Shown here: piece after piece, positions 1-32,000 of the stretch | Layout of the letters: every line of letters begins with the position of its first letter | Position numbering within the stretch: the first letter of the stretch is position 1 | NCBI GenBank assembly: GCA_964514965.1 | Contig: CAZETV010000001.1 | Location: forward strand, 180,001 to 212,000 | Length of the DNA stretch: 32,000 bases | DNA from: Candidatus Hadarchaeota archaeon | GTDB taxonomy: Archaea > Hadarchaeota > Hadarchaeia > Hadarchaeales > Hadarchaeaceae | Reading direction: 5' to 3' | The notes under the pieces: model-generated | Databases searched by the model: none | What the model was told of the DNA's origin: nothing | The model's input: only the letters and a program-made list of their open reading frames with translations | Made by a program: the position numbers and the translations under genes

Positions 1-282
1 CCGGTCCCGGTCGCCTATCCTGAGAAGCTCGGGCTCGCCAAGCCGTTTCAGCATCTCGTGGCACGTGAATGTGTCCCCGCGAATCCCGTACCATGTCTCC
101 TCGTTCACGATGCCAGCCAGCGTGTACATGACCGTATCCAAATCCGGGGAGATGCACAGGCCTGAGACCTCTAAATCCTCACCTGTGTTCACGATCACCG
201 ATATTTTGTCCTGCCCGACCAGTCGAACCAGCCCTTGCAAAAGTTTGGGCGTGCCGGTGCCGCCTGAAAGCACAGCTATCAT
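1..282 (-). CDS. cofD: 2-phospho-L-lactate transferase (CofD), N-terminal part; gene runs off the left edge
   Basis: Not in the ORF track because it is truncated by the window edge. Minus-strand translation from the ATG at 282 gives [57 protein letters not shown]..., the typical CofD N-terminus (SGGTGxxKLLxGL). The + strand ORF 65..385 is its antisense shadow. Confidence 0.85.
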
Positions 283-450
283 TGAATTTTCACTCCCGCT
301 CGGAACCCTCCAAACCCTGGAGGATTCTATGTTGTCTTTAGATTTAAAAATAAAACTAGACGTGATGTTGAAAAATGGAAAATAGAAAAATTAAAAAGTG
401 AATTGCATATATTTATCTCCTTGTCCGAATCTTATCCAAGAGGCGAAACC

Positions 451-1017
451 ATGGCTGAAAAGTTAAACTTGGCTAACCCGGCGGCTCTGGGTCTAGGCGG
501 CTTTGCCTTAACAACCTTCATCCTGAACATGGTGAACGCAGGGATAATCCCCGCAGAAAGCTTGGGAATGGTCTTTCCGATGGGACTTTTCTATGGAGGT
601 CTAGCGCAATTTGCCGCGGGGATGTGGGACGTCAAAAGAGGAGACATCTTCGGCGGGACCTGCTTCACATCATTCGGCGCATTCTGGATCGGTTTGGCGC
701 TGATGATTCTCTTGGAAACTGTAGGGATCATACCGAAAGTTCCGCCCGCGGGCATGGCCGTTTTCCTAATCGCATGGGGAATCTTCACGGCCTACGCCAC
801 GGTAGGCGCCCTGAGAATTTCTTGGGGCATAACAACGGTCTTCGTGACTTTAACTCTCTTGTTTTTCCTTCTGGCGGCAGGGGAATTCAACTCGGTGATC
901 AAAACGATCGCGGGGTACGAAGGAATTTTCTGCGCCCTCACCGCTTGGTACTGTTCGGCGGGCATTCTCATAAACACTATTTATAAAAGAGAGGTAGTGC
1001 CACTCGGAGAACGCTAG
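451..1017 (+). CDS. GPR1/FUN34/YaaH-family acetate/succinate channel (AceTr/SatP-like membrane protein)
   Basis: Family signature NPAALGLGGFALTTF sits near the N-terminus, followed by about 6 hydrophobic helices. The likely start is the ATG at 451 (MAEKLNLANPA...), not the upstream track start at 403. Confidence 0.8.
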   Translation: MAEKLNLANPAALGLGGFALTTFILNMVNAGIIPAESLGMVFPMGLFYGGLAQFAAGMWDVKRGDIFGGTCFTSFGAFWIGLALMILLETVGIIPKVPPAGMAVFLIAWGIFTAYATVGALRISWGITTVFVTLTLLFFLLAAGEFNSVIKTIAGYEGIFCALTAWYCSAGILINTIYKREVVPLGER

Positions 1018-1029
1018 ATTTCTTAGATA

Positions 1030-1056
1030 GATTGAATCGGCTAGTGTAATAAATAG
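1030..1056 (+). repeat. Solitary degenerate CRISPR-repeat-like sequence, inverted relative to the array
   Basis: gattgaatcggctagtgtaataaatag compared with the reverse-complemented array repeat gtttgaatcggactagtgtagtattgaaat. ttgaatcgg and ctagtgta match 17 of 18 consecutive repeat positions with a 1-nt deletion, and the 3' part is degenerate. It lies in the 45-bp gap between the convergent genes at 451-1017 and 1063-1812. Confidence 0.55.
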
Positions 1057-1062
1057 CCAAGG

Positions 1063-1812
1063 TTACCTAAAGAGATCTCGCTCCGGCGGCATCACAAGCT
1101 CTTTCGCGTTTCCTTTCCCTCGCTCGTAGATTGCTCCCTTGACAACAATCACTGGAGTGCCCTCGTTTGCCTCCCCCATGATTGAAACCGCTGCCGCAGC
1201 CAAAGAGTCGGCGGGGGAAGTTATCGTCACGAGGAGCTCTCTGTCGTGGAGGTCTCGCTTTCCCCGCAGGTCGAGAAGCGGACTCATCCCAGCGACGCCA
1301 ATAGCAACGCCAACACAGCCCATTCTGAAGGCCCGCCCCTGAGTATCGGATACAATCACCGAAACCTCCGCGCCAAGTTCGCGTTTGATGAAATCCCGAA
1401 TTCTGGCAGCGCTCGCATCAGGGTCGTCTGATAGAGTCGTGACATGTTCCGGGTCGACATTCGAGCGGTCGACGCCGGCGTTCGCGCAGACGAAGCCGTG
1501 CTTGGTGCGAGAAATTATCAAATGCTCAAGCCTCACGATTTCACTGGATTGCCGTAAAATTACCTCGACCTCGCGGGGGTCCTTGTCAAGCCGTGCCGCT
1601 ATCTTTTCGGCCTTTTTGCTTGGCTTTACCCCGCGCAGGTCGACGATATTTCCCTCCGCCTTTGAAACGATCGTCTGCGCGACGACGATGACATCTCCGT
1701 CCTCCAAACGCAACCCTTGTTTTTGCGCCGCGTCCACGATGAGTTTCCCCACCTCGTCGCCCTTTTTCACCAGCGGCAACTCCTTGAGCGCGATGAGCTG
1801 CACCTGAGACAC
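1063..1812 (-). CDS. cofE: Coenzyme F420-0:L-glutamate ligase (CofE)
   Basis: 249 aa. The N-terminus ...LPLVKKGDEVGKLIVDAA...GDVIVVAQTIVSKAEGN, together with CANAGVDRSN and SDTQGRAFRMG, matches the CofE family pattern. It has a GTG start and is divergent from the Mer-like gene. Confidence 0.85.
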   Translation of the reverse strand: MSQVQLIALKELPLVKKGDEVGKLIVDAAQKQGLRLEDGDVIVVAQTIVSKAEGNIVDLRGVKPSKKAEKIAARLDKDPREVEVILRQSSEIVRLEHLIISRTKHGFVCANAGVDRSNVDPEHVTTLSDDPDASAARIRDFIKRELGAEVSVIVSDTQGRAFRMGCVGVAIGVAGMSPLLDLRGKRDLHDRELLVTITSPADSLAAAAVSIMGEANEGTPVIVVKGAIYERGKGNAKELVMPPERDLFR

Positions 1813-1858
1813 CGAGGAGTATTATAGCATGGCTACCTTAAATCCGAAAGGTGTAGAG

Positions 1859-2836
1859 ATGAATTTCGGTGTTGAATTCGTTCCTTATCTGACGCTGGAC
1901 GCCCTGGTCAGGCTGGCCCGATTGGTCGAGCGCTCCGGCTTCGAGCAGATTTGGGTCTGCGACCACTACCACAACCGCTACATCTACCCCGTGCTCACCC
2001 AACTCGCGCTCGAGACAAGCCGGGTGAAGCTGGGCCCGGGCGTGACGAACCCCTACTTGGTTCACCCGACCGTGACCGCAGCTGCCGTCGCGACCCTCAA
2101 CGAAATTTCAGGCGGGCGGGCACTGCTGGGTATTTCCGCGGGTGACCCGTTTTTCCTCGCGACGGTTGGGATAAAACAACGAAAGCCAGTAATAGCTGTG
2201 CGAGAGGCCGTCCACATCGCGCGCGAACTTCTAGCCGGGAACCGCTTGAGCTTCGAGGGCGAGTTCTTCTCGTGCAGGAATGCGGGGCTCAGGTTCAAGC
2301 CAGTAAACAAAATTCCTATCTACATCGGCGGGAGGCGGCGGCGCATGCTCGAGCTCGCGGGTTCGGTCGCTGACGGGGCCCTCATCAACGCCTCGCACCC
2401 CAACGACATCAAGGAATCCATAGAGTACGTCGAGAAGGGACTGCGTTCGAGCGGGAGGACTCCTAGAACATTCGATTTCGTCGCGTATCTAGCCGTGTCA
2501 GTCGGGAACGATGTGAAGAGAGCGAGGGAGGTAGTTCGTGGGGTGGTTTCGTTCGTGGCTTCGTCCGCCCCCCGCACATCGCTCGAGCGTCACGGCATCG
2601 AGGTCGAGGAAGTTGAGTCGATACGCCGTCTGCTCAGGGGCGGAGAGCTGAAAAAGGCCCGCTCGACGGTGACCGAACGCATGATAGACGCATTCTCGGT
2701 CTGCGGCACGGTCGATGAACTCGCCGCGCGCGTCGAGGAGTTGAAACGCCTAGGCATAACACGAACGGTGATTGGGTCGCCGATGGGGATCGAGCCAGCT
2801 AAAGCCGTGCAGTCGATTGCAAAGGCGTTGCTTTAG
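1859..2836 (+). CDS. F420-dependent 5,10-methylenetetrahydromethanopterin reductase (Mer) family / LLM-class oxidoreductase
   Basis: MNFGVEFVPY...WVCDHYHNR...KLGPGVTNPYLVHP closely resembles the Mer N-terminal pattern (FGIEfvP, WICDHYNN, KLGPGITNPY). The track ORF starts at 1829, but the ATG at 1859 fits family N-termini better. Confidence 0.75.
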   Translation: MNFGVEFVPYLTLDALVRLARLVERSGFEQIWVCDHYHNRYIYPVLTQLALETSRVKLGPGVTNPYLVHPTVTAAAVATLNEISGGRALLGISAGDPFFLATVGIKQRKPVIAVREAVHIARELLAGNRLSFEGEFFSCRNAGLRFKPVNKIPIYIGGRRRRMLELAGSVADGALINASHPNDIKESIEYVEKGLRSSGRTPRTFDFVAYLAVSVGNDVKRAREVVRGVVSFVASSAPRTSLERHGIEVEEVESIRRLLRGGELKKARSTVTERMIDAFSVCGTVDELAARVEELKRLGITRTVIGSPMGIEPAKAVQSIAKALL

Positions 2837-2855
2837 TTGTCTTACTGCATAATTA

Positions 2856-4393
2856 ACCTCAATACTACACTAGTCCGATTCAAACTTGTGTGCATCAGCT
2901 ATCATCTCAGCCAAGTACGAATTTCAATACTACACTAGTCCGATTCAAACGATATTCTCCCCTGTTGACAATCTATATATCACAGATTTCAATACTACAC
3001 TAGTCCGATTCAAACAAACGGAGCTTGGTCGGGCGCACCTATGAAAAAAAGATTTCAATACTACACTAGTCCGATTCAAACGAGGAATTCCTGTGACCGC
3101 ACTCAGGGAAGACAGTAATTTCAATACTACACTAGTCCGATTCAAACCACTTCCGTTCTGACCGCGTACTTGGCTGCAGCTCTATTTCAATACTACACTA
3201 GTCCGATTCAAACTCGGGCTTGGTCGCCTTGGGCTTCGCCTCGACCTTATTTCAATACTACACTAGTCCGATTCAAACCCCTCTCAGGGATTCAGACATC
3301 GTAATCCATAATTTCAATACTACACTAGTCCGATTCAAACGAGAACGACACTGCTTTCAGGGTGTCATTTACAACATTTCAATACTACACTAGTCCGATT
3401 CAAACTTACGGTTTAAAGAAGTCAACTACCACCCAATAAATATTTCAATACTACACTAGTCCGATTCAAACGCTCTTCCTCGCGACACCCGCGCTCGCAG
3501 TATGCCATTTCAATACTACACTAGTCCGATTCAAACGCTCTTCCTCGCGACACCCGCGCTCGTATTATGCCATTTCAATACTACACTAGTCCGATTCAAA
3601 CGACCTGTATGCAAAAGGTCTTCTCACGTATGACCAGATTTCAATACTACACTAGTCCGATTCAAACGCTATTGCGTACAGACCGTACAGTCGAGTTGAT
3701 GTGATTTCAATACTACACTAGTCCGATTCAAACGGGGCCACGTCGTTTTACGTAACGGCGTCGTCCTTCATTTCAATACTACACTAGTCCGATTCAAACG
3801 CTCTCTCTCTCATGTCATATCTATATATGACGTGTATTTCAATACTACACTAGTCCGATTCAAACCCGAGAACGGCCGGGCCGGGGCCGGCGCACGCCTT
3901 TATTTCAATACTACACTAGTCCGATTCAAACGCCGCCGTAGCCCTGCTGTTTCATGCGCAACCTGAATTTCAATACTACACTAGTCCGATTCAAACGTGA
4001 ACGCGTGGGACACTCGGGACAGGATAGTGACGATTTCAATACTACACTAGTCCGATTCAAACAACTTTACTTGCCCTCGACGTACACGGCCTTCATCAAT
4101 TTCAATACTACACTAGTCCGATTCAAACCCGAGGCTCAGGTGGTTCACGATGTCGCGCTTCTCCATTTCAATACTACACTAGTCCGATTCAAACCTTTTT
4201 ATCCCTCATGCGCCTCGCTTCGCTTTTTATTATTTCAATACTACACTAGTCCGATTCAAACCGTTTAATATTATTGTTCTTGAGCCTCCAAGTCCTCATT
4301 TCAATACTACACTAGTCCGATTCAAACGCATCTTGGACTCGTTGTCGGGGTCTGGAAACACCAATTTCAATACTACACTAGTCCGATTCAAAC
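2856..4393 (-). CRISPR. CRISPR array with 24 repeats of 30 nt and 23 spacers (32-37 nt)
   Basis: The + strand repeat is atttcaatactacactagtccgattcaaac. Repeat starts are 2856, 2921, 2986, 3052, 3118, 3184, 3249, 3311, 3376, 3442, 3507, 3572, 3638, 3704, 3770, 3836, 3902, 3967, 4033, 4099, 4165, 4232, 4298 and 4364. Only the repeat at 2856 is degenerate (acctcaat...), which marks the trailer end, so the leader is at 4394-4488 next to cas2. In the transcribed (minus) sense the repeat is GTTTGAATCGGACTAGTGTAGTATTGAAAT, ending in the ATTGAAAT-type 8-nt handle common in type I-B/I-A repeats. Track ORFs 2945..3145 and 3954..4268 are artefacts of repeat periodicity. Confidence 0.98.
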
Positions 4394-4488
4394 CTCCCGC
4401 TCATTTTTGGTTCTGAGCCTCGTTTGTAAAAGCTTTTCGCCACCAGAAAAGTCAACCCTCGATCGTGCAGTCCATTTATAAACGCTGA
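4394..4488 (-). promoter_or_regulatory. Putative CRISPR leader with a TATA-box-like element (tttataaa, 4475-4482)
   Basis: This is a 95-nt non-coding gap between the cas2 stop and the newest repeat. The palindromic TTTATAAA lies about 80 nt upstream of the first repeat in the minus sense. Confidence 0.4.
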
Positions 4489-4764
4489 CTAAATTATGCT
4501 CGAAACTTCGGCCTTCTCGATGCCCAAGACTTCTTTCTTCATCCATTTTTGGCTAGAGACAATGAAGAAGATTATCGAGTCCTCATCCTCTTTTATTCGC
4601 TTCCGCAGCCCAACCTTGACTTGTTCTAGCCCACCCTCGCTCAGTTCGCCTTCAAATGCCGAATTCTGGATCCAGTTGAGGTGTTGCCGGAGGAAATGCC
4701 TCACTCCGTCTATCCGCTCTACAGCGACATCATAAACAACTACAACGTAAATCTTCACCACCAA
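4489..4764 (-). CDS. cas2: CRISPR-associated endoribonuclease Cas2
   Basis: About 90 aa: ..KIYVVVVYDV......LRQHLNWIQNSAFEGEL..., the typical Cas2 ferredoxin-fold pattern. The start is ambiguous (TTG 4764, GTG 4761 or GTG 4758) and overlaps the cas1 stop. Confidence 0.85.
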   Translation of the reverse strand: MVVKIYVVVVYDVAVERIDGVRHFLRQHLNWIQNSAFEGELSEGGLEQVKVGLRKRIKEDEDSIIFFIVSSQKWMKKEVLGIEKAEVSSII

Positions 4765-5765
4765 GCCTTAAATCCCTCGTATTTTTGGCCGCCAATCAGA
4801 TGCTTTATGAGTTTGTAACATTCAAGCCTTACCAATCTCTGGTATGAAACTTTTCTCTTGAGCGCTGGATGGTTGATAGTCTTCCTGAGTTTATCGTCGT
4901 ACTCCGAGATGAAGGTTCGCCTGCCCTTTTCGTTCAGGTAACAAAAATTGAGTTCATCCTGAAAATGCTTCTCGCCGACCATACGGTTGTTCACCAACTT
5001 GAAAATCGTGCGATCAACGAGAATCGGCTTGAAGATCTCGCTCAGATCTAGGCTCAGGGAAAACCTCCGCTCGCCCGGCTCGTGCAGATAGCTTATCGTG
5101 GGGTTGAGCTGGGTGTGGTAGATCTCGGACAGGGTGCTCGTGTAGAGGAGGGAATTGCCGAAAGAAATCAGGCAGTTTATCATGTTGTCGGGCGGCCTCC
5201 GCACGCGCCGCTCGAACTCGAACCCCTCCCGCAAGATTGTGTTGAAGCTCTGGTAATAGTGGTCCCTGATCCTCCCTTCCACGCCCATGAGCTCTTGCAC
5301 ATCTTTTGTACCGTCGATCTGAGTTCTCTCCTGTTCTATCGCTTCCATCATTCCGCCCACGTCCTTGCCGTGCTTCTTGTAATGGGCGAGGTTCTTGAGG
5401 ATGTTGTGGCTCGCGGACCTGATTATTTCCTTGGCGATTTCGAGCCTCCTTTCTTTGCCCAAATAATTTTCGACCTGTTTAACCACCAAAAGACCAGACA
5501 CCAGATACTCGCGCGGATAGTAGCTCCCCGAATAGAACCCGTAGTAATTGAAAAAGTGCATCGGGATGCGGTTCTGGGCGAGGAAGACCATGAGCTTCGA
5601 GTTCACGTCCAGTTCCCCGAGTGCATATATCGCCTCGACGTTCGCCACGGGCATCGGTATTTTCTCCTGCCCTGCCTCCAAGTACAGGGTGTTTTCCTTC
5701 CGCCTCAGCCTCCCGCTTTTCAGGATGTAGTAGTTGCGCTTCACCTCAACACCAACACAACTCAT
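4755..5765 (-). CDS. cas1: CRISPR-associated integrase Cas1
   Basis: 336 aa. Motifs are NTLYLE..., MGVEGRIRDHYY, SYLHEPGERRFSLSLDLSEIFKPILVDR (the conserved E/H/D acidic-site context). It overlaps the cas4 3' end by 20 nt. Confidence 0.92.
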   Translation of the reverse strand: MSCVGVEVKRNYYILKSGRLRRKENTLYLEAGQEKIPMPVANVEAIYALGELDVNSKLMVFLAQNRIPMHFFNYYGFYSGSYYPREYLVSGLLVVKQVENYLGKERRLEIAKEIIRSASHNILKNLAHYKKHGKDVGGMMEAIEQERTQIDGTKDVQELMGVEGRIRDHYYQSFNTILREGFEFERRVRRPPDNMINCLISFGNSLLYTSTLSEIYHTQLNPTISYLHEPGERRFSLSLDLSEIFKPILVDRTIFKLVNNRMVGEKHFQDELNFCYLNEKGRRTFISEYDDKLRKTINHPALKRKVSYQRLVRLECYKLIKHLIGGQKYEGFKAWW

Positions 5766-6261
5766 AATAGCTGCACTTTTTGCAATAAGACTTCTTCCCC
5801 ACTGCTGGCGGTTCCGGGCTGGAGAGCACTTGCTTTACCTCCTCCAGAGTTTCTTCGACCTCCCTTTCTCCCTCCTCAGTCAGCTCGACCTCCTTTTTTC
5901 GCCTGAGGCGTGGATAATCGATTACCCCCTTTGCGGCGACTCCCCTCCGCTTCAGCCAGTAGAGGTAGTAGAGCATTTGGCCGATGTGGGCCGCCTCTAT
6001 CTTTCGGGAGCGCTTGATGTCGTGGACCTCGTTTCCGTGCTGGAGGAAGTCTATCTTGATTGGCCCGAGGTCTATCTCCTTTGTCTTACGGGGGTATGCC
6101 GTCTCATGCAACAAACTGCCCAGCATCACCCGGTCCGAGGAGTGCTCCATCCCTAGGGAGTGCGAGAAGAGCCAGAGCTTGCGCTTGCAGACGAAGTAGT
6201 AGTTGACCTGGGTGCCAGTGTAGGTGAGTTCTGGGGAAGGGATTTTCTTCATGGATTTCAC
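5746..6261 (-). CDS. cas4: Cas4 (RecB-like PD-(D/E)xK exonuclease with a 4-Cys cluster)
   Basis: It has an N-terminal Cys (YYFVCKRKLW) and C-terminal CKKCSYYELCWC, with DIKRSRK and QMLYY motifs. The GTG at 6261 overlaps the upstream ATPase stop (GTGA). An alternative ATG start is at 6252. Confidence 0.85.
   Translation of the reverse strand: MKSMKKIPSPELTYTGTQVNYYFVCKRKLWLFSHSLGMEHSSDRVMLGSLLHETAYPRKTKEIDLGPIKIDFLQHGNEVHDIKRSRKIEAAHIGQMLYYLYWLKRRGVAAKGVIDYPRLRRKKEVELTEEGEREVEETLEEVKQVLSSPEPPAVGKKSYCKKCSYYELCWC
6167..6216. repeat. 50-nt segment of the intact cas4 5' region, duplicated at 7782-7831 (47/50 identical)
   Basis: aagagccagagcttgCgcttgcagacgaagtagtagttgacCtgGgtgcc compared with aagagccagagcttgTgcttgcagacgaagtagtagttgacTtgAgtgcc, aligned by eye. 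Confidence 0.9.
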
Positions 6262-7703
6262 GCTTTAGGCGAAGTTGAGCTGAGGATTTTCTCCAAATCC
6301 CTCAAATCGAACAGGAAGTAGCCTTCATCCCTCATTTTCTCCTTCCCATCGATTTTTCTCGCCATCAGCCCGTAGAACTCCTTCTTTCTTTTGATGAACC
6401 ATTGAACGTACCCCGCTTTCCGCTTGAGTTCATCTAAAATATTTTTTGATTCTTTCAAACTCAAATCTCGCCATTTCGTCTCAACGAACAAAATTTTCTT
6501 TTCCTCCTCGTTTAAAGCCACCACGTCGATGTCGTACACATTTTTTCCCTTTTCCGCTGCCGGTATCTTGCCCCATTGCTTCCCGAATTTTGTAAATCGG
6601 AACGGCAGCTCGGCCACCATCTTTTGAAGGAGGAATTCTCTGCACAGCTTTTCAAAACGCGCGCCGATGAATGAATTTAACTGATCCTTGACGGTTCCCT
6701 CGAAGCTCGGATCCCTTCGTTCGTAGAGGGAATAATTTTTGTAAAAGAATCTGAACCAAAAATGCAAAAGCGGATGGTTTATGAAGATGAGTCCTTTTTT
6801 CTTTCCTCTTATCAGGGGCCTGTCGAGCCTCAGGATTTCAAAATAGTTTAAAAGTTCGTCCATTTGCCTGGTTATCGAGGTCTTCTCGGCCCTCAGGTAA
6901 CTGGCTATATCGGAAAAGGAATTGTTGCCGCTCGCGACCGCTTCCAAGATTGAGTAGTACAGCCCGGACCTCCTGCCGAACTCTTGGGAGAGGATCACCT
7001 GGACCTCATCCTCCAAGACGGCATCCTTTTGGAAGAAGAAAACACGCAGGATTTCTTCCATGCCTTTCCCCTGCAACCCGTTATCCTCCATGGCGACGTA
7101 GTACCTCGGGAAACCACCGAATATGGAATAAAGAGTCACTATCTCATCCATGTTTTTGAATTTCAGTTCTCTGCACATCTCAGCGACGCTTGGGAACTCC
7201 ATTGGCTTCAGGTCTATTTTGCGCTTGACCCTGCCGTAGAGAGGTTCCTTTCGGCCCTGGAAAATCTTTTTCATCAAGCCGACGGTGGAGCCAGTCAGGA
7301 TCATCATTAACGGCTTATCCTCGTTCAGGTCGAAGTTCTTCTGGAGGGTGCCAAAAACGGATTTGTCCACGAAGGCGAAATTTTGGAACTCGTCAAACAC
7401 GACGATTCCCCGGTACCTTTTCACCAAGGTTTCAAAGAACGACTCCCAGGAATTCACAACCTCGAGCTCACTTATGATTTTCCTCTGCCTCAGGAGCCTC
7501 GAAAACTCTAGGAGAAGAGCTTCGCTCGACTTGTTCCTGTTCACGAAGAAGTACAGCCCCCTGTCTTTCATGAATTCCAGCGCCAACCTTGTCTTTCCAA
7601 CCCTTCTGGCGCCGTATATAGCCGTGGGCCAAAATTTCTGCTTTGAGAGCCCCTCGATTTCCGAGAGGGTCTTGAGTTCGGCCGCCCTATTAATAAATCT
7701 CAT
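6258..7703 (-). CDS. P-loop ATPase with wHTH and a C-terminal PD-(D/E)xK-like domain (archaeal ATPase / DUF234-type architecture, COG1672-like)
   Basis: Walker A is IYGARRVGKTRLA and Walker B is GIVVFDEFQNF. There is a central wHTH-like segment (YYSILEAVASGNNSFSDIASYLRAEKTSITRQMDEL). The C-terminal motif is VYDIDVVAL...ILFVETKWRD (D...ExK). The likely start is the ATG at 7703 (MRFINRAAELKTL); the track start GTG 7727 lies inside the operator-like palindromes. Confidence 0.75.
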   Translation of the reverse strand: MRFINRAAELKTLSEIEGLSKQKFWPTAIYGARRVGKTRLALEFMKDRGLYFFVNRNKSSEALLLEFSRLLRQRKIISELEVVNSWESFFETLVKRYRGIVVFDEFQNFAFVDKSVFGTLQKNFDLNEDKPLMMILTGSTVGLMKKIFQGRKEPLYGRVKRKIDLKPMEFPSVAEMCRELKFKNMDEIVTLYSIFGGFPRYYVAMEDNGLQGKGMEEILRVFFFQKDAVLEDEVQVILSQEFGRRSGLYYSILEAVASGNNSFSDIASYLRAEKTSITRQMDELLNYFEILRLDRPLIRGKKKGLIFINHPLLHFWFRFFYKNYSLYERRDPSFEGTVKDQLNSFIGARFEKLCREFLLQKMVAELPFRFTKFGKQWGKIPAAEKGKNVYDIDVVALNEEEKKILFVETKWRDLSLKESKNILDELKRKAGYVQWFIKRKKEFYGLMARKIDGKEKMRDEGYFLFDLRDLEKILSSTSPKA

Positions 7704-7705
7704 GT

Positions 7706-7736
7706 ATTCACCTACTGAATAATTCACTTACTGAAT
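7706..7736. promoter_or_regulatory. Two tandem 15-bp palindromes (ATTCA-N5-TGAAT) between a TATA-like element and the ATPase start codon
   Basis: The palindromes are attcacctactgaat (7706-7720) and attcacttactgaat (7722-7736), offset by 16 bp. atatatttaaat follows directly (7736-7747; TTTAAATATAT in the minus sense). Confidence 0.5.
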
Positions 7737-7781
7737 ATATTTAAATGCTTGCGTCGGCTGGTCGAGCTCGCACCAAAGATT

Positions 7782-7870
7782 AAGAGCCAGAGCTTGTGCT
7801 TGCAGACGAAGTAGTAGTTGACTTGAGTGCCCGCAAAAGTTAATCTTTCAGATAACGCCGTAAGATTCAA
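7782..7870 (-). pseudogene. cas4 5' remnant (first ~29 codons) fused to unrelated sequence, immediately after cas3
   Basis: Minus-strand translation from the TTG at 7870 (TTGA overlap with the cas3 stop) gives NLTALSERLTFAGTQVNYYFVCKHKLWLL, then unrelated IFGASSTSRRKHLNIFSK*. Intact Cas4 reads KKIPSPELTYTGTQVNYYFVCKRKLWLF. The first codons are diverged and AT-richer, and the next 50 nt are 94% identical to 6167-6216. Confidence 0.8.
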
Positions 7871-10593
7871 ATTACATTTGATTGGATTTCGTCGCCTTCT
7901 ATGTTTATCTCTTTTATTTTATTAATTCCGTACTTTTCGATGTTCTTCAAATCAATTCCATCAATTTTTAAAACAACAAACCCCTTGAAGTCTTTACGTT
8001 CTGTTAACATCCTATGTTTTTCATAAGAGAATGTTGGTAAATTGAACGAATGCAAATAAAGGATTTTCAATAATTCCCACTTATTCACTTTATTTTCTAA
8101 ATTATTATCGCCAACTTTTTCTTTCACTTTATTAATAAGAGAATCGCCATCCTTACTTTCCCAAGGTAGTTTCCAGTTATTTTTATCGTTTATAACTTCA
8201 CCAAAAGCCCTTTCTATCTCATTTTCTGATTTAGACATAATATCTGGGATAACTACCTGAAGTCCGGCGATAGTTCTAAAAATTTTTTGAGCCTCACTTC
8301 TTTTTTCAGCAGCGAAATATTTTAACCATTCTAAATTTTTCTCTATTTCTTCCACATAAATTTCTTTAAGAGATTTTCCATTTATTTTCTCTTCAAATGT
8401 CTTTTCTATCATCTCTCGCTCTTTTTCATAATGCAATTCTACACTTTCGTTGCGTTTTAATATTTCGAGGCTTTTTTCAATAACTCTCGTGTCGTATACG
8501 GCCTTTGTTCCTTTATCAGTTCCCGTAAATATAATGACGTTCGGCGCGGCGTCTTTATAATCTCCCTCTTTGTCTCTGTTTCTATAAATCCTCCCCCATC
8601 TCTGGATTTGACTATCAATCGGAGATGCCTCTGTGATTAGAATGTCAAAATCCACATCAACGGATGCTTCTACAATCTGAGTTGAAACTAGAACCAGTCT
8701 ATCGCTTTCGGTTATGAGCTTTCCATTCTCTCTTTTATTTTTTAAAGTGCATAATTTTTCTTTTACGTCTTTTATTGTCTTGTTTTTTCTTTTTTCAATT
8801 AATCTTGAATGAAGTAGGTGGAGATTACCTTTATTAACACTCAAATTTTGTGAGTCACTTTCTATACGCTTGAACAGTTCAATGGCCTTTCCCACGTTGT
8901 TGACAATTATTAGAACATTCTTGTCTCTTCCCTCATTCAAAATTTTATGTATCTCTTTGAAAGAATCTTCGTTTATTTTCAACTCAAAATTTCCATTCTC
9001 TTTTGATTGCTCATAAGAAAATAAAGTGCCATCGTTCAATCTAATTTTATGTCTCTTGAAATTGTAATTCTTTATCCTATTTCTTAAGTTTATCCATTTT
9101 TCATTTTGTAAATCTATAACACTATCTTCCCCGAAATTGCGTTTTTCAAAAAAGGGTTTAAAGTAAGGGGGGAATGTTGCGGTTATGACAAGGATGTTTC
9201 CATTGAGTGATTTTATTATTTCTAAAGTTTTGATAATGATGGCCGCCATTTCAGGATTGTAGGCTTGTATTTCGTCTATGACTATAGATGAAACTGGATA
9301 AATAGAAATCACTTTATCGGAACCGTAATATTTGAGAGAGGTAAGGAAAATTTGATCAGGTGTTGATAAAAGTATAGGGTAAGAAAAGAGTTTTGAAGAA
9401 TTTAACTTGCTTTCTACACTTAGCTCTTCGCCTTCTTTCTCTTCTTTTAAAAATTCCATAAAAGCTGTTGAATGTAAAATCCCAACGTCTTCACCTCTAC
9501 CGCCAAAATAAGGCAATTTCTCATCTGTCGCAAATCTTACAAACAGGTCATTTAGTGCAACTCTCAACGGCAAAGTGTATAACAGTTTCTTTCCATTGTC
9601 TTTTGCCCACATTAACGCAAATTCTGTTTTACCGGAGCCTGTCGGAGCCACTAAAACAATATTTTGTCTATTGAGATTTTTCAGTACATCTTTTTGCCAG
9701 AGGTTAAATTTTGCGGATTGGAATTTGATTTTGTTGATTATATTTTCTTCTAGCTTATCGAATATTTCAGAAACGGTTTTATTGGTTTCTATGCGAACTT
9801 TGCCACTGGCAGAATAATCGCATCTTCTCAGAGTACCGAGAAAAACAAGAAATTCGTGATCTGGTTTATCATTGTCTATTTCGTGGAATTTTATCAACTG
9901 TGAAACATTGTAACCTTTGCTAATTTGCTGACTGAGACTATCTAATCTGTTCATGTCAACATTATTTTCTAGTTTATTTAGGATGTCTAAAACAAAATTG
10001 CTTTTCTTTATTTCATTATCGCTTTTTAAACAAAGAATCAGATTACTAAGCAGAGATTTAATTGCATCTTTTTTACTCAGCAAAAATTCAGTATATTTTT
10101 CTATGTCCGGGTATACATCAAGAATATTTCTGAAATTTGGAATCTCGTTGACATAAAAGCTGTTGTGGTGATGTAATAAAATCGCTGTTCTGACTTTAGC
10201 ATCCCAATCGCTATTTCTCAACATTAGCTGGGAGTAAACTATTGAAAGTGCTTCATGATCATTGACATTTACTTTCCATTTTTGTCCATCTGTATCAAAA
10301 AATTTTTTTATTTGTTCCCATTCATTTTTGTATGTATTCTTTTTTTCATCGTCGCAGAAGACTTTTTTCTGAAAACTATAATCTATCTTGCCCATATCGT
10401 GTAGACTCATAGCAATAGCCAAATTTTTAAAAAACTCATCGTCAAATTTAAAGGAAATTTTCTCTCGGTTCTTATTTACAAACTCCTGAAACTGAATAGC
10501 TCTCAATAAAACTTCCTTTAAATGATCTTTTAGTAAGAAATTGTTGCCTTCTTTTGATTTAGCCCTCAGGCAATCAAGTATTTTCTCTGTCAT
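7867..10593 (-). CDS. cas3: Cas3, HD nuclease fused to an SF2 helicase
   Basis: 908 aa. HD motifs are LKDHL, SLHDMGKID, AILLHHHN and RRCDYSAS. Helicase motifs are VLVAPTGSGKTEFAL (I), IVIDEIQAY (II), VITATFP (III) and VSTQIVEASVDVDFD...QRWGRIYR (V/VI). The gene is strongly AT-rich. Confidence 0.92.
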   Translation of the reverse strand: MTEKILDCLRAKSKEGNNFLLKDHLKEVLLRAIQFQEFVNKNREKISFKFDDEFFKNLAIAMSLHDMGKIDYSFQKKVFCDDEKKNTYKNEWEQIKKFFDTDGQKWKVNVNDHEALSIVYSQLMLRNSDWDAKVRTAILLHHHNSFYVNEIPNFRNILDVYPDIEKYTEFLLSKKDAIKSLLSNLILCLKSDNEIKKSNFVLDILNKLENNVDMNRLDSLSQQISKGYNVSQLIKFHEIDNDKPDHEFLVFLGTLRRCDYSASGKVRIETNKTVSEIFDKLEENIINKIKFQSAKFNLWQKDVLKNLNRQNIVLVAPTGSGKTEFALMWAKDNGKKLLYTLPLRVALNDLFVRFATDEKLPYFGGRGEDVGILHSTAFMEFLKEEKEGEELSVESKLNSSKLFSYPILLSTPDQIFLTSLKYYGSDKVISIYPVSSIVIDEIQAYNPEMAAIIIKTLEIIKSLNGNILVITATFPPYFKPFFEKRNFGEDSVIDLQNEKWINLRNRIKNYNFKRHKIRLNDGTLFSYEQSKENGNFELKINEDSFKEIHKILNEGRDKNVLIIVNNVGKAIELFKRIESDSQNLSVNKGNLHLLHSRLIEKRKNKTIKDVKEKLCTLKNKRENGKLITESDRLVLVSTQIVEASVDVDFDILITEASPIDSQIQRWGRIYRNRDKEGDYKDAAPNVIIFTGTDKGTKAVYDTRVIEKSLEILKRNESVELHYEKEREMIEKTFEEKINGKSLKEIYVEEIEKNLEWLKYFAAEKRSEAQKIFRTIAGLQVVIPDIMSKSENEIERAFGEVINDKNNWKLPWESKDGDSLINKVKEKVGDNNLENKVNKWELLKILYLHSFNLPTFSYEKHRMLTERKDFKGFVVLKIDGIDLKNIEKYGINKIKEINIEGDEIQSNVI

Positions 10594-11406
10594 CTAAAGC
10601 CATCCATTATCAAGTATTTTAAACTCTGCACCATTGACGTTATAAACTTCCATTCTTGTTTCACTATTCAAAATAATACTATAATCATTTCCTGTATAAA
10701 TTACAGTTCCAAATTTTGGTTTTCTTTCTGTTTTTTTAGTTATTTCAGATTTTGATTTAACCGGAGCGTCGCCATTCATAAATCTTACCTCTACTGGTAT
10801 GGAATAAACCGGGTATTTCTGTTTTTTAAGTCGAAACTCTTTTTCCTTAATGTAAGTGGGATATTTTATCTTAACGTCTGTAATATTTTCAACGGTATCT
10901 GCCGCATTTACTTCTTGCACATGTTCTATGAAAACAACATCTTCACTTCTTCCTAACGACAATACTTTCTTCGGATGTTCTAAAGATTCTTTTATTTTGC
11001 CAATTAACTTTTCCTCCCCTCTAATAAAAAGAAATATACGACCGTTGAAAAGTTCCTGTTGATGCACAGGTGATCTTTGAGAGGTTATACCTTGCCCATA
11101 TAATGGCAAATTTTGATTTACGAGAACAAGTTTCCCATCCTTTTGTTGTAACTCTGTTTTCCCCTTTATTAAATTTTGATAGTTCCAAAAAGCATTTTCA
11201 AATCCGCCATGCATGCTAACTTTTAATTTCCACCAATTATCAATACCAAATCCGTTGCCATACCAATCGTCACATGCATTTTGGAGCATTCCAATTACAG
11301 TAGATTTTGGTGGTAATGGATAAGTTTGTGCGTAATAGAAAGTAAAGGGGTTTCGATATTGAGCAAATGGCTGAAATAATTCAATAAAAAGTATTTTTTC
11401 TACCAT
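10594..11406 (-). CDS. cas5: Cas5 (Cas5t/Cas5h-like)
   Basis: The N-terminus FIELFQPFAQYRNPFTFYYAQTYPLPPKSTVIGMLQNA matches the Cas5 signature (FR.P....TYPLPPPST.IG). The gene abuts the cas3 start. Confidence 0.8.
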   Translation of the reverse strand: MVEKILFIELFQPFAQYRNPFTFYYAQTYPLPPKSTVIGMLQNACDDWYGNGFGIDNWWKLKVSMHGGFENAFWNYQNLIKGKTELQQKDGKLVLVNQNLPLYGQGITSQRSPVHQQELFNGRIFLFIRGEEKLIGKIKESLEHPKKVLSLGRSEDVVFIEHVQEVNAADTVENITDVKIKYPTYIKEKEFRLKKQKYPVYSIPVEVRFMNGDAPVKSKSEITKKTERKPKFGTVIYTGNDYSIILNSETRMEVYNVNGAEFKILDNGWL

Positions 11407-11438
11407 TCTGCCACCATAAAGATGATACTGATGATTAT

Positions 11439-12437
11439 TTAACCCAAAAATTTCTCAACTTTCTCAATAACATTTTTTTCATTTAATTCTTTTGTATCTA
11501 TTTTTGAATAAACGCTACACAACTCTTTTCTATTAAATACACTAACATTTTCACCATTCTCTCCTAACGCTATGTTAAAGGAAGGTATTATGTTATCTTC
11601 GACTTCATTCTCTATAATTTCTAAATCGCCGTCTTTTTTGTACTTTCTTTTTATCTTGTATTGTGTCTTTCTTTCTAATCTTATTTTATTCAAATAGGAT
11701 TCGTATTTTCCATTATTATATAGACCTAAAACAATTAACCATGGCGATAAATCTTCTCTTCGACCTTTAATGTCTCTCTTAAGATTTAGAATTGTCTCGA
11801 TAAATTTTATAATCCTTTCCTTAATAACTTCGTCGCCTACCTTGATATCCCCAATTTCTTCTTTACCATGCTCATCTTTTAAAAAATTACCAACTCTATT
11901 AACATCGATTGTAATATTATAAATATAGAAATCTGGTTTCTCCTCTATTGTGACAGGATTACTGCCTTCTCCACCAGCCCTCTTCATCATGTCCAAATTG
12001 GCCATTGTATGGGTATCCAAATTGTAAGGTGTTAGTGAGATAGCATGACTTATCTTTACGGGGGAAACTCTTGTTAGTGCTGCCTGTCCTTCTTTTGTTA
12101 TCATAAAACCAAATAAATCAAATTCAGGAAAACCAGCAAAAACGTTTTGGTTAATTTCGTTTAGTCCAGCTACGCCACCTTCTCTAACTACAAGTTCCTC
12201 AGGTCCTGCTAGTTTCCATGTCTCTGGGAAAAGGTGATTTGCCCAGTGCAAAATACTATATCTGAGCGCATATCTGCTCACTAATGCGTATTGTCTGCCA
12301 TCCCACTTCGTTATCTTCTTGAGCGGTTGATAGTTAGTTCCGCCACCCCAATCGTAATTCAGAGAACTTCCATAGAAAACGATGTCTAGAACTATAAACT
12401 TTTTATCACTTTTTTTATTTTCATTTGTTTTATTCAT
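11439..12437 (-). CDS. cas7: Cas7 (Csa2/Cst2/DevR-type backbone subunit)
   Basis: GSSLNYDWGGGTNYQPLKKI....YALVSRYALRYSILH is the typical Cas7 I-A/I-B N-terminal pattern. The gene overlaps the upstream small ORF by 8 nt. Confidence 0.8.
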   Translation of the reverse strand: MNKTNENKKSDKKFIVLDIVFYGSSLNYDWGGGTNYQPLKKITKWDGRQYALVSRYALRYSILHWANHLFPETWKLAGPEELVVREGGVAGLNEINQNVFAGFPEFDLFGFMITKEGQAALTRVSPVKISHAISLTPYNLDTHTMANLDMMKRAGGEGSNPVTIEEKPDFYIYNITIDVNRVGNFLKDEHGKEEIGDIKVGDEVIKERIIKFIETILNLKRDIKGRREDLSPWLIVLGLYNNGKYESYLNKIRLERKTQYKIKRKYKKDGDLEIIENEVEDNIIPSFNIALGENGENVSVFNRKELCSVYSKIDTKELNEKNVIEKVEKFLG

Positions 12438-12795
12438 TTTCCTTACCTTTGACCTTGTTTTGATATGTACTCATGATACCAATAATTATTGAATAAGCAA
12501 GATTTATAAACGCTTCATCTGGCAAAATATCATAGTTTTTTTCTAGCTCATCCCACAATTTTTTGAAATTTTCCTTTGGTTTATTAATAGACCTCAAAAG
12601 CAGGTAGAAGAATCTATTTTGATTTTTATTTTTTACGGACTCCAGTAAATCAAAAACTAGTCTTTGTTTGTAATTATCAGATTCGCTTATAAAAGAATCT
12701 TTAGCAGCATTTTTAAATTCCCACAACTTTAATTCTTTAGACTTTTCTCCAATTTTTAGTTCCCACACCGCTTGTTTTATCTCATCATCCATCAT
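12430..12795 (-). CDS. 121-aa predicted all-helical protein between cas8 and cas7; candidate standalone small subunit (Cas11/Csa5-like). Function unproven.
   Basis: It is tightly coupled on both sides (ATGA overlap with the cas8 stop, 8-nt overlap with the cas7 start) and has the same AT-rich composition as the interference module. Its size and position match csa5 in csa5-cas7-cas5-cas3 arrangements. I recognise no sequence motif. Confidence 0.45.
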   Translation of the reverse strand: MMDDEIKQAVWELKIGEKSKELKLWEFKNAAKDSFISESDNYKQRLVFDLLESVKNKNQNRFFYLLLRSINKPKENFKKLWDELEKNYDILPDEAFINLAYSIIIGIMSTYQNKVKGKENE

Positions 12796-14546
12796 CTATA
12801 CACCAGACCTGCTGTTAAGCATAATGCATACCTTGGCCAGCTTAATTCATTATCTACTATTTTATTAAACACCCAATTTAAAAAGCCTTTGTTGATAATT
12901 TCTTTGCGGTTGTTTAGAGATTTAAGTAAAACAATAAGAAAACCAGCTTTATCATTTGCGTATAAAGAATCAAGAAGAAGATAAGCAATTTTCTCTCTCA
13001 TTTTCAAATCTGGGATTAGTCTTTTTGTCTCTTGGGTTGAGTAATAAAAAGTACTTGGGAATGTCCTTTTGACTTGAGTTACCATTTCTCTATAATTCTC
13101 AGAGAAAAAGATTTGAGAAAATAACAGACTACTATTTTTTTCCTTAAACTCCAAAATTACGGCCTCAATCAAAAGAGCATAAAATACGGAGTAATTTGGG
13201 TACCTACTCTCGTCGATAGAAACTTTTACGTGTTGCAAAACCAATGGGTAAAGAGGTTTTCCTTTTATGAATTCTTTTAGAAGCCATACATATTTATCCC
13301 CCTTAAGATATTTAGGTCCAACTTGAATTCTTTTGTTCATCGCATCTCTAATCCTGTCGTCTAAAACAATAGAAGCTCGAAGTTTCGGAATGCCTATAAA
13401 TTCTACATCTTTTAACTTTAGATTTTCTATTCCACCGAATTCTATTATATACATGTTCTCTAAAGAAAAATCTACCTTTTTCTCAATAATAGTGTCGATT
13501 ATAGCAGTCCAAGTTATTTTGAACATATCTGTCCTTCTCCCTTTCCTTTCTTTATATAGAGCGAATTTTTTGTTAATTTCGTATGAACTTTCTAATAAGT
13601 TGGTATAGAACATCAAGTTTCTCCCTTCGATAAACTGGAAAGAGTTTCCAAATGATAAAAGCAATAAGTATAATGGTTGTTTAACATTTAACCACTCCTC
13701 AACCATAATTACTTTCGGGAGATCGGTATAACCGATGTTTGGAAATTCACCAGGCGAATACAAAAAAGGGTTTATCGTGGAATCTGCTCGAATTTCATAA
13801 GTCAAACCATCTTTCTTTTTCTTTTCGCTTATTTTAGAAGCAAATTTACGTAAATTTGAATAATCTTCTTTTAGCAAATACCAAAGGTAAACGAATGAAG
13901 TATACAGATCTTTTTTAGGATTATAGATGAAAAAATTCCTATGGTCTTTAGGTAATTTCAGATCACAGCTATGAATAAGCGACTTTATATCTTCTTTTTT
14001 TTCTTCAACGTTTACTAGAATGCCAAAAATTTTGTTTTCTATATTTTGTTTAAACTCATCTAATTCTTTTATTAGATTTTTCTCTTTGTTAGAAATCTCA
14101 TTATTGCATTGTATGATTTCATTTTTGAATTGAGTGATTTTTTTATTTTCCTTTTCAATTTTCTTATCTTGAGATTTGAGTTTAGATGGCTTTTCATTAG
14201 ATTTAATTTTCTTACTCTCGTTAATTAAATCTCTCAATTTTTTCTCAGATTCTCTTAATTTGACTCGTAAGCCTTTTTTTGGGTCTGTAATTTTTTTTCT
14301 TATGCCGCTAATTTCACTTCTAACTGTTCTAATTCTAGAATGGTAGAATAAGTACGCAAACGGAAAATATCCATAATAAATCAATTCCTTATTTTCCCTA
14401 ATCCTCTTTCGCAGCTCTTCCAAATCCCATCCATAGACTTCTTCCATCAAATTTACAAATCCGAGAATTCCTGCATCTATAAACCAATTACCTGTGAATT
14501 GTAGTGTATTATGACTTGATTCAACAATTTTTGTTCCCATATTCAT
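12792..14546 (-). CDS. cas8: Cas8 large subunit (Cas8b/Cst1-like) with a Lys/Glu/Asn-rich coiled-coil-like insert
   Basis: It occupies the first position of the cas8-cas7-cas5-cas3 operon. The N-terminal FTGNWFIDAGILGFVNL resembles the conserved N-terminal motif of Cas8b-like proteins. The likely start is the ATG at 14546 (GGTGA 4 nt upstream); the track TTG start at 14570 lies inside the cas6 remnant. Confidence 0.7.
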   Translation of the reverse strand: MNMGTKIVESSHNTLQFTGNWFIDAGILGFVNLMEEVYGWDLEELRKRIRENKELIYYGYFPFAYLFYHSRIRTVRSEISGIRKKITDPKKGLRVKLRESEKKLRDLINESKKIKSNEKPSKLKSQDKKIEKENKKITQFKNEIIQCNNEISNKEKNLIKELDEFKQNIENKIFGILVNVEEKKEDIKSLIHSCDLKLPKDHRNFFIYNPKKDLYTSFVYLWYLLKEDYSNLRKFASKISEKKKKDGLTYEIRADSTINPFLYSPGEFPNIGYTDLPKVIMVEEWLNVKQPLYLLLLSFGNSFQFIEGRNLMFYTNLLESSYEINKKFALYKERKGRRTDMFKITWTAIIDTIIEKKVDFSLENMYIIEFGGIENLKLKDVEFIGIPKLRASIVLDDRIRDAMNKRIQVGPKYLKGDKYVWLLKEFIKGKPLYPLVLQHVKVSIDESRYPNYSVFYALLIEAVILEFKEKNSSLLFSQIFFSENYREMVTQVKRTFPSTFYYSTQETKRLIPDLKMREKIAYLLLDSLYANDKAGFLIVLLKSLNNRKEIINKGFLNWVFNKIVDNELSWPRYALCLTAGLVYR

Positions 14547-14550
14547 GTTC

Positions 14551-14704
14551 TCACCCCACCATGAAACCAAACCCCAGCGAGTTCTCCTCCCTGAACCCCG
14601 CGTCCAACCCGAACTGAATCACATCTTGCTTTTTCCCCGTCCAGATAATAGGAGAACCCCCAGATGGAACCAAAAATCTCGCCATTCATTCCGAACCCAA
14701 CTCT
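14551..14704 (-). pseudogene. cas6 3'-terminal remnant (about 51 codons, frameshifted) abutting the cas8 start
   Basis: Minus-strand translation gives RVGFGMNGEIFGSIWGFSYYLDGEKARCD, then a +1 frameshift, then IQFGLDAGFREENSLGFGFMVG*. Intact Cas6 reads HVVFGGKEVKVLGSLWRFMFSYLDEMRREILQFGLDAGFGELNSLGFGFMNVVR*. Between ctggac and cagttc there are 22 nt here and 21 nt in the intact gene. About 80% nt identity over the last 20 codons (by eye). An in-frame stop lies just upstream at 14705-14707. Confidence 0.85.
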
Positions 14705-15246
14705 TCAACTCTCCTTTTCAGCCCGGCCAGCTCATCCTCCACTCCCATCTCCCTGCAGATCTCTTCCAGATACTCTAGATTCAGCTTCCCGAGCTGCCTT
14801 ACGAATATCCCCTCCGCATCTTTTAAATCTTGCTCGCTCCCGAACACCAGCTTGTTGGCGATGATGTCCTCGGGAGAAGCGATGTAAATATCGGTCCCCT
14901 TGTATTTGAACGATGTCCTCCTCTCGAAAGTGCGCTTGTCCATTTCGTTGCAAATTCCTTTAATATCCAACCTGAACATCGACCTCTTGTCCTGAACGAT
15001 GCAGTGGAACCGTTCTTTCAACGCCCTCCTCAGGCCCTCAGCGCTTGCAAAAAAATCATTCCGACTCAAGAACTCGGCCAGCTTCGGCGTGTCCTCCTCT
15101 TTGATCTGCAGAATCAGGTCTATGTCCATCGTGGTCCTCGAAAGACCGTGGAAGTTCACCACCAAGCCACCTACCATGACGTAACCTATGCGTGCCCTGC
15201 CAAGGAACCCGCACACGAGCGACAATATCTCATCTATTTCCCGCAC
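14686..15246 (-). CDS. Minimal nucleotidyltransferase-fold protein (Pol-beta superfamily, toxin-like)
   Basis: 186 aa. IGYVMVGGLVVNFHGLSRTTMDIDLIL fits the GG..(x)..HG..R.T.DIDL NTase active-site pattern. It has a GTG start that overlaps the upstream 65-aa ORF by 17 nt. Its last 7 codons overlap the cas6 remnant in another frame. Confidence 0.65.
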   Translation of the reverse strand: MREIDEILSLVCGFLGRARIGYVMVGGLVVNFHGLSRTTMDIDLILQIKEEDTPKLAEFLSRNDFFASAEGLRRALKERFHCIVQDKRSMFRLDIKGICNEMDKRTFERRTSFKYKGTDIYIASPEDIIANKLVFGSEQDLKDAEGIFVRQLGKLNLEYLEEICREMGVEDELAGLKRRVEELGSE

Positions 15247-15427
15247 TTTTACTCGCCTCGTGGATTTCTACCGCAAACTTGATCAGGTCCAATCCCTGCT
15301 CGAAGGTTTCCTCCCCTGAGAAACGCCGGGCGCGAACGGCATCCCGCCTCAGCTCCCTGGCCCGGACCTCCTTCACCCTCCTCCTGAACTCCTCGAGGTC
15401 CCTACGTTTGAACGCGCTGGCCTTCAT
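15230..15427 (-). CDS. 65-aa Arg/Glu-rich helical protein, putative partner (antitoxin-like) of the NTase
   Basis: It has an ATG start and overlaps the NTase start. The C-terminal half SGEETFEQGLDLIKFAVEIHE resembles the small partners often found upstream of minimal NTases (from memory). No search was run. Confidence 0.5.
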   Translation of the reverse strand: MKASAFKRRDLEEFRRRVKEVRARELRRDAVRARRFSGEETFEQGLDLIKFAVEIHEASKSAGNR

Positions 15428-15478
15428 GTTCCGCCTCCGGAGGCGCCATTAGGGACATTTCCACCACGTGAATATTGT

Positions 15479-15495
15479 CTCACCACGTTCATAAA
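15479..15495. repeat. 17-bp perfect direct repeat (ctcaccacgttcataaa), copy 1; identical to the last codons of intact cas6
   Basis: Exact match to 16870-16886. In the minus sense it encodes FMNVVR. Confidence 0.85.
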
Positions 15496-15527
15496 AAAAA
15501 ACCACGGTCAACTTTTGGAAAGGAAAC

Positions 15528-16736
15528 TCAGATCACGGCCAAAAATAGGGGTAGGGTGTCCTCATCCAGTACCTCCACGCTTTTGGGGTACTTCCTGTGC
15601 GGTTTCCCCGCCTTCACCTCTATTTTCAAATCGGCCGCCATGCAATCTATCTCATAGGAATTTCTGAAGTAGAAAACTTCCCCAAATTTTCTGGACAAAT
15701 GTGACTGGACCACCCACTCATACAGAGCGCCCTTCAGAAACTCCTGCCCGCTCCAGAGGGACAAACTCCTAGCCATGAAGGGGTCGATGAAAAATACTTT
15801 CTTCTCCTTTCGGTGCAGGATCTTTTCCCCCTCCTTACATCTCGCCAAATCCAGGATGAGCAGACTTTTCAGCAGCTCCAGATATTCGGCCACGGTTTTG
15901 TAGGAATACCCGGAGGTATCCTTGGATATCGTGGTATAGCCGAGCGGGGAAGGGGCCTTTTTGAATATCGAGGAAAGCACCTCCCTCGATAGGGAAACGC
16001 TCCTGCCCAACCTCAGGACCTCCCCCTCGAACGCCCTTATGAAATCCTCATCCGCCCTTGGGTCCCCGTTTATCGAGAGCGGAAATCCACCTTTCTTCAG
16101 ATAATCCCCAAACGCTCGCTTTATCTCCTCTTCCTGGACGGCGGCTTTTTTCGCGTCCTTGTTCGCGTCCCCGGTGGTCTTTATCTTTACACCGTGGACC
16201 TCCAAGAATTCCCTGAAACTCAAGGGGTAAACAGTTATCTCCCTCCCCATTCCCCTCCGCCCGGGAAAAAACTCCACATCCCCCCTCAGTTTTAGGGAGG
16301 AGGAACCTGTTATGGTCAAGACATCGTCCTTGAACGCGCCCAGGTCCACGTATCCTTTTACGACCCTCCACCAGCCTTTTACCCCTGTGACCTCGTCCAA
16401 AAAAATAAAGCTAGAACCATGGCCGAGAGACCTTCTGAATTCCAGATAAGCATCCATAACTTTTCTCAGCGAGTATGCGTCCGGGGAGAGGTCACAGTTG
16501 AAGTAAAATATCCTCTCCGCCTCTACCTTTTTCAGCAGATCGTCGACCATGAGCTTTAATCCAGTTGTTTTGCCTATCTGCCTCGGCCCGATGACGAAGT
16601 TCAATGAAAAGGACTTCAGCGAGATGTCTTTTATCCAGTTCGGCACCCATTTAATCCTCATCCCTTCCCATTTCGCAAAGTGATAATCTTTTTCCCCCTT
16701 CCACCAAGGGTTATGCCTTATCACGAGGTTTCTCAT
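15528..16736 (-). CDS. P-loop ATPase with a C-terminal PD-(D/E)xK-like domain (AAA_14 + DUF4143-type architecture, COG1373-like)
   Basis: The N-terminal ...RHNPWWKGE is typical of this family. Walker A is VIGPRQIGKTTGL and Walker B is SFIFLDEVTG. The C-terminal motif is YEIDCMAADLKIEVKAGK (D...ExK). The gene has its own AT-rich upstream region with TATA-like ttataag/ctataaa elements (16737-16790). Confidence 0.75.
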   Translation of the reverse strand: MRNLVIRHNPWWKGEKDYHFAKWEGMRIKWVPNWIKDISLKSFSLNFVIGPRQIGKTTGLKLMVDDLLKKVEAERIFYFNCDLSPDAYSLRKVMDAYLEFRRSLGHGSSFIFLDEVTGVKGWWRVVKGYVDLGAFKDDVLTITGSSSLKLRGDVEFFPGRRGMGREITVYPLSFREFLEVHGVKIKTTGDANKDAKKAAVQEEEIKRAFGDYLKKGGFPLSINGDPRADEDFIRAFEGEVLRLGRSVSLSREVLSSIFKKAPSPLGYTTISKDTSGYSYKTVAEYLELLKSLLILDLARCKEGEKILHRKEKKVFFIDPFMARSLSLWSGQEFLKGALYEWVVQSHLSRKFGEVFYFRNSYEIDCMAADLKIEVKAGKPHRKYPKSVEVLDEDTLPLFLAVI

Positions 16737-16865
16737 GATAGAATTTATAGTTCTAACTACTTATAAACATTTAGAAACCTAACTTCCATTATTGAACGGC
16801 TCCGTCCTGAATCCCAATTCTCCCTCTTAACTTCATCTCTCTGCCACGTTGATATTTTTGAACCG

Positions 16866-17642
16866 TCACCTCACCACGTTCATAAATCCAAACCCGAGCG
16901 AGTTCAGCTCTCCGAACCCGGCGTCCAGTCCGAACTGCAATATTTCCCTCCGCATTTCGTCCAGATAACTGAACATGAAACGCCAAAGGGAGCCCAGAAC
17001 CTTCACCTCCTTTCCCCCGAACACAACGTGGGCGCAGGCCGTGTTCATAAACTCGAACTGCTCGAATATCGGGGACTCCTCAATCGCCTTGCCGTAAAAC
17101 TCGCGATATTTCTTGAACAGATTTTCCTCCAGCTGCCTGACGAACGGCTCGAACGGCCATTGCTCCCTCCAGTAGATGTAATCGTAATCCTTGGGCGGGA
17201 CGATGCCGTACTTCTCAAATTTCTCCTTGGGTATGCGGAGCACGATGGGCGTGCCGGTGATCAGCCTGCAAGACCTGCCGATTCTGGGCTCGAGCGGCTT
17301 CACCGACTCAACGCCGAACGACATGTCCCCGATGTTAACGGGCACCCGCTCTTCCATTATGCGCTCCAATTTGTCGTTCAGGAGTTTTATGATCCCGACC
17401 TCCGGGGAGGATATCAGAAATTGCCTGAGCTCACCCTTCTCCATGCTCTCGGACGGATTCTCTTTCGTGCCCTTTGGTGGAAAGATGTTCGAGAAGCAGA
17501 AGAACTTGTACCCCCGCCTGTCGTGAAGTTTGACATACGGCGTTTCATTGAGCAGGCCATAGATGAAACCCTGGAGCTTGCGGTGATATTTCAATTCATA
17601 CGCTTGGTTCTTCAACGACTTCAATTTGATAAGGAGCCTCAT
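16866..17642 (-). CDS. cas6: Cas6 crRNA-processing endoribonuclease
   Basis: 258 aa. The N-terminus is MRLLIKLKS...YELKYHRKLQGFIYGLL. The C-terminal glycine-rich loop is GLDAGFGELNSLGFGFMNV, the Cas6 hallmark. G+C is like cas1/cas4, not like the AT-rich interference genes. Confidence 0.88.
   Translation of the reverse strand: MRLLIKLKSLKNQAYELKYHRKLQGFIYGLLNETPYVKLHDRRGYKFFCFSNIFPPKGTKENPSESMEKGELRQFLISSPEVGIIKLLNDKLERIMEERVPVNIGDMSFGVESVKPLEPRIGRSCRLITGTPIVLRIPKEKFEKYGIVPPKDYDYIYWREQWPFEPFVRQLEENLFKKYREFYGKAIEESPIFEQFEFMNTACAHVVFGGKEVKVLGSLWRFMFSYLDEMRREILQFGLDAGFGELNSLGFGFMNVVR
16870..16886. repeat. 17-bp perfect direct repeat, copy 2 (inside the cas6 3' end)
   Basis: ctcaccacgttcataaa, identical to 15479-15495. 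Confidence 0.85.
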
Positions 17643-17660
17643 TACATCAAGCCTACACAG

Positions 17661-18824
17661 CTAAAGTCTGCGAATCTCCGCTACCCGCTCCAAAGACTCC
17701 TCTTCCTTAGGAGCCAGCGGTTTTTCCTGCGTCCATACCGGTAGGGGTCTCCTCTGCATCTTGATCCGCTGGAACTCTCTCCCGGCCTTGAGCTTCTTCT
17801 CCTTCGAGGTCTTCCTGATCGCATCGATGCCGGGCTTGACTCCCTCGAGATCGAGCACGTCAAGTTCCTCAAATCTCCGGGCAATATCGAAGGCGTCGGA
17901 GCCAGTTTGCGTTCGGACGAGCACCGTGGACCTGCCGAGGGGTGACCCTGCCGCACCCACCGAGATGTCCGCGAGCTCAGCCGCGAAGTCCATACACACT
18001 TTGCACGGTTGACAAACGTACCGCTCCACCGATTCTAAAGCAAGCTCGCGCCTTGGTTTTTGCTTGAGGTAGATGATGAATCGCCCCCGTTTAATGTCGA
18101 ACTTCACGACCTCGGTGAGGTGAGTGCGAAGCTGATTCTGGATGACGCCCCTGAAAAATTTCTCGTATTCAAAAGCGTGAGTACAGAACAATCCTATGCG
18201 GAGCGCGATCGCCCCACCCAAACGGCGGTTGGTCAGCTCCGAGAGCTGCATCCGGCGCGAGGCGATAATCTGGCAAGGTGTACCGACAATTGCCACCCGC
18301 GAGGAGTAGTGCAGGTCAACGGCGTCTCGCAACCCCAAGAAGAGCGGCCCCATTGCATACTTCGAACCTGCGCACTCCATGAGTTCTTTGCGGCCCTTCG
18401 CAAACCTAGGGGTGGGCTGCCACGGCAGAGCCCCCACACCCATAACGATCGCGCCATCGATGAACCCGTTTTCGATGAGAGACGCCAGAAGCGCGGTGAC
18501 AGCCCCGCCATCTTGGGCGCGCGTCTTGATGTCGGGAGACTTCGCACAGACCGAAAGCGCTCGTTGATAGACACCGAACACCTCCTCGTCCGAAGCCTTT
18601 CTCCCAAAAATTTTTTCCTCGAGCCGCCTAAAATCGATCACCTGCGGACACTCATCGTAGCATATGCCGCAGTTTACGCAAGCCTTCTTTAAAACTGGGG
18701 TCACACCTTCCATCGCGAGGCACTCGAACGGGCAGGAGGCGACACATGCCCCGCAGGCGAGACAGTAACCGGGAGTCGTCACCTCCTCTATGAGATCATT
18801 GAATACTTTAGCCGTTCCCACCAC
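17661..18824 (-). CDS. Coenzyme F420 hydrogenase/dehydrogenase beta-subunit family protein (FrhB/FpoF-like) with an N-terminal 2x[4Fe-4S] ferredoxin domain
   Basis: The two Cys clusters are CLACGACVASCP and CVNCGICYDECP. They are followed by an FrhB-like body (AQDGGAVTALL...VGTPCQ). The stop is only 18 nt upstream of the cas6 ATG. Confidence 0.7.
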   Translation of the reverse strand: MVGTAKVFNDLIEEVTTPGYCLACGACVASCPFECLAMEGVTPVLKKACVNCGICYDECPQVIDFRRLEEKIFGRKASDEEVFGVYQRALSVCAKSPDIKTRAQDGGAVTALLASLIENGFIDGAIVMGVGALPWQPTPRFAKGRKELMECAGSKYAMGPLFLGLRDAVDLHYSSRVAIVGTPCQIIASRRMQLSELTNRRLGGAIALRIGLFCTHAFEYEKFFRGVIQNQLRTHLTEVVKFDIKRGRFIIYLKQKPRRELALESVERYVCQPCKVCMDFAAELADISVGAAGSPLGRSTVLVRTQTGSDAFDIARRFEELDVLDLEGVKPGIDAIRKTSKEKKLKAGREFQRIKMQRRPLPVWTQEKPLAPKEEESLERVAEIRRL

Positions 18825-18961
18825 CCCCAGTTAGAATTTTGACACCCCCAATGGATAGAGTGCGAGCAAAGTAAAGCCGTTTCACGTGCGCCCCTCAGCG
18901 ATTTTAAATTGTGAACTAAGTTTTATAAATTAACACACCAGGGCAAAAGCACCGCCTAGAA

Positions 18962-19939
18962 ATGTTCTCGCACGCTACCCCACTTCGAGTCTTTTCACGT
19001 CAAAGCTTTATCCGCGCTGTCCGAGTTCTAGCCGAGCGTGATCCATTGGCTAAAGCAGTGCTGGGAACGGTGAATGTCGGTGACAGCATGCCCGTGACGA
19101 TAATTTACGCCCTCAACCTGAGCTCCGACTCCTTCTACAGGGGCTCAATCGTCCGAAGTGAACGGGAAGCAGTGGGGAGGGCTTCAAAAGCGATCGAGGA
19201 GGGCGCCCGCATCATCGATTTAGGGGCGATGGGCACAGGGCCTAGGTCGAAGCCCATCTCGGCTGGACAGGAAATGCGTGAGTTAACCCCGGTAATCAGA
19301 GCTCTGGCCCGCGAGTTCGATGTCCCAATTTCGGCAGACACTCAACGGGCGGAAATTGCAGAGGCGGCCATCAACGCCGGGGCGACCGTGATCAACGATA
19401 TCAGCGGGCTCAAGGCCGACCCCAAGATGGCCGAAATTATCGCCAACGCTGGCTGCTCAGCTGTGCTGATGGCGACTAAGCGCGCCCCTGGAGACGTCTA
19501 CAAAATCAACGAGGTCCGTCAAGCTCTCGGGGAAAGCCTGCGCATATGCCGTGAGCGTGGCATCCAACTCAAAAAAGTCGTCCTCGATCCAGCGATTGGG
19601 TACTGGCCAGCTAGGCTTGAGAGGCTGGGCAAATACGCGAACGAGCCGTACGGAAAACTGCCTTACTCTACCGCAACTCTTTTTGATTTAAAAATCATAG
19701 CTGAACTGGGGAGGCTGAAGGGGTTGAAACGCCCAATCTGCCTCGGGATATCGAGGAAAACTTTCATCGGCAAAGTGCTTGACATGCCAGACCCAGCCGA
19801 TCGTCTCGTGGGCTCGCTCGCCGCGACCGCGATAGCTGTGCTCAACGGCGCCAGCGCGATTCGGACCCACGACGTGAAAGAAACCCTTCAAGCCGTCCGG
19901 TTGGCTGAAGCAATCCGAAATGCGGGAGGGGTGGAATGA
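18962..19939 (+). CDS. Dihydropteroate synthase-like pterin-binding protein (archaeal methanopterin/folate-pathway type)
   Basis: LNLSSDSFY, IIDLGAMGT...ISADTQRAEIAEAAINAGATVINDISGL and RTHDV are DHPS-fold motifs. The start is uncertain: ATG 18962 is possibly leaderless, with tttataaa at 18923-18930, and the alternatives are GTG 19058 and ATG 19088. Confidence 0.75.
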   Translation: MFSHATPLRVFSRQSFIRAVRVLAERDPLAKAVLGTVNVGDSMPVTIIYALNLSSDSFYRGSIVRSEREAVGRASKAIEEGARIIDLGAMGTGPRSKPISAGQEMRELTPVIRALAREFDVPISADTQRAEIAEAAINAGATVINDISGLKADPKMAEIIANAGCSAVLMATKRAPGDVYKINEVRQALGESLRICRERGIQLKKVVLDPAIGYWPARLERLGKYANEPYGKLPYSTATLFDLKIIAELGRLKGLKRPICLGISRKTFIGKVLDMPDPADRLVGSLAATAIAVLNGASAIRTHDVKETLQAVRLAEAIRNAGGVE

Positions 19940-20697
19940 GGATTCTAGGTTTGAAAATGCCGCTGATTAAGCCCGGAGACGACCTTTCGACGATGATAGC
20001 CAGAGCGGCTGAACAGGTTGGAGGCCTTAAGAATGGCGATACCATCGTAATCTCCTCTAAGGTTATCGCGACTGTGCAGGGCCGGGTGCGAGAACTCGCA
20101 AGGGTTCGCCCATCGACGCGCGCTATGAAGATTGCGGCGAAGAGCGGTCAGGACCCAGAGTTTGTCGAGCTCGTGCTGCGCGAGGCGAACCGCGTTCTCA
20201 GCATTTCGAAGGACGTTATTCTAACATTAAAAGATAAAGTAATTTGTGCGAACGCGGGAGTAGATAACTCAAATGCCCCCCCAGGCCATGCCATACTCCT
20301 GCCAAAAGACTCCAACCGAGCCGCGAGAGAACTGCAGCAAACAATCGCGCGGAAGATGAACGCCAAAGTTGGAATAATCATCGCCGACAGCAACGTCAAG
20401 CCCCTTCGTATGGGAACGATTGGCCAAGCGATAGGAGTGGCGGGATTGGAACCTATCTTAGATTGTCGGGGGCAGCACGACCTCTACGGCAAGCCGCTCC
20501 ATTTGACATTTCGGGCGCTCGCTGACCAGCTTGCCACAGCGGCGCAGATTGTGATGGGCGAGGCCGCCGAGGGGGTTCCCGTCGCAGTATTGCGGGAGAC
20601 TGGAGTTGAAATCGTAGAAAAGACGAAGCACTCACCGAATATTTCGCCCAAGAAGTGCATTTATAAAGATGTGCTAAATCTTTCGAAAAAAATTTAG
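19936..20697 (+). CDS. CofE-family (F420-0:gamma-glutamyl ligase-like) paralog
   Basis: 253 aa: ...IKPGDDLSTMIARAA...GDTIVISSKVIATVQGR...CANAGVDNSN...ADSNVKPLRMG. It is colinear with the CofE at 1063-1812 and has an ATGA overlap with the DHPS-like gene. Confidence 0.75.
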   Translation: MRILGLKMPLIKPGDDLSTMIARAAEQVGGLKNGDTIVISSKVIATVQGRVRELARVRPSTRAMKIAAKSGQDPEFVELVLREANRVLSISKDVILTLKDKVICANAGVDNSNAPPGHAILLPKDSNRAARELQQTIARKMNAKVGIIIADSNVKPLRMGTIGQAIGVAGLEPILDCRGQHDLYGKPLHLTFRALADQLATAAQIVMGEAAEGVPVAVLRETGVEIVEKTKHSPNISPKKCIYKDVLNLSKKI

Positions 20698-20789
20698 TGG
20701 TGGGCCCGCCGAGAGTCGAACTCGGGATCTTCACCTCTCCCACCAAGATGGATGTAAGGGTGACGTCTTAACCACTAGACCACGGGCCC
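20698..20789 (-). tRNA. tRNA-Val (anticodon UAC) with a putative 16-nt intron after position 37; CCA encoded
   Basis: The reverse complement is GGGCCCG TG GTCT AGTGGTTA AGAC G TCACC CTTACA [TCCATCTTGGTGGGAG] A GGTGA AGATC CCGAG TTCGACT CTCGG CGGGCCC A CCA. All four stems pair. Confidence 0.85.
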
Positions 20790-20915
20790 AGTTGATTTTT
20801 CGTTCCACAGATAAAAGTTTACTCGCCCAGAGCTCTCAGACGATCATGATTATCCCGGTGCTAAGATTCTTGTTCCCTTGGCATGACGTTATAACCGCGA
20901 GATTTTGTTTGAGTA

Positions 20916-21977
20916 TTAATCCGAGTTTGGTGTCTCTCCCGATGTCGCAGAAATACTGGAATTCATGGCGGTCAAGTTCAGAACTATTTCCGAAATATCA
21001 CTACTGTATTCAGCTATCCTCCGCAAACTCTCTGTAATAAGCCTCAAATTCATTGCATCTTGAATTTTGAAAATCGACTTTACCACTTTTTCTTCCAGAT
21101 TATAGATTTTATTCTTTTGCTCAATTACCTCTTCTGCAATTTCGTAATCCTCTTTAAACACGGCAGATACGGATTTCTCCAGTAAGGAATTAGCAAACGT
21201 ACTCGTTGCCAAGATATTTTGCATGATCCCCTTACTGACGGGTGTTTTGATGAGCTTGACTTTCTCGGCAATTGAAGAAGCGTGGTCAGCAATCCTCTCC
21301 ACACTTTTAACTATCAACCTGTAACCAAGGCAATCTCTCGCGTTCTCTAGGCCTATTTCCTTGATCAGCCTAGAATCTTGCACCGCCGACTTAATTTGCC
21401 TTATAATGTACATGCTGAATCTGTCCACTTCATTATCCATTTTAATCACTTCACCCGCAATTTCTTTGTCCAATTTTTCTAAAGCTGAAATAGCATCTTT
21501 TTGCATGGATGACGCTATTAAACACACGCGCCTGAGAGCATCCTTGATGGAGAGTTCTGGGTAGCTGAGTAACACCTGCAAAGTCATCTTTTCAGCGGAA
21601 TCCGATATTATCTCTATTCCAACTAATTTTTCTCGGATGAAATTCTTGACGATTTCTCTCTGAGGGGAACTGATTTTATTATCCGTAGCGATTAAATGGA
21701 TGATGTTGTATCCAACAAGATAGAGCGAGATAATCTTTCTAGCTATTTTATAGGGGTCGTCATTCGGGAAAACTTGAATAGTAACTTCAGCCTGCTTTTT
21801 TTGCCCCTTAATACTTGGTGGAAAAACTTGTAATGAAGAATTTCCCTGTTTTTTTATTATTAGACTGTCTCCAGGCTTGACCTTCATTTCTGTGACCCAG
21901 CTCTTAGGCAAAGAAATTATGTAAGTAGATCCACCTGTCACTTGAACCTTTCTAATTTCATCTTTTTGATCTCTCAT
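20916..21977 (-). CDS. Phosphate-uptake regulator: N-terminal AbrB/SpoVT DNA-binding domain plus tandem PhoU domains
   Basis: VQVTGGSTYIISLPKSWVTEMKVKPGDSL is the AbrB-type swapped hairpin. The repeated PhoU-like helices carry RIADHA and RIAEYS motifs. The gene is divergent from pstS. Confidence 0.8.
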   Translation of the reverse strand: MRDQKDEIRKVQVTGGSTYIISLPKSWVTEMKVKPGDSLIIKKQGNSSLQVFPPSIKGQKKQAEVTIQVFPNDDPYKIARKIISLYLVGYNIIHLIATDNKISSPQREIVKNFIREKLVGIEIISDSAEKMTLQVLLSYPELSIKDALRRVCLIASSMQKDAISALEKLDKEIAGEVIKMDNEVDRFSMYIIRQIKSAVQDSRLIKEIGLENARDCLGYRLIVKSVERIADHASSIAEKVKLIKTPVSKGIMQNILATSTFANSLLEKSVSAVFKEDYEIAEEVIEQKNKIYNLEEKVVKSIFKIQDAMNLRLITESLRRIAEYSSDISEIVLNLTAMNSSISATSGETPNSD

Positions 21978-22110
21978 TCGTTTTCACCAATAAAAGCGAA
22001 GTAAAAAGTTAAATATATAGTTTTCTATAGTACGCTTTTTAATATATAGAATATTTGGATAACTCATAAATAATCCATTTTCTATATATAATTCAAAAAA
22101 AGAGGATAAA

Positions 22111-22950
22111 ATGAAGGGCACAATATTGGCTGTGATGAGCTTGGTAGTGGTGGCAGCGCTAATTGGCGGATGGATAACATCACTGAATTCGGGAGAAGAT
22201 GTTGAGACTAGATCAATAATGGTGACAGGGTCAACAACCGTACTGCCAATAGCCCAAGCAGCTGCAGAATCTTGGATGGATACCCACCCAAACGATAGTA
22301 TCTTCGTGGAGGGTGGAGGGTCTGGCGTCGGTATTGCATCGCTGACAGATGGGACATGTGATATTGCCGATTCTTCAAGAGAGCTAAAGACCGAGGAGCA
22401 AGAGGGAAGGAACTTGATTAAACACAAGATCGCTTTGGATGCAGTTTGCGTGATAGTTCACTCAAGCAATGTAGTCAACGGATTGACGATTGACGAAGTT
22501 AGACAGATATTTGACGGAGAAATTACCAACTGGAGCGAAGTAGGTGGAGCCAACCTTGAAATAGTCGTCTACACGAGAGAGTCCACATCTGGAACTTTTG
22601 AAACATTTAAAGATTTAGTAATGGAACCGGGTGGCAAGGAGATAACGGTCGAGGCGATAAATAAGAACTCGAATGGTGAGATGGCACAAGCAGTAAGCGA
22701 CAACCCCAACGGGATTGGCTATGTGGGTATAGGCTACTTAGCTACAAATTCTGGGATTAAGGGACTAAAACTAAACAACATTGCACCATCCAATGAAACC
22801 GTGCGGGATGGAACTTATCCTATCTCCAGATTCCTGTACATGATCACGAATGGAGAGCCCCAAGGACTTGCCAAAGACTTCATAGATTTCGTGCTGAGCC
22901 AAGACGGTCAGGCGATAGTAGGTGAACAGGGCTTTGTACCACTGCCATGA
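22111..22950 (+). CDS. pstS: Phosphate ABC transporter substrate-binding protein PstS
   Basis: An N-terminal membrane anchor is followed by VTGSTTVLPIAQAAAE, GGGSGVGI and TYPISRFLYM. The gene is in pst operon context. Confidence 0.88.
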   Translation: MKGTILAVMSLVVVAALIGGWITSLNSGEDVETRSIMVTGSTTVLPIAQAAAESWMDTHPNDSIFVEGGGSGVGIASLTDGTCDIADSSRELKTEEQEGRNLIKHKIALDAVCVIVHSSNVVNGLTIDEVRQIFDGEITNWSEVGGANLEIVVYTRESTSGTFETFKDLVMEPGGKEITVEAINKNSNGEMAQAVSDNPNGIGYVGIGYLATNSGIKGLKLNNIAPSNETVRDGTYPISRFLYMITNGEPQGLAKDFIDFVLSQDGQAIVGEQGFVPLP

Positions 22951-23005
22951 ATCTGAAAAAGCCGCAGCAGCATCTTTGCCATCTTTATTTTTTTGAGGTA
23001 TATTT

Positions 23006-23890
23006 ATGAGCGGAAAAAAATTTGTTCAAATTTTTTCTGGAAAATTATTAACGGCAATCTTCGCGTCGGTCTCTATTTTAGCAATCCTTTTCATATTTGT
23101 TTTCATTTTTTCACAAGGTTTACCAATTTTTGAGCGAGTTAGTATATCTAATTTCTTGTTCAATACCCAATGGCGTCCAACAGCTACTTCCCCATCCTTT
23201 GGAATTCTGCCTCTAGTCTATGGGTCACTTCTTGTCACAGGTTTAGCTTTGCTGATAGCAGTCCCGCTTGGCATTTTAGGAGCAATATATATCGCCGAGA
23301 TTTCTCATCCTAAGCTCAAAGAGATTCTAAAGCCAGTAATAGAGATCCTCTCGGCCATCCCCTCTGTAGTTTATGGATTTTTCGGGTTGCTTGTTTTAGT
23401 TCCTTTTATTAAAAATACTTTTGGACTTCCTGTAGGCGAAACCGCGCTCACTGGAGGAATAATTCTTGCCATAATGGTCCTACCAACAATCCTGAGCATC
23501 TCGGAAGATGCGATGAGTTCTGTGCCAAGAGAGTACAAGGAGGCTTCTTTGGCCCTAGGTGCGACTAGATGGCGGACAATCAGGAGCGTGACAATACCCG
23601 CAGCCGCATCGGGGATAAGTATAGGCATAATCCTCGGATTTGGTAGGGCGATCGGTGAAACCATCGCAGTAATGATGGTATGCGGAGGTTCCCCGATAAT
23701 TCCTATCTCGATTTTCTCCCCTGTTAGAACAATGCCACAGACAATAGCGGCTGAGATGGGAGAAGCTGTATTCGGAAGTGTCCACTACAATGCTCTATTT
23801 GCCCTAGGAATAGTCCTCTTTATCATAACTTTTTTGCTTAATTCACTTGCGGGCAGGTTACTGAAAAGAGGTTGGAGCGGAAGGAGATGA
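23006..23890 (+). CDS. pstC: Phosphate ABC transporter permease PstC
   Basis: It has six TM helices and the EAA-type loop EASLALGATRWRTIRSVTIP. Confidence 0.88.
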   Translation: MSGKKFVQIFSGKLLTAIFASVSILAILFIFVFIFSQGLPIFERVSISNFLFNTQWRPTATSPSFGILPLVYGSLLVTGLALLIAVPLGILGAIYIAEISHPKLKEILKPVIEILSAIPSVVYGFFGLLVLVPFIKNTFGLPVGETALTGGIILAIMVLPTILSISEDAMSSVPREYKEASLALGATRWRTIRSVTIPAAASGISIGIILGFGRAIGETIAVMMVCGGSPIIPISIFSPVRTMPQTIAAEMGEAVFGSVHYNALFALGIVLFIITFLLNSLAGRLLKRGWSGRR

Positions 23891-24744
23891 AAGCAACAAA
23901 GATTTCTCAGACTGCCGGATTTTGGGCGTCTAGATTTGCAATTTTGATTGTTCTCGGACTTCTCGGATATTTGCTATTCTATATAATCTGGAATGGGGCC
24001 GGGATCATAAGTTGGGATTTTCTGACCCAACCCCCCACCCAAGGAATGACTGAAGGAGGAATTTTCCCCATGATAATTGGGACCCTTCTTTTGGTGAGTT
24101 TGGCGATAGCTATAGCCCTTCCGTTCGGGCTAATGTCCGCTATTTACTTAGTGGAATACGCTCCAAGCGAAAGCAGGTTTGTCAGATGGGTTAACTCAGC
24201 GGTATACAATCTGAACGGGGTGCCGTCAATAGTGTTTGGTCTTTTCGGCTTGGCATTTTTTGTAAAATTTCTTGGATTAGGAGCCTGTCTACTCTCGGCT
24301 TCCTTAACTCTATCTCTGATGATCCTCCCCACTGTAATCACGACATCAGTTGAGGCCCTCAGAAGCGTGCCCGATTCATTTAGGGAAGGAAGCATGGCTC
24401 TCGGGGCGAGTAAATGGCAAACCATATGGAAGGTTGTTTCGCCTGCGGCATTTCCGGGGATTATAACAGGAGCTATCCTAGGGGTAGGAAGGGCGGCTGG
24501 AGAAACAGCCCCACTTCTCTTCACGGGCGCAGTTTTTTACATGAAGGGTTTACCAAGCTCTGTGCTTGCTCCAGTGATGGCACTCCCCTACCATTTGTTT
24601 GTGCTGGCGACTGAACATCCCAATATTTCCGAAGTTAGACCAATCCAATTTGGAACGGCCTTGGTGCTCCTCATGTTAGTCCTATCGATTAGCCTAATTG
24701 CGGCTCTGATCAGACATCGTTATAGAAAGATGAGGAAGTGGTAA
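23887..24744 (+). CDS. pstA: Phosphate ABC transporter permease PstA
   Basis: The EAA loop is [20 protein letters not shown]. The ATG at 23887 overlaps the pstC stop (ATGA) and is preceded by ggaaggag. Confidence 0.88.
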
Positions 24745-24745
24745 G

Positions 24746-25501
24746 ATGAAAGTAAAAATTGAGACAAGAAACCTAAACGTTTGGTACAGAAATAACCATG
24801 CTGTCGAGGATTTCTCCATCGAAATACCCGCGAACCAAATAACTGCTATAATCGGACCATCTGGCTGCGGAAAATCAACTTTCATAAAAACGCTCAACAG
24901 GCTCGTCGAACTTACCGAGGGGGCCAGGGTTAGCGGGGAAGTATTGATCGATGGAAAGAACATCTATGACTCAAATGTGGATGAAACCGAGGTGAGGTGG
25001 AAAATGGGGATGGTTTTCCAAAAGCCCAATCCATTCCCCAAGTCAATATACGACAACATAAGTTATGGCATCAGACTCCACAACCATTGTGACGGGGCAG
25101 AGTTAGATAAACGGGTCGAGGAGAATTTGAGAAAAGCTGCCCTCTGGGAGGAAGTAAAGGACTGGCTGAAGAAGTCTGCCTTCGAAATCTCAGGAGGGCA
25201 ACAGCAGCGTTTATGTATTGCGCGGGCGCTGGCTGTGGAACCCGAAGTTATCCTGATGGATGAGCCGTGCTCGGCATTGGACCCGATCGCTACTACAAAG
25301 ATAGAAGACCTGCTGTTCGAGCTGAAAAAGGATTACACGATAGTGATAGTGACTCACAACATGCAACAGGCCGCGAGGGTTTCCGATTACACCGCATTTA
25401 TGTATTTGGGTAAACTTGTAGAATATGGACCGACTCATGAAATATTTGAGAGGCCAAAAAATAAGCAAACTCAGGATTATGTCAGGGGGAGATTTGGGTG
25501 A
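24746..25501 (+). CDS. pstB: Phosphate ABC transporter ATP-binding protein PstB
   Basis: Walker A is GPSGCGKST, the signature is [14 protein letters not shown] and Walker B is ILMDEP. Confidence 0.92.
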
Positions 25502-26169
25502 ACAAGACAAGGCCAATTCACAGAAAGCGCTTCTCGGAGGAGCTTGAGGAGCTAAAAACTCGCTTGATGGAGATGAGTGAGCTAGCGACCGCATCAGTGG
25601 AAAATGCAGTCAAGAGCCTGACCGACCAGAACATCAAGCTTGCGAATAGAGTAATAAAATATGACGAAAAAATAGATAGCCTCGAACTTGAGATAGAGAA
25701 GACTTGCATGCGATTGATAGCCCTTCAACAGCCGATGGGGGAAGACCTGAGAACAATTGGAGCATGCTTAAAAATAATCACGGACTTGGAACGAATAGGC
25801 GACCGGGCAAAAGATATAGCCGTCATATCAAAGGGGCTCGCAGGAAGGCCCCTAGTCAAGCCCCTTGTGGATATCCCATTAATGTCGAAGTTGGCAATTG
25901 AAATGATGAAAGACAGCGTGAAAGCTTTCAAGACCCAAGATTCATCCCTAGCCTGGGGGCTGGGTGAAAGAGATGACAGAGTTGACCTGCTGTGCCAACA
26001 AGTCACAAGAGAGTTGTTTTCGTATATAATAGAGAACCCAAGAAAAACTTCAGATGCGTCCCAACTAATGTTTGTAGCTTCTTACTTAGAGAGAATAGCT
26101 GACCATGCAACGAATATAGGAGAAAGAGTAATTTACATTGTTAAAGGGGAACGAGTAAAAATAAACTGA
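25498..26169 (+). CDS. phoU: Phosphate signalling complex protein PhoU
   Basis: 223 aa with two PhoU repeats ([11 protein letters not shown] and [12 protein letters not shown]). The GTG start overlaps the pstB stop. Confidence 0.88.
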
Positions 26170-26227
26170 GTTTCTCTCTCCTCGGCTTTATCTTCTTGAG
26201 CCAATATTTTCTTTCTGAACTTGGATA

Positions 26228-26331
26228 ATGGCGCCGGGGCAGGGATTTGAACCCTGGAAGCGCTAACGCGCAACGGGGTGTTTGCAGTTGACTATAGCAA
26301 CCCCGCTCCTTACCTGGCTGGGACACCCCGG
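26228..26331 (-). tRNA. tRNA-Ser (anticodon GCU), long variable arm, putative 15-nt intron after position 37; CCA encoded
   Basis: The reverse complement is GCCGGGG TG TCCCAGCCAGGTAAGGAG CGGGG TTGCTA [TAGTCAACTGCAAAC] A CCCCG TTGCGCGTTAGCGCTTC CAGGG TTCAAAT CCCTG CCCCGGC G CCA. Confidence 0.8.
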
Positions 26332-26410
26332 CACTTAAAATGAAATCGGAGGTTTGCTCCTTTATAAGTAACCTTAATTCAAAGATTTCGGCAAGTGAAC
26401 TGGATTAAAA

Positions 26411-26722
26411 GGCGACGAGCGCGCCCGAAGTTGACGCCTTCCCCACATGCCGATTACTGGCCCCAAACTCCATCTCGTGGTCCGCAAGCGTCGCACGTCC
26501 TATCTACGGCTGCTGACTTCCGCCCCTGACCGGATTCGACAGGTGGAGACAGTTTACCTTAGTGCTACCACCAAGGCCCTGCCGCCGCCGACCCTGCGGG
26601 ACGAGATATCTTCGCCGGAAACCAGGTCGAACATATGGTTCCAACGCCGTCCTCGAGCTTCGGCCCACCATAAACCCCATTTGTGGTAGAGGCAAGGGGT
26701 GGCTGCCCGCCTAGCTCGCCGC
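26411..26722 (-). ncRNA. Signal recognition particle RNA (archaeal 7S/SRP RNA); ends approximate
   Basis: The minus strand contains the helix-8 motif CCGGTCAGGGGCGGAAGTCAGCAGCCGTAG (compare the conserved ...CAGG.CCGGAAGG.AGCA.C.GUAG). The 5' GGCGAGC pairs with the 3' GCTCGTC, and CCCC pairs with GGGG. Length is about 310 nt. The ORFs called across it on both strands are spurious. Confidence 0.8.
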
Positions 26723-26726
26723 AATA

Positions 26727-27686
26727 TTAACTGGATTTGGGAGAAATAAGGGTTTTTTGTAACCGTTTCAACCCCAGTCCCTTCAGGAGTTCGCAGCTCT
26801 TGCAAATATTTATCGAGGTTCGCTCACCGCAGAGTTCGCATCTCCGCATTTCAAACTTTGGCGTCACGCGGGCAATATGCGGCTGTATCCTTTCAAACAT
26901 CCTCAAGATCATGAACTTTGAGTTTGGGTGATTCGTCTCGAGGCTATTCAGAAAGTCGCGAATCTCCGTGTGGATGCCGCTTGCGTACGGGCAGACTCCC
27001 AGATGCACCTTTAGTCCGCTGAGCAAGGCGTAAAGGGCCACCTCTTTCTCCGGAATTTCGCGCAACGGTTTGATTCGCGGGACGAACCCCTTTTGCGGCG
27101 GATAAGTTGACCCCAAGCGGTGAAGCCGGGAGAGGTCCGCCCGCACGTAGTTGAGCATGATTGCTTGGACTTCGTCGTCGAGATTGTGTGCGGTGGCTAG
27201 TTTGTCGGCCTCAAGCTCGCGAGCAGCTTGGTTGAGAAGCGAGCGCCGCATCACCCCGCAGTAGGTGCAGGGGTTCAACCCAGTTTTTTTAAGTTTTGCC
27301 AATTTTACCATCTTGTCGAGCGTTGCGCCGAAAATCGGTTTGAAGCTCACGACTGCATGCTCGACACTCAACGATTTCGCATTTTCCCGGGCTATTGACA
27401 CGCTTCGATCTCGATATCCCTTTATGCCTTCGTCAATCGTTATCGCAACGAGCTCACATTTTTTTTGTTTACAATAGTCGGCAAGCAAGTGCATGAGGAC
27501 GACGCTATCCTTTCCACCGGAAACCGCTACCGCAATTCGCCCCTTCGGAGAAATCATTTTGTGCTCGGCGATTGCACGCCGGAAGCGCTTTTCGACGCTT
27601 TTGATCAAACACCGGTCGCAGAGAAGTACCCCCGCGTAGCGTCGGTGGTAAGCCGCGCGCCGCCCACAAAAAGTACACTTGATCAC
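26727..27686 (-). CDS. ttuA: PP-loop tRNA 2-thiolation protein (TtuA/NcsA family)
   Basis: The N-terminal zinc finger is CTFCG...CDRC, the PP-loop is AVSGGKDS, and the C-terminal Cys cluster is CELCG...CKSC. It sits immediately downstream of a ThiS/SAMP-like gene. A TtuA versus NcsA assignment cannot be made from sequence alone. Confidence 0.7.
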   Translation of the reverse strand: MIKCTFCGRRAAYHRRYAGVLLCDRCLIKSVEKRFRRAIAEHKMISPKGRIAVAVSGGKDSVVLMHLLADYCKQKKCELVAITIDEGIKGYRDRSVSIARENAKSLSVEHAVVSFKPIFGATLDKMVKLAKLKKTGLNPCTYCGVMRRSLLNQAARELEADKLATAHNLDDEVQAIMLNYVRADLSRLHRLGSTYPPQKGFVPRIKPLREIPEKEVALYALLSGLKVHLGVCPYASGIHTEIRDFLNSLETNHPNSKFMILRMFERIQPHIARVTPKFEMRRCELCGERTSINICKSCELLKGLGLKRLQKTLISPKSS

Positions 27687-27902
27687 TCAACCACCCGTGA
27701 CGATGGTCAAAATCTCGATGAGGTCACCATCGGAGAGGCGTTCCTCCTCGGCCACTATCTTCCCGTTGCGTCTCACGACGACGACCTCCCGGCTGTAGTC
27801 TAGCTCCCGCAGCAGGTCAGCAATGGTGGTGTGGGAGTCGAGCCGAATTTCTTGTTTGTGTTTCTTCCCGACTTGCTTTACTGTAACCGTGATGTGGGTC
27901 AT
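27687..27902 (-). CDS. Ubiquitin-like sulfur carrier (ThiS/MoaD/SAMP/TtuB-like)
   Basis: 71 aa ending in ...IVTGG (C-terminal Gly-Gly). It is directly adjacent to the thiolase start. Confidence 0.75.
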   Translation of the reverse strand: MTHITVTVKQVGKKHKQEIRLDSHTTIADLLRELDYSREVVVVRRNGKIVAEEERLSDGDLIEILTIVTGG

Positions 27903-27906
27903 TTCA

Positions 27907-29100
27907 TCACATGAACATGGGTAAGAAGTTCACGATAATCAACGCCAGCACGATGAACGAGAATATATAGCTCACGCGTTTGGCCGTTTGTTTGGAACTC
28001 ACTCGCTCAACCACACCCTGCAAGATGTAACCTCCGTCAAGCGGCACGAGTGGAAGGAGGTTGAACATTCCTATAGCGAAGTTGAGCAGAAACATCCAAG
28101 TTAGCACAGAGACCAATGGCCAAGGGATTAATACATTGTCGGAGTACGGGTGGAACAACGGTTGCCCCATGATTCCGTATGATATTGCAACGAAGATATA
28201 GATGGGATTGGTAAAATTCGATCTTGGCAGAGCAGAAATTGTGGCCATACCTATAAAACCACGATTTTCATTATCCTCCCTCGCAACGGTGGTAAGAGTA
28301 AATATCCCGTTATCAGAAACAATACTAATATTTTCCCCGGGGCGTATATTCTCTGTAAAGTCGTAGTAATCCTGCCAAGTATTCATCTCAACACCGTTAA
28401 TCGAGAACAGGCGCATATCCGGTTGTATGCCCGCGTTTTCCGCTGGAGAGGTTTCACCTGTTCCCAGAACGTAAACACCCGGGCGTGGGACTACTACAAC
28501 TAGGAGGATGGCTAAACAAAGTAGTGCAAAAAGGATATTCGCGAACGACCCTGCGCTATACATTCGAAGACGCTGCAGGATGGGTGCTTTCTTCAGGCGT
28601 TTTTCGTCGGGCTCAACAAATGCCCCTGGAATGATTATGAAAACCATGGCCCCTACTGATTTCGTTGGTATCCCCTGAGCTCGAAGCAGGAAACCATGTG
28701 AAAATTCGTGCACGAGGAGCAAGCTGAACATCGCGATTAAACCTTCCCAAAGGGGTATGGTCACTCCCGGTATCACGAGTCTCACGCCGGCGGGAGCGGC
28801 CGCTATTTTTGGAGATGTGAGGATAAAAACCGCACTTAATATGATGACTACAAACATGAAGATCATAAGTCCGAATCCCGTAACTGTGGCAGCATTTCCA
28901 AAAATGCGCCATCCTCGTTTGTGAGAGCGACCAACACGGTCAATGAAGTCTAAACCACGTTCAGTGTGCCACATCAGCACGCCGGGGGAAATTGCGAAGC
29001 CCCGCTTTTCGAGATGATATTGGCGATTCGTTAGAAGTATGAAGCCCCAGAATAGAAGCAATGCTATAACGATTAGCGCCCATTCTATCATTTGAGTCAC
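27907..29100 (-). CDS. Site-2 protease family (M50) membrane metalloprotease with a PDZ-like insert
   Basis: It carries the HEFSHG zinc motif and NLLPLVPLDGG, and has multiple TM helices. Confidence 0.85.
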   Translation of the reverse strand: MTQMIEWALIVIALLLFWGFILLTNRQYHLEKRGFAISPGVLMWHTERGLDFIDRVGRSHKRGWRIFGNAATVTGFGLMIFMFVVIILSAVFILTSPKIAAAPAGVRLVIPGVTIPLWEGLIAMFSLLLVHEFSHGFLLRAQGIPTKSVGAMVFIIIPGAFVEPDEKRLKKAPILQRLRMYSAGSFANILFALLCLAILLVVVVPRPGVYVLGTGETSPAENAGIQPDMRLFSINGVEMNTWQDYYDFTENIRPGENISIVSDNGIFTLTTVAREDNENRGFIGMATISALPRSNFTNPIYIFVAISYGIMGQPLFHPYSDNVLIPWPLVSVLTWMFLLNFAIGMFNLLPLVPLDGGYILQGVVERVSSKQTAKRVSYIFSFIVLALIIVNFLPMFM

Positions 29101-29160
29101 AGTCTATCTATACAACCAACAAAGTTTAAACATCTGCGCTCAGCTCAATTGTTGGGGCAC

Positions 29161-29472
29161 ATGTTTTCTCTGGTGTTAACAGCGGTGAAAAATCGCGCGG
29201 AAGCTAAGCGACTTAGCGAGAAGTTGGTGGCAGAAAAGCTCGCGGCCTGCGTGAGCGCTCTGCCAGGCGCAAGTTCAATTTACAGATGGCGCGGAAAGCT
29301 TGAAAGAGCTGGGGAGGTTCTACTCTTAATAAAAACCTCAAACAAAAAACTCGACCGCTTAATCCCGCGCATCAAAGAATTACACAGTTATGAAGTGCCC
29401 GAAATTTTAGTGATCCCAATCGAACGCGGGGCACCTGAATATTTAAAATGGATTGATGAAAGTTTGAAGTGA
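29161..29472 (+). CDS. cutA: Divalent-cation tolerance protein CutA
   Basis: MFSLVLTAV....EAKRLSEKLVAEKLAACV.....SIYRWRGKLE...EVLLLIKT....HSYEVPEILVIPI matches CutA1. The ATG at 29161 is preferred over the track start at 29092, which overlaps the protease gene. Confidence 0.85.
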   Translation: MFSLVLTAVKNRAEAKRLSEKLVAEKLAACVSALPGASSIYRWRGKLERAGEVLLLIKTSNKKLDRLIPRIKELHSYEVPEILVIPIERGAPEYLKWIDESLK

Positions 29473-29600
29473 GTTTATGAATTTCTCGCTCGGAGATTTA
29501 CATCAGAAAGCGTCCGGGATAAACCTTCGAATGAGTCAAATTTCTGTTGCCCGTCTCATGAAAAACATTCTTGGTGGAAAACACATCGTAGGGCTTTGAT

Positions 29601-30302
29601 ATGGTCAAGCCAGTTCACGCCGCTGATGTTGCCGAAGTTGTGTATAGCGAAGAGCACTGGCAAATTTTCAGTGAATTACGAAAACGTGCGCTGGAATTGA
29701 TAGAATCCTTAATGAAGCAAGGATTTGATTCGGTTGTGCACGGGAGCGTCGCTCGAGGTGATGTCCGCAAAGGTAGCGATATAGATGTGTTCGTCCCCTA
29801 CGTCGTGCCCTCCTACAAGATCGAGCTAGCTCTCCATCAGTCCAAGCTTGAGCCGATGAAGCGGGAGATAGTTATGGCAACTCCTTGGCAGCTCCCGAAA
29901 GCAAACATTTACATCGAAGAAGACCGTTCGGTTACATTCCCGCTTGTGAGACCAAAACATCTAGAGGCTGAGTTCTATTTTTTCGGGGGAGCGGCTAGCT
30001 TCGCGCAGGTCAGGCAGGCGGTTCGTGTGCCGGGTGTCGACAAGCGCCTGATGCTGATCGAGCCTACACCACGGGGACATGTTGAAAGTCCAGTTATCGG
30101 TAGGGAAGCTGAGGTGGCGAAGCATGTCAATGTTAGCTTGGGGATTGTTCGAGAGCGCGTGCAGGTCCTGACTCGTAGGAAAGATGTAGGTCACACTGGA
30201 ATTTTCATCCAACGCACACTTTTGCCAGACGAAAGTTTTGAGGAAGTTTTCAAGCGGTTGGTGGAGAGCCATCCGGAGATGAAAGTTCGACTCAAGAAGT
30301 AG
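29601..30302 (+). CDS. Nucleotidyltransferase-domain protein (Pol-beta superfamily), conserved archaeal type
   Basis: The NTase motif is VHGSVARGDVRKGSDIDVFV. The 3' end overlaps the convergent lysK by 11 nt. Confidence 0.65.
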   Translation: MVKPVHAADVAEVVYSEEHWQIFSELRKRALELIESLMKQGFDSVVHGSVARGDVRKGSDIDVFVPYVVPSYKIELALHQSKLEPMKREIVMATPWQLPKANIYIEEDRSVTFPLVRPKHLEAEFYFFGGAASFAQVRQAVRVPGVDKRLMLIEPTPRGHVESPVIGREAEVAKHVNVSLGIVRERVQVLTRRKDVGHTGIFIQRTLLPDESFEEVFKRLVESHPEMKVRLKK

Positions 30303-31881
30303 CTTCCTTAAGGCGCGAGATGACGAACTCCTTATCAAGAACCGATATGAAGCTGCCCGCTCGGGGGCCGGACTCCCTACCCAGCAAGACTAGATAAATA
30401 GCTTTGAATAATTCGGGTGTTTTCAGATTAACTTGCTGGGCGAGTTCATAGATGTGGTTGTGAAGTTCGACCGGGGTAAAATCGCGGGAAGATATATCGG
30501 TAGTCAACTGTGTCAAACCCTGTTTCTGTTTTTGGGTGAGGAGCCCTGCAGCTTCGGCAGGAAGGGTTTCAGTAACTTTGAACCGCAGACGCTCGGGTGC
30601 ATATTTTGGTACCCAATTTTGCGCACACCTCAATCGGCGGAGGGCTAGTTTAATATCAACTTCGCTTGGGTCCGTTAGTATTCCTCTGGAAGTTAAAACG
30701 TCGATTGTCTGCTTTTCATCTCGCATGACTTGGCTCAGCACTGCGGAAAATTTGAATGGTACACGCTGCACAGGTCGTTTTGACGTTTCGTGAATCTGGG
30801 AAAGCTGGTAGATGCGCTTGAGCTGTTCTCCCTTTCGGGCACCTGTTTCAATCATGCCGAAATAGACTTGCTCCACGAGGTCGTACTCATCGTAAAGATC
30901 CAGCAGCGCTAGTCCAGGGTCGAACTCCTTGGCCTTCATAGATTTACTCTTAAAGATGAAGTAGCGCAGAAGTTCGGGCTCGGCTATCTCAAGCCATTGG
31001 GGGAGCGTGAACACAACTCCTTTCGAAGATGACATCTGTTTGCCCTTGAGGCTGACCCATTCATATGGTACGGGATAAGGGGCTTTGTATCCGAAAATTT
31101 GTTTTGCGATCGATTTACCCGTATCGTAACTTCCGCCAACGACTGCATGATCTTTGCCGAAGGGCTCGCAGGTAACGCCGAGCAACTTCCAGCGCGCGGG
31201 CCACTCCACCCGCCAAGTCAGTTTACCCTGACCTTTGGTGAAATCGGCCTCTCCCTCATAACCACAGCCGGCAGCGTAGTCAGACCCCTCGCACCTATAA
31301 CTTACGTAGTTATCGTGCCAGCTGTACGACCGAGTAGTTGCAAGCTTACCGCATCGCTCGCACAATGCATCATAAGGCAGCCAGTCCTCGGGCAATGGTC
31401 TGGAACGGTATCGGTTGAGGATCGTGCGAATTTTGTCGGCTTTCTCGAGGGCGACTCGGATTGAATCAGCCATCTTTCCGCTTTGATAAATTTCTGCACC
31501 TGAGTAAACCTTCACATCGACTCCGAAATCGTCGAATGATTCGATGAACGGGCGGGCGAAGTAATCGACGAAATTTTTGTACTTGGGATCGGGCGAGGGA
31601 ATATCGATGTAGGGCACACCTAAGTACTGCGCATATTTTTCAGCCAACTCACCCTCGTTCAACGGCCAAGGTATCCTGCGCATGGGGTCGAAATCGTCGG
31701 CATACCAAAAAGCCTCCCCTTCGCCCCCTAATTCCTCTAGCGCTCTTCGGACCCCGTCTGCTATGAAGACATCATTGCAATGGCCAATGTGAATGTGACC
31801 GGAAACGGAGATTCCGCTGGCGATAACATGTTTTTTTCCCCGTTTGAGCAGGGTTTTTGCGACTCGGTCTATCCAGTGCAT
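30292..31881 (-). CDS. lysK: Lysyl-tRNA synthetase, class I
   Basis: MHWIDRVA...VIASGISVSGHIHIGHCNDV (HIGH region) and KMSSSKG (KMSKS-like). Length is 529 aa. Confidence 0.92.
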   Translation of the reverse strand: MHWIDRVAKTLLKRGKKHVIASGISVSGHIHIGHCNDVFIADGVRRALEELGGEGEAFWYADDFDPMRRIPWPLNEGELAEKYAQYLGVPYIDIPSPDPKYKNFVDYFARPFIESFDDFGVDVKVYSGAEIYQSGKMADSIRVALEKADKIRTILNRYRSRPLPEDWLPYDALCERCGKLATTRSYSWHDNYVSYRCEGSDYAAGCGYEGEADFTKGQGKLTWRVEWPARWKLLGVTCEPFGKDHAVVGGSYDTGKSIAKQIFGYKAPYPVPYEWVSLKGKQMSSSKGVVFTLPQWLEIAEPELLRYFIFKSKSMKAKEFDPGLALLDLYDEYDLVEQVYFGMIETGARKGEQLKRIYQLSQIHETSKRPVQRVPFKFSAVLSQVMRDEKQTIDVLTSRGILTDPSEVDIKLALRRLRCAQNWVPKYAPERLRFKVTETLPAEAAGLLTQKQKQGLTQLTTDISSRDFTPVELHNHIYELAQQVNLKTPELFKAIYLVLLGRESGPRAGSFISVLDKEFVISRLKEATS

Positions 31882-31950
31882 GTAACCGAGTAGATTTAAT
31901 ATTGTACACCTAAAATGTTAGCGGGTGTGAGATTGAAACCAGCCAAGCGT

Positions 31951-32000
31951 ATGAAAGAAATCCCTCCGTCGAGCACGTTTAAAGTTTTGAACCTCGCCAA
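31951..32000 (+). CDS. Start of an unidentified gene (possibly an aminotransferase); truncated by the window edge
   Basis: Only MKEIPPSSTFKVLNLA is visible (the start could also be the GTG at 31927). There is a weak resemblance to class I aminotransferase N-termini. Confidence 0.25.
   Translation, partial: MKEIPPSSTFKVLNLA

Follow-up and report, generated by a model that had tools for sequence, protein, structure and literature searches.

Two candidate defence ATPases embedded at cas-gene ends in a modular archaeal type I-B CRISPR-Cas locus

What are two ATPase genes with restriction-endonuclease-like C-termini doing inside a type I cas operon, one between cas6 and cas8b and the other between cas3 and cas4? 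The question arises in a 32,000-nt stretch of DNA from a Candidatus Hadarchaeota archaeon (the window), for which an earlier note had proposed three possible roles: cargo that exploits cas-gene ends, addiction or guard modules, or ancillary nucleases working with Cascade/Cas3. The host system is type I-B: cas8b, cas7, cas5, cas3, cas6, cas4-cas1-cas2 and an array were all found, with further profile matches in the interference module to TIGR02585, TIGR01895 and TIGR01587. ORF calls, Pfam and PADLOC place the extra same-strand genes at the two junctions where the note had put them (Table 1). One detail needs correction; the stop codon of the ATPase upstream of cas4 (TGA, 6260-6258) does overlap a GTG, but similarity to other cas4 genes sets in only at the ATG at 6252, 5 nt past the ATPase stop. 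Three features go beyond the note: the low GC content between the two ATPases, the 25-bp cas6-end duplicate and the promoter-like region of each ATPase. We think that both ATPases are probably autonomous single-gene defence-candidate modules inserted at the ends of cas genes rather than components of the type I-B machinery.

Table 1. Layout of the type I-B locus in the window.
Feature	Position	Strand	Evidence or remark
cas6	16866..17642	-	TIGR01877 7.9e-29, Cas_Cas6_C; host-type GC
Promoter-like region of PDC-S01 ATPase	16737..16795	-	sequence inspection
AAA_14+DUF4143 ATPase (PDC-S01), 402 aa	15528..16736	-	Pfam, PADLOC
25-bp cas6-end duplicate (TTTATGAACGTGGTGAG...)	15479..15503	-	self-BLAST, 88% over 25 bp
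65-aa ORF, putative antitoxin-like partner of NTase	15230..15427	-	ORF list
DUF6036/AbiEii-like nucleotidyltransferase (NTase), 186 aa	14686..15246	-	Pfam DUF6036 3e-7, AbiEii 4.7e-5
cas6 3'-end remnant (ends ...GFGFMVG*)	14552..14680	-	82% identity to true cas6 3' end
Interference module cas8b-cas11b-cas7-cas5-cas3, type I-B, 31% GC	7867..14546	-	
cas8b	12792-14546	-	PADLOC Cas8b 4e-101
cas11b	12430-12795	-	PADLOC Cas11b 7.5e-22
cas7	11439-12437	-	
cas5	10594-11406	-	
cas3	7867-10593	-	
cas4 5'-end remnant, chimeric	7775..7850	-	94% over 50 bp to true cas4 5' end
Promoter-operator of PDC-S27 ATPase	7704..7751	-	sequence and family-wide conservation
ATPase_2+wHTH+DUF234 ATPase (PDC-S27), 481 aa	6258..7703	-	Pfam, PADLOC
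Adaptation module cas4-cas1-cas2	4489..6252	-	Pfam Cas_Cas4 3e-58, Cas_Cas1 5e-93, CRISPR_Cas2 7e-18
cas4	5746-6252	-	
CRISPR array, 24 repeats of ~30 nt	2858..4395	not assigned	

The ATPase upstream of cas4 matches DUF234 (2e-23), ATPase_2 (2.8e-18) and REase-ARP (6.8e-5) in Pfam as well as the PADLOC model PDLC04985 (2.7e-33, covering residues 2-442); the ATPase next to cas6 matches AAA_14 (9e-25), DUF4143 (2e-10) and PDLC04787 (2.5e-37). The guesses that the former was COG1672-like (ATPase_2/DUF234) and the latter COG1373-like (AAA_14/DUF4143) were correct, and so was the statement that these families are enriched in defence islands with no assigned mechanism: they are the PADLOC candidates PDC-S27 and PDC-S01, archaea-rich candidate defence families that combine an ATPase with PD-(D/E)xK (PMC12988326). 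Such a fusion is a known architecture (PMC12988326; PMC3424549). Across 38 homologs of PDC-S27, the Walker residues G31/K37/T38 and D104/E105 are invariant, as are E351, D393, E408 and K410 in the DUF234 domain, where the note had seen a D..ExK motif. Across 36 homologs of PDC-S01, G55/K56/T57, D114/E115, E362, D364, E373 and K375 are invariant, the last four belonging to the EID...IEVK motif. The AF2 model of PDC-S27 (pLDDT 89) matches 2qen and the ORC and STAND folds, with a helix-strand-strand-strand-helix-strand topology in residues 332-451; the model of PDC-S01 (pLDDT 92) has an Orc1/Cdc6-like fold, and its gene evolves with a dN/dS of 0.10-0.12. Each module is predicted to combine an Orc1/Cdc6-like AAA+ ATPase and a winged helix with a PD-(D/E)xK nuclease at the C-terminus. 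Both proteins may be ATP-dependent DNA-binding nucleases that act alone on foreign DNA; the putative defence role of the two families is one of guilt by association only.

Both genes are preceded by promoter-operator-like sequences. Upstream of PDC-S27 lies TTTAAATA, followed by two tandem ATTCA-N5-TGAAT palindromes with a period of 16, then GGTGA and the ATG. Of 74 family members drawn from many phyla, 72 have this arrangement upstream, compared with 8 matches in the other 961 kb. Inspection of the sequence upstream of PDC-S01 revealed a TATA-like element, TTTATAAG, then the palindrome TAGTTAGAACTA, then the ATG; the homolog in L166 has TTAGAAC-N5-GTTCTAA at the same place, and the region may well act as a promoter and operator. 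Each ATPase gene would then be expressed from its own TATA-box promoter with palindromic operator-like sites. The PDC-S27 palindromes are likely to be bound by a protein, and both ATPases may use the winged helix to act as repressors of their own genes' promoters, an autoregulation that the PDC-S27 promoter-operator predicts. There is no promoter in the 5-nt gap between the PDC-S27 stop and the cas4 start. The window's cas4-cas1-cas2 genes may be read from the PDC-S27 promoter. Co-transcription or functional coupling is possible because in the window both ATPases share the orientation of the cas genes and PDC-S27 directly adjoins cas4.

How did these genes arrive? The cas-gene remnants that the earlier note placed beside both ATPases are real: a copy of ~80 bp from the cas6 3' end sits immediately upstream of cas8b (82% identity), and one of ~50 bp from the cas4 5' end immediately downstream of cas3 (94% identity). 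Downstream of cas6, its 3' end recurs in two places, as a 25-bp copy after the PDC-S01 ATPase and as the remnant abutting the cas8b start, whose counterpart in the related locus L165 is called as a 50-aa Cas_Cas6_C fragment. The 25-bp copy bounds the PDC-S01 cassette on its right and, in alignment, retains the original junction between the cas6 end and the small ORF as it occurs in L001. The cas4 5' remnant is present also in L001-L004, L088, L165 and L172. The duplicate lengths that we attribute to insertions are 25 and ~130 bp for the cas6 3' end and ~85 bp for the cas4 5' end; the direct repeats flanking the inserts span 25 to 130 bp and are 68-94% identical, not exact. This variable length and imperfect identity point to general recombination and age rather than to a site-specific enzyme; neither a recombinase nor an integrase was found. 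Homology-anchored recombination may have brought about the insertions, in the form of a Campbell-type single crossover or of homology-facilitated illegitimate recombination.

The same type of scar flanks every cassette embedded in the related loci, and the scars sit at conserved motifs. In L165, a 94-bp duplicate of the cas6 5' end surrounds a third ATPase, alongside duplicates of the cas6 3' end (129 bp) and cas4 5' end (58 bp); in L088, a 53-bp duplicate of the cas4 5' end surrounds a PDC-S27 gene of reverse orientation. In L117, the slot upstream of cas4 holds HicAB within a 118-bp cas4 5' duplicate, and PIN/UPF0175 pairs lie within a 54-bp duplicate of the cas1 5' end. Scars at conserved motifs would also be left by self-mobilising, homing-like cassettes, in which the nuclease cuts its own 5' palindromes or a cas motif and repair copies or exchanges the cassette. 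Such behavior would fit the way the promoter-operator accompanies its gene across phyla, the better conservation of the cassette relative to its flanks, an operator relic upstream of a replaced gene in L165, and the presence of an adjacent second ATPase of either family in 11 of 80 loci with PDC-S27 relatives. Nevertheless, we regard homing as very unlikely: the scars need no ATPase because nuclease-free toxin-antitoxin cassettes bear the same ones, five divergent paralogs would have to share one target site, and no relatives were found on viral contigs.

The joints have also served a larger exchange. The segment between the two ATPases has a GC content of 31%, compared with ~50% in the flanks; its closest Cas8b, from an Omnitrophica MAG, is only 58% identical, and the module is without a close relative. 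Another interference module lies between the same remnants in L165. Both crossovers can be located at base level. Homology between the window and L165 ends at the end of the cas6 3' remnant, the left boundary of the low-GC block, and the right crossover falls inside the cas4 5' remnant, where the first ~35 nt are of the donor (low-GC) type, matching the cas4 starts of L112 and L114, and the remainder is of the host type. The adaptation block is 91.5% identical in nucleotide sequence to L085, with homology stopping exactly at the cas4 start. Compared with that of L165, the window's cas6 is 75-80% identical (~78%) at the nucleotide level, and identity between the two loci is 95-97% from the cas6 stop through the PDC-S01 ATPase and the small ORF into the NTase gene, dropping to 57% beyond the first three quarters of the latter. 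The interference module is a foreign replacement and the locus a mosaic in which cas6, the PDC-S01 cassette, interference and adaptation differ in history. A sharp GC step at both junctions, in repeated sequence, is what a chimeric metagenome assembly could also produce. An artefact of this kind is hardly credible here: two sources have 100% identical records of proteins encoded within the block and on either side of it, with a longest contig of 1,030,738 bp each; the chimera in the cas4 remnant is clean, in frame and placed at a conserved motif; and the independent contigs L165 and L088 have the same remnant architecture with other modules.

The 65-aa ORF that accompanies the NTase overlaps the start of its gene by 17 nt and has no Pfam or PADLOC match; the NTase itself has only a marginal AbiEii match and none in PADLOC. 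The pair is kept in L001, L003 and L165. Together with HicAB and PIN/UPF0175 in L117 and MNT/HepT at these cas joints in L172, this candidate pair places toxin-antitoxin-type genes at the same joints in relatives, which is what one would expect if the insertions were addiction or guard modules, with the NTase pair and perhaps the autoregulated nucleases toxic on loss and so stabilizing the CRISPR-Cas locus. Tight operator-like control of the nuclease gene is typical of toxic genes, and the embedded genes are exactly what survives in decayed loci: L004 is syntenic with the window flanks and retains only cas4'-ATPase-cas4' and one CRISPR repeat, and L001 is similar. We consider such a role unlikely overall and possible mainly for the NTase pair. 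There is no evident antitoxin partner for the ATPases, and because L004 and L001 lost their cas genes anyway, protection extended to the embedded genes themselves and not to the locus.

These decayed loci also bear on whether the ATPases serve the CRISPR system as ancillary nucleases of Cascade/Cas3. In L004 and L001, the PDC-S27 ATPase is intact despite the loss of interference and adaptation genes, so it did not decay with cas; it remains under purifying selection, with a dN/dS of 0.08-0.11 (~0.1) across comparisons including these two loci. PDC-S27 relatives at 74% (L168) and 62% (L170) identity have no cas neighbors, nor does the 74% PDC-S01 relative in L166, and none of 80 PDC-S27 relatives at 41-53% identity lies near cas homologs or arrays (~1 Mb, tblastn and a repeat detector), although very divergent cas genes may escape a tblastn search with one Cas protein set and a simple repeat detector. 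These observations, and the gene's own promoter-operator, argue against the Cascade/Cas3 proposal. Consistent adjacency to cas genes or arrays, the mark of a cas accessory gene, was absent, the linkage being limited to one clade; what we see is nesting between cas6/cas8b and cas3/cas4 of genes whose relatives are mostly solitary.

Within that one clade, the slot upstream of cas4 holds PDC-S27 or PDC-S01 far above chance. A gene of one of these families lies directly upstream of cas4 in all six assessable loci whose Cas1 is at least 76% identical, and the slot has five distinct occupants across the six; these and all other loci used for comparison are metagenome contigs and possibly incomplete. 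Finding five ATPases from just two families in one slot exceeds the specificity expected of a neutral hotspot, and selection for a functional tie to cas4-cas1-cas2 could be the cause. The nuclease could, for example, be a partner of the adaptation module that supplies DNA fragments or a regulatory signal and drives transcription of the adaptation genes; the 5-nt gap to cas4 would suit this arrangement. We think it improbable, given that three of the six loci encode the ATPase on the opposite strand, that HicAB can take its place, that the ATPase stays intact where cas4-cas1-cas2 has been deleted, that loci further removed (Cas1 51-70%) are contiguous and have no ATPase at the cas3/cas4 junction, and that none of the 80 family relatives is near cas genes. 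Equally doubtful is the broader proposal that the slot has been selected as a docking place where interchangeable, self-regulated ATPase-nucleases drive the adaptation genes and feed them with fragments of foreign DNA, or, in a variant, that these nucleases cut their own operators and thereby create a hotspot reshuffling CRISPR-Cas modules. If docking were real, an innate sensor-nuclease would be tied to the acquisition of spacers.

Of the three roles in the note, cargo using cas-gene ends best fits the duplication scars, the cassette turnover and the mosaic identity. The ATPases and the NTase pair would have entered by recombination at conserved cas-gene ends, which would serve as joints linking the cas6, interference and adaptation modules; every insertion would have left behind a direct duplicate of one such end, and the same joints would later have been used to replace the entire interference module with a low-GC one. 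The intuition of the earlier note holds in one respect, the enrichment of both families in the slot upstream of cas4 in one clade; the symmetric placement is better explained by the two junctions being recombination joints of a modular locus whose middle module was swapped. Because the ATPases are not components of a new type I subtype, they should receive no cas annotation, and a false lead is removed. What the locus offers instead are base-level examples of modular CRISPR-Cas rebuilding, with the conserved ends of cas6, cas4 and cas1 as joints at which insertions leave partial-gene scars and whole interference modules are exchanged. The two-palindrome ATTCA-N5-TGAAT promoter tied to PDC-S27 across archaeal phyla provides a first concrete handle on two highly abundant, uncharacterised archaeal candidates.

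Some integrative elements carry a copy of the end of their target gene, and homology-facilitated illegitimate recombination is known. Like such elements, the cassettes lie between direct repeats made of a partial target-gene copy, with a functional copy kept and a truncated remnant on the far side; unlike them, they have no integrase, and their repeats are variable and inexact. Modular exchange and toxin-antitoxin or IS genes are documented in archaeal cas cassettes (Vestergaard, Garrett and Shah 2014, PMC3973734), a study in which the interspersed genes were not analysed and minimal evidence was found for type I-specific accessory genes. The window shares with those cassettes the separate histories of adaptation and interference and the small selfish or defence genes between modules, and differs in that its crossover points are mapped to the base. 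PDC-S27 and PDC-S01 were defined from genes inside BREX, DISARM and type I restriction-modification systems (bioRxiv 10.1101/2024.01.29.577857). The window genes resemble them in their HMM matches and in being nested in multi-gene defence systems, but are embedded in CRISPR-Cas, to which the known embedding is hereby extended; the scars, the slot turnover and the promoter-operator conserved across phyla are new here and are not described in the PDC-S27/PDC-S01 literature cited above. Finally, the models suggest that the first ~330-360 residues share an AAA+ core, lid and winged helix with Orc1/Cdc6 and STAND NTPases (PDB 2qby, 1fnn, 2qen, 2fna; Apaf-1, NLR resistosomes), to which the window ATPases add the C-terminal PD-(D/E)xK domain, and they have no large sensor domain of the kind found in Avs/NLR proteins. 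Just as Orc1/Cdc6 acts at origin repeats, the window ATPase would be paired with short palindromic DNA sites, which in its case lie in the promoter of its own gene.

The minus strand of the window carries a complete type I-B CRISPR-Cas locus with housekeeping genes on either side, in the order cas6, a 402-aa ATPase, a 65-aa small ORF, a 186-aa nucleotidyltransferase (NTase), cas8b, cas11b, cas7, cas5, cas3, a 481-aa ATPase, cas4, cas1, cas2 and a 24-repeat array. FrhB-like and luciferase-like (Mer-type) genes lie in the two flanks, which also encode F420-related enzymes, a class I LysRS and a protein of the GPR1/FUN34/YaaH acetate-channel family; such a set of flanking genes suggests a methanogen, possibly a Methanothrix-like one. 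The window further encodes a MazE-like N-terminus fused to two PhoU domains, adjoining pst phosphate transporter genes, and a stand-alone NTP_transf_2 nucleotidyltransferase; GC content is somewhat lower, 39-43%, at 21-24 kb. At the cas4 junction a GTG does overlap the stop codon of the 481-aa ATPase, as the earlier note described, but it is probably not the cas4 start: the likely start is an ATG at 6252, five bases past the stop.

Coordinates of features in the window and in the comparison loci (L-numbers, metagenome-derived contigs)
Sequence	Feature	Position	Strand
Window	luciferase-like (Mer-type) gene	1829-2836	
Window	481-aa ATPase (PDC-S27)	6258-7703	-
Window	promoter-operator of PDC-S27	7704-7751	-
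Window	cas4 5' remnant	7775-7850	
Window	low-GC interference module	7867-14546	
Window	cas6 3' remnant	14552-14680	
Window	402-aa ATPase (PDC-S01)	15528-16736	-
Window	FrhB-like gene	17661-18824	
Window	MazE-PhoU-PhoU fusion	20916-21977	
Window	NTP_transf_2 nucleotidyltransferase	29601-30302	
L001	PRiA4_ORF3-like gene	7625-8200	
L001	ORF without family	8818-9699	
L001	solitary CRISPR repeat	12057-12092	
L004	solitary CRISPR repeats	5030-5064, 7739-7829, 8251-8281	
L090	WYL-domain protein	1412-1915	
L165	split cas8 (Cas_TM1802)	10736-12664	
L165	PRiA4_ORF3-like gene	17147-17668	

The 481-aa protein matches ATPase_2 (2.8e-18), DUF234 (2e-23) and, weakly, a restriction-endonuclease family, and the 402-aa protein matches AAA_14 (9e-25) and DUF4143 (2e-10); PADLOC assigns them to the defence candidates PDC-S27 and PDC-S01, respectively. 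The C-terminal acidic and lysine motifs pointed out in the earlier note are real and conserved: the Walker A/B residues and E351, D393, E408 and K410 are invariant in 38 homologs of the 481-aa protein, as are the Walker residues and E362, D364, E373 and K375 in 36 homologs of the 402-aa protein. AlphaFold models of both are confident (pLDDT 89 and 92, respectively) and have an Orc1/Cdc6- or STAND-like AAA+ core, a lid and a winged helix. In both models the conserved acidic and lysine residues fall on a C-terminal helix-strand-strand-strand-helix-strand unit; DUF234 and DUF4143 have already been assigned to the PD-(D/E)xK superfamily (PMC3424549). A sequence search of the PDB returned a sole match, 2qen, for the 481-aa protein and nothing for the 402-aa protein, and NCBIfam holds no model for either ATPase, the NTase (DUF6036/AbiEii-like) or the small ORF. 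A literature search with the Pfam family names as whole words found no functional study. A 2026 survey lists both families, as ATPases fused to PD-(D/E)xK domains, among the commonest archaeal defence candidates, for most of which experimental validation is still pending (PMC12988326). We infer that both ATPases have a defence or selfish role.

The two cas-gene remnants noted earlier are genuine partial duplicates, and they are part of a pattern. The PDC-S01 ATPase is bordered by a 25-bp repeat of the final bases of cas6, the right-hand copy of which retains the original cas6-to-small-ORF junction, as seen in L001. ATPase, small ORF and NTase together form a larger unit bordered by ~130 bp of the cas6 3' end; the PDC-S27 ATPase is bordered by ~85 bp of the cas4 5' end. 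Three cassettes in L165 have the same scar pattern, one of them a third ATPase between 94-bp copies of the cas6 5' end; in L088, a PDC-S27 gene in the opposite orientation lies between a cas4 5' remnant and cas4. L117 carries HicAB between its cas4 5' duplicates, and also has two PIN/UPF0175 pairs that lie between cas4 and cas1 and adjoin a duplicate of the cas1 5' end. Every embedded cassette in these four loci is thus bordered by a duplicated cas-gene end. Because toxin-antitoxin cassettes carry the same scars as the ATPases, the scars reflect a route by which DNA enters these loci and not an activity specific to the ATPases.

We considered whether the remnants are target-site duplications of a transposon and rejected this explanation: they range from 25 to 130 bp and have diverged, and neither a transposase nor a site-specific integrase is encoded nearby. 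The variable length of the scars and their divergence (68-94%) argue against either enzyme. The observed structure would result from one crossover with a circular molecule that bears a short stretch of cas-gene homology; it would also result from recombination in which homology anchors one side and the other side is joined illegitimately.

Comparison with relatives of the locus indicates that its parts have separate histories. Against L165, cas6 is 75-80% identical at the nucleotide level; right at the cas6 stop codon identity rises abruptly to 95-97%, a level that holds across the ATPase, the small ORF and most of the NTase before identity falls to 57% in the cas6 remnant after the NTase. Correspondingly, dS is 0.10 for the ATPase and 1.10 for cas6. 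The adaptation genes are closest to those of L085 (91.5% nucleotide identity), with homology starting exactly at the cas4 start; the gene upstream of cas4 in L085 is a different PDC-S01 ATPase in the opposite orientation. Given these discordant identities of cas6, cassette and adaptation genes, the locus is a patchwork of at least five pieces, and the cassettes move independently of neighbouring genes. In L090, which has a close relative of the adaptation module, a 167-aa WYL-domain protein lies between cas4 and cas1.

The interference genes themselves have also been exchanged. GC content drops from ~50% to 31% exactly across cas8b-cas11b-cas7-cas5-cas3 and recovers at both ends, and the closest Cas8b in a large protein collection, at 58% identity, is from an Omnitrophica bacterial MAG. 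L165 is 89% identical to the window from cas6 through the cas6 remnant, homology ends exactly where the remnant ends, and beyond it lies a different interference module with a TM1802-type cas8, a different cas7 and an 804-aa cas3. The cas4 remnant in the window is chimeric: over the first ~35 nt it is similar to the beginning of cas4 in L112 and L114, canonical I-B loci of 26-28% GC with related interference proteins, and the remainder is of host type, which places a crossover at the conserved GGCACYCARGT motif within the remnant. Together, the GC step, the end of L165 homology and the chimeric remnant argue that the module was swapped by recombination. Judged from these comparisons of sequence, it is foreign DNA recombined in at the same cas-gene ends that border the ATPases; module exchange is known in archaeal type I systems (PMC3973734). 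The L165 module, between the same remnants, has a GC content of 40-43%, likewise below that of its flanks. Its cas8 is split into ORFs of 202 and 438 aa and may be a pseudogene, and such splitting could be the sort of damage that favours module replacement.

The ATPases are also found without cas genes. L004 is syntenic with the window flanks, having the F420 ligase, pterin-binding protein and FrhB genes on one side and the Mer-type gene on the other, and between them it retains only a cas4 remnant, a PDC-S27 gene, 106 bp of cas4 and a single CRISPR repeat. At another chromosomal site, L001 has kept cas6, the small ORF, the NTase, a unit in which the ATPase lies between two partial cas4 copies, and one repeat; it has no interference or adaptation genes. 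A MNT/HepT pair lies upstream of the same kind of unit in L172. All three retain an intact PDC-S27 ATPase whose dN/dS, 0.08-0.11, resembles that of housekeeping genes. We considered vertical inheritance of the L004 gene at a conserved position. With a dS of 0.78 the gene is less diverged than each of its four syntenic neighbours (0.94-2.3), which is a weak hint of later exchange, as three of the four are near saturation, ~2. Solitary CRISPR repeats lie beside the ATPase in both L004 and L001 after cas loss, and L004 has more repeats a few kb off in the opposite orientation. A PRiA4_ORF3-like gene recurs in decayed or mosaic cas loci (L001 and L165, once on each strand), near a 293-aa ORF in L001.

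Elsewhere, relatives that are 74% and 62% identical to the PDC-S27 ATPase adjoin DNA-repair or cell-surface genes, and a 74% relative of the PDC-S01 ATPase has ribosomal protein genes on one side and a PIN/MazE pair on the other. Among 80 PDC-S27 relatives, taken from contigs of one genome per species and covering ~1 Mb in all, not one has a detectable cas homolog or array nearby. A virus-borne origin is unsupported, as viral contigs scanned with both family alignments held no relatives of either family. Taken together, the ATPases appear not to depend on cas genes. The proposal that they are accessory CRISPR nucleases is unsupported, given the intact genes in L004 and L001 and the 80 relatives; the alternative, that they are cargo at cas-gene ends, is favoured by the scars flanking every embedded cassette and by the mobility of the cassettes.

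Is their position beside cas4 nevertheless more than chance? In six loci with Cas1 of at least 76% identity and sufficient upstream sequence, a PDC-S27 or PDC-S01 gene lies directly upstream of cas4 in all six, with five distinct occupants: three PDC-S27 genes of 29-41% mutual identity, two of them on the opposite strand, and two PDC-S01 types of 44-47%, one on the opposite strand. Since archaeal genomes carry fewer than two such genes on average (PMC12988326), random cargo would not fill six of six slots. The earlier suggestion of non-random placement thus holds within this one clade and fails for the families overall. Selection for such an ATPase gene beside the adaptation module remains one reading of the filled slot. 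The other, that these genes tend to land beside or replace one another, has some support, in that a second ATPase of either family is adjacent in 11 of the 80 unrelated loci. The two members of such a tandem (e.g. in L006, L009, L017, L026, L041, L062 and L081) usually share a strand and are separated by a short gap. I-B loci at greater distance (Cas1 51-70%) mostly have an uninterrupted cas operon; in one of them a PDC-S27 gene precedes cas6, and in three the interference module between cas6 and cas4 is inverted. In L099, L102 and L103 (Cas1 66%), cas7, cas5 and cas3 point the other way from cas6 and cas4-cas1-cas2; no flanking repeats were detected, and a search for scars around the inverted modules of L099 and L102 found none.

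The PDC-S27 gene is preceded by a 45-bp promoter-operator made up, in order, of TTTAAATA, a tandem pair of 16-nt units with one ATTCA-N5-TGAAT palindrome apiece, and GGTGA in front of the ATG. This arrangement is kept at the DNA level upstream of nearly all PDC-S27 relatives examined, in DPANN lineages, Bathyarchaeia, Methanoperedens, Thermococci, Hadarchaeota and one Planctomycetia MAG, where the proteins are 41-53% identical to that of the window. Of 74 loci, 72 carry one or more exact palindromes no further than 70 nt from the start, and 54 carry two; only eight occur in the remaining 961 kb. The four half-sites of L050 have all switched in concert to ATACA/TGTAT, as expected of a protein-binding site. 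From their position and the Orc1/Cdc6-like winged helices, we infer by analogy that the palindromes may be an operator bound by the PDC-S27 protein itself. Orc1/Cdc6 places its winged helices on origin repeats, whereas the PDC-S27 palindromes lie between the gene's own TATA box and start codon. In PDC-S01 members, too, palindromes or repeats come after a TATA box, but they vary from one subfamily to another. L165 has the relic of a PDC-S27 operator ~100 nt ahead of a PDC-S01 gene, which suggests that one family replaced the other in place. With their own promoter-operators, the ATPase genes are self-contained transcription units; in the window there is no promoter-like sequence between the ATPase and cas4, and transcription of the adaptation genes may therefore start at the ATPase promoter.

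The rebuilding of modular defence operons is clearly recorded in this locus, and the promoter-operator is a testable regulatory element for two abundant, uncharacterised families. In the literature we could find, there is no description of partial-gene scars as a systematic feature, of the crossover points mapped here, of turnover in the cas4 slot or of the pan-archaeal promoter-operator. Toxin-antitoxin and IS genes inside archaeal cas cassettes have been noted before (PMC3973734). PDC-S27 and PDC-S01 were defined by members nested in BREX, DISARM and type I restriction-modification operons (bioRxiv 10.1101/2024.01.29.577857), whereas here they are embedded in CRISPR-Cas: a fresh instance of a known embedding habit, in a new host system.

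Follow-up and report, generated by a model that had tools for sequence, protein, structure and literature searches.

The interference genes of the type I-B CRISPR-Cas locus in the window (the whole 32,000-nt stretch of Hadarchaeota DNA analysed here, part of a 1.03-Mb contig) have very probably been exchanged in situ for a cas8b-cas11b-cas7-cas5-cas3 operon that stems from a low-GC gene pool, with retention of cas6, cas4-cas1-cas2 and the CRISPR array. A module replacement had been proposed in a first-pass annotation made from the letters alone, and it is supported by incongruent trees, by an unrelated effector in the same slot of locus L008, by the low GC of the nearest effector relatives, by gene remnants at the junctions and by the recovery of both junctions in a second assembly.

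An intact effector operon of type I-B makes up the exchanged block, and its five genes, all regarded here as imported, give full-length I-B profile matches (these and all other features described below lie on the minus strand). The cas8b gene (12792..14546, ATG at 14546, GC 0.31) encodes a large subunit of 584 aa that matches the PADLOC model PDLC01542 with E=4.3e-101 over profile positions 4-571/574 and aligns with its relatives at the N-terminus, and it has no match in Pfam or NCBIfam. The next gene (12430..12795, GC 0.29), a 121-aa ORF that is likewise without a match in Pfam or NCBIfam, had been assigned to the effector module simply as a "small" gene; the assignment holds, and PADLOC specifies the product as the small subunit Cas11b (PDLC01541, E=7.5e-22, 3-95/98 of the profile covered). 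They are followed by a cas7 gene of the Cst2/DevR type (11439..12437, GC3 0.285; TIGR02585, 169.9 against a cut-off of 72.75), by cas5 (10594..11406, GC3 0.24; TIGR01895, 104.7 against a cut-off of 96.7) and by cas3 (7867..10593, GC 0.323, GC3 0.31), which PADLOC models identify as Cas3b (E=2e-128) and whose HD and helicase parts match, at the profile level, TIGR01596 (1-177/178) and TIGR01587 (2-357/358), both above their cut-offs. The membership in type I-B rests on Cas8b, on Cas7 and Cas5 of I-B families, and on a Cas3 with HD and SF2 helicase domains.

The 6.7-kb block (about 7823-14546) has a G+C content of 32.0%, compared with 49.6% in the remainder of the window. When counted per gene, cas3, cas5, cas7, the 121-aa ORF and cas8 showed GC values of 0.29-0.335 and GC3 values of 0.24-0.31, whereas the flanking cas and cargo genes (cas2, cas1, cas4, the DUF234 ATPase gene, the DUF6036 gene, the 402-aa ATPase gene and cas6) showed GC values of 0.47-0.54 and GC3 values of 0.59-0.76. 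The mean GC of 500-nt windows was 0.321 within the block (n=25, sd 0.026, max 0.372) and 0.496 outside it (n=96, sd 0.052). These data confirm the AT-rich block of the first-pass annotation, which had been recognized from six 60-nt lines that on recounting hold 25, 38, 27, 60, 50 and 52% G+C (the line at 6601, given earlier as about 48%, being the one at 50%). The edges, described there as sharp, are real as well: in a maximum-likelihood fit with two change points over 4400-18900, the breaks were located at 7834 (2-unit support interval 7685-7868) and 14549 (14530-14572), and the log-likelihood rose by 279 relative to one segment. On the cas8 side, the switch falls within the 4 nt that separate the stop codon of a GC-rich gene remnant (14551-14553) from the cas8 ATG (14546), and on the cas3 side it is located about 45 nt past the cas3 stop codon (7867-7869), at ~7822 within a cas4 5' remnant.

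A composition break as sharp as this one, in a sequence that is probably metagenome- or enrichment-derived and in which cas4 and its remnant have a 25-nt exact repeat in common, might reflect an assembly chimera, i.e. the effector contig of a low-GC organism misjoined into a Hadarchaeota locus. This explanation, raised as a concern when the block was first described, is extremely unlikely, because contig SRR14802574_8476 of Logan (locus L001), a separate single-run assembly, is 100% identical to the window from 4364 to 15765, that is, over 11.4 kb covering both junctions. Moreover, the longest common exact word, 25 nt, is shorter than the k-mer of the Logan assembly, which we take to be 31, and a misjoin at this repeat would not yield a truncated remnant, then an ATPase gene and then a second, intact cas4. 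In a chimera, two independent misjoins would also have to enclose a single complete operon precisely, leaving a TTGA overlap of start and stop (7867-7870) on one side and a 4-nt gap on the other. In addition, L008, L005 and L050 have orthologues of the host-type remnants and slot edges.

Downstream of the block, the CRISPR array (2856..4395) contains 24 copies of GTTTGAATCGGACTAGTGTAGTATTGAAAT and 23 spacers, with a degenerate terminal repeat at the 2856 end and a leader at 4396-4488, and the same repeat is present without changes in L008, L050 and L051. The array is accompanied by cas2 (4489..4764, GC3 0.59; TIGR01573), by a type I-B cas1 (4755..5765, GC3 0.72; TIGR03641, 478.6 bits against a cut-off of 304.1) with relatives of up to 95-96% identity, and by an intact cas4 (5746..6261, GC3 0.73; TIGR00372 profile positions 2-179/180) whose start is likely the ATG at 6252, as judged from its N-terminal alignment to relatives. 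Between this cas4 and the block, an ATPase with ATPase_2 and DUF234 domains (6258..7727, host-like GC), which matches the PADLOC candidate defence family PDC-S27, constitutes a cargo gene at a position where the relatives hold different cargo. Upstream of the block, Pfam identifies a resident cargo gene for a DUF6036/AbiEii-like nucleotidyltransferase (14686..15246) whose product is 88% identical to its L008 orthologue. A 65-aa ORF (15230..15427) that overlaps the start of this gene is called as a gene in L001 and L008, is conserved at the DNA level in L008 (~97-100%) and might encode a partner of the nucleotidyltransferase. A further cargo ATPase with AAA_14 and DUF4143 domains (15528..16736; PADLOC candidate defence family PDC-S01) precedes the intact, resident cas6 (16866..17642, GC3 0.76; Pfam Cas6_C and Cas6_I-A; PADLOC Cas6b, E=2e-55), whose product is 78% identical to Cas6 of L005. 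The earlier picture of cas6 standing beside cas8 was thus mistaken: the 186-aa ORF adjoining cas8, considered as a cas6 candidate, was rejected because Pfam assigns it to the DUF6036 nucleotidyltransferases and the real cas6 is at 16866-17642.

The adaptation and effector proteins have different relatives. In neighbor-joining trees, the Cas1 protein of the window falls, with 100% bootstrap, in a clade of nine loci (with L047, L048, L049, L005, L008, L050, L051 and L052), whereas Cas7, Cas5 and Cas3 place it, with 96% bootstrap, among low-GC loci of DPANN, Asgard and bacterial lineages; the incongruence that the first-pass annotation had suggested looking for is therefore present. Within the Cas1 clade, one 30-nt repeat and one cas4-cas1-cas2 module pair with four I-B effector variants, which match different PADLOC Cas8b and Cas7 models, and none of the other eight loci has the effector of the window where the effector is readable. 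Consistently, the loci closest in Cas1, Cas4 and Cas2 (75-95% identity) lack this effector, and those closest in the effector have Cas1 proteins merely 44-62% identical to that of the window. The comparison with L008 locates the change, since this locus shows 88.7% DNA identity to the window over 15630-14561 (~1,080 nt of the upstream flank) and 72% identity, with an identical repeat, over the downstream cas4-cas1-cas2-array segment, but carries an unrelated effector of the Csh1/Csh2 type in the same slot. Similarly, the sequences of L005 and L050 agree at 96.6% from the start of cas4 on, with 99% identity in Cas1, and their effectors are unrelated.

As for the source of the operon, the contigs of the nearest effector relatives are low in GC throughout, including the housekeeping genes; L002/L003, with the same gene order as the window, lie on a contig that has 27% G+C over its entire length. 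The search for near-identical low-GC relatives proposed in the first-pass annotation did return low-GC contigs but nothing near-identical: among 5.8 billion proteins the best Cas7 reached 68% identity, the best Cas8 relatives are 46-58% identical, and the best DNA match is 66.5%. An exact-protein look-up of Cas7 gave no match (the gene is present on the Logan contig, which was reached via Cas1), and collections of plasmids and phages contained no close relative of the block, the best Cas7 identity being 35%. Because the nearest neighbor in the effector tree is supported by a bootstrap of only 55%, no donor lineage is named here.

These observations also bear on the age of the import, which had been described as recent. 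An origin from a low-GC pool stands, but recency is not established, given the lack of a near-identical donor and the fact that the effector family is AT-rich everywhere: its GC3 ranges from 0.13 to 0.42 in 22/22 other loci, even where the host background has a GC3 of 0.49-0.60, so that low GC is no reliable clock. Three Archaeoglobaceae loci that share the family (L026, L030 and L037) have effector GC3 values of ~0.32, without amelioration. It could be argued from such data that the effector has long been resident and that its low GC is held by selection or by a local mutational bias rather than reflecting transfer into the lineage, and this argument would gain from the identities among the three Archaeoglobaceae loci (Cas5, 80-85%; Cas3, 67-69%; Cas1, 85% between L026 and L037, with no Cas1 match for L030), in which GC3 is still ~0.32, and from the AT shift, relative to the flanks, of all four effector variants of the host clade. 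Nevertheless, we consider long residence quite improbable, because three different effector variants, and where readable never that of the window, occur in the other eight loci of the Cas1 clade, the flanks are conserved with L008 and the effector is not, the cas4 remnant is a mosaic of donor and host sequence, and no known mechanism keeps synonymous sites 0.4 below the host value.

That junction scars are still present, as stated in the first-pass annotation, was borne out by two remnants, one per junction. The cas8-side scar is a 44-codon ORF of host-like GC (14551..14685), the 3' remnant of a cas6 gene, with its stop codon 4 nt ahead of the cas8 ATG; at the corresponding position of L008, a 50-aa ORF gives a Pfam Cas6_C match. 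The cas3-side scar is a cas4 5' remnant made up of 16 donor-type codons (7823..7870) and then 14 host-type codons (codons 17-30, 7781..7822), which indicates a crossover at ~7822. The donor-type start, a TTG that overlaps the cas3 TGA stop, would be the last imported piece: of the 36 nt that precede the Gly codon, 21 match L002/L074/L076 and 9-12 match host cas4, and 21/36 exceeds all values obtained with 2,700 random 36-mers (9.9 +/- 2.7, max 19). The host-type part, proposed to be the right-hand homology arm of the exchange, is identical to host-clade cas4 at 42-47/51 nt, compared with 28-36/51 for donor-like cas4, and has a derived CAC codon in common with the L008 remnant. GC3 rises from 5/16 in the donor-type codons to 13/14 in the host-type codons, a split test that was chosen post hoc (p=8e-4, uncorrected). 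The protein-level alignment of the remnant N-terminus was ambiguous, and the anchored nucleotide and codon-composition tests were the informative ones. In contrast to this mosaic, the cas6/cas8 junction yielded no donor-type footprint and lacks the AT-rich spacer of ~45 nt that donor-like loci have there. With no homology footprint on the cas8 side, a model of two purely homologous crossovers does not fully account for the exchange.

The absence of any donor-type spacer sequence at this junction would also be accounted for by an import in two steps, whereby the module was grafted beside a GC-normal cas6 and cas4 in a Hadarchaeota-like strain, plasmid or virus, and then entered the present genome, with the cas6 and cas4 remnants serving as sites of homologous recombination. 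In agreement with such a route, the cas6 remnant is only ~69% identical to that of L008 although most of the adjoining DUF6036 gene shows 93-100% identity, and it is closer to the intact cas6 of L005 (82%) than to the 3' end of the window's own cas6 (76%), a pattern suggesting that the remnant itself was exchanged. However, the block contains no mobility genes, the collected plasmids and phages hold no close relative, and the donor-type cas4 start still joined to cas3 fits a direct graft equally well. We thus view the two-step route as possible although not likely.

Under the preferred reading, in-place replacement, the host would have been an archaeon of ~50% G+C, Hadarchaeota-like as judged from the relatives of its LysRS, whose type I-B locus had cas6, cas4-cas1-cas2 and the array as its stable core. 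Between cas6 and cas4, the original interference operon would have given way to a complete operon from a low-GC pool that includes DPANN, Asgard and some bacterial lineages; the imported DNA would start at the cas8 ATG (14546) and end within the donor's own cas4, after 16 codons (7823). The right-hand join probably arose by homologous crossover in a cas4 5' remnant that was already in place, within its conserved stretch coding for G-T-Q-V-N-Y-Y, and the left-hand join, directly after a pre-existing cas6 3' remnant, may have been non-homologous or trimmed later. Since the genes are tightly packed, with gaps of 0-4 nt or overlaps, expression of the imported module may depend on the host genes upstream of it, by read-through or translational coupling. 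The exchange would have been driven by selection for new effector variants, and an arms race with anti-CRISPRs is a published hypothesis for effector exchange (PMC6452270).

The imported Cascade is expected, judging from the repeats, to be compatible with the resident Cas6 and repeat. The repeat of the window ends in ATTGAAAT, as do those of the donor-like loci L018, L031, L034 and L037, and an intact Cas6 gene is present; the repeats of donor-like loci share an ATTGAAA(N) handle, and that of L020 is very similar to the resident repeat over its entire length. Because relatives of the module natively use repeats with this handle, the loading of crRNAs made by the resident Cas6 appears plausible. 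Three 26-nt spacer cores gave no protospacer match in viral_contigs.

A broader reading, which we offer tentatively and regard as unlikely, is that the cas6 3' and cas4 5' fragments are conserved landing pads and the locus a hotspot of cassette exchange whose effectors are resupplied by an AT-rich pool. Recombination within the conserved ends of the genes may swap whole effector operons between the pads, ATPase and toxin cargo of the defence type may enter between each remnant and its intact counterpart, and the low-GC effector family may be resupplied, e.g. by DPANN episymbionts, too fast to ameliorate in GC-richer hosts.

The window offers a well-resolved natural replacement of an effector module, with one junction located within a few nt in a conserved cas4 motif and with four I-B effector variants behind one repeat and adaptation module. 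It makes concrete two published ideas, namely that the adaptation modules of type I-B can cooperate with nearly all effectors of this subtype, and that the turnover of effectors is faster than that of adaptation genes. It could also serve as a test bed for the PAM preference of the imported Cas8 against PAM selection by the resident Cas4-Cas1-Cas2, and for the acceptance of resident-Cas6 crRNA by the imported Cascade. The family-wide lack of amelioration of the effector in GC-richer hosts poses a small question on turnover rates, and the current understanding of CRISPR-Cas evolution is unchanged.

Compared with known systems, the module itself is a typical type I-B Cst (TNEAP-like) system with a separate Cas11b: the canonical gene order is kept, with Cas8b, Cas11b, Cas7 (Cst2/DevR), Cas5t and a Cas3 of the HD-helicase type, and the repeat has 30 nt and an 8-nt ATTGAAAT handle. 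What is unusual is confined to the composition of the module and to the mismatch with the neighboring adaptation genes. The block resembles AT-rich genomic islands in its sharp composition break with defined edges, its incongruent trees and its conserved insertion site, but it differs from them in having no integrase, tRNA target or direct-repeat att sites (no mobility genes or att sites were found in it, its only genes being the five cas genes) and in substituting a functional equivalent rather than adding new cargo. As in defence islands, with the PADLOC families PDC-S01 and PDC-S27, both ATPases and the AbiEii/DUF6036 nucleotidyltransferase lie within the cas operon and vary among relatives; here, however, the cargo sits exactly between the intact cas6 or cas4 and the remnant of the respective gene, a geometry that to our knowledge has not been described.

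The closest counterpart is the in situ exchange of effector modules in type I-A, I-B and I-D loci (Hudaiberdiev et al. 2017, PMC5704561; Koonin & Makarova 2019, PMC6452270), described as a pattern of closely related cas4/cas1, cognate array and cas6 remaining fixed and flanking synteny being kept while the effector genes are replaced, in some cases within one subtype by another Cas8 cluster. In its main text, PMC5704561 mentions neither breakpoints nor hot spots. The window and its relatives show the same pattern, with related adaptation genes beside four effector variants in one 100% Cas1 clade and with synteny to L008 on both flanks. To this pattern the window adds junctions resolved to a few nt, including a crossover inside cas4, an extreme GC3 gap of 0.43, and cas6 and cas4 fragments at the slot edges with variable cargo alongside. 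It is thus a clean example of an already documented kind of event, to which it makes additions of modest scale.

The cas locus of the window is encoded entirely on the minus strand and runs from an intact cas6 gene (16866-17642) through an AAA_14/DUF4143 ATPase (15528-16736), a 65-aa ORF (15230-15427), a DUF6036/AbiEii-like nucleotidyltransferase gene (14686-15246) and a 44-codon 3' remnant of cas6 (14551-14685) to cas8b (12792-14546), cas11b (12430-12795), cas7 (11439-12437), cas5 (10594-11406) and cas3 (7867-10593). These are followed by a 5' remnant of cas4 (7781-7870), an ATPase_2/DUF234 ATPase (6258-7727), the profile-matched intact cas4, cas1b and cas2 genes (4489-6261) and a CRISPR array of 24 repeats (2856-4395; repeat GTTTGAATCGGACTAGTGTAGTATTGAAAT). 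All five effector genes matched type I-B profiles over their full length, including those of the large subunit Cas8b (E=4e-101) and of Cas11b, a 121-aa ORF (E=7.5e-22), and each of the two ATPases matched a candidate defence family of PADLOC (PDC-S27 and PDC-S01). In sliding windows, the G+C content fell from ~0.49 to ~0.32 between ~7.8 and ~14.5 kb. Per gene, cas3, cas5, cas7, the 121-aa ORF and cas8 showed GC values of 0.29-0.335 and GC3 values (G+C at third codon positions) of 0.24-0.31, and cas2, cas1, cas4, both ATPases, the DUF6036 gene and cas6 showed values of 0.47-0.54 and 0.59-0.76, respectively. A two-change-point likelihood fit set the boundaries at 7834 and 14549, with a block GC of 0.320, flanks of 0.49 and 0.53, and a log-likelihood gain of 279 over one segment. 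These data, together with the reproduction of all six 60-nt line counts, confirmed the sharp composition break claimed in the first-pass annotation and the host-like composition of cas6, cas4, cas1 and cas2. A second, milder low-GC region (20916-26169; GC 0.39-0.47, GC3 0.37-0.54) contains phosphate-transport genes, with a PhoU-MazE fusion, genes for a PstS-like binding protein and a permease, and further downstream ORFs.

A chimeric assembly, the artefact considered in the first-pass annotation, could also produce such a break. Nevertheless, positions 4364-15765, including both junctions, were 100% identical in a Logan contig from the single run SRR14802574, the longest exact word common to cas4 and its remnant was 25 nt, and slot edges of the host type were found again in relatives, which argues that the block is not a chimera at the assembly level. 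Elsewhere in the window lie genes for two CofE proteins, an FrhB-like protein, a luciferase-like oxidoreductase and a class I LysRS whose named relatives are from Hodarchaeaceae and Hadarchaeales (61-73% identity), and the window proteins were found together on a single NCBI contig of 1.03 Mb; therefore, the host is a Hadarchaeota-like archaeon, with ~50% G+C.

Cas1 had relatives at 96%, 84-85% and 76-78% identity, and no Cas7 relative above 68%, other than Cas7 itself, was found in the databases searched. When every window protein was checked by tblastn against 125 fetched loci, seven loci (L047, L048, L005, L050, L051, L052 and L008) shared Cas1/Cas4/Cas2 at 75-95% but lacked this effector, whereas those with the most similar effector (L002, L074/76, L017, L019, L021 and L028), which are ≤35% G+C throughout, showed only 44-62% identity in Cas1 and 38-51% in Cas6. 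A neighbor-joining tree of Cas1 placed the window within a nine-locus host clade (100% bootstrap), and that of Cas7+Cas5+Cas3 placed it within a different clade (96% bootstrap) without separating its nearest neighbour, the labels there being Heimdallarchaeum, Pacearchaeota, Aenigmatarchaeota, Anstonellaceae, DHVE2, Methanoperedens, Caldiserica, Omnitrophota and a 'Saccharibacteria' bin. In L002/L003, where the effector is closest, the genes have the same order, cas6-cas8-117aa-cas7-cas5-cas3-cas4, and their housekeeping neighbours are just as AT-rich (contig GC 0.27). The proposed import of the module is supported, apart from the word 'recent'. The search for near-identical low-GC relatives yielded no such donor in the databases searched, the best Cas7 being at 68%, and no close relative of the block was found on known plasmids or phages. 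The contig carrying the closest effector relative, CAZKFX010000020.1 (L009/L003), is labelled 'uncultured Candidatus Saccharibacteria bacterium' and contains an archaeal-style I-B locus in a 27% G+C context; this bin label may be unreliable. Between the low-GC loci L074 and L002, identity was 82% in Cas8, 94% in Cas11, 82% in Cas5 and 87% in Cas3 but only 47% in Cas7, which suggests that cas7 alone was exchanged.

At the right junction, the cas3 stop codon is overlapped by the TTG start of the cas4 remnant, whose ORF reads (L)NLTALSERLTFAGTQVNYYFVCKHKLWL and then leaves the Cas4 register. The 51 nt downstream of its Gly codon matched host-clade cas4 at 42-47/51 positions and donor-like cas4 at 28-36/51, whereas the 36 nt upstream matched host-clade cas4 at 9-12/36 and L002/L074/L076 at 21/36 (null, 9.9 +/- 2.7; maximum of 19 among 2,700 random 36-mers). 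Moreover, GC3 was 5/16 up to codon 16 and 13/14 from codon 17 on (Fisher p=8e-4, with the split chosen post hoc), and the ACT-CAA codons are those of L074/L076, the next GTC-AAC-TAC-TAC being host-type. Taken together, these data locate a crossover at ~7822, within the conserved G-T-Q-V-N-Y-Y coding stretch of cas4, which implies that the imported fragment carried the start of the donor's own cas4. A derived CAC codon is common to the remnants of the window and L008, where all intact cas4 genes have CG(C/G/A), indicating that the cas4 remnant was there before the swap and provided its homology arm.

At the left junction, the cas8 ATG lies 4 nt past the stop codon of the host-type cas6 remnant, which is GC3-rich to its end, and cas8 is AT-rich from codon 1. 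Donor-like loci have a ~45-nt AT-rich spacer between cas6 and cas8 that is absent here, and this junction is either non-homologous or was trimmed afterwards. The cas6 remnant shares only ~69% identity with its L008 counterpart, although the gene beside it is nearly identical, and 82% with the intact L005 cas6; it may itself have been exchanged, possibly via an intermediate.

The same slot holds other occupants within the host clade. L008 has the upstream flank of the window (ATPase end, 65-aa ORF and DUF6036 gene, at 93-100% identity over most of their length), a cas6 remnant cut at the same point, a cas4 remnant after cas3, cas4-cas1-cas2 and an identical repeat, but an effector of the Csh1/Csh2 (HMARI) type (GC 0.39-0.43) occupies the space between its remnants. 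Similarly, from the first base of cas4 onward L005 and L050 share 96.6% identity (Cas1, 99%), whereas 5' of cas4 both effectors and cargo are unrelated. Therefore, at least four variants of the I-B effector occur in one Cas1 clade with one repeat, all of them AT-shifted relative to their own flanks, the window being the extreme. In L008 (1097-3025), two ORFs of 202 and 438 aa together make up a split TM1802-type cas8b, and a 94-aa ORF of L005 matches the C-terminal end of a Cas8b model (profile positions 310-398/401); small-subunit-like pieces are thus separately encoded in several slot occupants.

Each host-clade locus with enough sequence has a different cargo gene directly upstream of intact cas4 (window, 6258-7727; L008, 8201-9484; L051, 3-1136; L005, 8329-9485; and, on the reverse strand, L047, 1-1221; L050, 5838-7253; L052, 3-821), either an ATPase_2/DUF234 (PDC-S27) ATPase, an AAA_14/DUF4143 (PDC-S01) ATPase in either orientation, or AbiEii plus a 190-aa ORF. 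Wherever the region is visible, the cargo sits between a 5' remnant of cas4 and the start of the intact gene, in what looks like an insertion hotspot bounded by a direct duplication of the cas4 5' end. Just 5' of the DUF234 ATPase start, a 37-nt stretch (7701-7737) contains tandem TTCAGTA(A/G)GTGAAT motifs (7706-7719 and 7722-7735), with no other copy in the window. A counterpart with 92% conservation lies in L008 (8064-8100), 5' of the unrelated AAA_14 ATPase, and the two may represent a common element for regulation or recombination.

As to function, the repeats of every donor-like locus with an array end in ATTGAAA(N), four of them in ATTGAAAT, the repeat of L020 is very similar to the resident one over its length, and the four effector variants of the host clade all use the same resident repeat. 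The imported Cascade should, judging from these repeats, accept crRNAs made by the resident Cas6. The imported operon is intact and closely packed with the host genes upstream, which fits co-transcription with them. No protospacers were found in viral_contigs for three 26-nt spacer cores. The neighbouring spacers 14 (3472-3506) and 13 (3537-3571) differ at 2/35 positions (GGCATACTGCGAGCG... vs GGCATAATACGAGCG...) and represent one protospacer that was taken up from two variants of the target, a hint that adaptation is ongoing.

The claim that the import was recent is not supported. In 22 other loci with this effector family (L014, L026, L037, L044 and 18 more), the GC3 of the adaptation genes and cas6 follows that of the surrounding sequence (0.14-0.60; up to 0.63 for cas6, cas4, cas1 and cas2), and the effector stays at GC3 0.13-0.42 whatever the host, with a lag of 0.19-0.29 in the loci of Archaeoglobaceae, DHVE2 and Aquificota; in three Archaeoglobaceae loci of moderate divergence it is still ~0.32. 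Either effector turnover outpaces amelioration or effector composition is maintained, and under both readings the low GC of this family is not a clock. Two previous reports (Hudaiberdiev et al. 2017, PMC5704561; Koonin & Makarova 2019, PMC6452270) describe loci in which the adaptation module, array and cas6 stay fixed and the effector module is exchanged in situ, in subtype I-B also for one with a different Cas8 cluster, and this replacement is attributed there to an arms race with anti-CRISPRs. The window locus is a new and unusually clear instance of the same phenomenon, and goes beyond the exchange as described there in the resolution of its breakpoints, in slot edges that are marked by remnants and in its strong composition gap.

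Follow-up and report, generated by a model that had tools for sequence, protein, structure and literature searches.

CRISPR-Cas adaptation and effector modules are said to shuffle, as reportedly found in comparative genomics by Makarova, Koonin and colleagues; such module swapping has been proposed, but its joints are rarely seen. Archaeal integrative elements that target tRNA genes use SSV- or pTN3-type integrases, and a partial copy of the target, often the 3' half of the tRNA, flanks the insert without disruption of the target gene. Nobusato et al. reportedly described in 2000 how restriction-modification gene units enter a genome by insertion with long target duplication. Furuta et al. (2010; PMC2853133) documented restriction-modification units inserted with a long target duplication, and no archaeal case passed their screen.

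The locus described here lies in a 32,000-nt stretch of hadarchaeal DNA (the window, to which coordinates refer unless a locus is named), and it resembles each of these systems in part. As in module shuffling, an adaptation module (cas4-cas1-cas2 and the array) and an interference module of different origin stand in one locus. Here, however, the junction is resolved to a few nucleotides, at the start of a cas4 5' patch and after a cas6 3' remnant, and the joint in the conserved cas4 start recurs in independent loci of the same cas4 lineage. As in long target duplication, direct repeats of more than 30 bp enclose a nuclease-encoding, defence-type unit that has neither a transposase nor an integrase, and the repeats consist of local sequence, vary in length by locus and often overlap gene ends or tRNAs. 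In contrast to the restriction-modification cases, the cargo is a one-gene AAA+ ATPase/PD-(D/E)XK unit or another small cassette and the host is archaeal; insertion is at a cas gene 5' end, where different cargo types share the same edges. Unlike the tRNA-targeting elements, the inserts are single small cassettes; the insert shows no integrase, and PF00589 has no match in the genome. Integron cassette arrays serve as an analogy only: there, too, a fixed site gathers and exchanges cassettes of one or two genes (one related locus, L183, shows tandem occupancy), but here neither IntI nor attC is present and the boundaries are the duplicated 5' end of the target gene. We consider it probable that the cas4 fragment described below is a non-functional relic recording two recombination events at the conserved cas4 5' end.

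A cas4 fragment between cas3 and an ATPase gene

A type I-B system comprises a Cst2/DevR-type Cas7, Cas5t, a Cas3 helicase with an HD domain, Cas1b, Cas4, Cas2, Cas6 and a large subunit. The source genome (G000; 1.28 Mb in 3 contigs, GC 48.3%, 94.5% complete) has matches to all of TIGR02585, TIGR01895, TIGR01587 with TIGR01596, TIGR03641, PF01930, PF09827 and PF01881, which define the type. Metagenome assemblies make up most of the data, and the source genome may itself be one. The locus is organized as follows.

16866-17642, minus strand: cas6, intact copy
15528-16736, minus strand: AAA_14/DUF4143 ATPase gene (PADLOC PDC-S01)
14686-15427, minus strand: 65-aa ORF and DUF6036 nucleotidyltransferase gene
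14551-14685, minus strand: cas6 3' remnant of 44 codons (Pfam Cas_Cas6_C, sequence)
12792-14546, minus strand: cas8, assigned by position only (584-aa large subunit without a family match)
12430-12795, minus strand: gene for a 121-aa protein without a family match
11439-12437, minus strand: cas7/Cst2 (family match)
10594-11406, minus strand: cas5t (family match)
7867-10593, minus strand: cas3 HD-helicase gene (family match)
7724-7870, minus strand: cas4 stub ORF of 48 codons (partial Pfam Cas_Cas4 match)
7832-7870, minus strand: first part of the stub, AT-rich foreign cas4 5' end of 13 codons, TTG NLTALSERLTFA
7782-7831, minus strand: second part of the stub, resident cas4 5' remnant GTQVNYYFVCKHKLWL, the upstream duplicate
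7704-7781, minus strand: left arm of the cassette, with a spacer of ~30 nt, a TATA-like element TTTAAATATA and two tandem palindromes (sequence)
6258-7703, minus strand: ATPase_2/DUF234 gene, 481 aa (Pfam PF01637 and PF03008)
5746-6252, minus strand: intact cas4, 168 aa (Pfam Cas_Cas4, E=3e-58)
4755-5765, minus strand: cas1, type I-B Cas1b (TIGR03641, 478 bits)
4489-4764, minus strand: cas2 (PF09827)
2856-4393, minus strand: CRISPR array of 24 repeats GTTTGAATCGGACTAGTGTAGTATTGAAAT (repeat search), the sole array with this repeat in the genome

The stub ORF translates as NLTALSERLTFAGTQVNYYFVCKHKLWLL. Its start codon TTG overlaps the TGA of cas3 (TTGA), and this overlap is the one feature that suggests a putative translational coupling of the stub to cas3. 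On the minus strand, 47 of the 50 nucleotides of segment 7782-7831 are identical to 6167-6216 (repeat search and alignment; E=4e-19 by BLAST in a 600x600 nt space), and the stretch occurs in only two copies in the whole 1.28-Mb genome. The homology to cas4 stops after ...CTCTGGCTCTT (7782), and the frame then crosses the ATPase promoter and reaches a stop at 7724. The ATPase start was corrected to the ATG at 7703, which gives 481 aa. The intact cas4 starts with the ATG at 6252, 5 nt past the ATPase stop, and encodes 168 aa, as in its homologs. Thus, the initial annotation was right in describing a cas4 5' fragment after cas3, with the peptide given above, the TTGA overlap and an abrupt end of homology, and in placing the ATPase gene and its promoter exactly between the two cas4 copies.

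Cas4 (PF01930 / TIGR00372) is defined by a full RecB-like nuclease domain and four cysteine ligands of an Fe-S cluster. The downstream gene corresponds to this definition (196.7 bits), whereas the stub, with one cysteine and no nuclease motifs, does not. The stub matches only positions 2-26 of the 160 positions of the Cas_Cas4 profile (E=4.9e-4), and its 20.6 bits fall short of the profile cut-off of 22.7 bits. The single cysteine, the lack of nuclease motifs and the partial match below the cut-off together identify it as a remnant, presumably without a function of its own.

The conserved 50 nt of the stub are preceded by diverged codons, a mosaic that had been taken for the trace of recombination or gene conversion within cas4. 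The breakpoint is supported, because the GC content falls from ~50% to ~31% and the homology to a related genome (G019) ends, only a few bases apart, at about 7832/7833. Gene conversion, however, is not needed: in the same stretch, intact cas4 genes of this lineage share 46-48 of the 50 nucleotides between genomes, so that 47/50 within one genome equals the identity between genomes. The mosaic is explained by a foreign 5' part of 39 nt rather than by recent copying of the 50 nt, and the recombination is best resolved not as a single event but as two events of different age.

The relative age of the two events follows from G019, which belongs to another genus of the same family. Its DNA matches window positions 6144-7833 as a single HSP of 1693 nt with 82.6% identity that spans the 50-nt stub, the left arm, the ATPase gene and the cas4 start; upstream, the two genomes also share their neighbouring gene, which is FrhB/FdhB-like (60% amino acid identity). 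The G019 stub begins with GTG AAA AAA ATC and agrees with the resident cas4 5' end at 24 of 36 positions. The stub-ATPase junction is thus of common ancestry in the two genomes, which implies that the duplication predates the swap of the interference block. The comparison points to an ancestral state in which a segment from the cas4 ATG to about codon 30 was followed by the cassette and then by a complete cas4.

Could the 50-nt copy instead have arisen recently and in this genome only, by duplication or gene conversion that placed a piece of the intact cas4 onto an unrelated or already diverged sequence behind cas3? The identity of 47/50 would fit, as would the higher identity of the window stub to the cas4 of the same genome (47/50) than to the stub of G019 (38/50). 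However, the collinearity of stub, left arm and ATPase in G019 marks the junction as ancestral, and the stub is equally close to the cas4 genes of other genomes (47/50 to G030, 46/50 to G024), in a stretch that is very conserved. In addition, both upstream copies, in the window and in G019, have CAC where all intact cas4 genes have CG(C/A/G); this one codon constitutes the shared-derived evidence for stub orthology at the nucleotide level. We therefore regard a recent copy as very improbable and retain the older, inherited duplication.

The locus in G019 has itself decayed. Its cas4 (L027 6869-7020) breaks off after about 36-50 codons, and a degenerate CRISPR repeat GTTTGAATCGGGCTTGTGTGGCATTGAAAT follows directly. 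A single deletion removed the remainder of cas4, together with cas1, cas2 and the greater part of the array, but left the ATPase cassette intact.

The foreign interference block and its edges

The block from cas8 to cas3 (7867-14546; cas8, the small gene, cas7, cas5 and cas3) has a GC content of 0.29-0.34 and a GC3 of 0.24-0.31, compared with a GC3 of 0.59-0.73 in cas2, cas1, cas4, the ATPase gene and the nucleotidyltransferase gene (0.65-0.73 without cas2) and a genome GC of 0.483. The GC shift is spread over a few tens of bases around 7832/7833 and around the cas8 ATG (14546), and the BLAST homology to G019 ends at 7833, near the GC step. No Cas3 homolog was found in the 40 relatives searched. 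The best homologs anywhere are 50-58% identical, and the named ones among them come from metagenome-assembled genomes of DPANN archaea (Nanopusillaceae, Aenigmatarchaeota, Pacearchaeota) and Thermoplasmata. These results show that the interference block from cas8 to cas3 is of foreign origin.

The first 39 nt of the stub (7832-7870) go with this block. Their GC content is 0.36, and they have no homology to the resident cas4 5' end (10/36) and none to G019 either. In a Nanopusillaceae contig (L154), the gene order is cas6-x-cas8-small-cas7-cas5-cas3-cas4-cas1, the canonical arrangement of the donor type, with cas4 directly after cas3. The Cas4 that adjoins the closest Cas3 homolog (L152) starts with ..NNLTFTGTQINYFFICKRKLWLF and resembles ERLTFAGTQ of the stub, with the common pattern ..LTF(A/T)GTQ. 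The low GC content, the absence of resident homology and the L152-like N-terminus together indicate that codons 1-13 of the stub are the start of the foreign block's own cas4.

The other edge of the foreign block is marked by the cas6 3' remnant (14551-14685), which is of resident origin. It has a high GC content, is ~75% identical to the end of the intact cas6 and matches positions 100-123 of Pfam Cas_Cas6_C (E=9e-4). The remnant starts at an ATG that overlaps the stop codon of the nucleotidyltransferase gene (TGAATG) and ends 4 nt before the ATG of the low-GC cas8. At this right-hand junction we found no obvious homology patch and no common repeat, and therefore this join may have been illegitimate.

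In the more recent of the two proposed events, the resident locus would accordingly have been joined to a foreign, AT-rich I-B block, which ran from cas8 to cas3 and included the first 13 codons of the cas4 that belonged to it. On one side, a crossover would have occurred at the start of the conserved GTQVNYYFVCK of the stub; the other join lies right after the cas6 3' remnant. The swap would have used the conserved cas4 patch as homology, and by replacing the first 39 nt of the stub it would have created the mosaic. We also considered a Campbell-type integration of a circle with the ATPase gene and a cas4 patch into a low-GC locus. This model predicts a low GC content for the remainder of cas4 and for cas1 and cas2, and it was rejected for this genome because these sequences are GC-rich (GC3 0.59-0.73).

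Mosaic stubs are not confined to the source genome. In L136, the AT-rich 5' part of the stub is contiguous with an AT-richer cas3 (GC 0.32-0.39 upstream versus 0.51-0.54 downstream), and stubs of the same kind were recognized by reading the sequences of L184 and L188, the GC content having been measured in L136 only. This recurrence suggests that interference blocks were exchanged at the cas4 patch more than once. It also bears on the reading that chimeric assembly, with the CRISPR loci of two organisms joined at a common cas4 sequence, produced the low-GC block and the mosaic structure of the stub. The lineage is known mainly from metagenome-assembled genomes, and a conserved cas4 could in principle cause contigs to be misjoined. 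However, the switch lies at the start of the conserved patch, where the donor-type and the resident sequence share few bases, and a second clean junction would be needed between the cas6 remnant and the cas8 start, where there is no common repeat. Moreover, the same mosaic is present in independent assemblies (L136/L188, L184), and the contig is 1.03 Mb long. A chimera is hardly credible on these grounds, and we treat the block as a genuine part of the genome.

Two small genes of the region have counterparts elsewhere. The closest donor-type loci (L153, L154) have genes for 117-131 aa proteins at the same place as the gene for the 121-aa protein (12430-12795), which indicates that it is a conserved member of this I-B variant; possibly, it encodes a separate small subunit. 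Between cas6 and cas8, the 65-aa ORF overlaps the DUF6036/AbiEii-like nucleotidyltransferase gene (14686-15427), an arrangement that resembles a toxin-antitoxin pair.

The ATPase cassette and its flanking repeats

The two cas4 copies bracket a one-gene cassette of 1.5 kb. The protein that it encodes is an AAA+/STAND-like NTPase and carries, in addition to a winged helix, a PD-(D/E)XK-like domain at its C-terminus, which includes the residues D393...E408-x-K410. Pfam PF01637 (ATPase_2) and PF03008 (DUF234) both score above their cut-offs, and DUF234 is listed as a PD-(D/E)XK family (PMC3424549). The Walker A and B motifs and the D..ExK residues are invariant in the family alignment. In the AF2 model (pLDDT 88), the N-terminal 360 residues resemble the archaeal ATPases 2qen and 2fna, which are the best fold matches, and Orc/Cdc6/STAND proteins, and a C-terminal alpha/beta domain follows. 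The fold search is dominated by the ATPase part, so that the C-terminal nuclease domain is not separately resolved. A match to a TnsC sequence in the PDB (E=4e-7) covers only the generic AAA+ core, and we did not take it as evidence of transposition.

Both ATPases of the locus match PADLOC families strongly. Residues 2-442 of the DUF234 protein match PDC-S27 (E=2.7e-33), in line with the sequence criterion for this family, and the DUF4143 protein matches PDC-S01 (E=2.5e-37). These are candidate families inferred from context, and embedding in a cas operon is not part of their definition. By virtue of the PDC-S27 match, the DUF234 ATPase gene is a candidate defence gene. A literature search on DUF234, COG1672, COG1373, PF01637, PF03008 and DUF4143 did not turn up a paper that connects these families with mobility or with CRISPR.

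Two tandem palindromes, ATTCAC(C/T)TACTGAAT (7706-7736), separate the TATA-like element from the ATG of the ATPase gene. The promoter and the palindromes are kept in G019 and also in a 53%-identical paralog at a non-CRISPR site in G011, and a second clade of DUF234 ATPases (clade B, described below) has a different palindrome, TTTACTTTAAAGTAAA, at the same place. The palindromes likely form an autoregulatory operator. With 5 nt between the ATPase stop and its own start, cas4 probably depends on the ATPase promoter for transcription, and we infer that cas4-cas1-cas2 are now driven from the cassette. The cassette promoter may thus control the expression of the adaptation genes, a possible regulatory link. 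By eye, DUF234 cassettes of either clade seem to share a short motif resembling ACC(C)NGCC at a distance of 10-20 nt inwards from their left edge; it was seen in the left arms of the window (~7750-7765), L027, L028, L053, L136 and L150.

Direct repeats around members of the ATPase family are not restricted to cas4. A flanking repeat of at least 27 bits was present for 7 of the 13 hadarchaeal ATPase homologs, compared with 3 of 241 control ORFs of similar size from the source genome (Fisher p=1.6e-8), and for 12 of 58 metagenomic homologs, compared with 3 of 77 shifted controls (p=0.004), p-values that overstate the case because the loci are partly related. The repeats are 22 to 135 nt long and in many cases correspond to the end of an adjoining gene (5' for the gene downstream, 3' for the gene upstream). 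At independent sites, the inserts are tightly bounded and consist of about 75 nt of promoter, the ORF and at most 50 nt thereafter. The paralog in G011 lies between repeats of 36 nt and 32 nt of the end of a neighbouring gene, the ATPase gene in G039 has a 28-nt repeat, and a pair of 95%-identical ATPase genes in G010 and G045 lies between a tRNA gene and a partial copy of it (89 nt and 57 nt). Two other repeats were set aside: a 119-nt repeat in L108 may reflect paralogous flanking genes rather than a duplication, and a control match of 68 bits in G000 is explained by paralogous neighbours of a sulfite-reductase-like gene.

In G000, no flanks matching the insertions of G011 and G039 were found that could represent empty sites. 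The tRNA gene used in G010 and G045 is present in G000, with a different cassette behind it: a HEPN and minimal nucleotidyltransferase (MNT) gene pair follows the tRNA and is itself followed by a partial copy of that tRNA (G000:C1:403571-404854; L179 2571-3855). The tRNA site therefore looks like a second slot with exchangeable cargo, HEPN-MNT in G000 and DUF234 in G010 and G045. The second ATPase of the window is flanked in a similar way. The DUF4143 cassette (15528-16794) lies between perfect 17-nt direct repeats TTTATGAACGTGGTGAG (15479-15495 and 16870-16886), which equal the terminal codons of cas6 and, if a gap is allowed, can be extended to about 45 nt. In G015, a copy of this cassette with 78% identity occupies an unrelated site, where the flanking repeat of 10 nt is not significant.

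The tRNA sites have the classic geometry of att sites, with the ATPase genes of G010 and G045 flanked by the tRNA on one side and, on the other, by a partial copy that extends from its anticodon region to its 3' end, and with the HEPN-MNT pair in front of a partial copy of the same tRNA in G000. This raises the alternative that the repeats are attL and attR of an integrase-mediated, site-specific integration, the ATPase gene being what is left of a larger element. Such an element would have a tyrosine or serine recombinase in it or beside it, and none is present in the window locus. Furthermore, Phage_integrase PF00589 (E<=0.01) has no match, not even one of the XerA type, in the whole 94.5%-complete genome G000, whereas 14 of 14 control genomes had matches (the search covered tyrosine recombinases), and the gene tables and ORFs inspected around the slots likewise showed no integrase. 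The tight bounds of the inserts at independent sites and the variable repeat length also speak against it, and we judge decay from an integrase-borne element to be unlikely.

The entry of the cassette instead fits the pattern of insertion with long target duplication. The direct repeats in the window exceed 30 bp (50 nt at 94%) and are unique, with two genome copies only, and the insert contains no mobile-element gene but only the promoter and the ATPase gene. The ancestral duplication was about 90 nt long, as seen in G019 and G018. In the older of the two proposed events, a cassette of a promoter and one AAA+ ATPase/PD-(D/E)XK gene (DUF234, PDC-S27) would have entered the start of cas4, with the outcome that ~90 nt of the cas4 5' end, reaching from the ATG to about codon 30, stood on both sides of the cassette. 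The downstream copy would head the intact cas4, and the upstream copy would be the stub. This arrangement would then have served as a reusable slot, with the same two edges around different cargo or nothing. The ATPase family may thus offer a way to study long target duplication, a form of gene mobility without a mechanistic explanation, in archaea.

Cargo at the cas4 start

Homologs of the ATPase that are flanked by cas4 5' fragments, which the initial annotation had suggested looking for, do exist in other genomes and loci (G019, G024, G018, L136 and L183), and in L184 a cas4 5' fragment accompanies an ATPase of a different family. Throughout this cas4 lineage, the edges of the slot are the cas4 ATG and about codon 30, and in the alignment all stubs end within about 10 nt of each other, past the codons for KLWLF. 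The occupants in the loci other than the window and G019 are as follows.

G024, G018, L136: DUF234 clade B ATPase between stub and cas4
L184 (Cas4 71%): cas8-cas7-cas5-cas3, 60-nt stub (93%), AAA_14/DUF4143 ATPase, cas4-cas1-cas2
L183 (Cas4 75%): stub, gene for a 161-aa protein, second stub, DUF234 ATPase on the opposite strand, cas4
L188: decayed stub, MNT-HepT pair, cas4
G030, L180-182: ATPase remnant with an internal deletion, or small ORFs, in the interval from cas6 to cas4, without interference genes
L185, L186: empty, with an effector gene followed directly by cas4 and no stub; cas4 68-79% identical

The clade B ATPases are 29-32% identical to the window ATPase and 75-90% identical to each other, and the flanking repeat in L136 is 59 nt long (93%). 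A search for a near-isogenic empty site of the source genome found empty slots only in the cas4 relatives of 68-79% identity. The clearest view of the edges comes from L188 and L136, in which the cas3 end and the stub are 95% and cas4 is 87% identical: the homology breaks exactly at the end of the stub and resumes exactly at the cas4 ATG, and the cargo between them differs. These loci are not all independent, as the window and G019 represent one event and G024, G018, L136 and L188 share a slot. The identical edges for five types of cargo could reflect one old, inherited slot in which the cargo was replaced, rather than repeated insertion. Possibly, later spread took place by homologous recombination in the conserved cas4 patch, a route that is plausible between genomes and leaves the first entry of each cargo type unexplained. 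The start of cas4 thus appears as a hot spot inside a cas operon at which small candidate defence cassettes with identical edges are exchanged, and a cas4 5' stub upstream of an inserted gene provides a signature that can be searched for.

An ATPase-nuclease gene stands immediately upstream of cas4 of this lineage in many loci, and the distance of 5 nt between the ATPase stop and the cas4 start suggests co-transcription. Both observations would be expected if the ATPase had long served the adaptation module as a functional accessory gene, perhaps by regulating or assisting Cas4-Cas1-Cas2, and if the stub were an incidental scar of operon assembly. However, the cargo is interchangeable, comprising two DUF234 clades of ~30% identity, both orientations, DUF4143, MNT-HepT and the gene for the 161-aa protein, or it is absent altogether. 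Sister ATPases occur at non-CRISPR sites between other direct repeats (tRNA, gene ends), and the cassette persists where CRISPR-Cas has decayed (G019, G024 and G018). An accessory role of this kind is therefore improbable, and we favor the interpretation of the stub as a relic of cassette entry and the later block swap.

A bolder reading, which we put forward tentatively and consider possible rather than probable, would unite the two slots. A cassette-shuffling system, either integrase-free or dependent on a novel enzyme, would use the start of cas4 (~90 nt) and the 3' portion of one tRNA as attachment sites and would move small defence-type cassettes (PDC-S27 and PDC-S01 ATPase-nucleases, MNT-HepT) into and out of fixed archaeal slots. 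When the cas4 slot is occupied, the adaptation genes would come under the autoregulated promoter of the cassette, and the same patch would be the landing pad for the exchange of interference modules.

The DUF6036 gene, which in the window follows the DUF4143 cassette, recurs in related surroundings: in L183, L184 and G050, it adjoins cas6 or precedes the effector genes.

Follow-up and report, generated by a model that had tools for sequence, protein, structure and literature searches.

Why does a broken piece of cas6 stand directly in front of cas8 in a locus that has an intact cas6 further upstream? The question is raised by a 32,000-nt stretch of Hadarchaeota DNA (the window) belonging to a genome, G000, of 1.28 Mb in 3 contigs (48% GC; metagenome-type assembly). 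The features of its CRISPR-Cas locus are listed below in the direction of the minus strand.

17661-18824, minus: FrhB-like gene, preceding the intact cas6.
16866-17642, minus: intact cas6, 258 aa (TIGR01877, 101 bits; PF01881).
15528-16736, minus: AAA_14/DUF4143 ATPase gene, 402 aa (profile matches), between 17-nt direct repeats.
15479-15503, minus: mini-copy of the sequence around the cas6 stop, TTTATGAACGTGGTGAG and, downstream of it, a stretch of partial similarity.
15230-15427, minus: 65-aa ORF, putative partner (antitoxin) of the nucleotidyltransferase and its neighbour in relatives too.
14686-15246, minus: DUF6036/AbiEii-like nucleotidyltransferase (NTase) gene, 186 aa, its final codons and stop supplied by the cas6 remnant.
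14551-14704, minus: cas6 3' remnant, last ~51 codons (alignment, tblastn).
7867-14546, minus: AT-rich interference block, 29-34% GC, cas8 through cas3.
12792-14546, minus: cst1-type cas8.
12430-12795, minus: 121-aa gene between cas8 and cas7.
11439-12437, minus: cas7.
10594-11406, minus: cas5.
7867-10593, minus: cas3.
7782-7870, minus: cas4 5' stub, 47/50 identical to the intact cas4 at 6167-6216.
6258-7727, minus: ATPase_2/DUF234 ATPase gene between the cas4 stub and the intact cas4.
4489-6261, minus: adaptation module (cas4 5746-6261, cas1 4755-5765, cas2 4489-4764).
2842-4395: CRISPR array, 24 repeats of ATTTCAATACTACACTAGTCCGATTCAAAC (plus-strand reading).

Two adjacent repeat-spacer units of the array (3442-3571) are 97% identical, indicating that a spacer was duplicated. 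No Cas6 match was obtained in the 13 same-genus genomes searched (G001-G013, 56-90% complete), suggesting that the whole CRISPR-Cas island may be accessory in the genus.

The first-pass annotation had read the segment in front of cas8 as a frameshifted cas6 3' end, about 80% identical in nucleotides to the intact gene. Aligned with the intact cas6 3' end (16866-17020), this segment reaches a local score of 66, which is about 20 SD above the shuffled controls (mean 17.6, SD 2.4, maximum 28, n=300) and thus far above chance. The measured identity is 107 of 136 aligned bases (79%), and a repeat search retrieved a gapless 57-nt core at 82% identity. When the whole genome was searched with Cas6 by tblastn, only the remnant and the intact cas6 matched. 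Re-reading of the minus strand agreed with the frames first proposed: the first reads ...VGFGMNGEIFGSIWGFSYYLDGEK and, after a +1 shift produced by one extra base within the A-run GGGGAAAAAG, the next reads QDVIQFGLDAGFREENSLGFGFMVG up to the stop codon. The remnant is also one codon short, with WGF-SY facing WRFMFSY in intact Cas6. Compared with the Cas6 family (TIGR01877/PF01881; ~250 aa, two RRM-like halves), it lacks the N-terminal ~205 codons; the C-terminal glycine-rich motif GFREENSLGFGF is still recognisable and is cut from the upstream part by the frameshift. The remnant is therefore not expected to encode a Cas6. It appears instead to provide neighbouring genes with an NTase stop codon, a Shine-Dalgarno-like GGTGA and a tight spacing before cas8. 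The NTase stop (14688-14686) falls within the remnant in a different frame, GGTGA stands immediately upstream of the remnant-cas8 junction, and the remnant TGA (14553-14551) is separated from the cas8 ATG (14546-14544) by the four bases GAAC, exactly the spacing first described.

In order to evaluate which cas6 allele the remnant comes from, the read-through remnant was compared with the best 120 Cas6 homologues. All top matches fall in a clade of intact Hadarchaeota Cas6 named here EEN (for "GEENSLGFGF"; C-terminal motif GFGEENSLGFGF), the best being P0139 and P0142 (32/49 identical, score 168). A score of 133 (25/44 identical) is reached by the resident Cas6, with the motif GFGELNSLGFGF; Cas6 proteins of the same archaeal lineage score 116-152, and the Cas6 whose gene heads a related AT-rich cst1 operon (L027) scores 41. 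The GC content of the remnant (52%) is similar to that of the resident cas6. Together, the composition, the EEN-clade best match and the poor match to L027 indicate a different, host-type allele, which is neither a fresh duplicate nor a partner brought in with the AT-rich block. The initial view that another allele, and no recent duplication, was involved is thus upheld (168 versus 133). The possibility that this allele is the natural partner of the AT-rich cas8 was rejected (L027 score 41; 52% GC versus 29-34% for the block). The longest identical run between the two cas6 copies of the window is 11 bases; this makes present-day recombination between them unlikely and counts against the insertion scheme presented below. 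By sequence similarity, the distal part of the remnant probably descends from the tail that cas6 had before the insertion, of the EEN type. A maximum-likelihood tree of Cas6 N-terminal parts, made to test replacement of the resident tail, had low backbone support. Cas6 pairs were found with N-terminal parts 91-94% identical and C-terminal parts as low as 49-69%. A region-restricted protein search with the remnant read-through joined to the resident N-terminus gave 0 candidates.

The locus was then compared with those of relatives, all of them metagenome contigs or MAGs; a Cas6 match was present in 12 of 66 Hadarchaeota genomes. The key comparison is with L030, whose housekeeping genes are 78-82% identical to genes of G000 that map elsewhere in the genome. 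L030 has the same order, with cas6, a 402-aa DUF4143 ATPase, a 65-aa ORF, a 186-aa NTase and a 50-codon Cas6_C fragment. Collinearity with the window spans 17617-14561 and includes the same NTase|cas6' fusion; the homology ends where the remnant ends. Beyond that point L030 carries a Csh-type I-B module (Cas8b/Csh1, Cas7/Csh2; GC about 41%), followed by a cas4 5' stub that has a derived His codon in common with the G000 stub. Identity between the two loci is uneven: 70-85% in cas6 and about 63% in the remnant, versus 92-100% over a stretch that begins ~35 nt before the cas6 end and takes in the ATPase gene and most of the toxin-antitoxin (TA) pair formed by the small ORF and the NTase. This unevenness indicates that exchange between lineages affected the insert later than its flanks. 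In G000 and L030 the distal remnant parts differ in origin. The high-identity zone stops inside the NTase gene, short of the fusion point, so that a single recombination event is not enough. Across G000, L030, L034, L035 and L040, the segment with the ATPase and TA genes (window about 14850-16900) is 94-100% identical and housekeeping genes only 78-83%, which also points to a recent exchange of this segment.

A more heavily filled site was observed in L040. This locus is syntenic with the window (FrhB-side genes 83% and cas6 90.6% identical) and contains, in front of the ATPase cassette and behind cas6, an extra unit of 1.7 kb made up of a promoter-like stretch, a second TA pair (TA2), whose NTase is 51% identical, and a cas6 tail. 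L040 thus has two copies of the final ~85 nt of cas6, both aligning to window 16950-16866. The truncated tail is 57% identical to the intact tail over its proximal 65 nt and 90% over its distal 85 nt, the mosaic pattern expected from a crossover inside a duplicated tail. The first-pass annotation had proposed, as one of two options, that the DNA between remnant and intact cas6 was inserted; an extra cassette accompanied by a duplicated cas6 end supports this option. The uninterrupted arrangement was found in L032/L033, which have housekeeping genes in common with window 26406-31985. In these loci, which have no insert, just 34 nt separate an intact EEN-type cas6 from an I-A-like module (cas3, two unassigned genes, a Csa2-like cas7 and cas5a; GC 35-39%), behind which lie a cas4 5' stub and then an ATPase gene. 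The G000 remnant, together with 25 nt downstream, aligns to this cas6-interference junction. In L029, a TA pair lies directly behind an EEN-type cas6. Including G000, cas6 3' fragments stand beside HEPN, MNT or DUF6036 cassettes in five genomes (the others being G018, G038, G032 and G025).

The fusion of NTase and cas6 sequence recurs at a constant point. The fusion point ..TCGRAATGAATG.. is common to G000, L030, L029, L040/L034/L035, L037 and the TA1 copy of L035, that is, to at least 6 contigs besides the window. The NTase gene ends in ..TCG(G/A)AATGAATG.. in G000, L030, L029, L040/L034/L035 and L037, and its TGA overlaps an ATG with which the cas6-derived stretch begins, at about codon 205-209. 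The same point is used by two NTase types of 51% identity and stands before at least 4 different downstream contexts. In our opinion the best explanation, to which we give a probability of roughly 0.7, is that a second cas6 allele survives in the remnant as a dead 3' fragment, left by duplicative insertion of cassettes at the cas6 3' end.

The constant fusion point also weighs against a second scenario, without any duplicative insertion, in which tandem CRISPR-Cas units (cas6-TA, then cas6-cas8 and so on) were present and the second cas6 lost its 5' four-fifths by a single deletion that fused it to the NTase gene. Such a deletion would have to account for one fusion point in two NTase types and at least four contexts. 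It is also at odds with L040 and G000, which differ by the presence or absence of a cassette with a duplicated cas6 tail, and with the mosaic identity of the loci (ATPase and TA genes 92-100%, flanks 63-85%), which shows a later exchange of the insert. Among the loci compared, none has two full cas6 genes around this TA pair. On the other side, in G032 a TA pair stands between a remnant, which comes first, and an intact cas6. A TA pair can therefore directly precede a full cas6; this layout fits the decay of one of two tandem cas6 genes as well. Deletion variants are common in the group (G042, L037) and the genome is small (1.28 Mb). We therefore regard the tandem-deletion course as improbable, though it is the best of the alternatives.

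Several other fragments deserve mention. In G032 and G025 the remnant-TA unit adjoins pheT, between repeats of the pheT 3' end; in G032 (L019 7911-9020) three such ends lie around the unit, and in G025 (L023 6156-8629) a DUF4143 ATPase gene is also found between pheT and the cas6 remnant. The piece downstream of the TA pair in these two genomes had been considered as a second cas6 fragment and was rejected, the alignment showing a copy of the pheT 3' end. The interference block is missing from G042 and L037, in which the ATPase and NTase genes are decayed. In G042 (L021 1790-2540) cas6 is followed by a frameshifted MNT-type NTase gene, decayed pieces of the same DUF234 ATPase gene as in the window and then cas4-cas1-cas2, and in L037 a cas6 remnant is fused to the C-terminal part of a DUF234 protein. 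Several cas6 5' fragments, some with stop codons, were seen in L024 (G042:C20, 6627-7697) and L025 (G033:C6, 8024-9261), near CRISPR arrays whose repeat is that of the window.

Could the fragment have been kept for a function of its own, either as a small Cas6 C-terminal peptide or as a bridging ORF that couples translation of cas8 to that of the NTase? In L030 it is an open 50-codon frame that starts from an ATGA overlap with the NTase stop. In G000 the frameshifted remnant gives an ORF of 48 aa (14543-14689, minus) that overlaps the NTase stop at one end and the cas8 start at the other, in both cases through ATGA; these overlaps could couple translation, or could be due to chance, the probability of the double ATGA arrangement being ~0.1 by a rough estimate. 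The frame is open only in L030, however: it is shifted in G000 and in the TA2 copies of L040/L034/L035, the L037 fragment is internally deleted, and after L035 TA1 only 9 bases of the cas6-derived stretch are left before another AT-rich gene. The fragment is thus not a conserved ORF, which speaks against the possibility that it belongs to a functional frame maintained in relatives, and a retained useful function seems very unlikely. Chance similarity or an assembly artefact, for which only the three-contig metagenome-type assembly speaks, can be dismissed in view of the distance from the shuffled controls and of the same arrangement in independent assemblies from other samples (L030, L034, L035 and L040).

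From these comparisons we infer an order of events and an enzymology for the duplicative insertion. Accessory cassettes would have entered the cas6 3' end in this Hadarchaeota lineage, first the pair of small ORF and DUF6036/AbiEii-like NTase and later the DUF4143 ATPase. Every insertion would have duplicated the cas6 tail, leaving an intact cas6 upstream of the insert, and the truncated copy, from about codon 205-209 and fused to the NTase end, would have remained beside the interference genes. Later, or independently, the interference module would have been replaced in situ. Insertion may have relied on a site-specific enzyme or on host recombination using a carried cas6 fragment; the latter would explain the constant fusion point, the mosaic tails and the missing integrase.

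The inserted genes and their borders were examined with this scheme in mind. Direct repeats of the target are present at both ends of the inserts. A perfect 17-nt repeat (TTTATGAACGTGGTGAG, minus strand) at 15479-15495 and 16870-16886 flanks the DUF4143 ATPase gene; the second copy is the last 17 nt of the intact cas6, and the first belongs to the mini-copy between the ATPase gene and the TA pair. The TA units are bounded by cas6-tail copies of ~150 nt. The DUF4143 cassette was found behind three distinct cas6 tails, namely the intact ones of G000 and L030 and the remnant of L040. Pfam and NCBIfam scans of the genes in the inserted 2.2 kb gave AAA_14/DUF4143 and DUF6036/AbiEii as the only family matches; no integrase or transposase was among them, which counts against the insertion scheme. 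The NTase scores 23.9 bits with PF08843 (cutoff 22.5) and 30.8 with PF19502 (cutoff 23.6), and the 65-aa ORF has no family match in the same scans. The NTase gene and the adjoining small gene are a candidate AbiE-like (type IV) TA pair. NTase and ATPase queries gave no matches in viral contigs; against genome contigs, the NTase query retrieved 4 loci, 2 of them already known.

A more general reading, which we offer as tentative and rather doubtful, is that the TA and ATPase cassettes are integrase-less mobile units, each equipped with a portable homology arm captured from a cas gene, and that their stubs define a slot for module exchange. The arm would derive from the 3' tail of cas6 or the 5' head of cas4, and entry into a cas operon would take a single host recombination event that leaves the cas gene unbroken. 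The duplicated stubs left over would then delimit a slot that eases wholesale exchange of interference modules.

A second scar lies at the other side of the interference genes. The cas4 stub that follows cas3 is of the host type and not of the donor type; its TTG overlaps the cas3 stop (TGA), and the intact cas4 is found 1.6 kb away, behind the DUF234 ATPase gene. Similar cas4 5' stubs occur in L030, L032 and L041, and the order cas4 stub-DUF234 ATPase-cas4 is repeated in L041. The cas4 5' stub is the mirror-image scar at the slot's other edge. The modules beyond the same cas6-tail boundary differ: Cst type in G000, Csh-type I-B in L030, I-A-like in L032 and another one in L035. These data suggest that the remnant marks the left edge and the cas4 stub the right edge of a slot that has seen the exchange of whole interference modules; the AT-rich Cst-type block now in place is apparently one such replacement. 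As expected for in situ replacement, common flanks surround unlike interference genes, and the block is compositionally foreign. The cas8-cas3 block has an overall GC content of 31% versus 48% for the genome, and GC3 values of 0.24-0.31 versus 0.59-0.76 for the flanking cas genes and cassettes. A search of 60 relatives for the cst1-type cas8 gave a single, distant match; the best public Cst1 match is 58% identical, and the closest cst1 loci have the canonical order cas6-cst1-small-cas7-cas5-cas3-cas4-cas1-cas2. The block extends from about the cas8 start to the cas3 stop. Entry by crossovers in donor cas6 and cas4 was considered and rejected, as it conflicts with these limits and as the donor-type cas6 and cas4 (L026-L028) are of different subtypes. 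The remnant had also been said to mark the original cas6-cas8 junction. It does mark the original boundary between cas6 and the interference slot, but not an original junction with this cas8, given its GC content (52% versus 29-34%), the L027 score of 41 and the Csh module found downstream in L030.

Integrative elements that insert at gene 3' ends (att sites in tRNA or protein genes) bring a replacement copy of that end. The target gene thus survives whole at one border of the element, and part of its 3' end is repeated at the other; several insertions in tandem produce a row of incomplete copies. Such series are seen here in L040 (cas6) and G032 (three pheT 3' ends). Unlike these elements, the Hadarchaeota inserts have no integrase in or near them, their repeats match at only 75-90% and range in length from 17 to about 150 nt, and the inserts consist of single genes or TA pairs and not of whole elements.

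In situ replacement of effector modules and toxin-antitoxin genes within cas loci are both already known. The former has been documented in type I-A, I-B and I-D loci in which, according to the parts of that study drawn on here, adaptation genes and flanks are constant, interference genes vary and boundaries are sharp (Hudaiberdiev et al. 2017, BMC Evol Biol, PMC5704561). G000, L030, L032 and L035, with different modules behind one cas6-tail boundary, resemble these loci as they appear there. They differ in that the Hadarchaeota boundaries are marked by truncated duplicates (cas6 3' fragment, cas4 5' stub) and in the accessory cassettes between each duplicate and the intact gene, which we did not find described in those parts. 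As to the latter, TA pairs are described as often accompanying archaeal CRISPR loci (PMC3973734), and CreTA lies in the cas6-cas8 intergenic region of Haloarcula hispanica (PMC8501985). The window is similar to CreTA in having an addiction-type module at the cas6-cas8 junction of a type I-B operon. However, CreTA is an RNA pair controlled by Cascade via the repeat-like creA, whereas the pair in the window is protein-coding (small ORF and NTase) and the window has no repeat-like sequence outside the array: no sequence there lies within 10 mismatches of the 30-nt repeat.

A lone pseudogene fragment would be a modest finding; its worth is in the comparative series. Gene trees provide good documentation of module shuffling in CRISPR-Cas systems, but scars that show the process at base level are scarce. 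This locus and its relatives form a series of filled and empty sites, with cassettes between truncated and intact cas6 or cas4 and with one slot holding four different interference modules. If duplicated gene ends act as landing pads, this would explain both the addiction modules at the cas6-cas8 junction and the clean swaps of effector modules.
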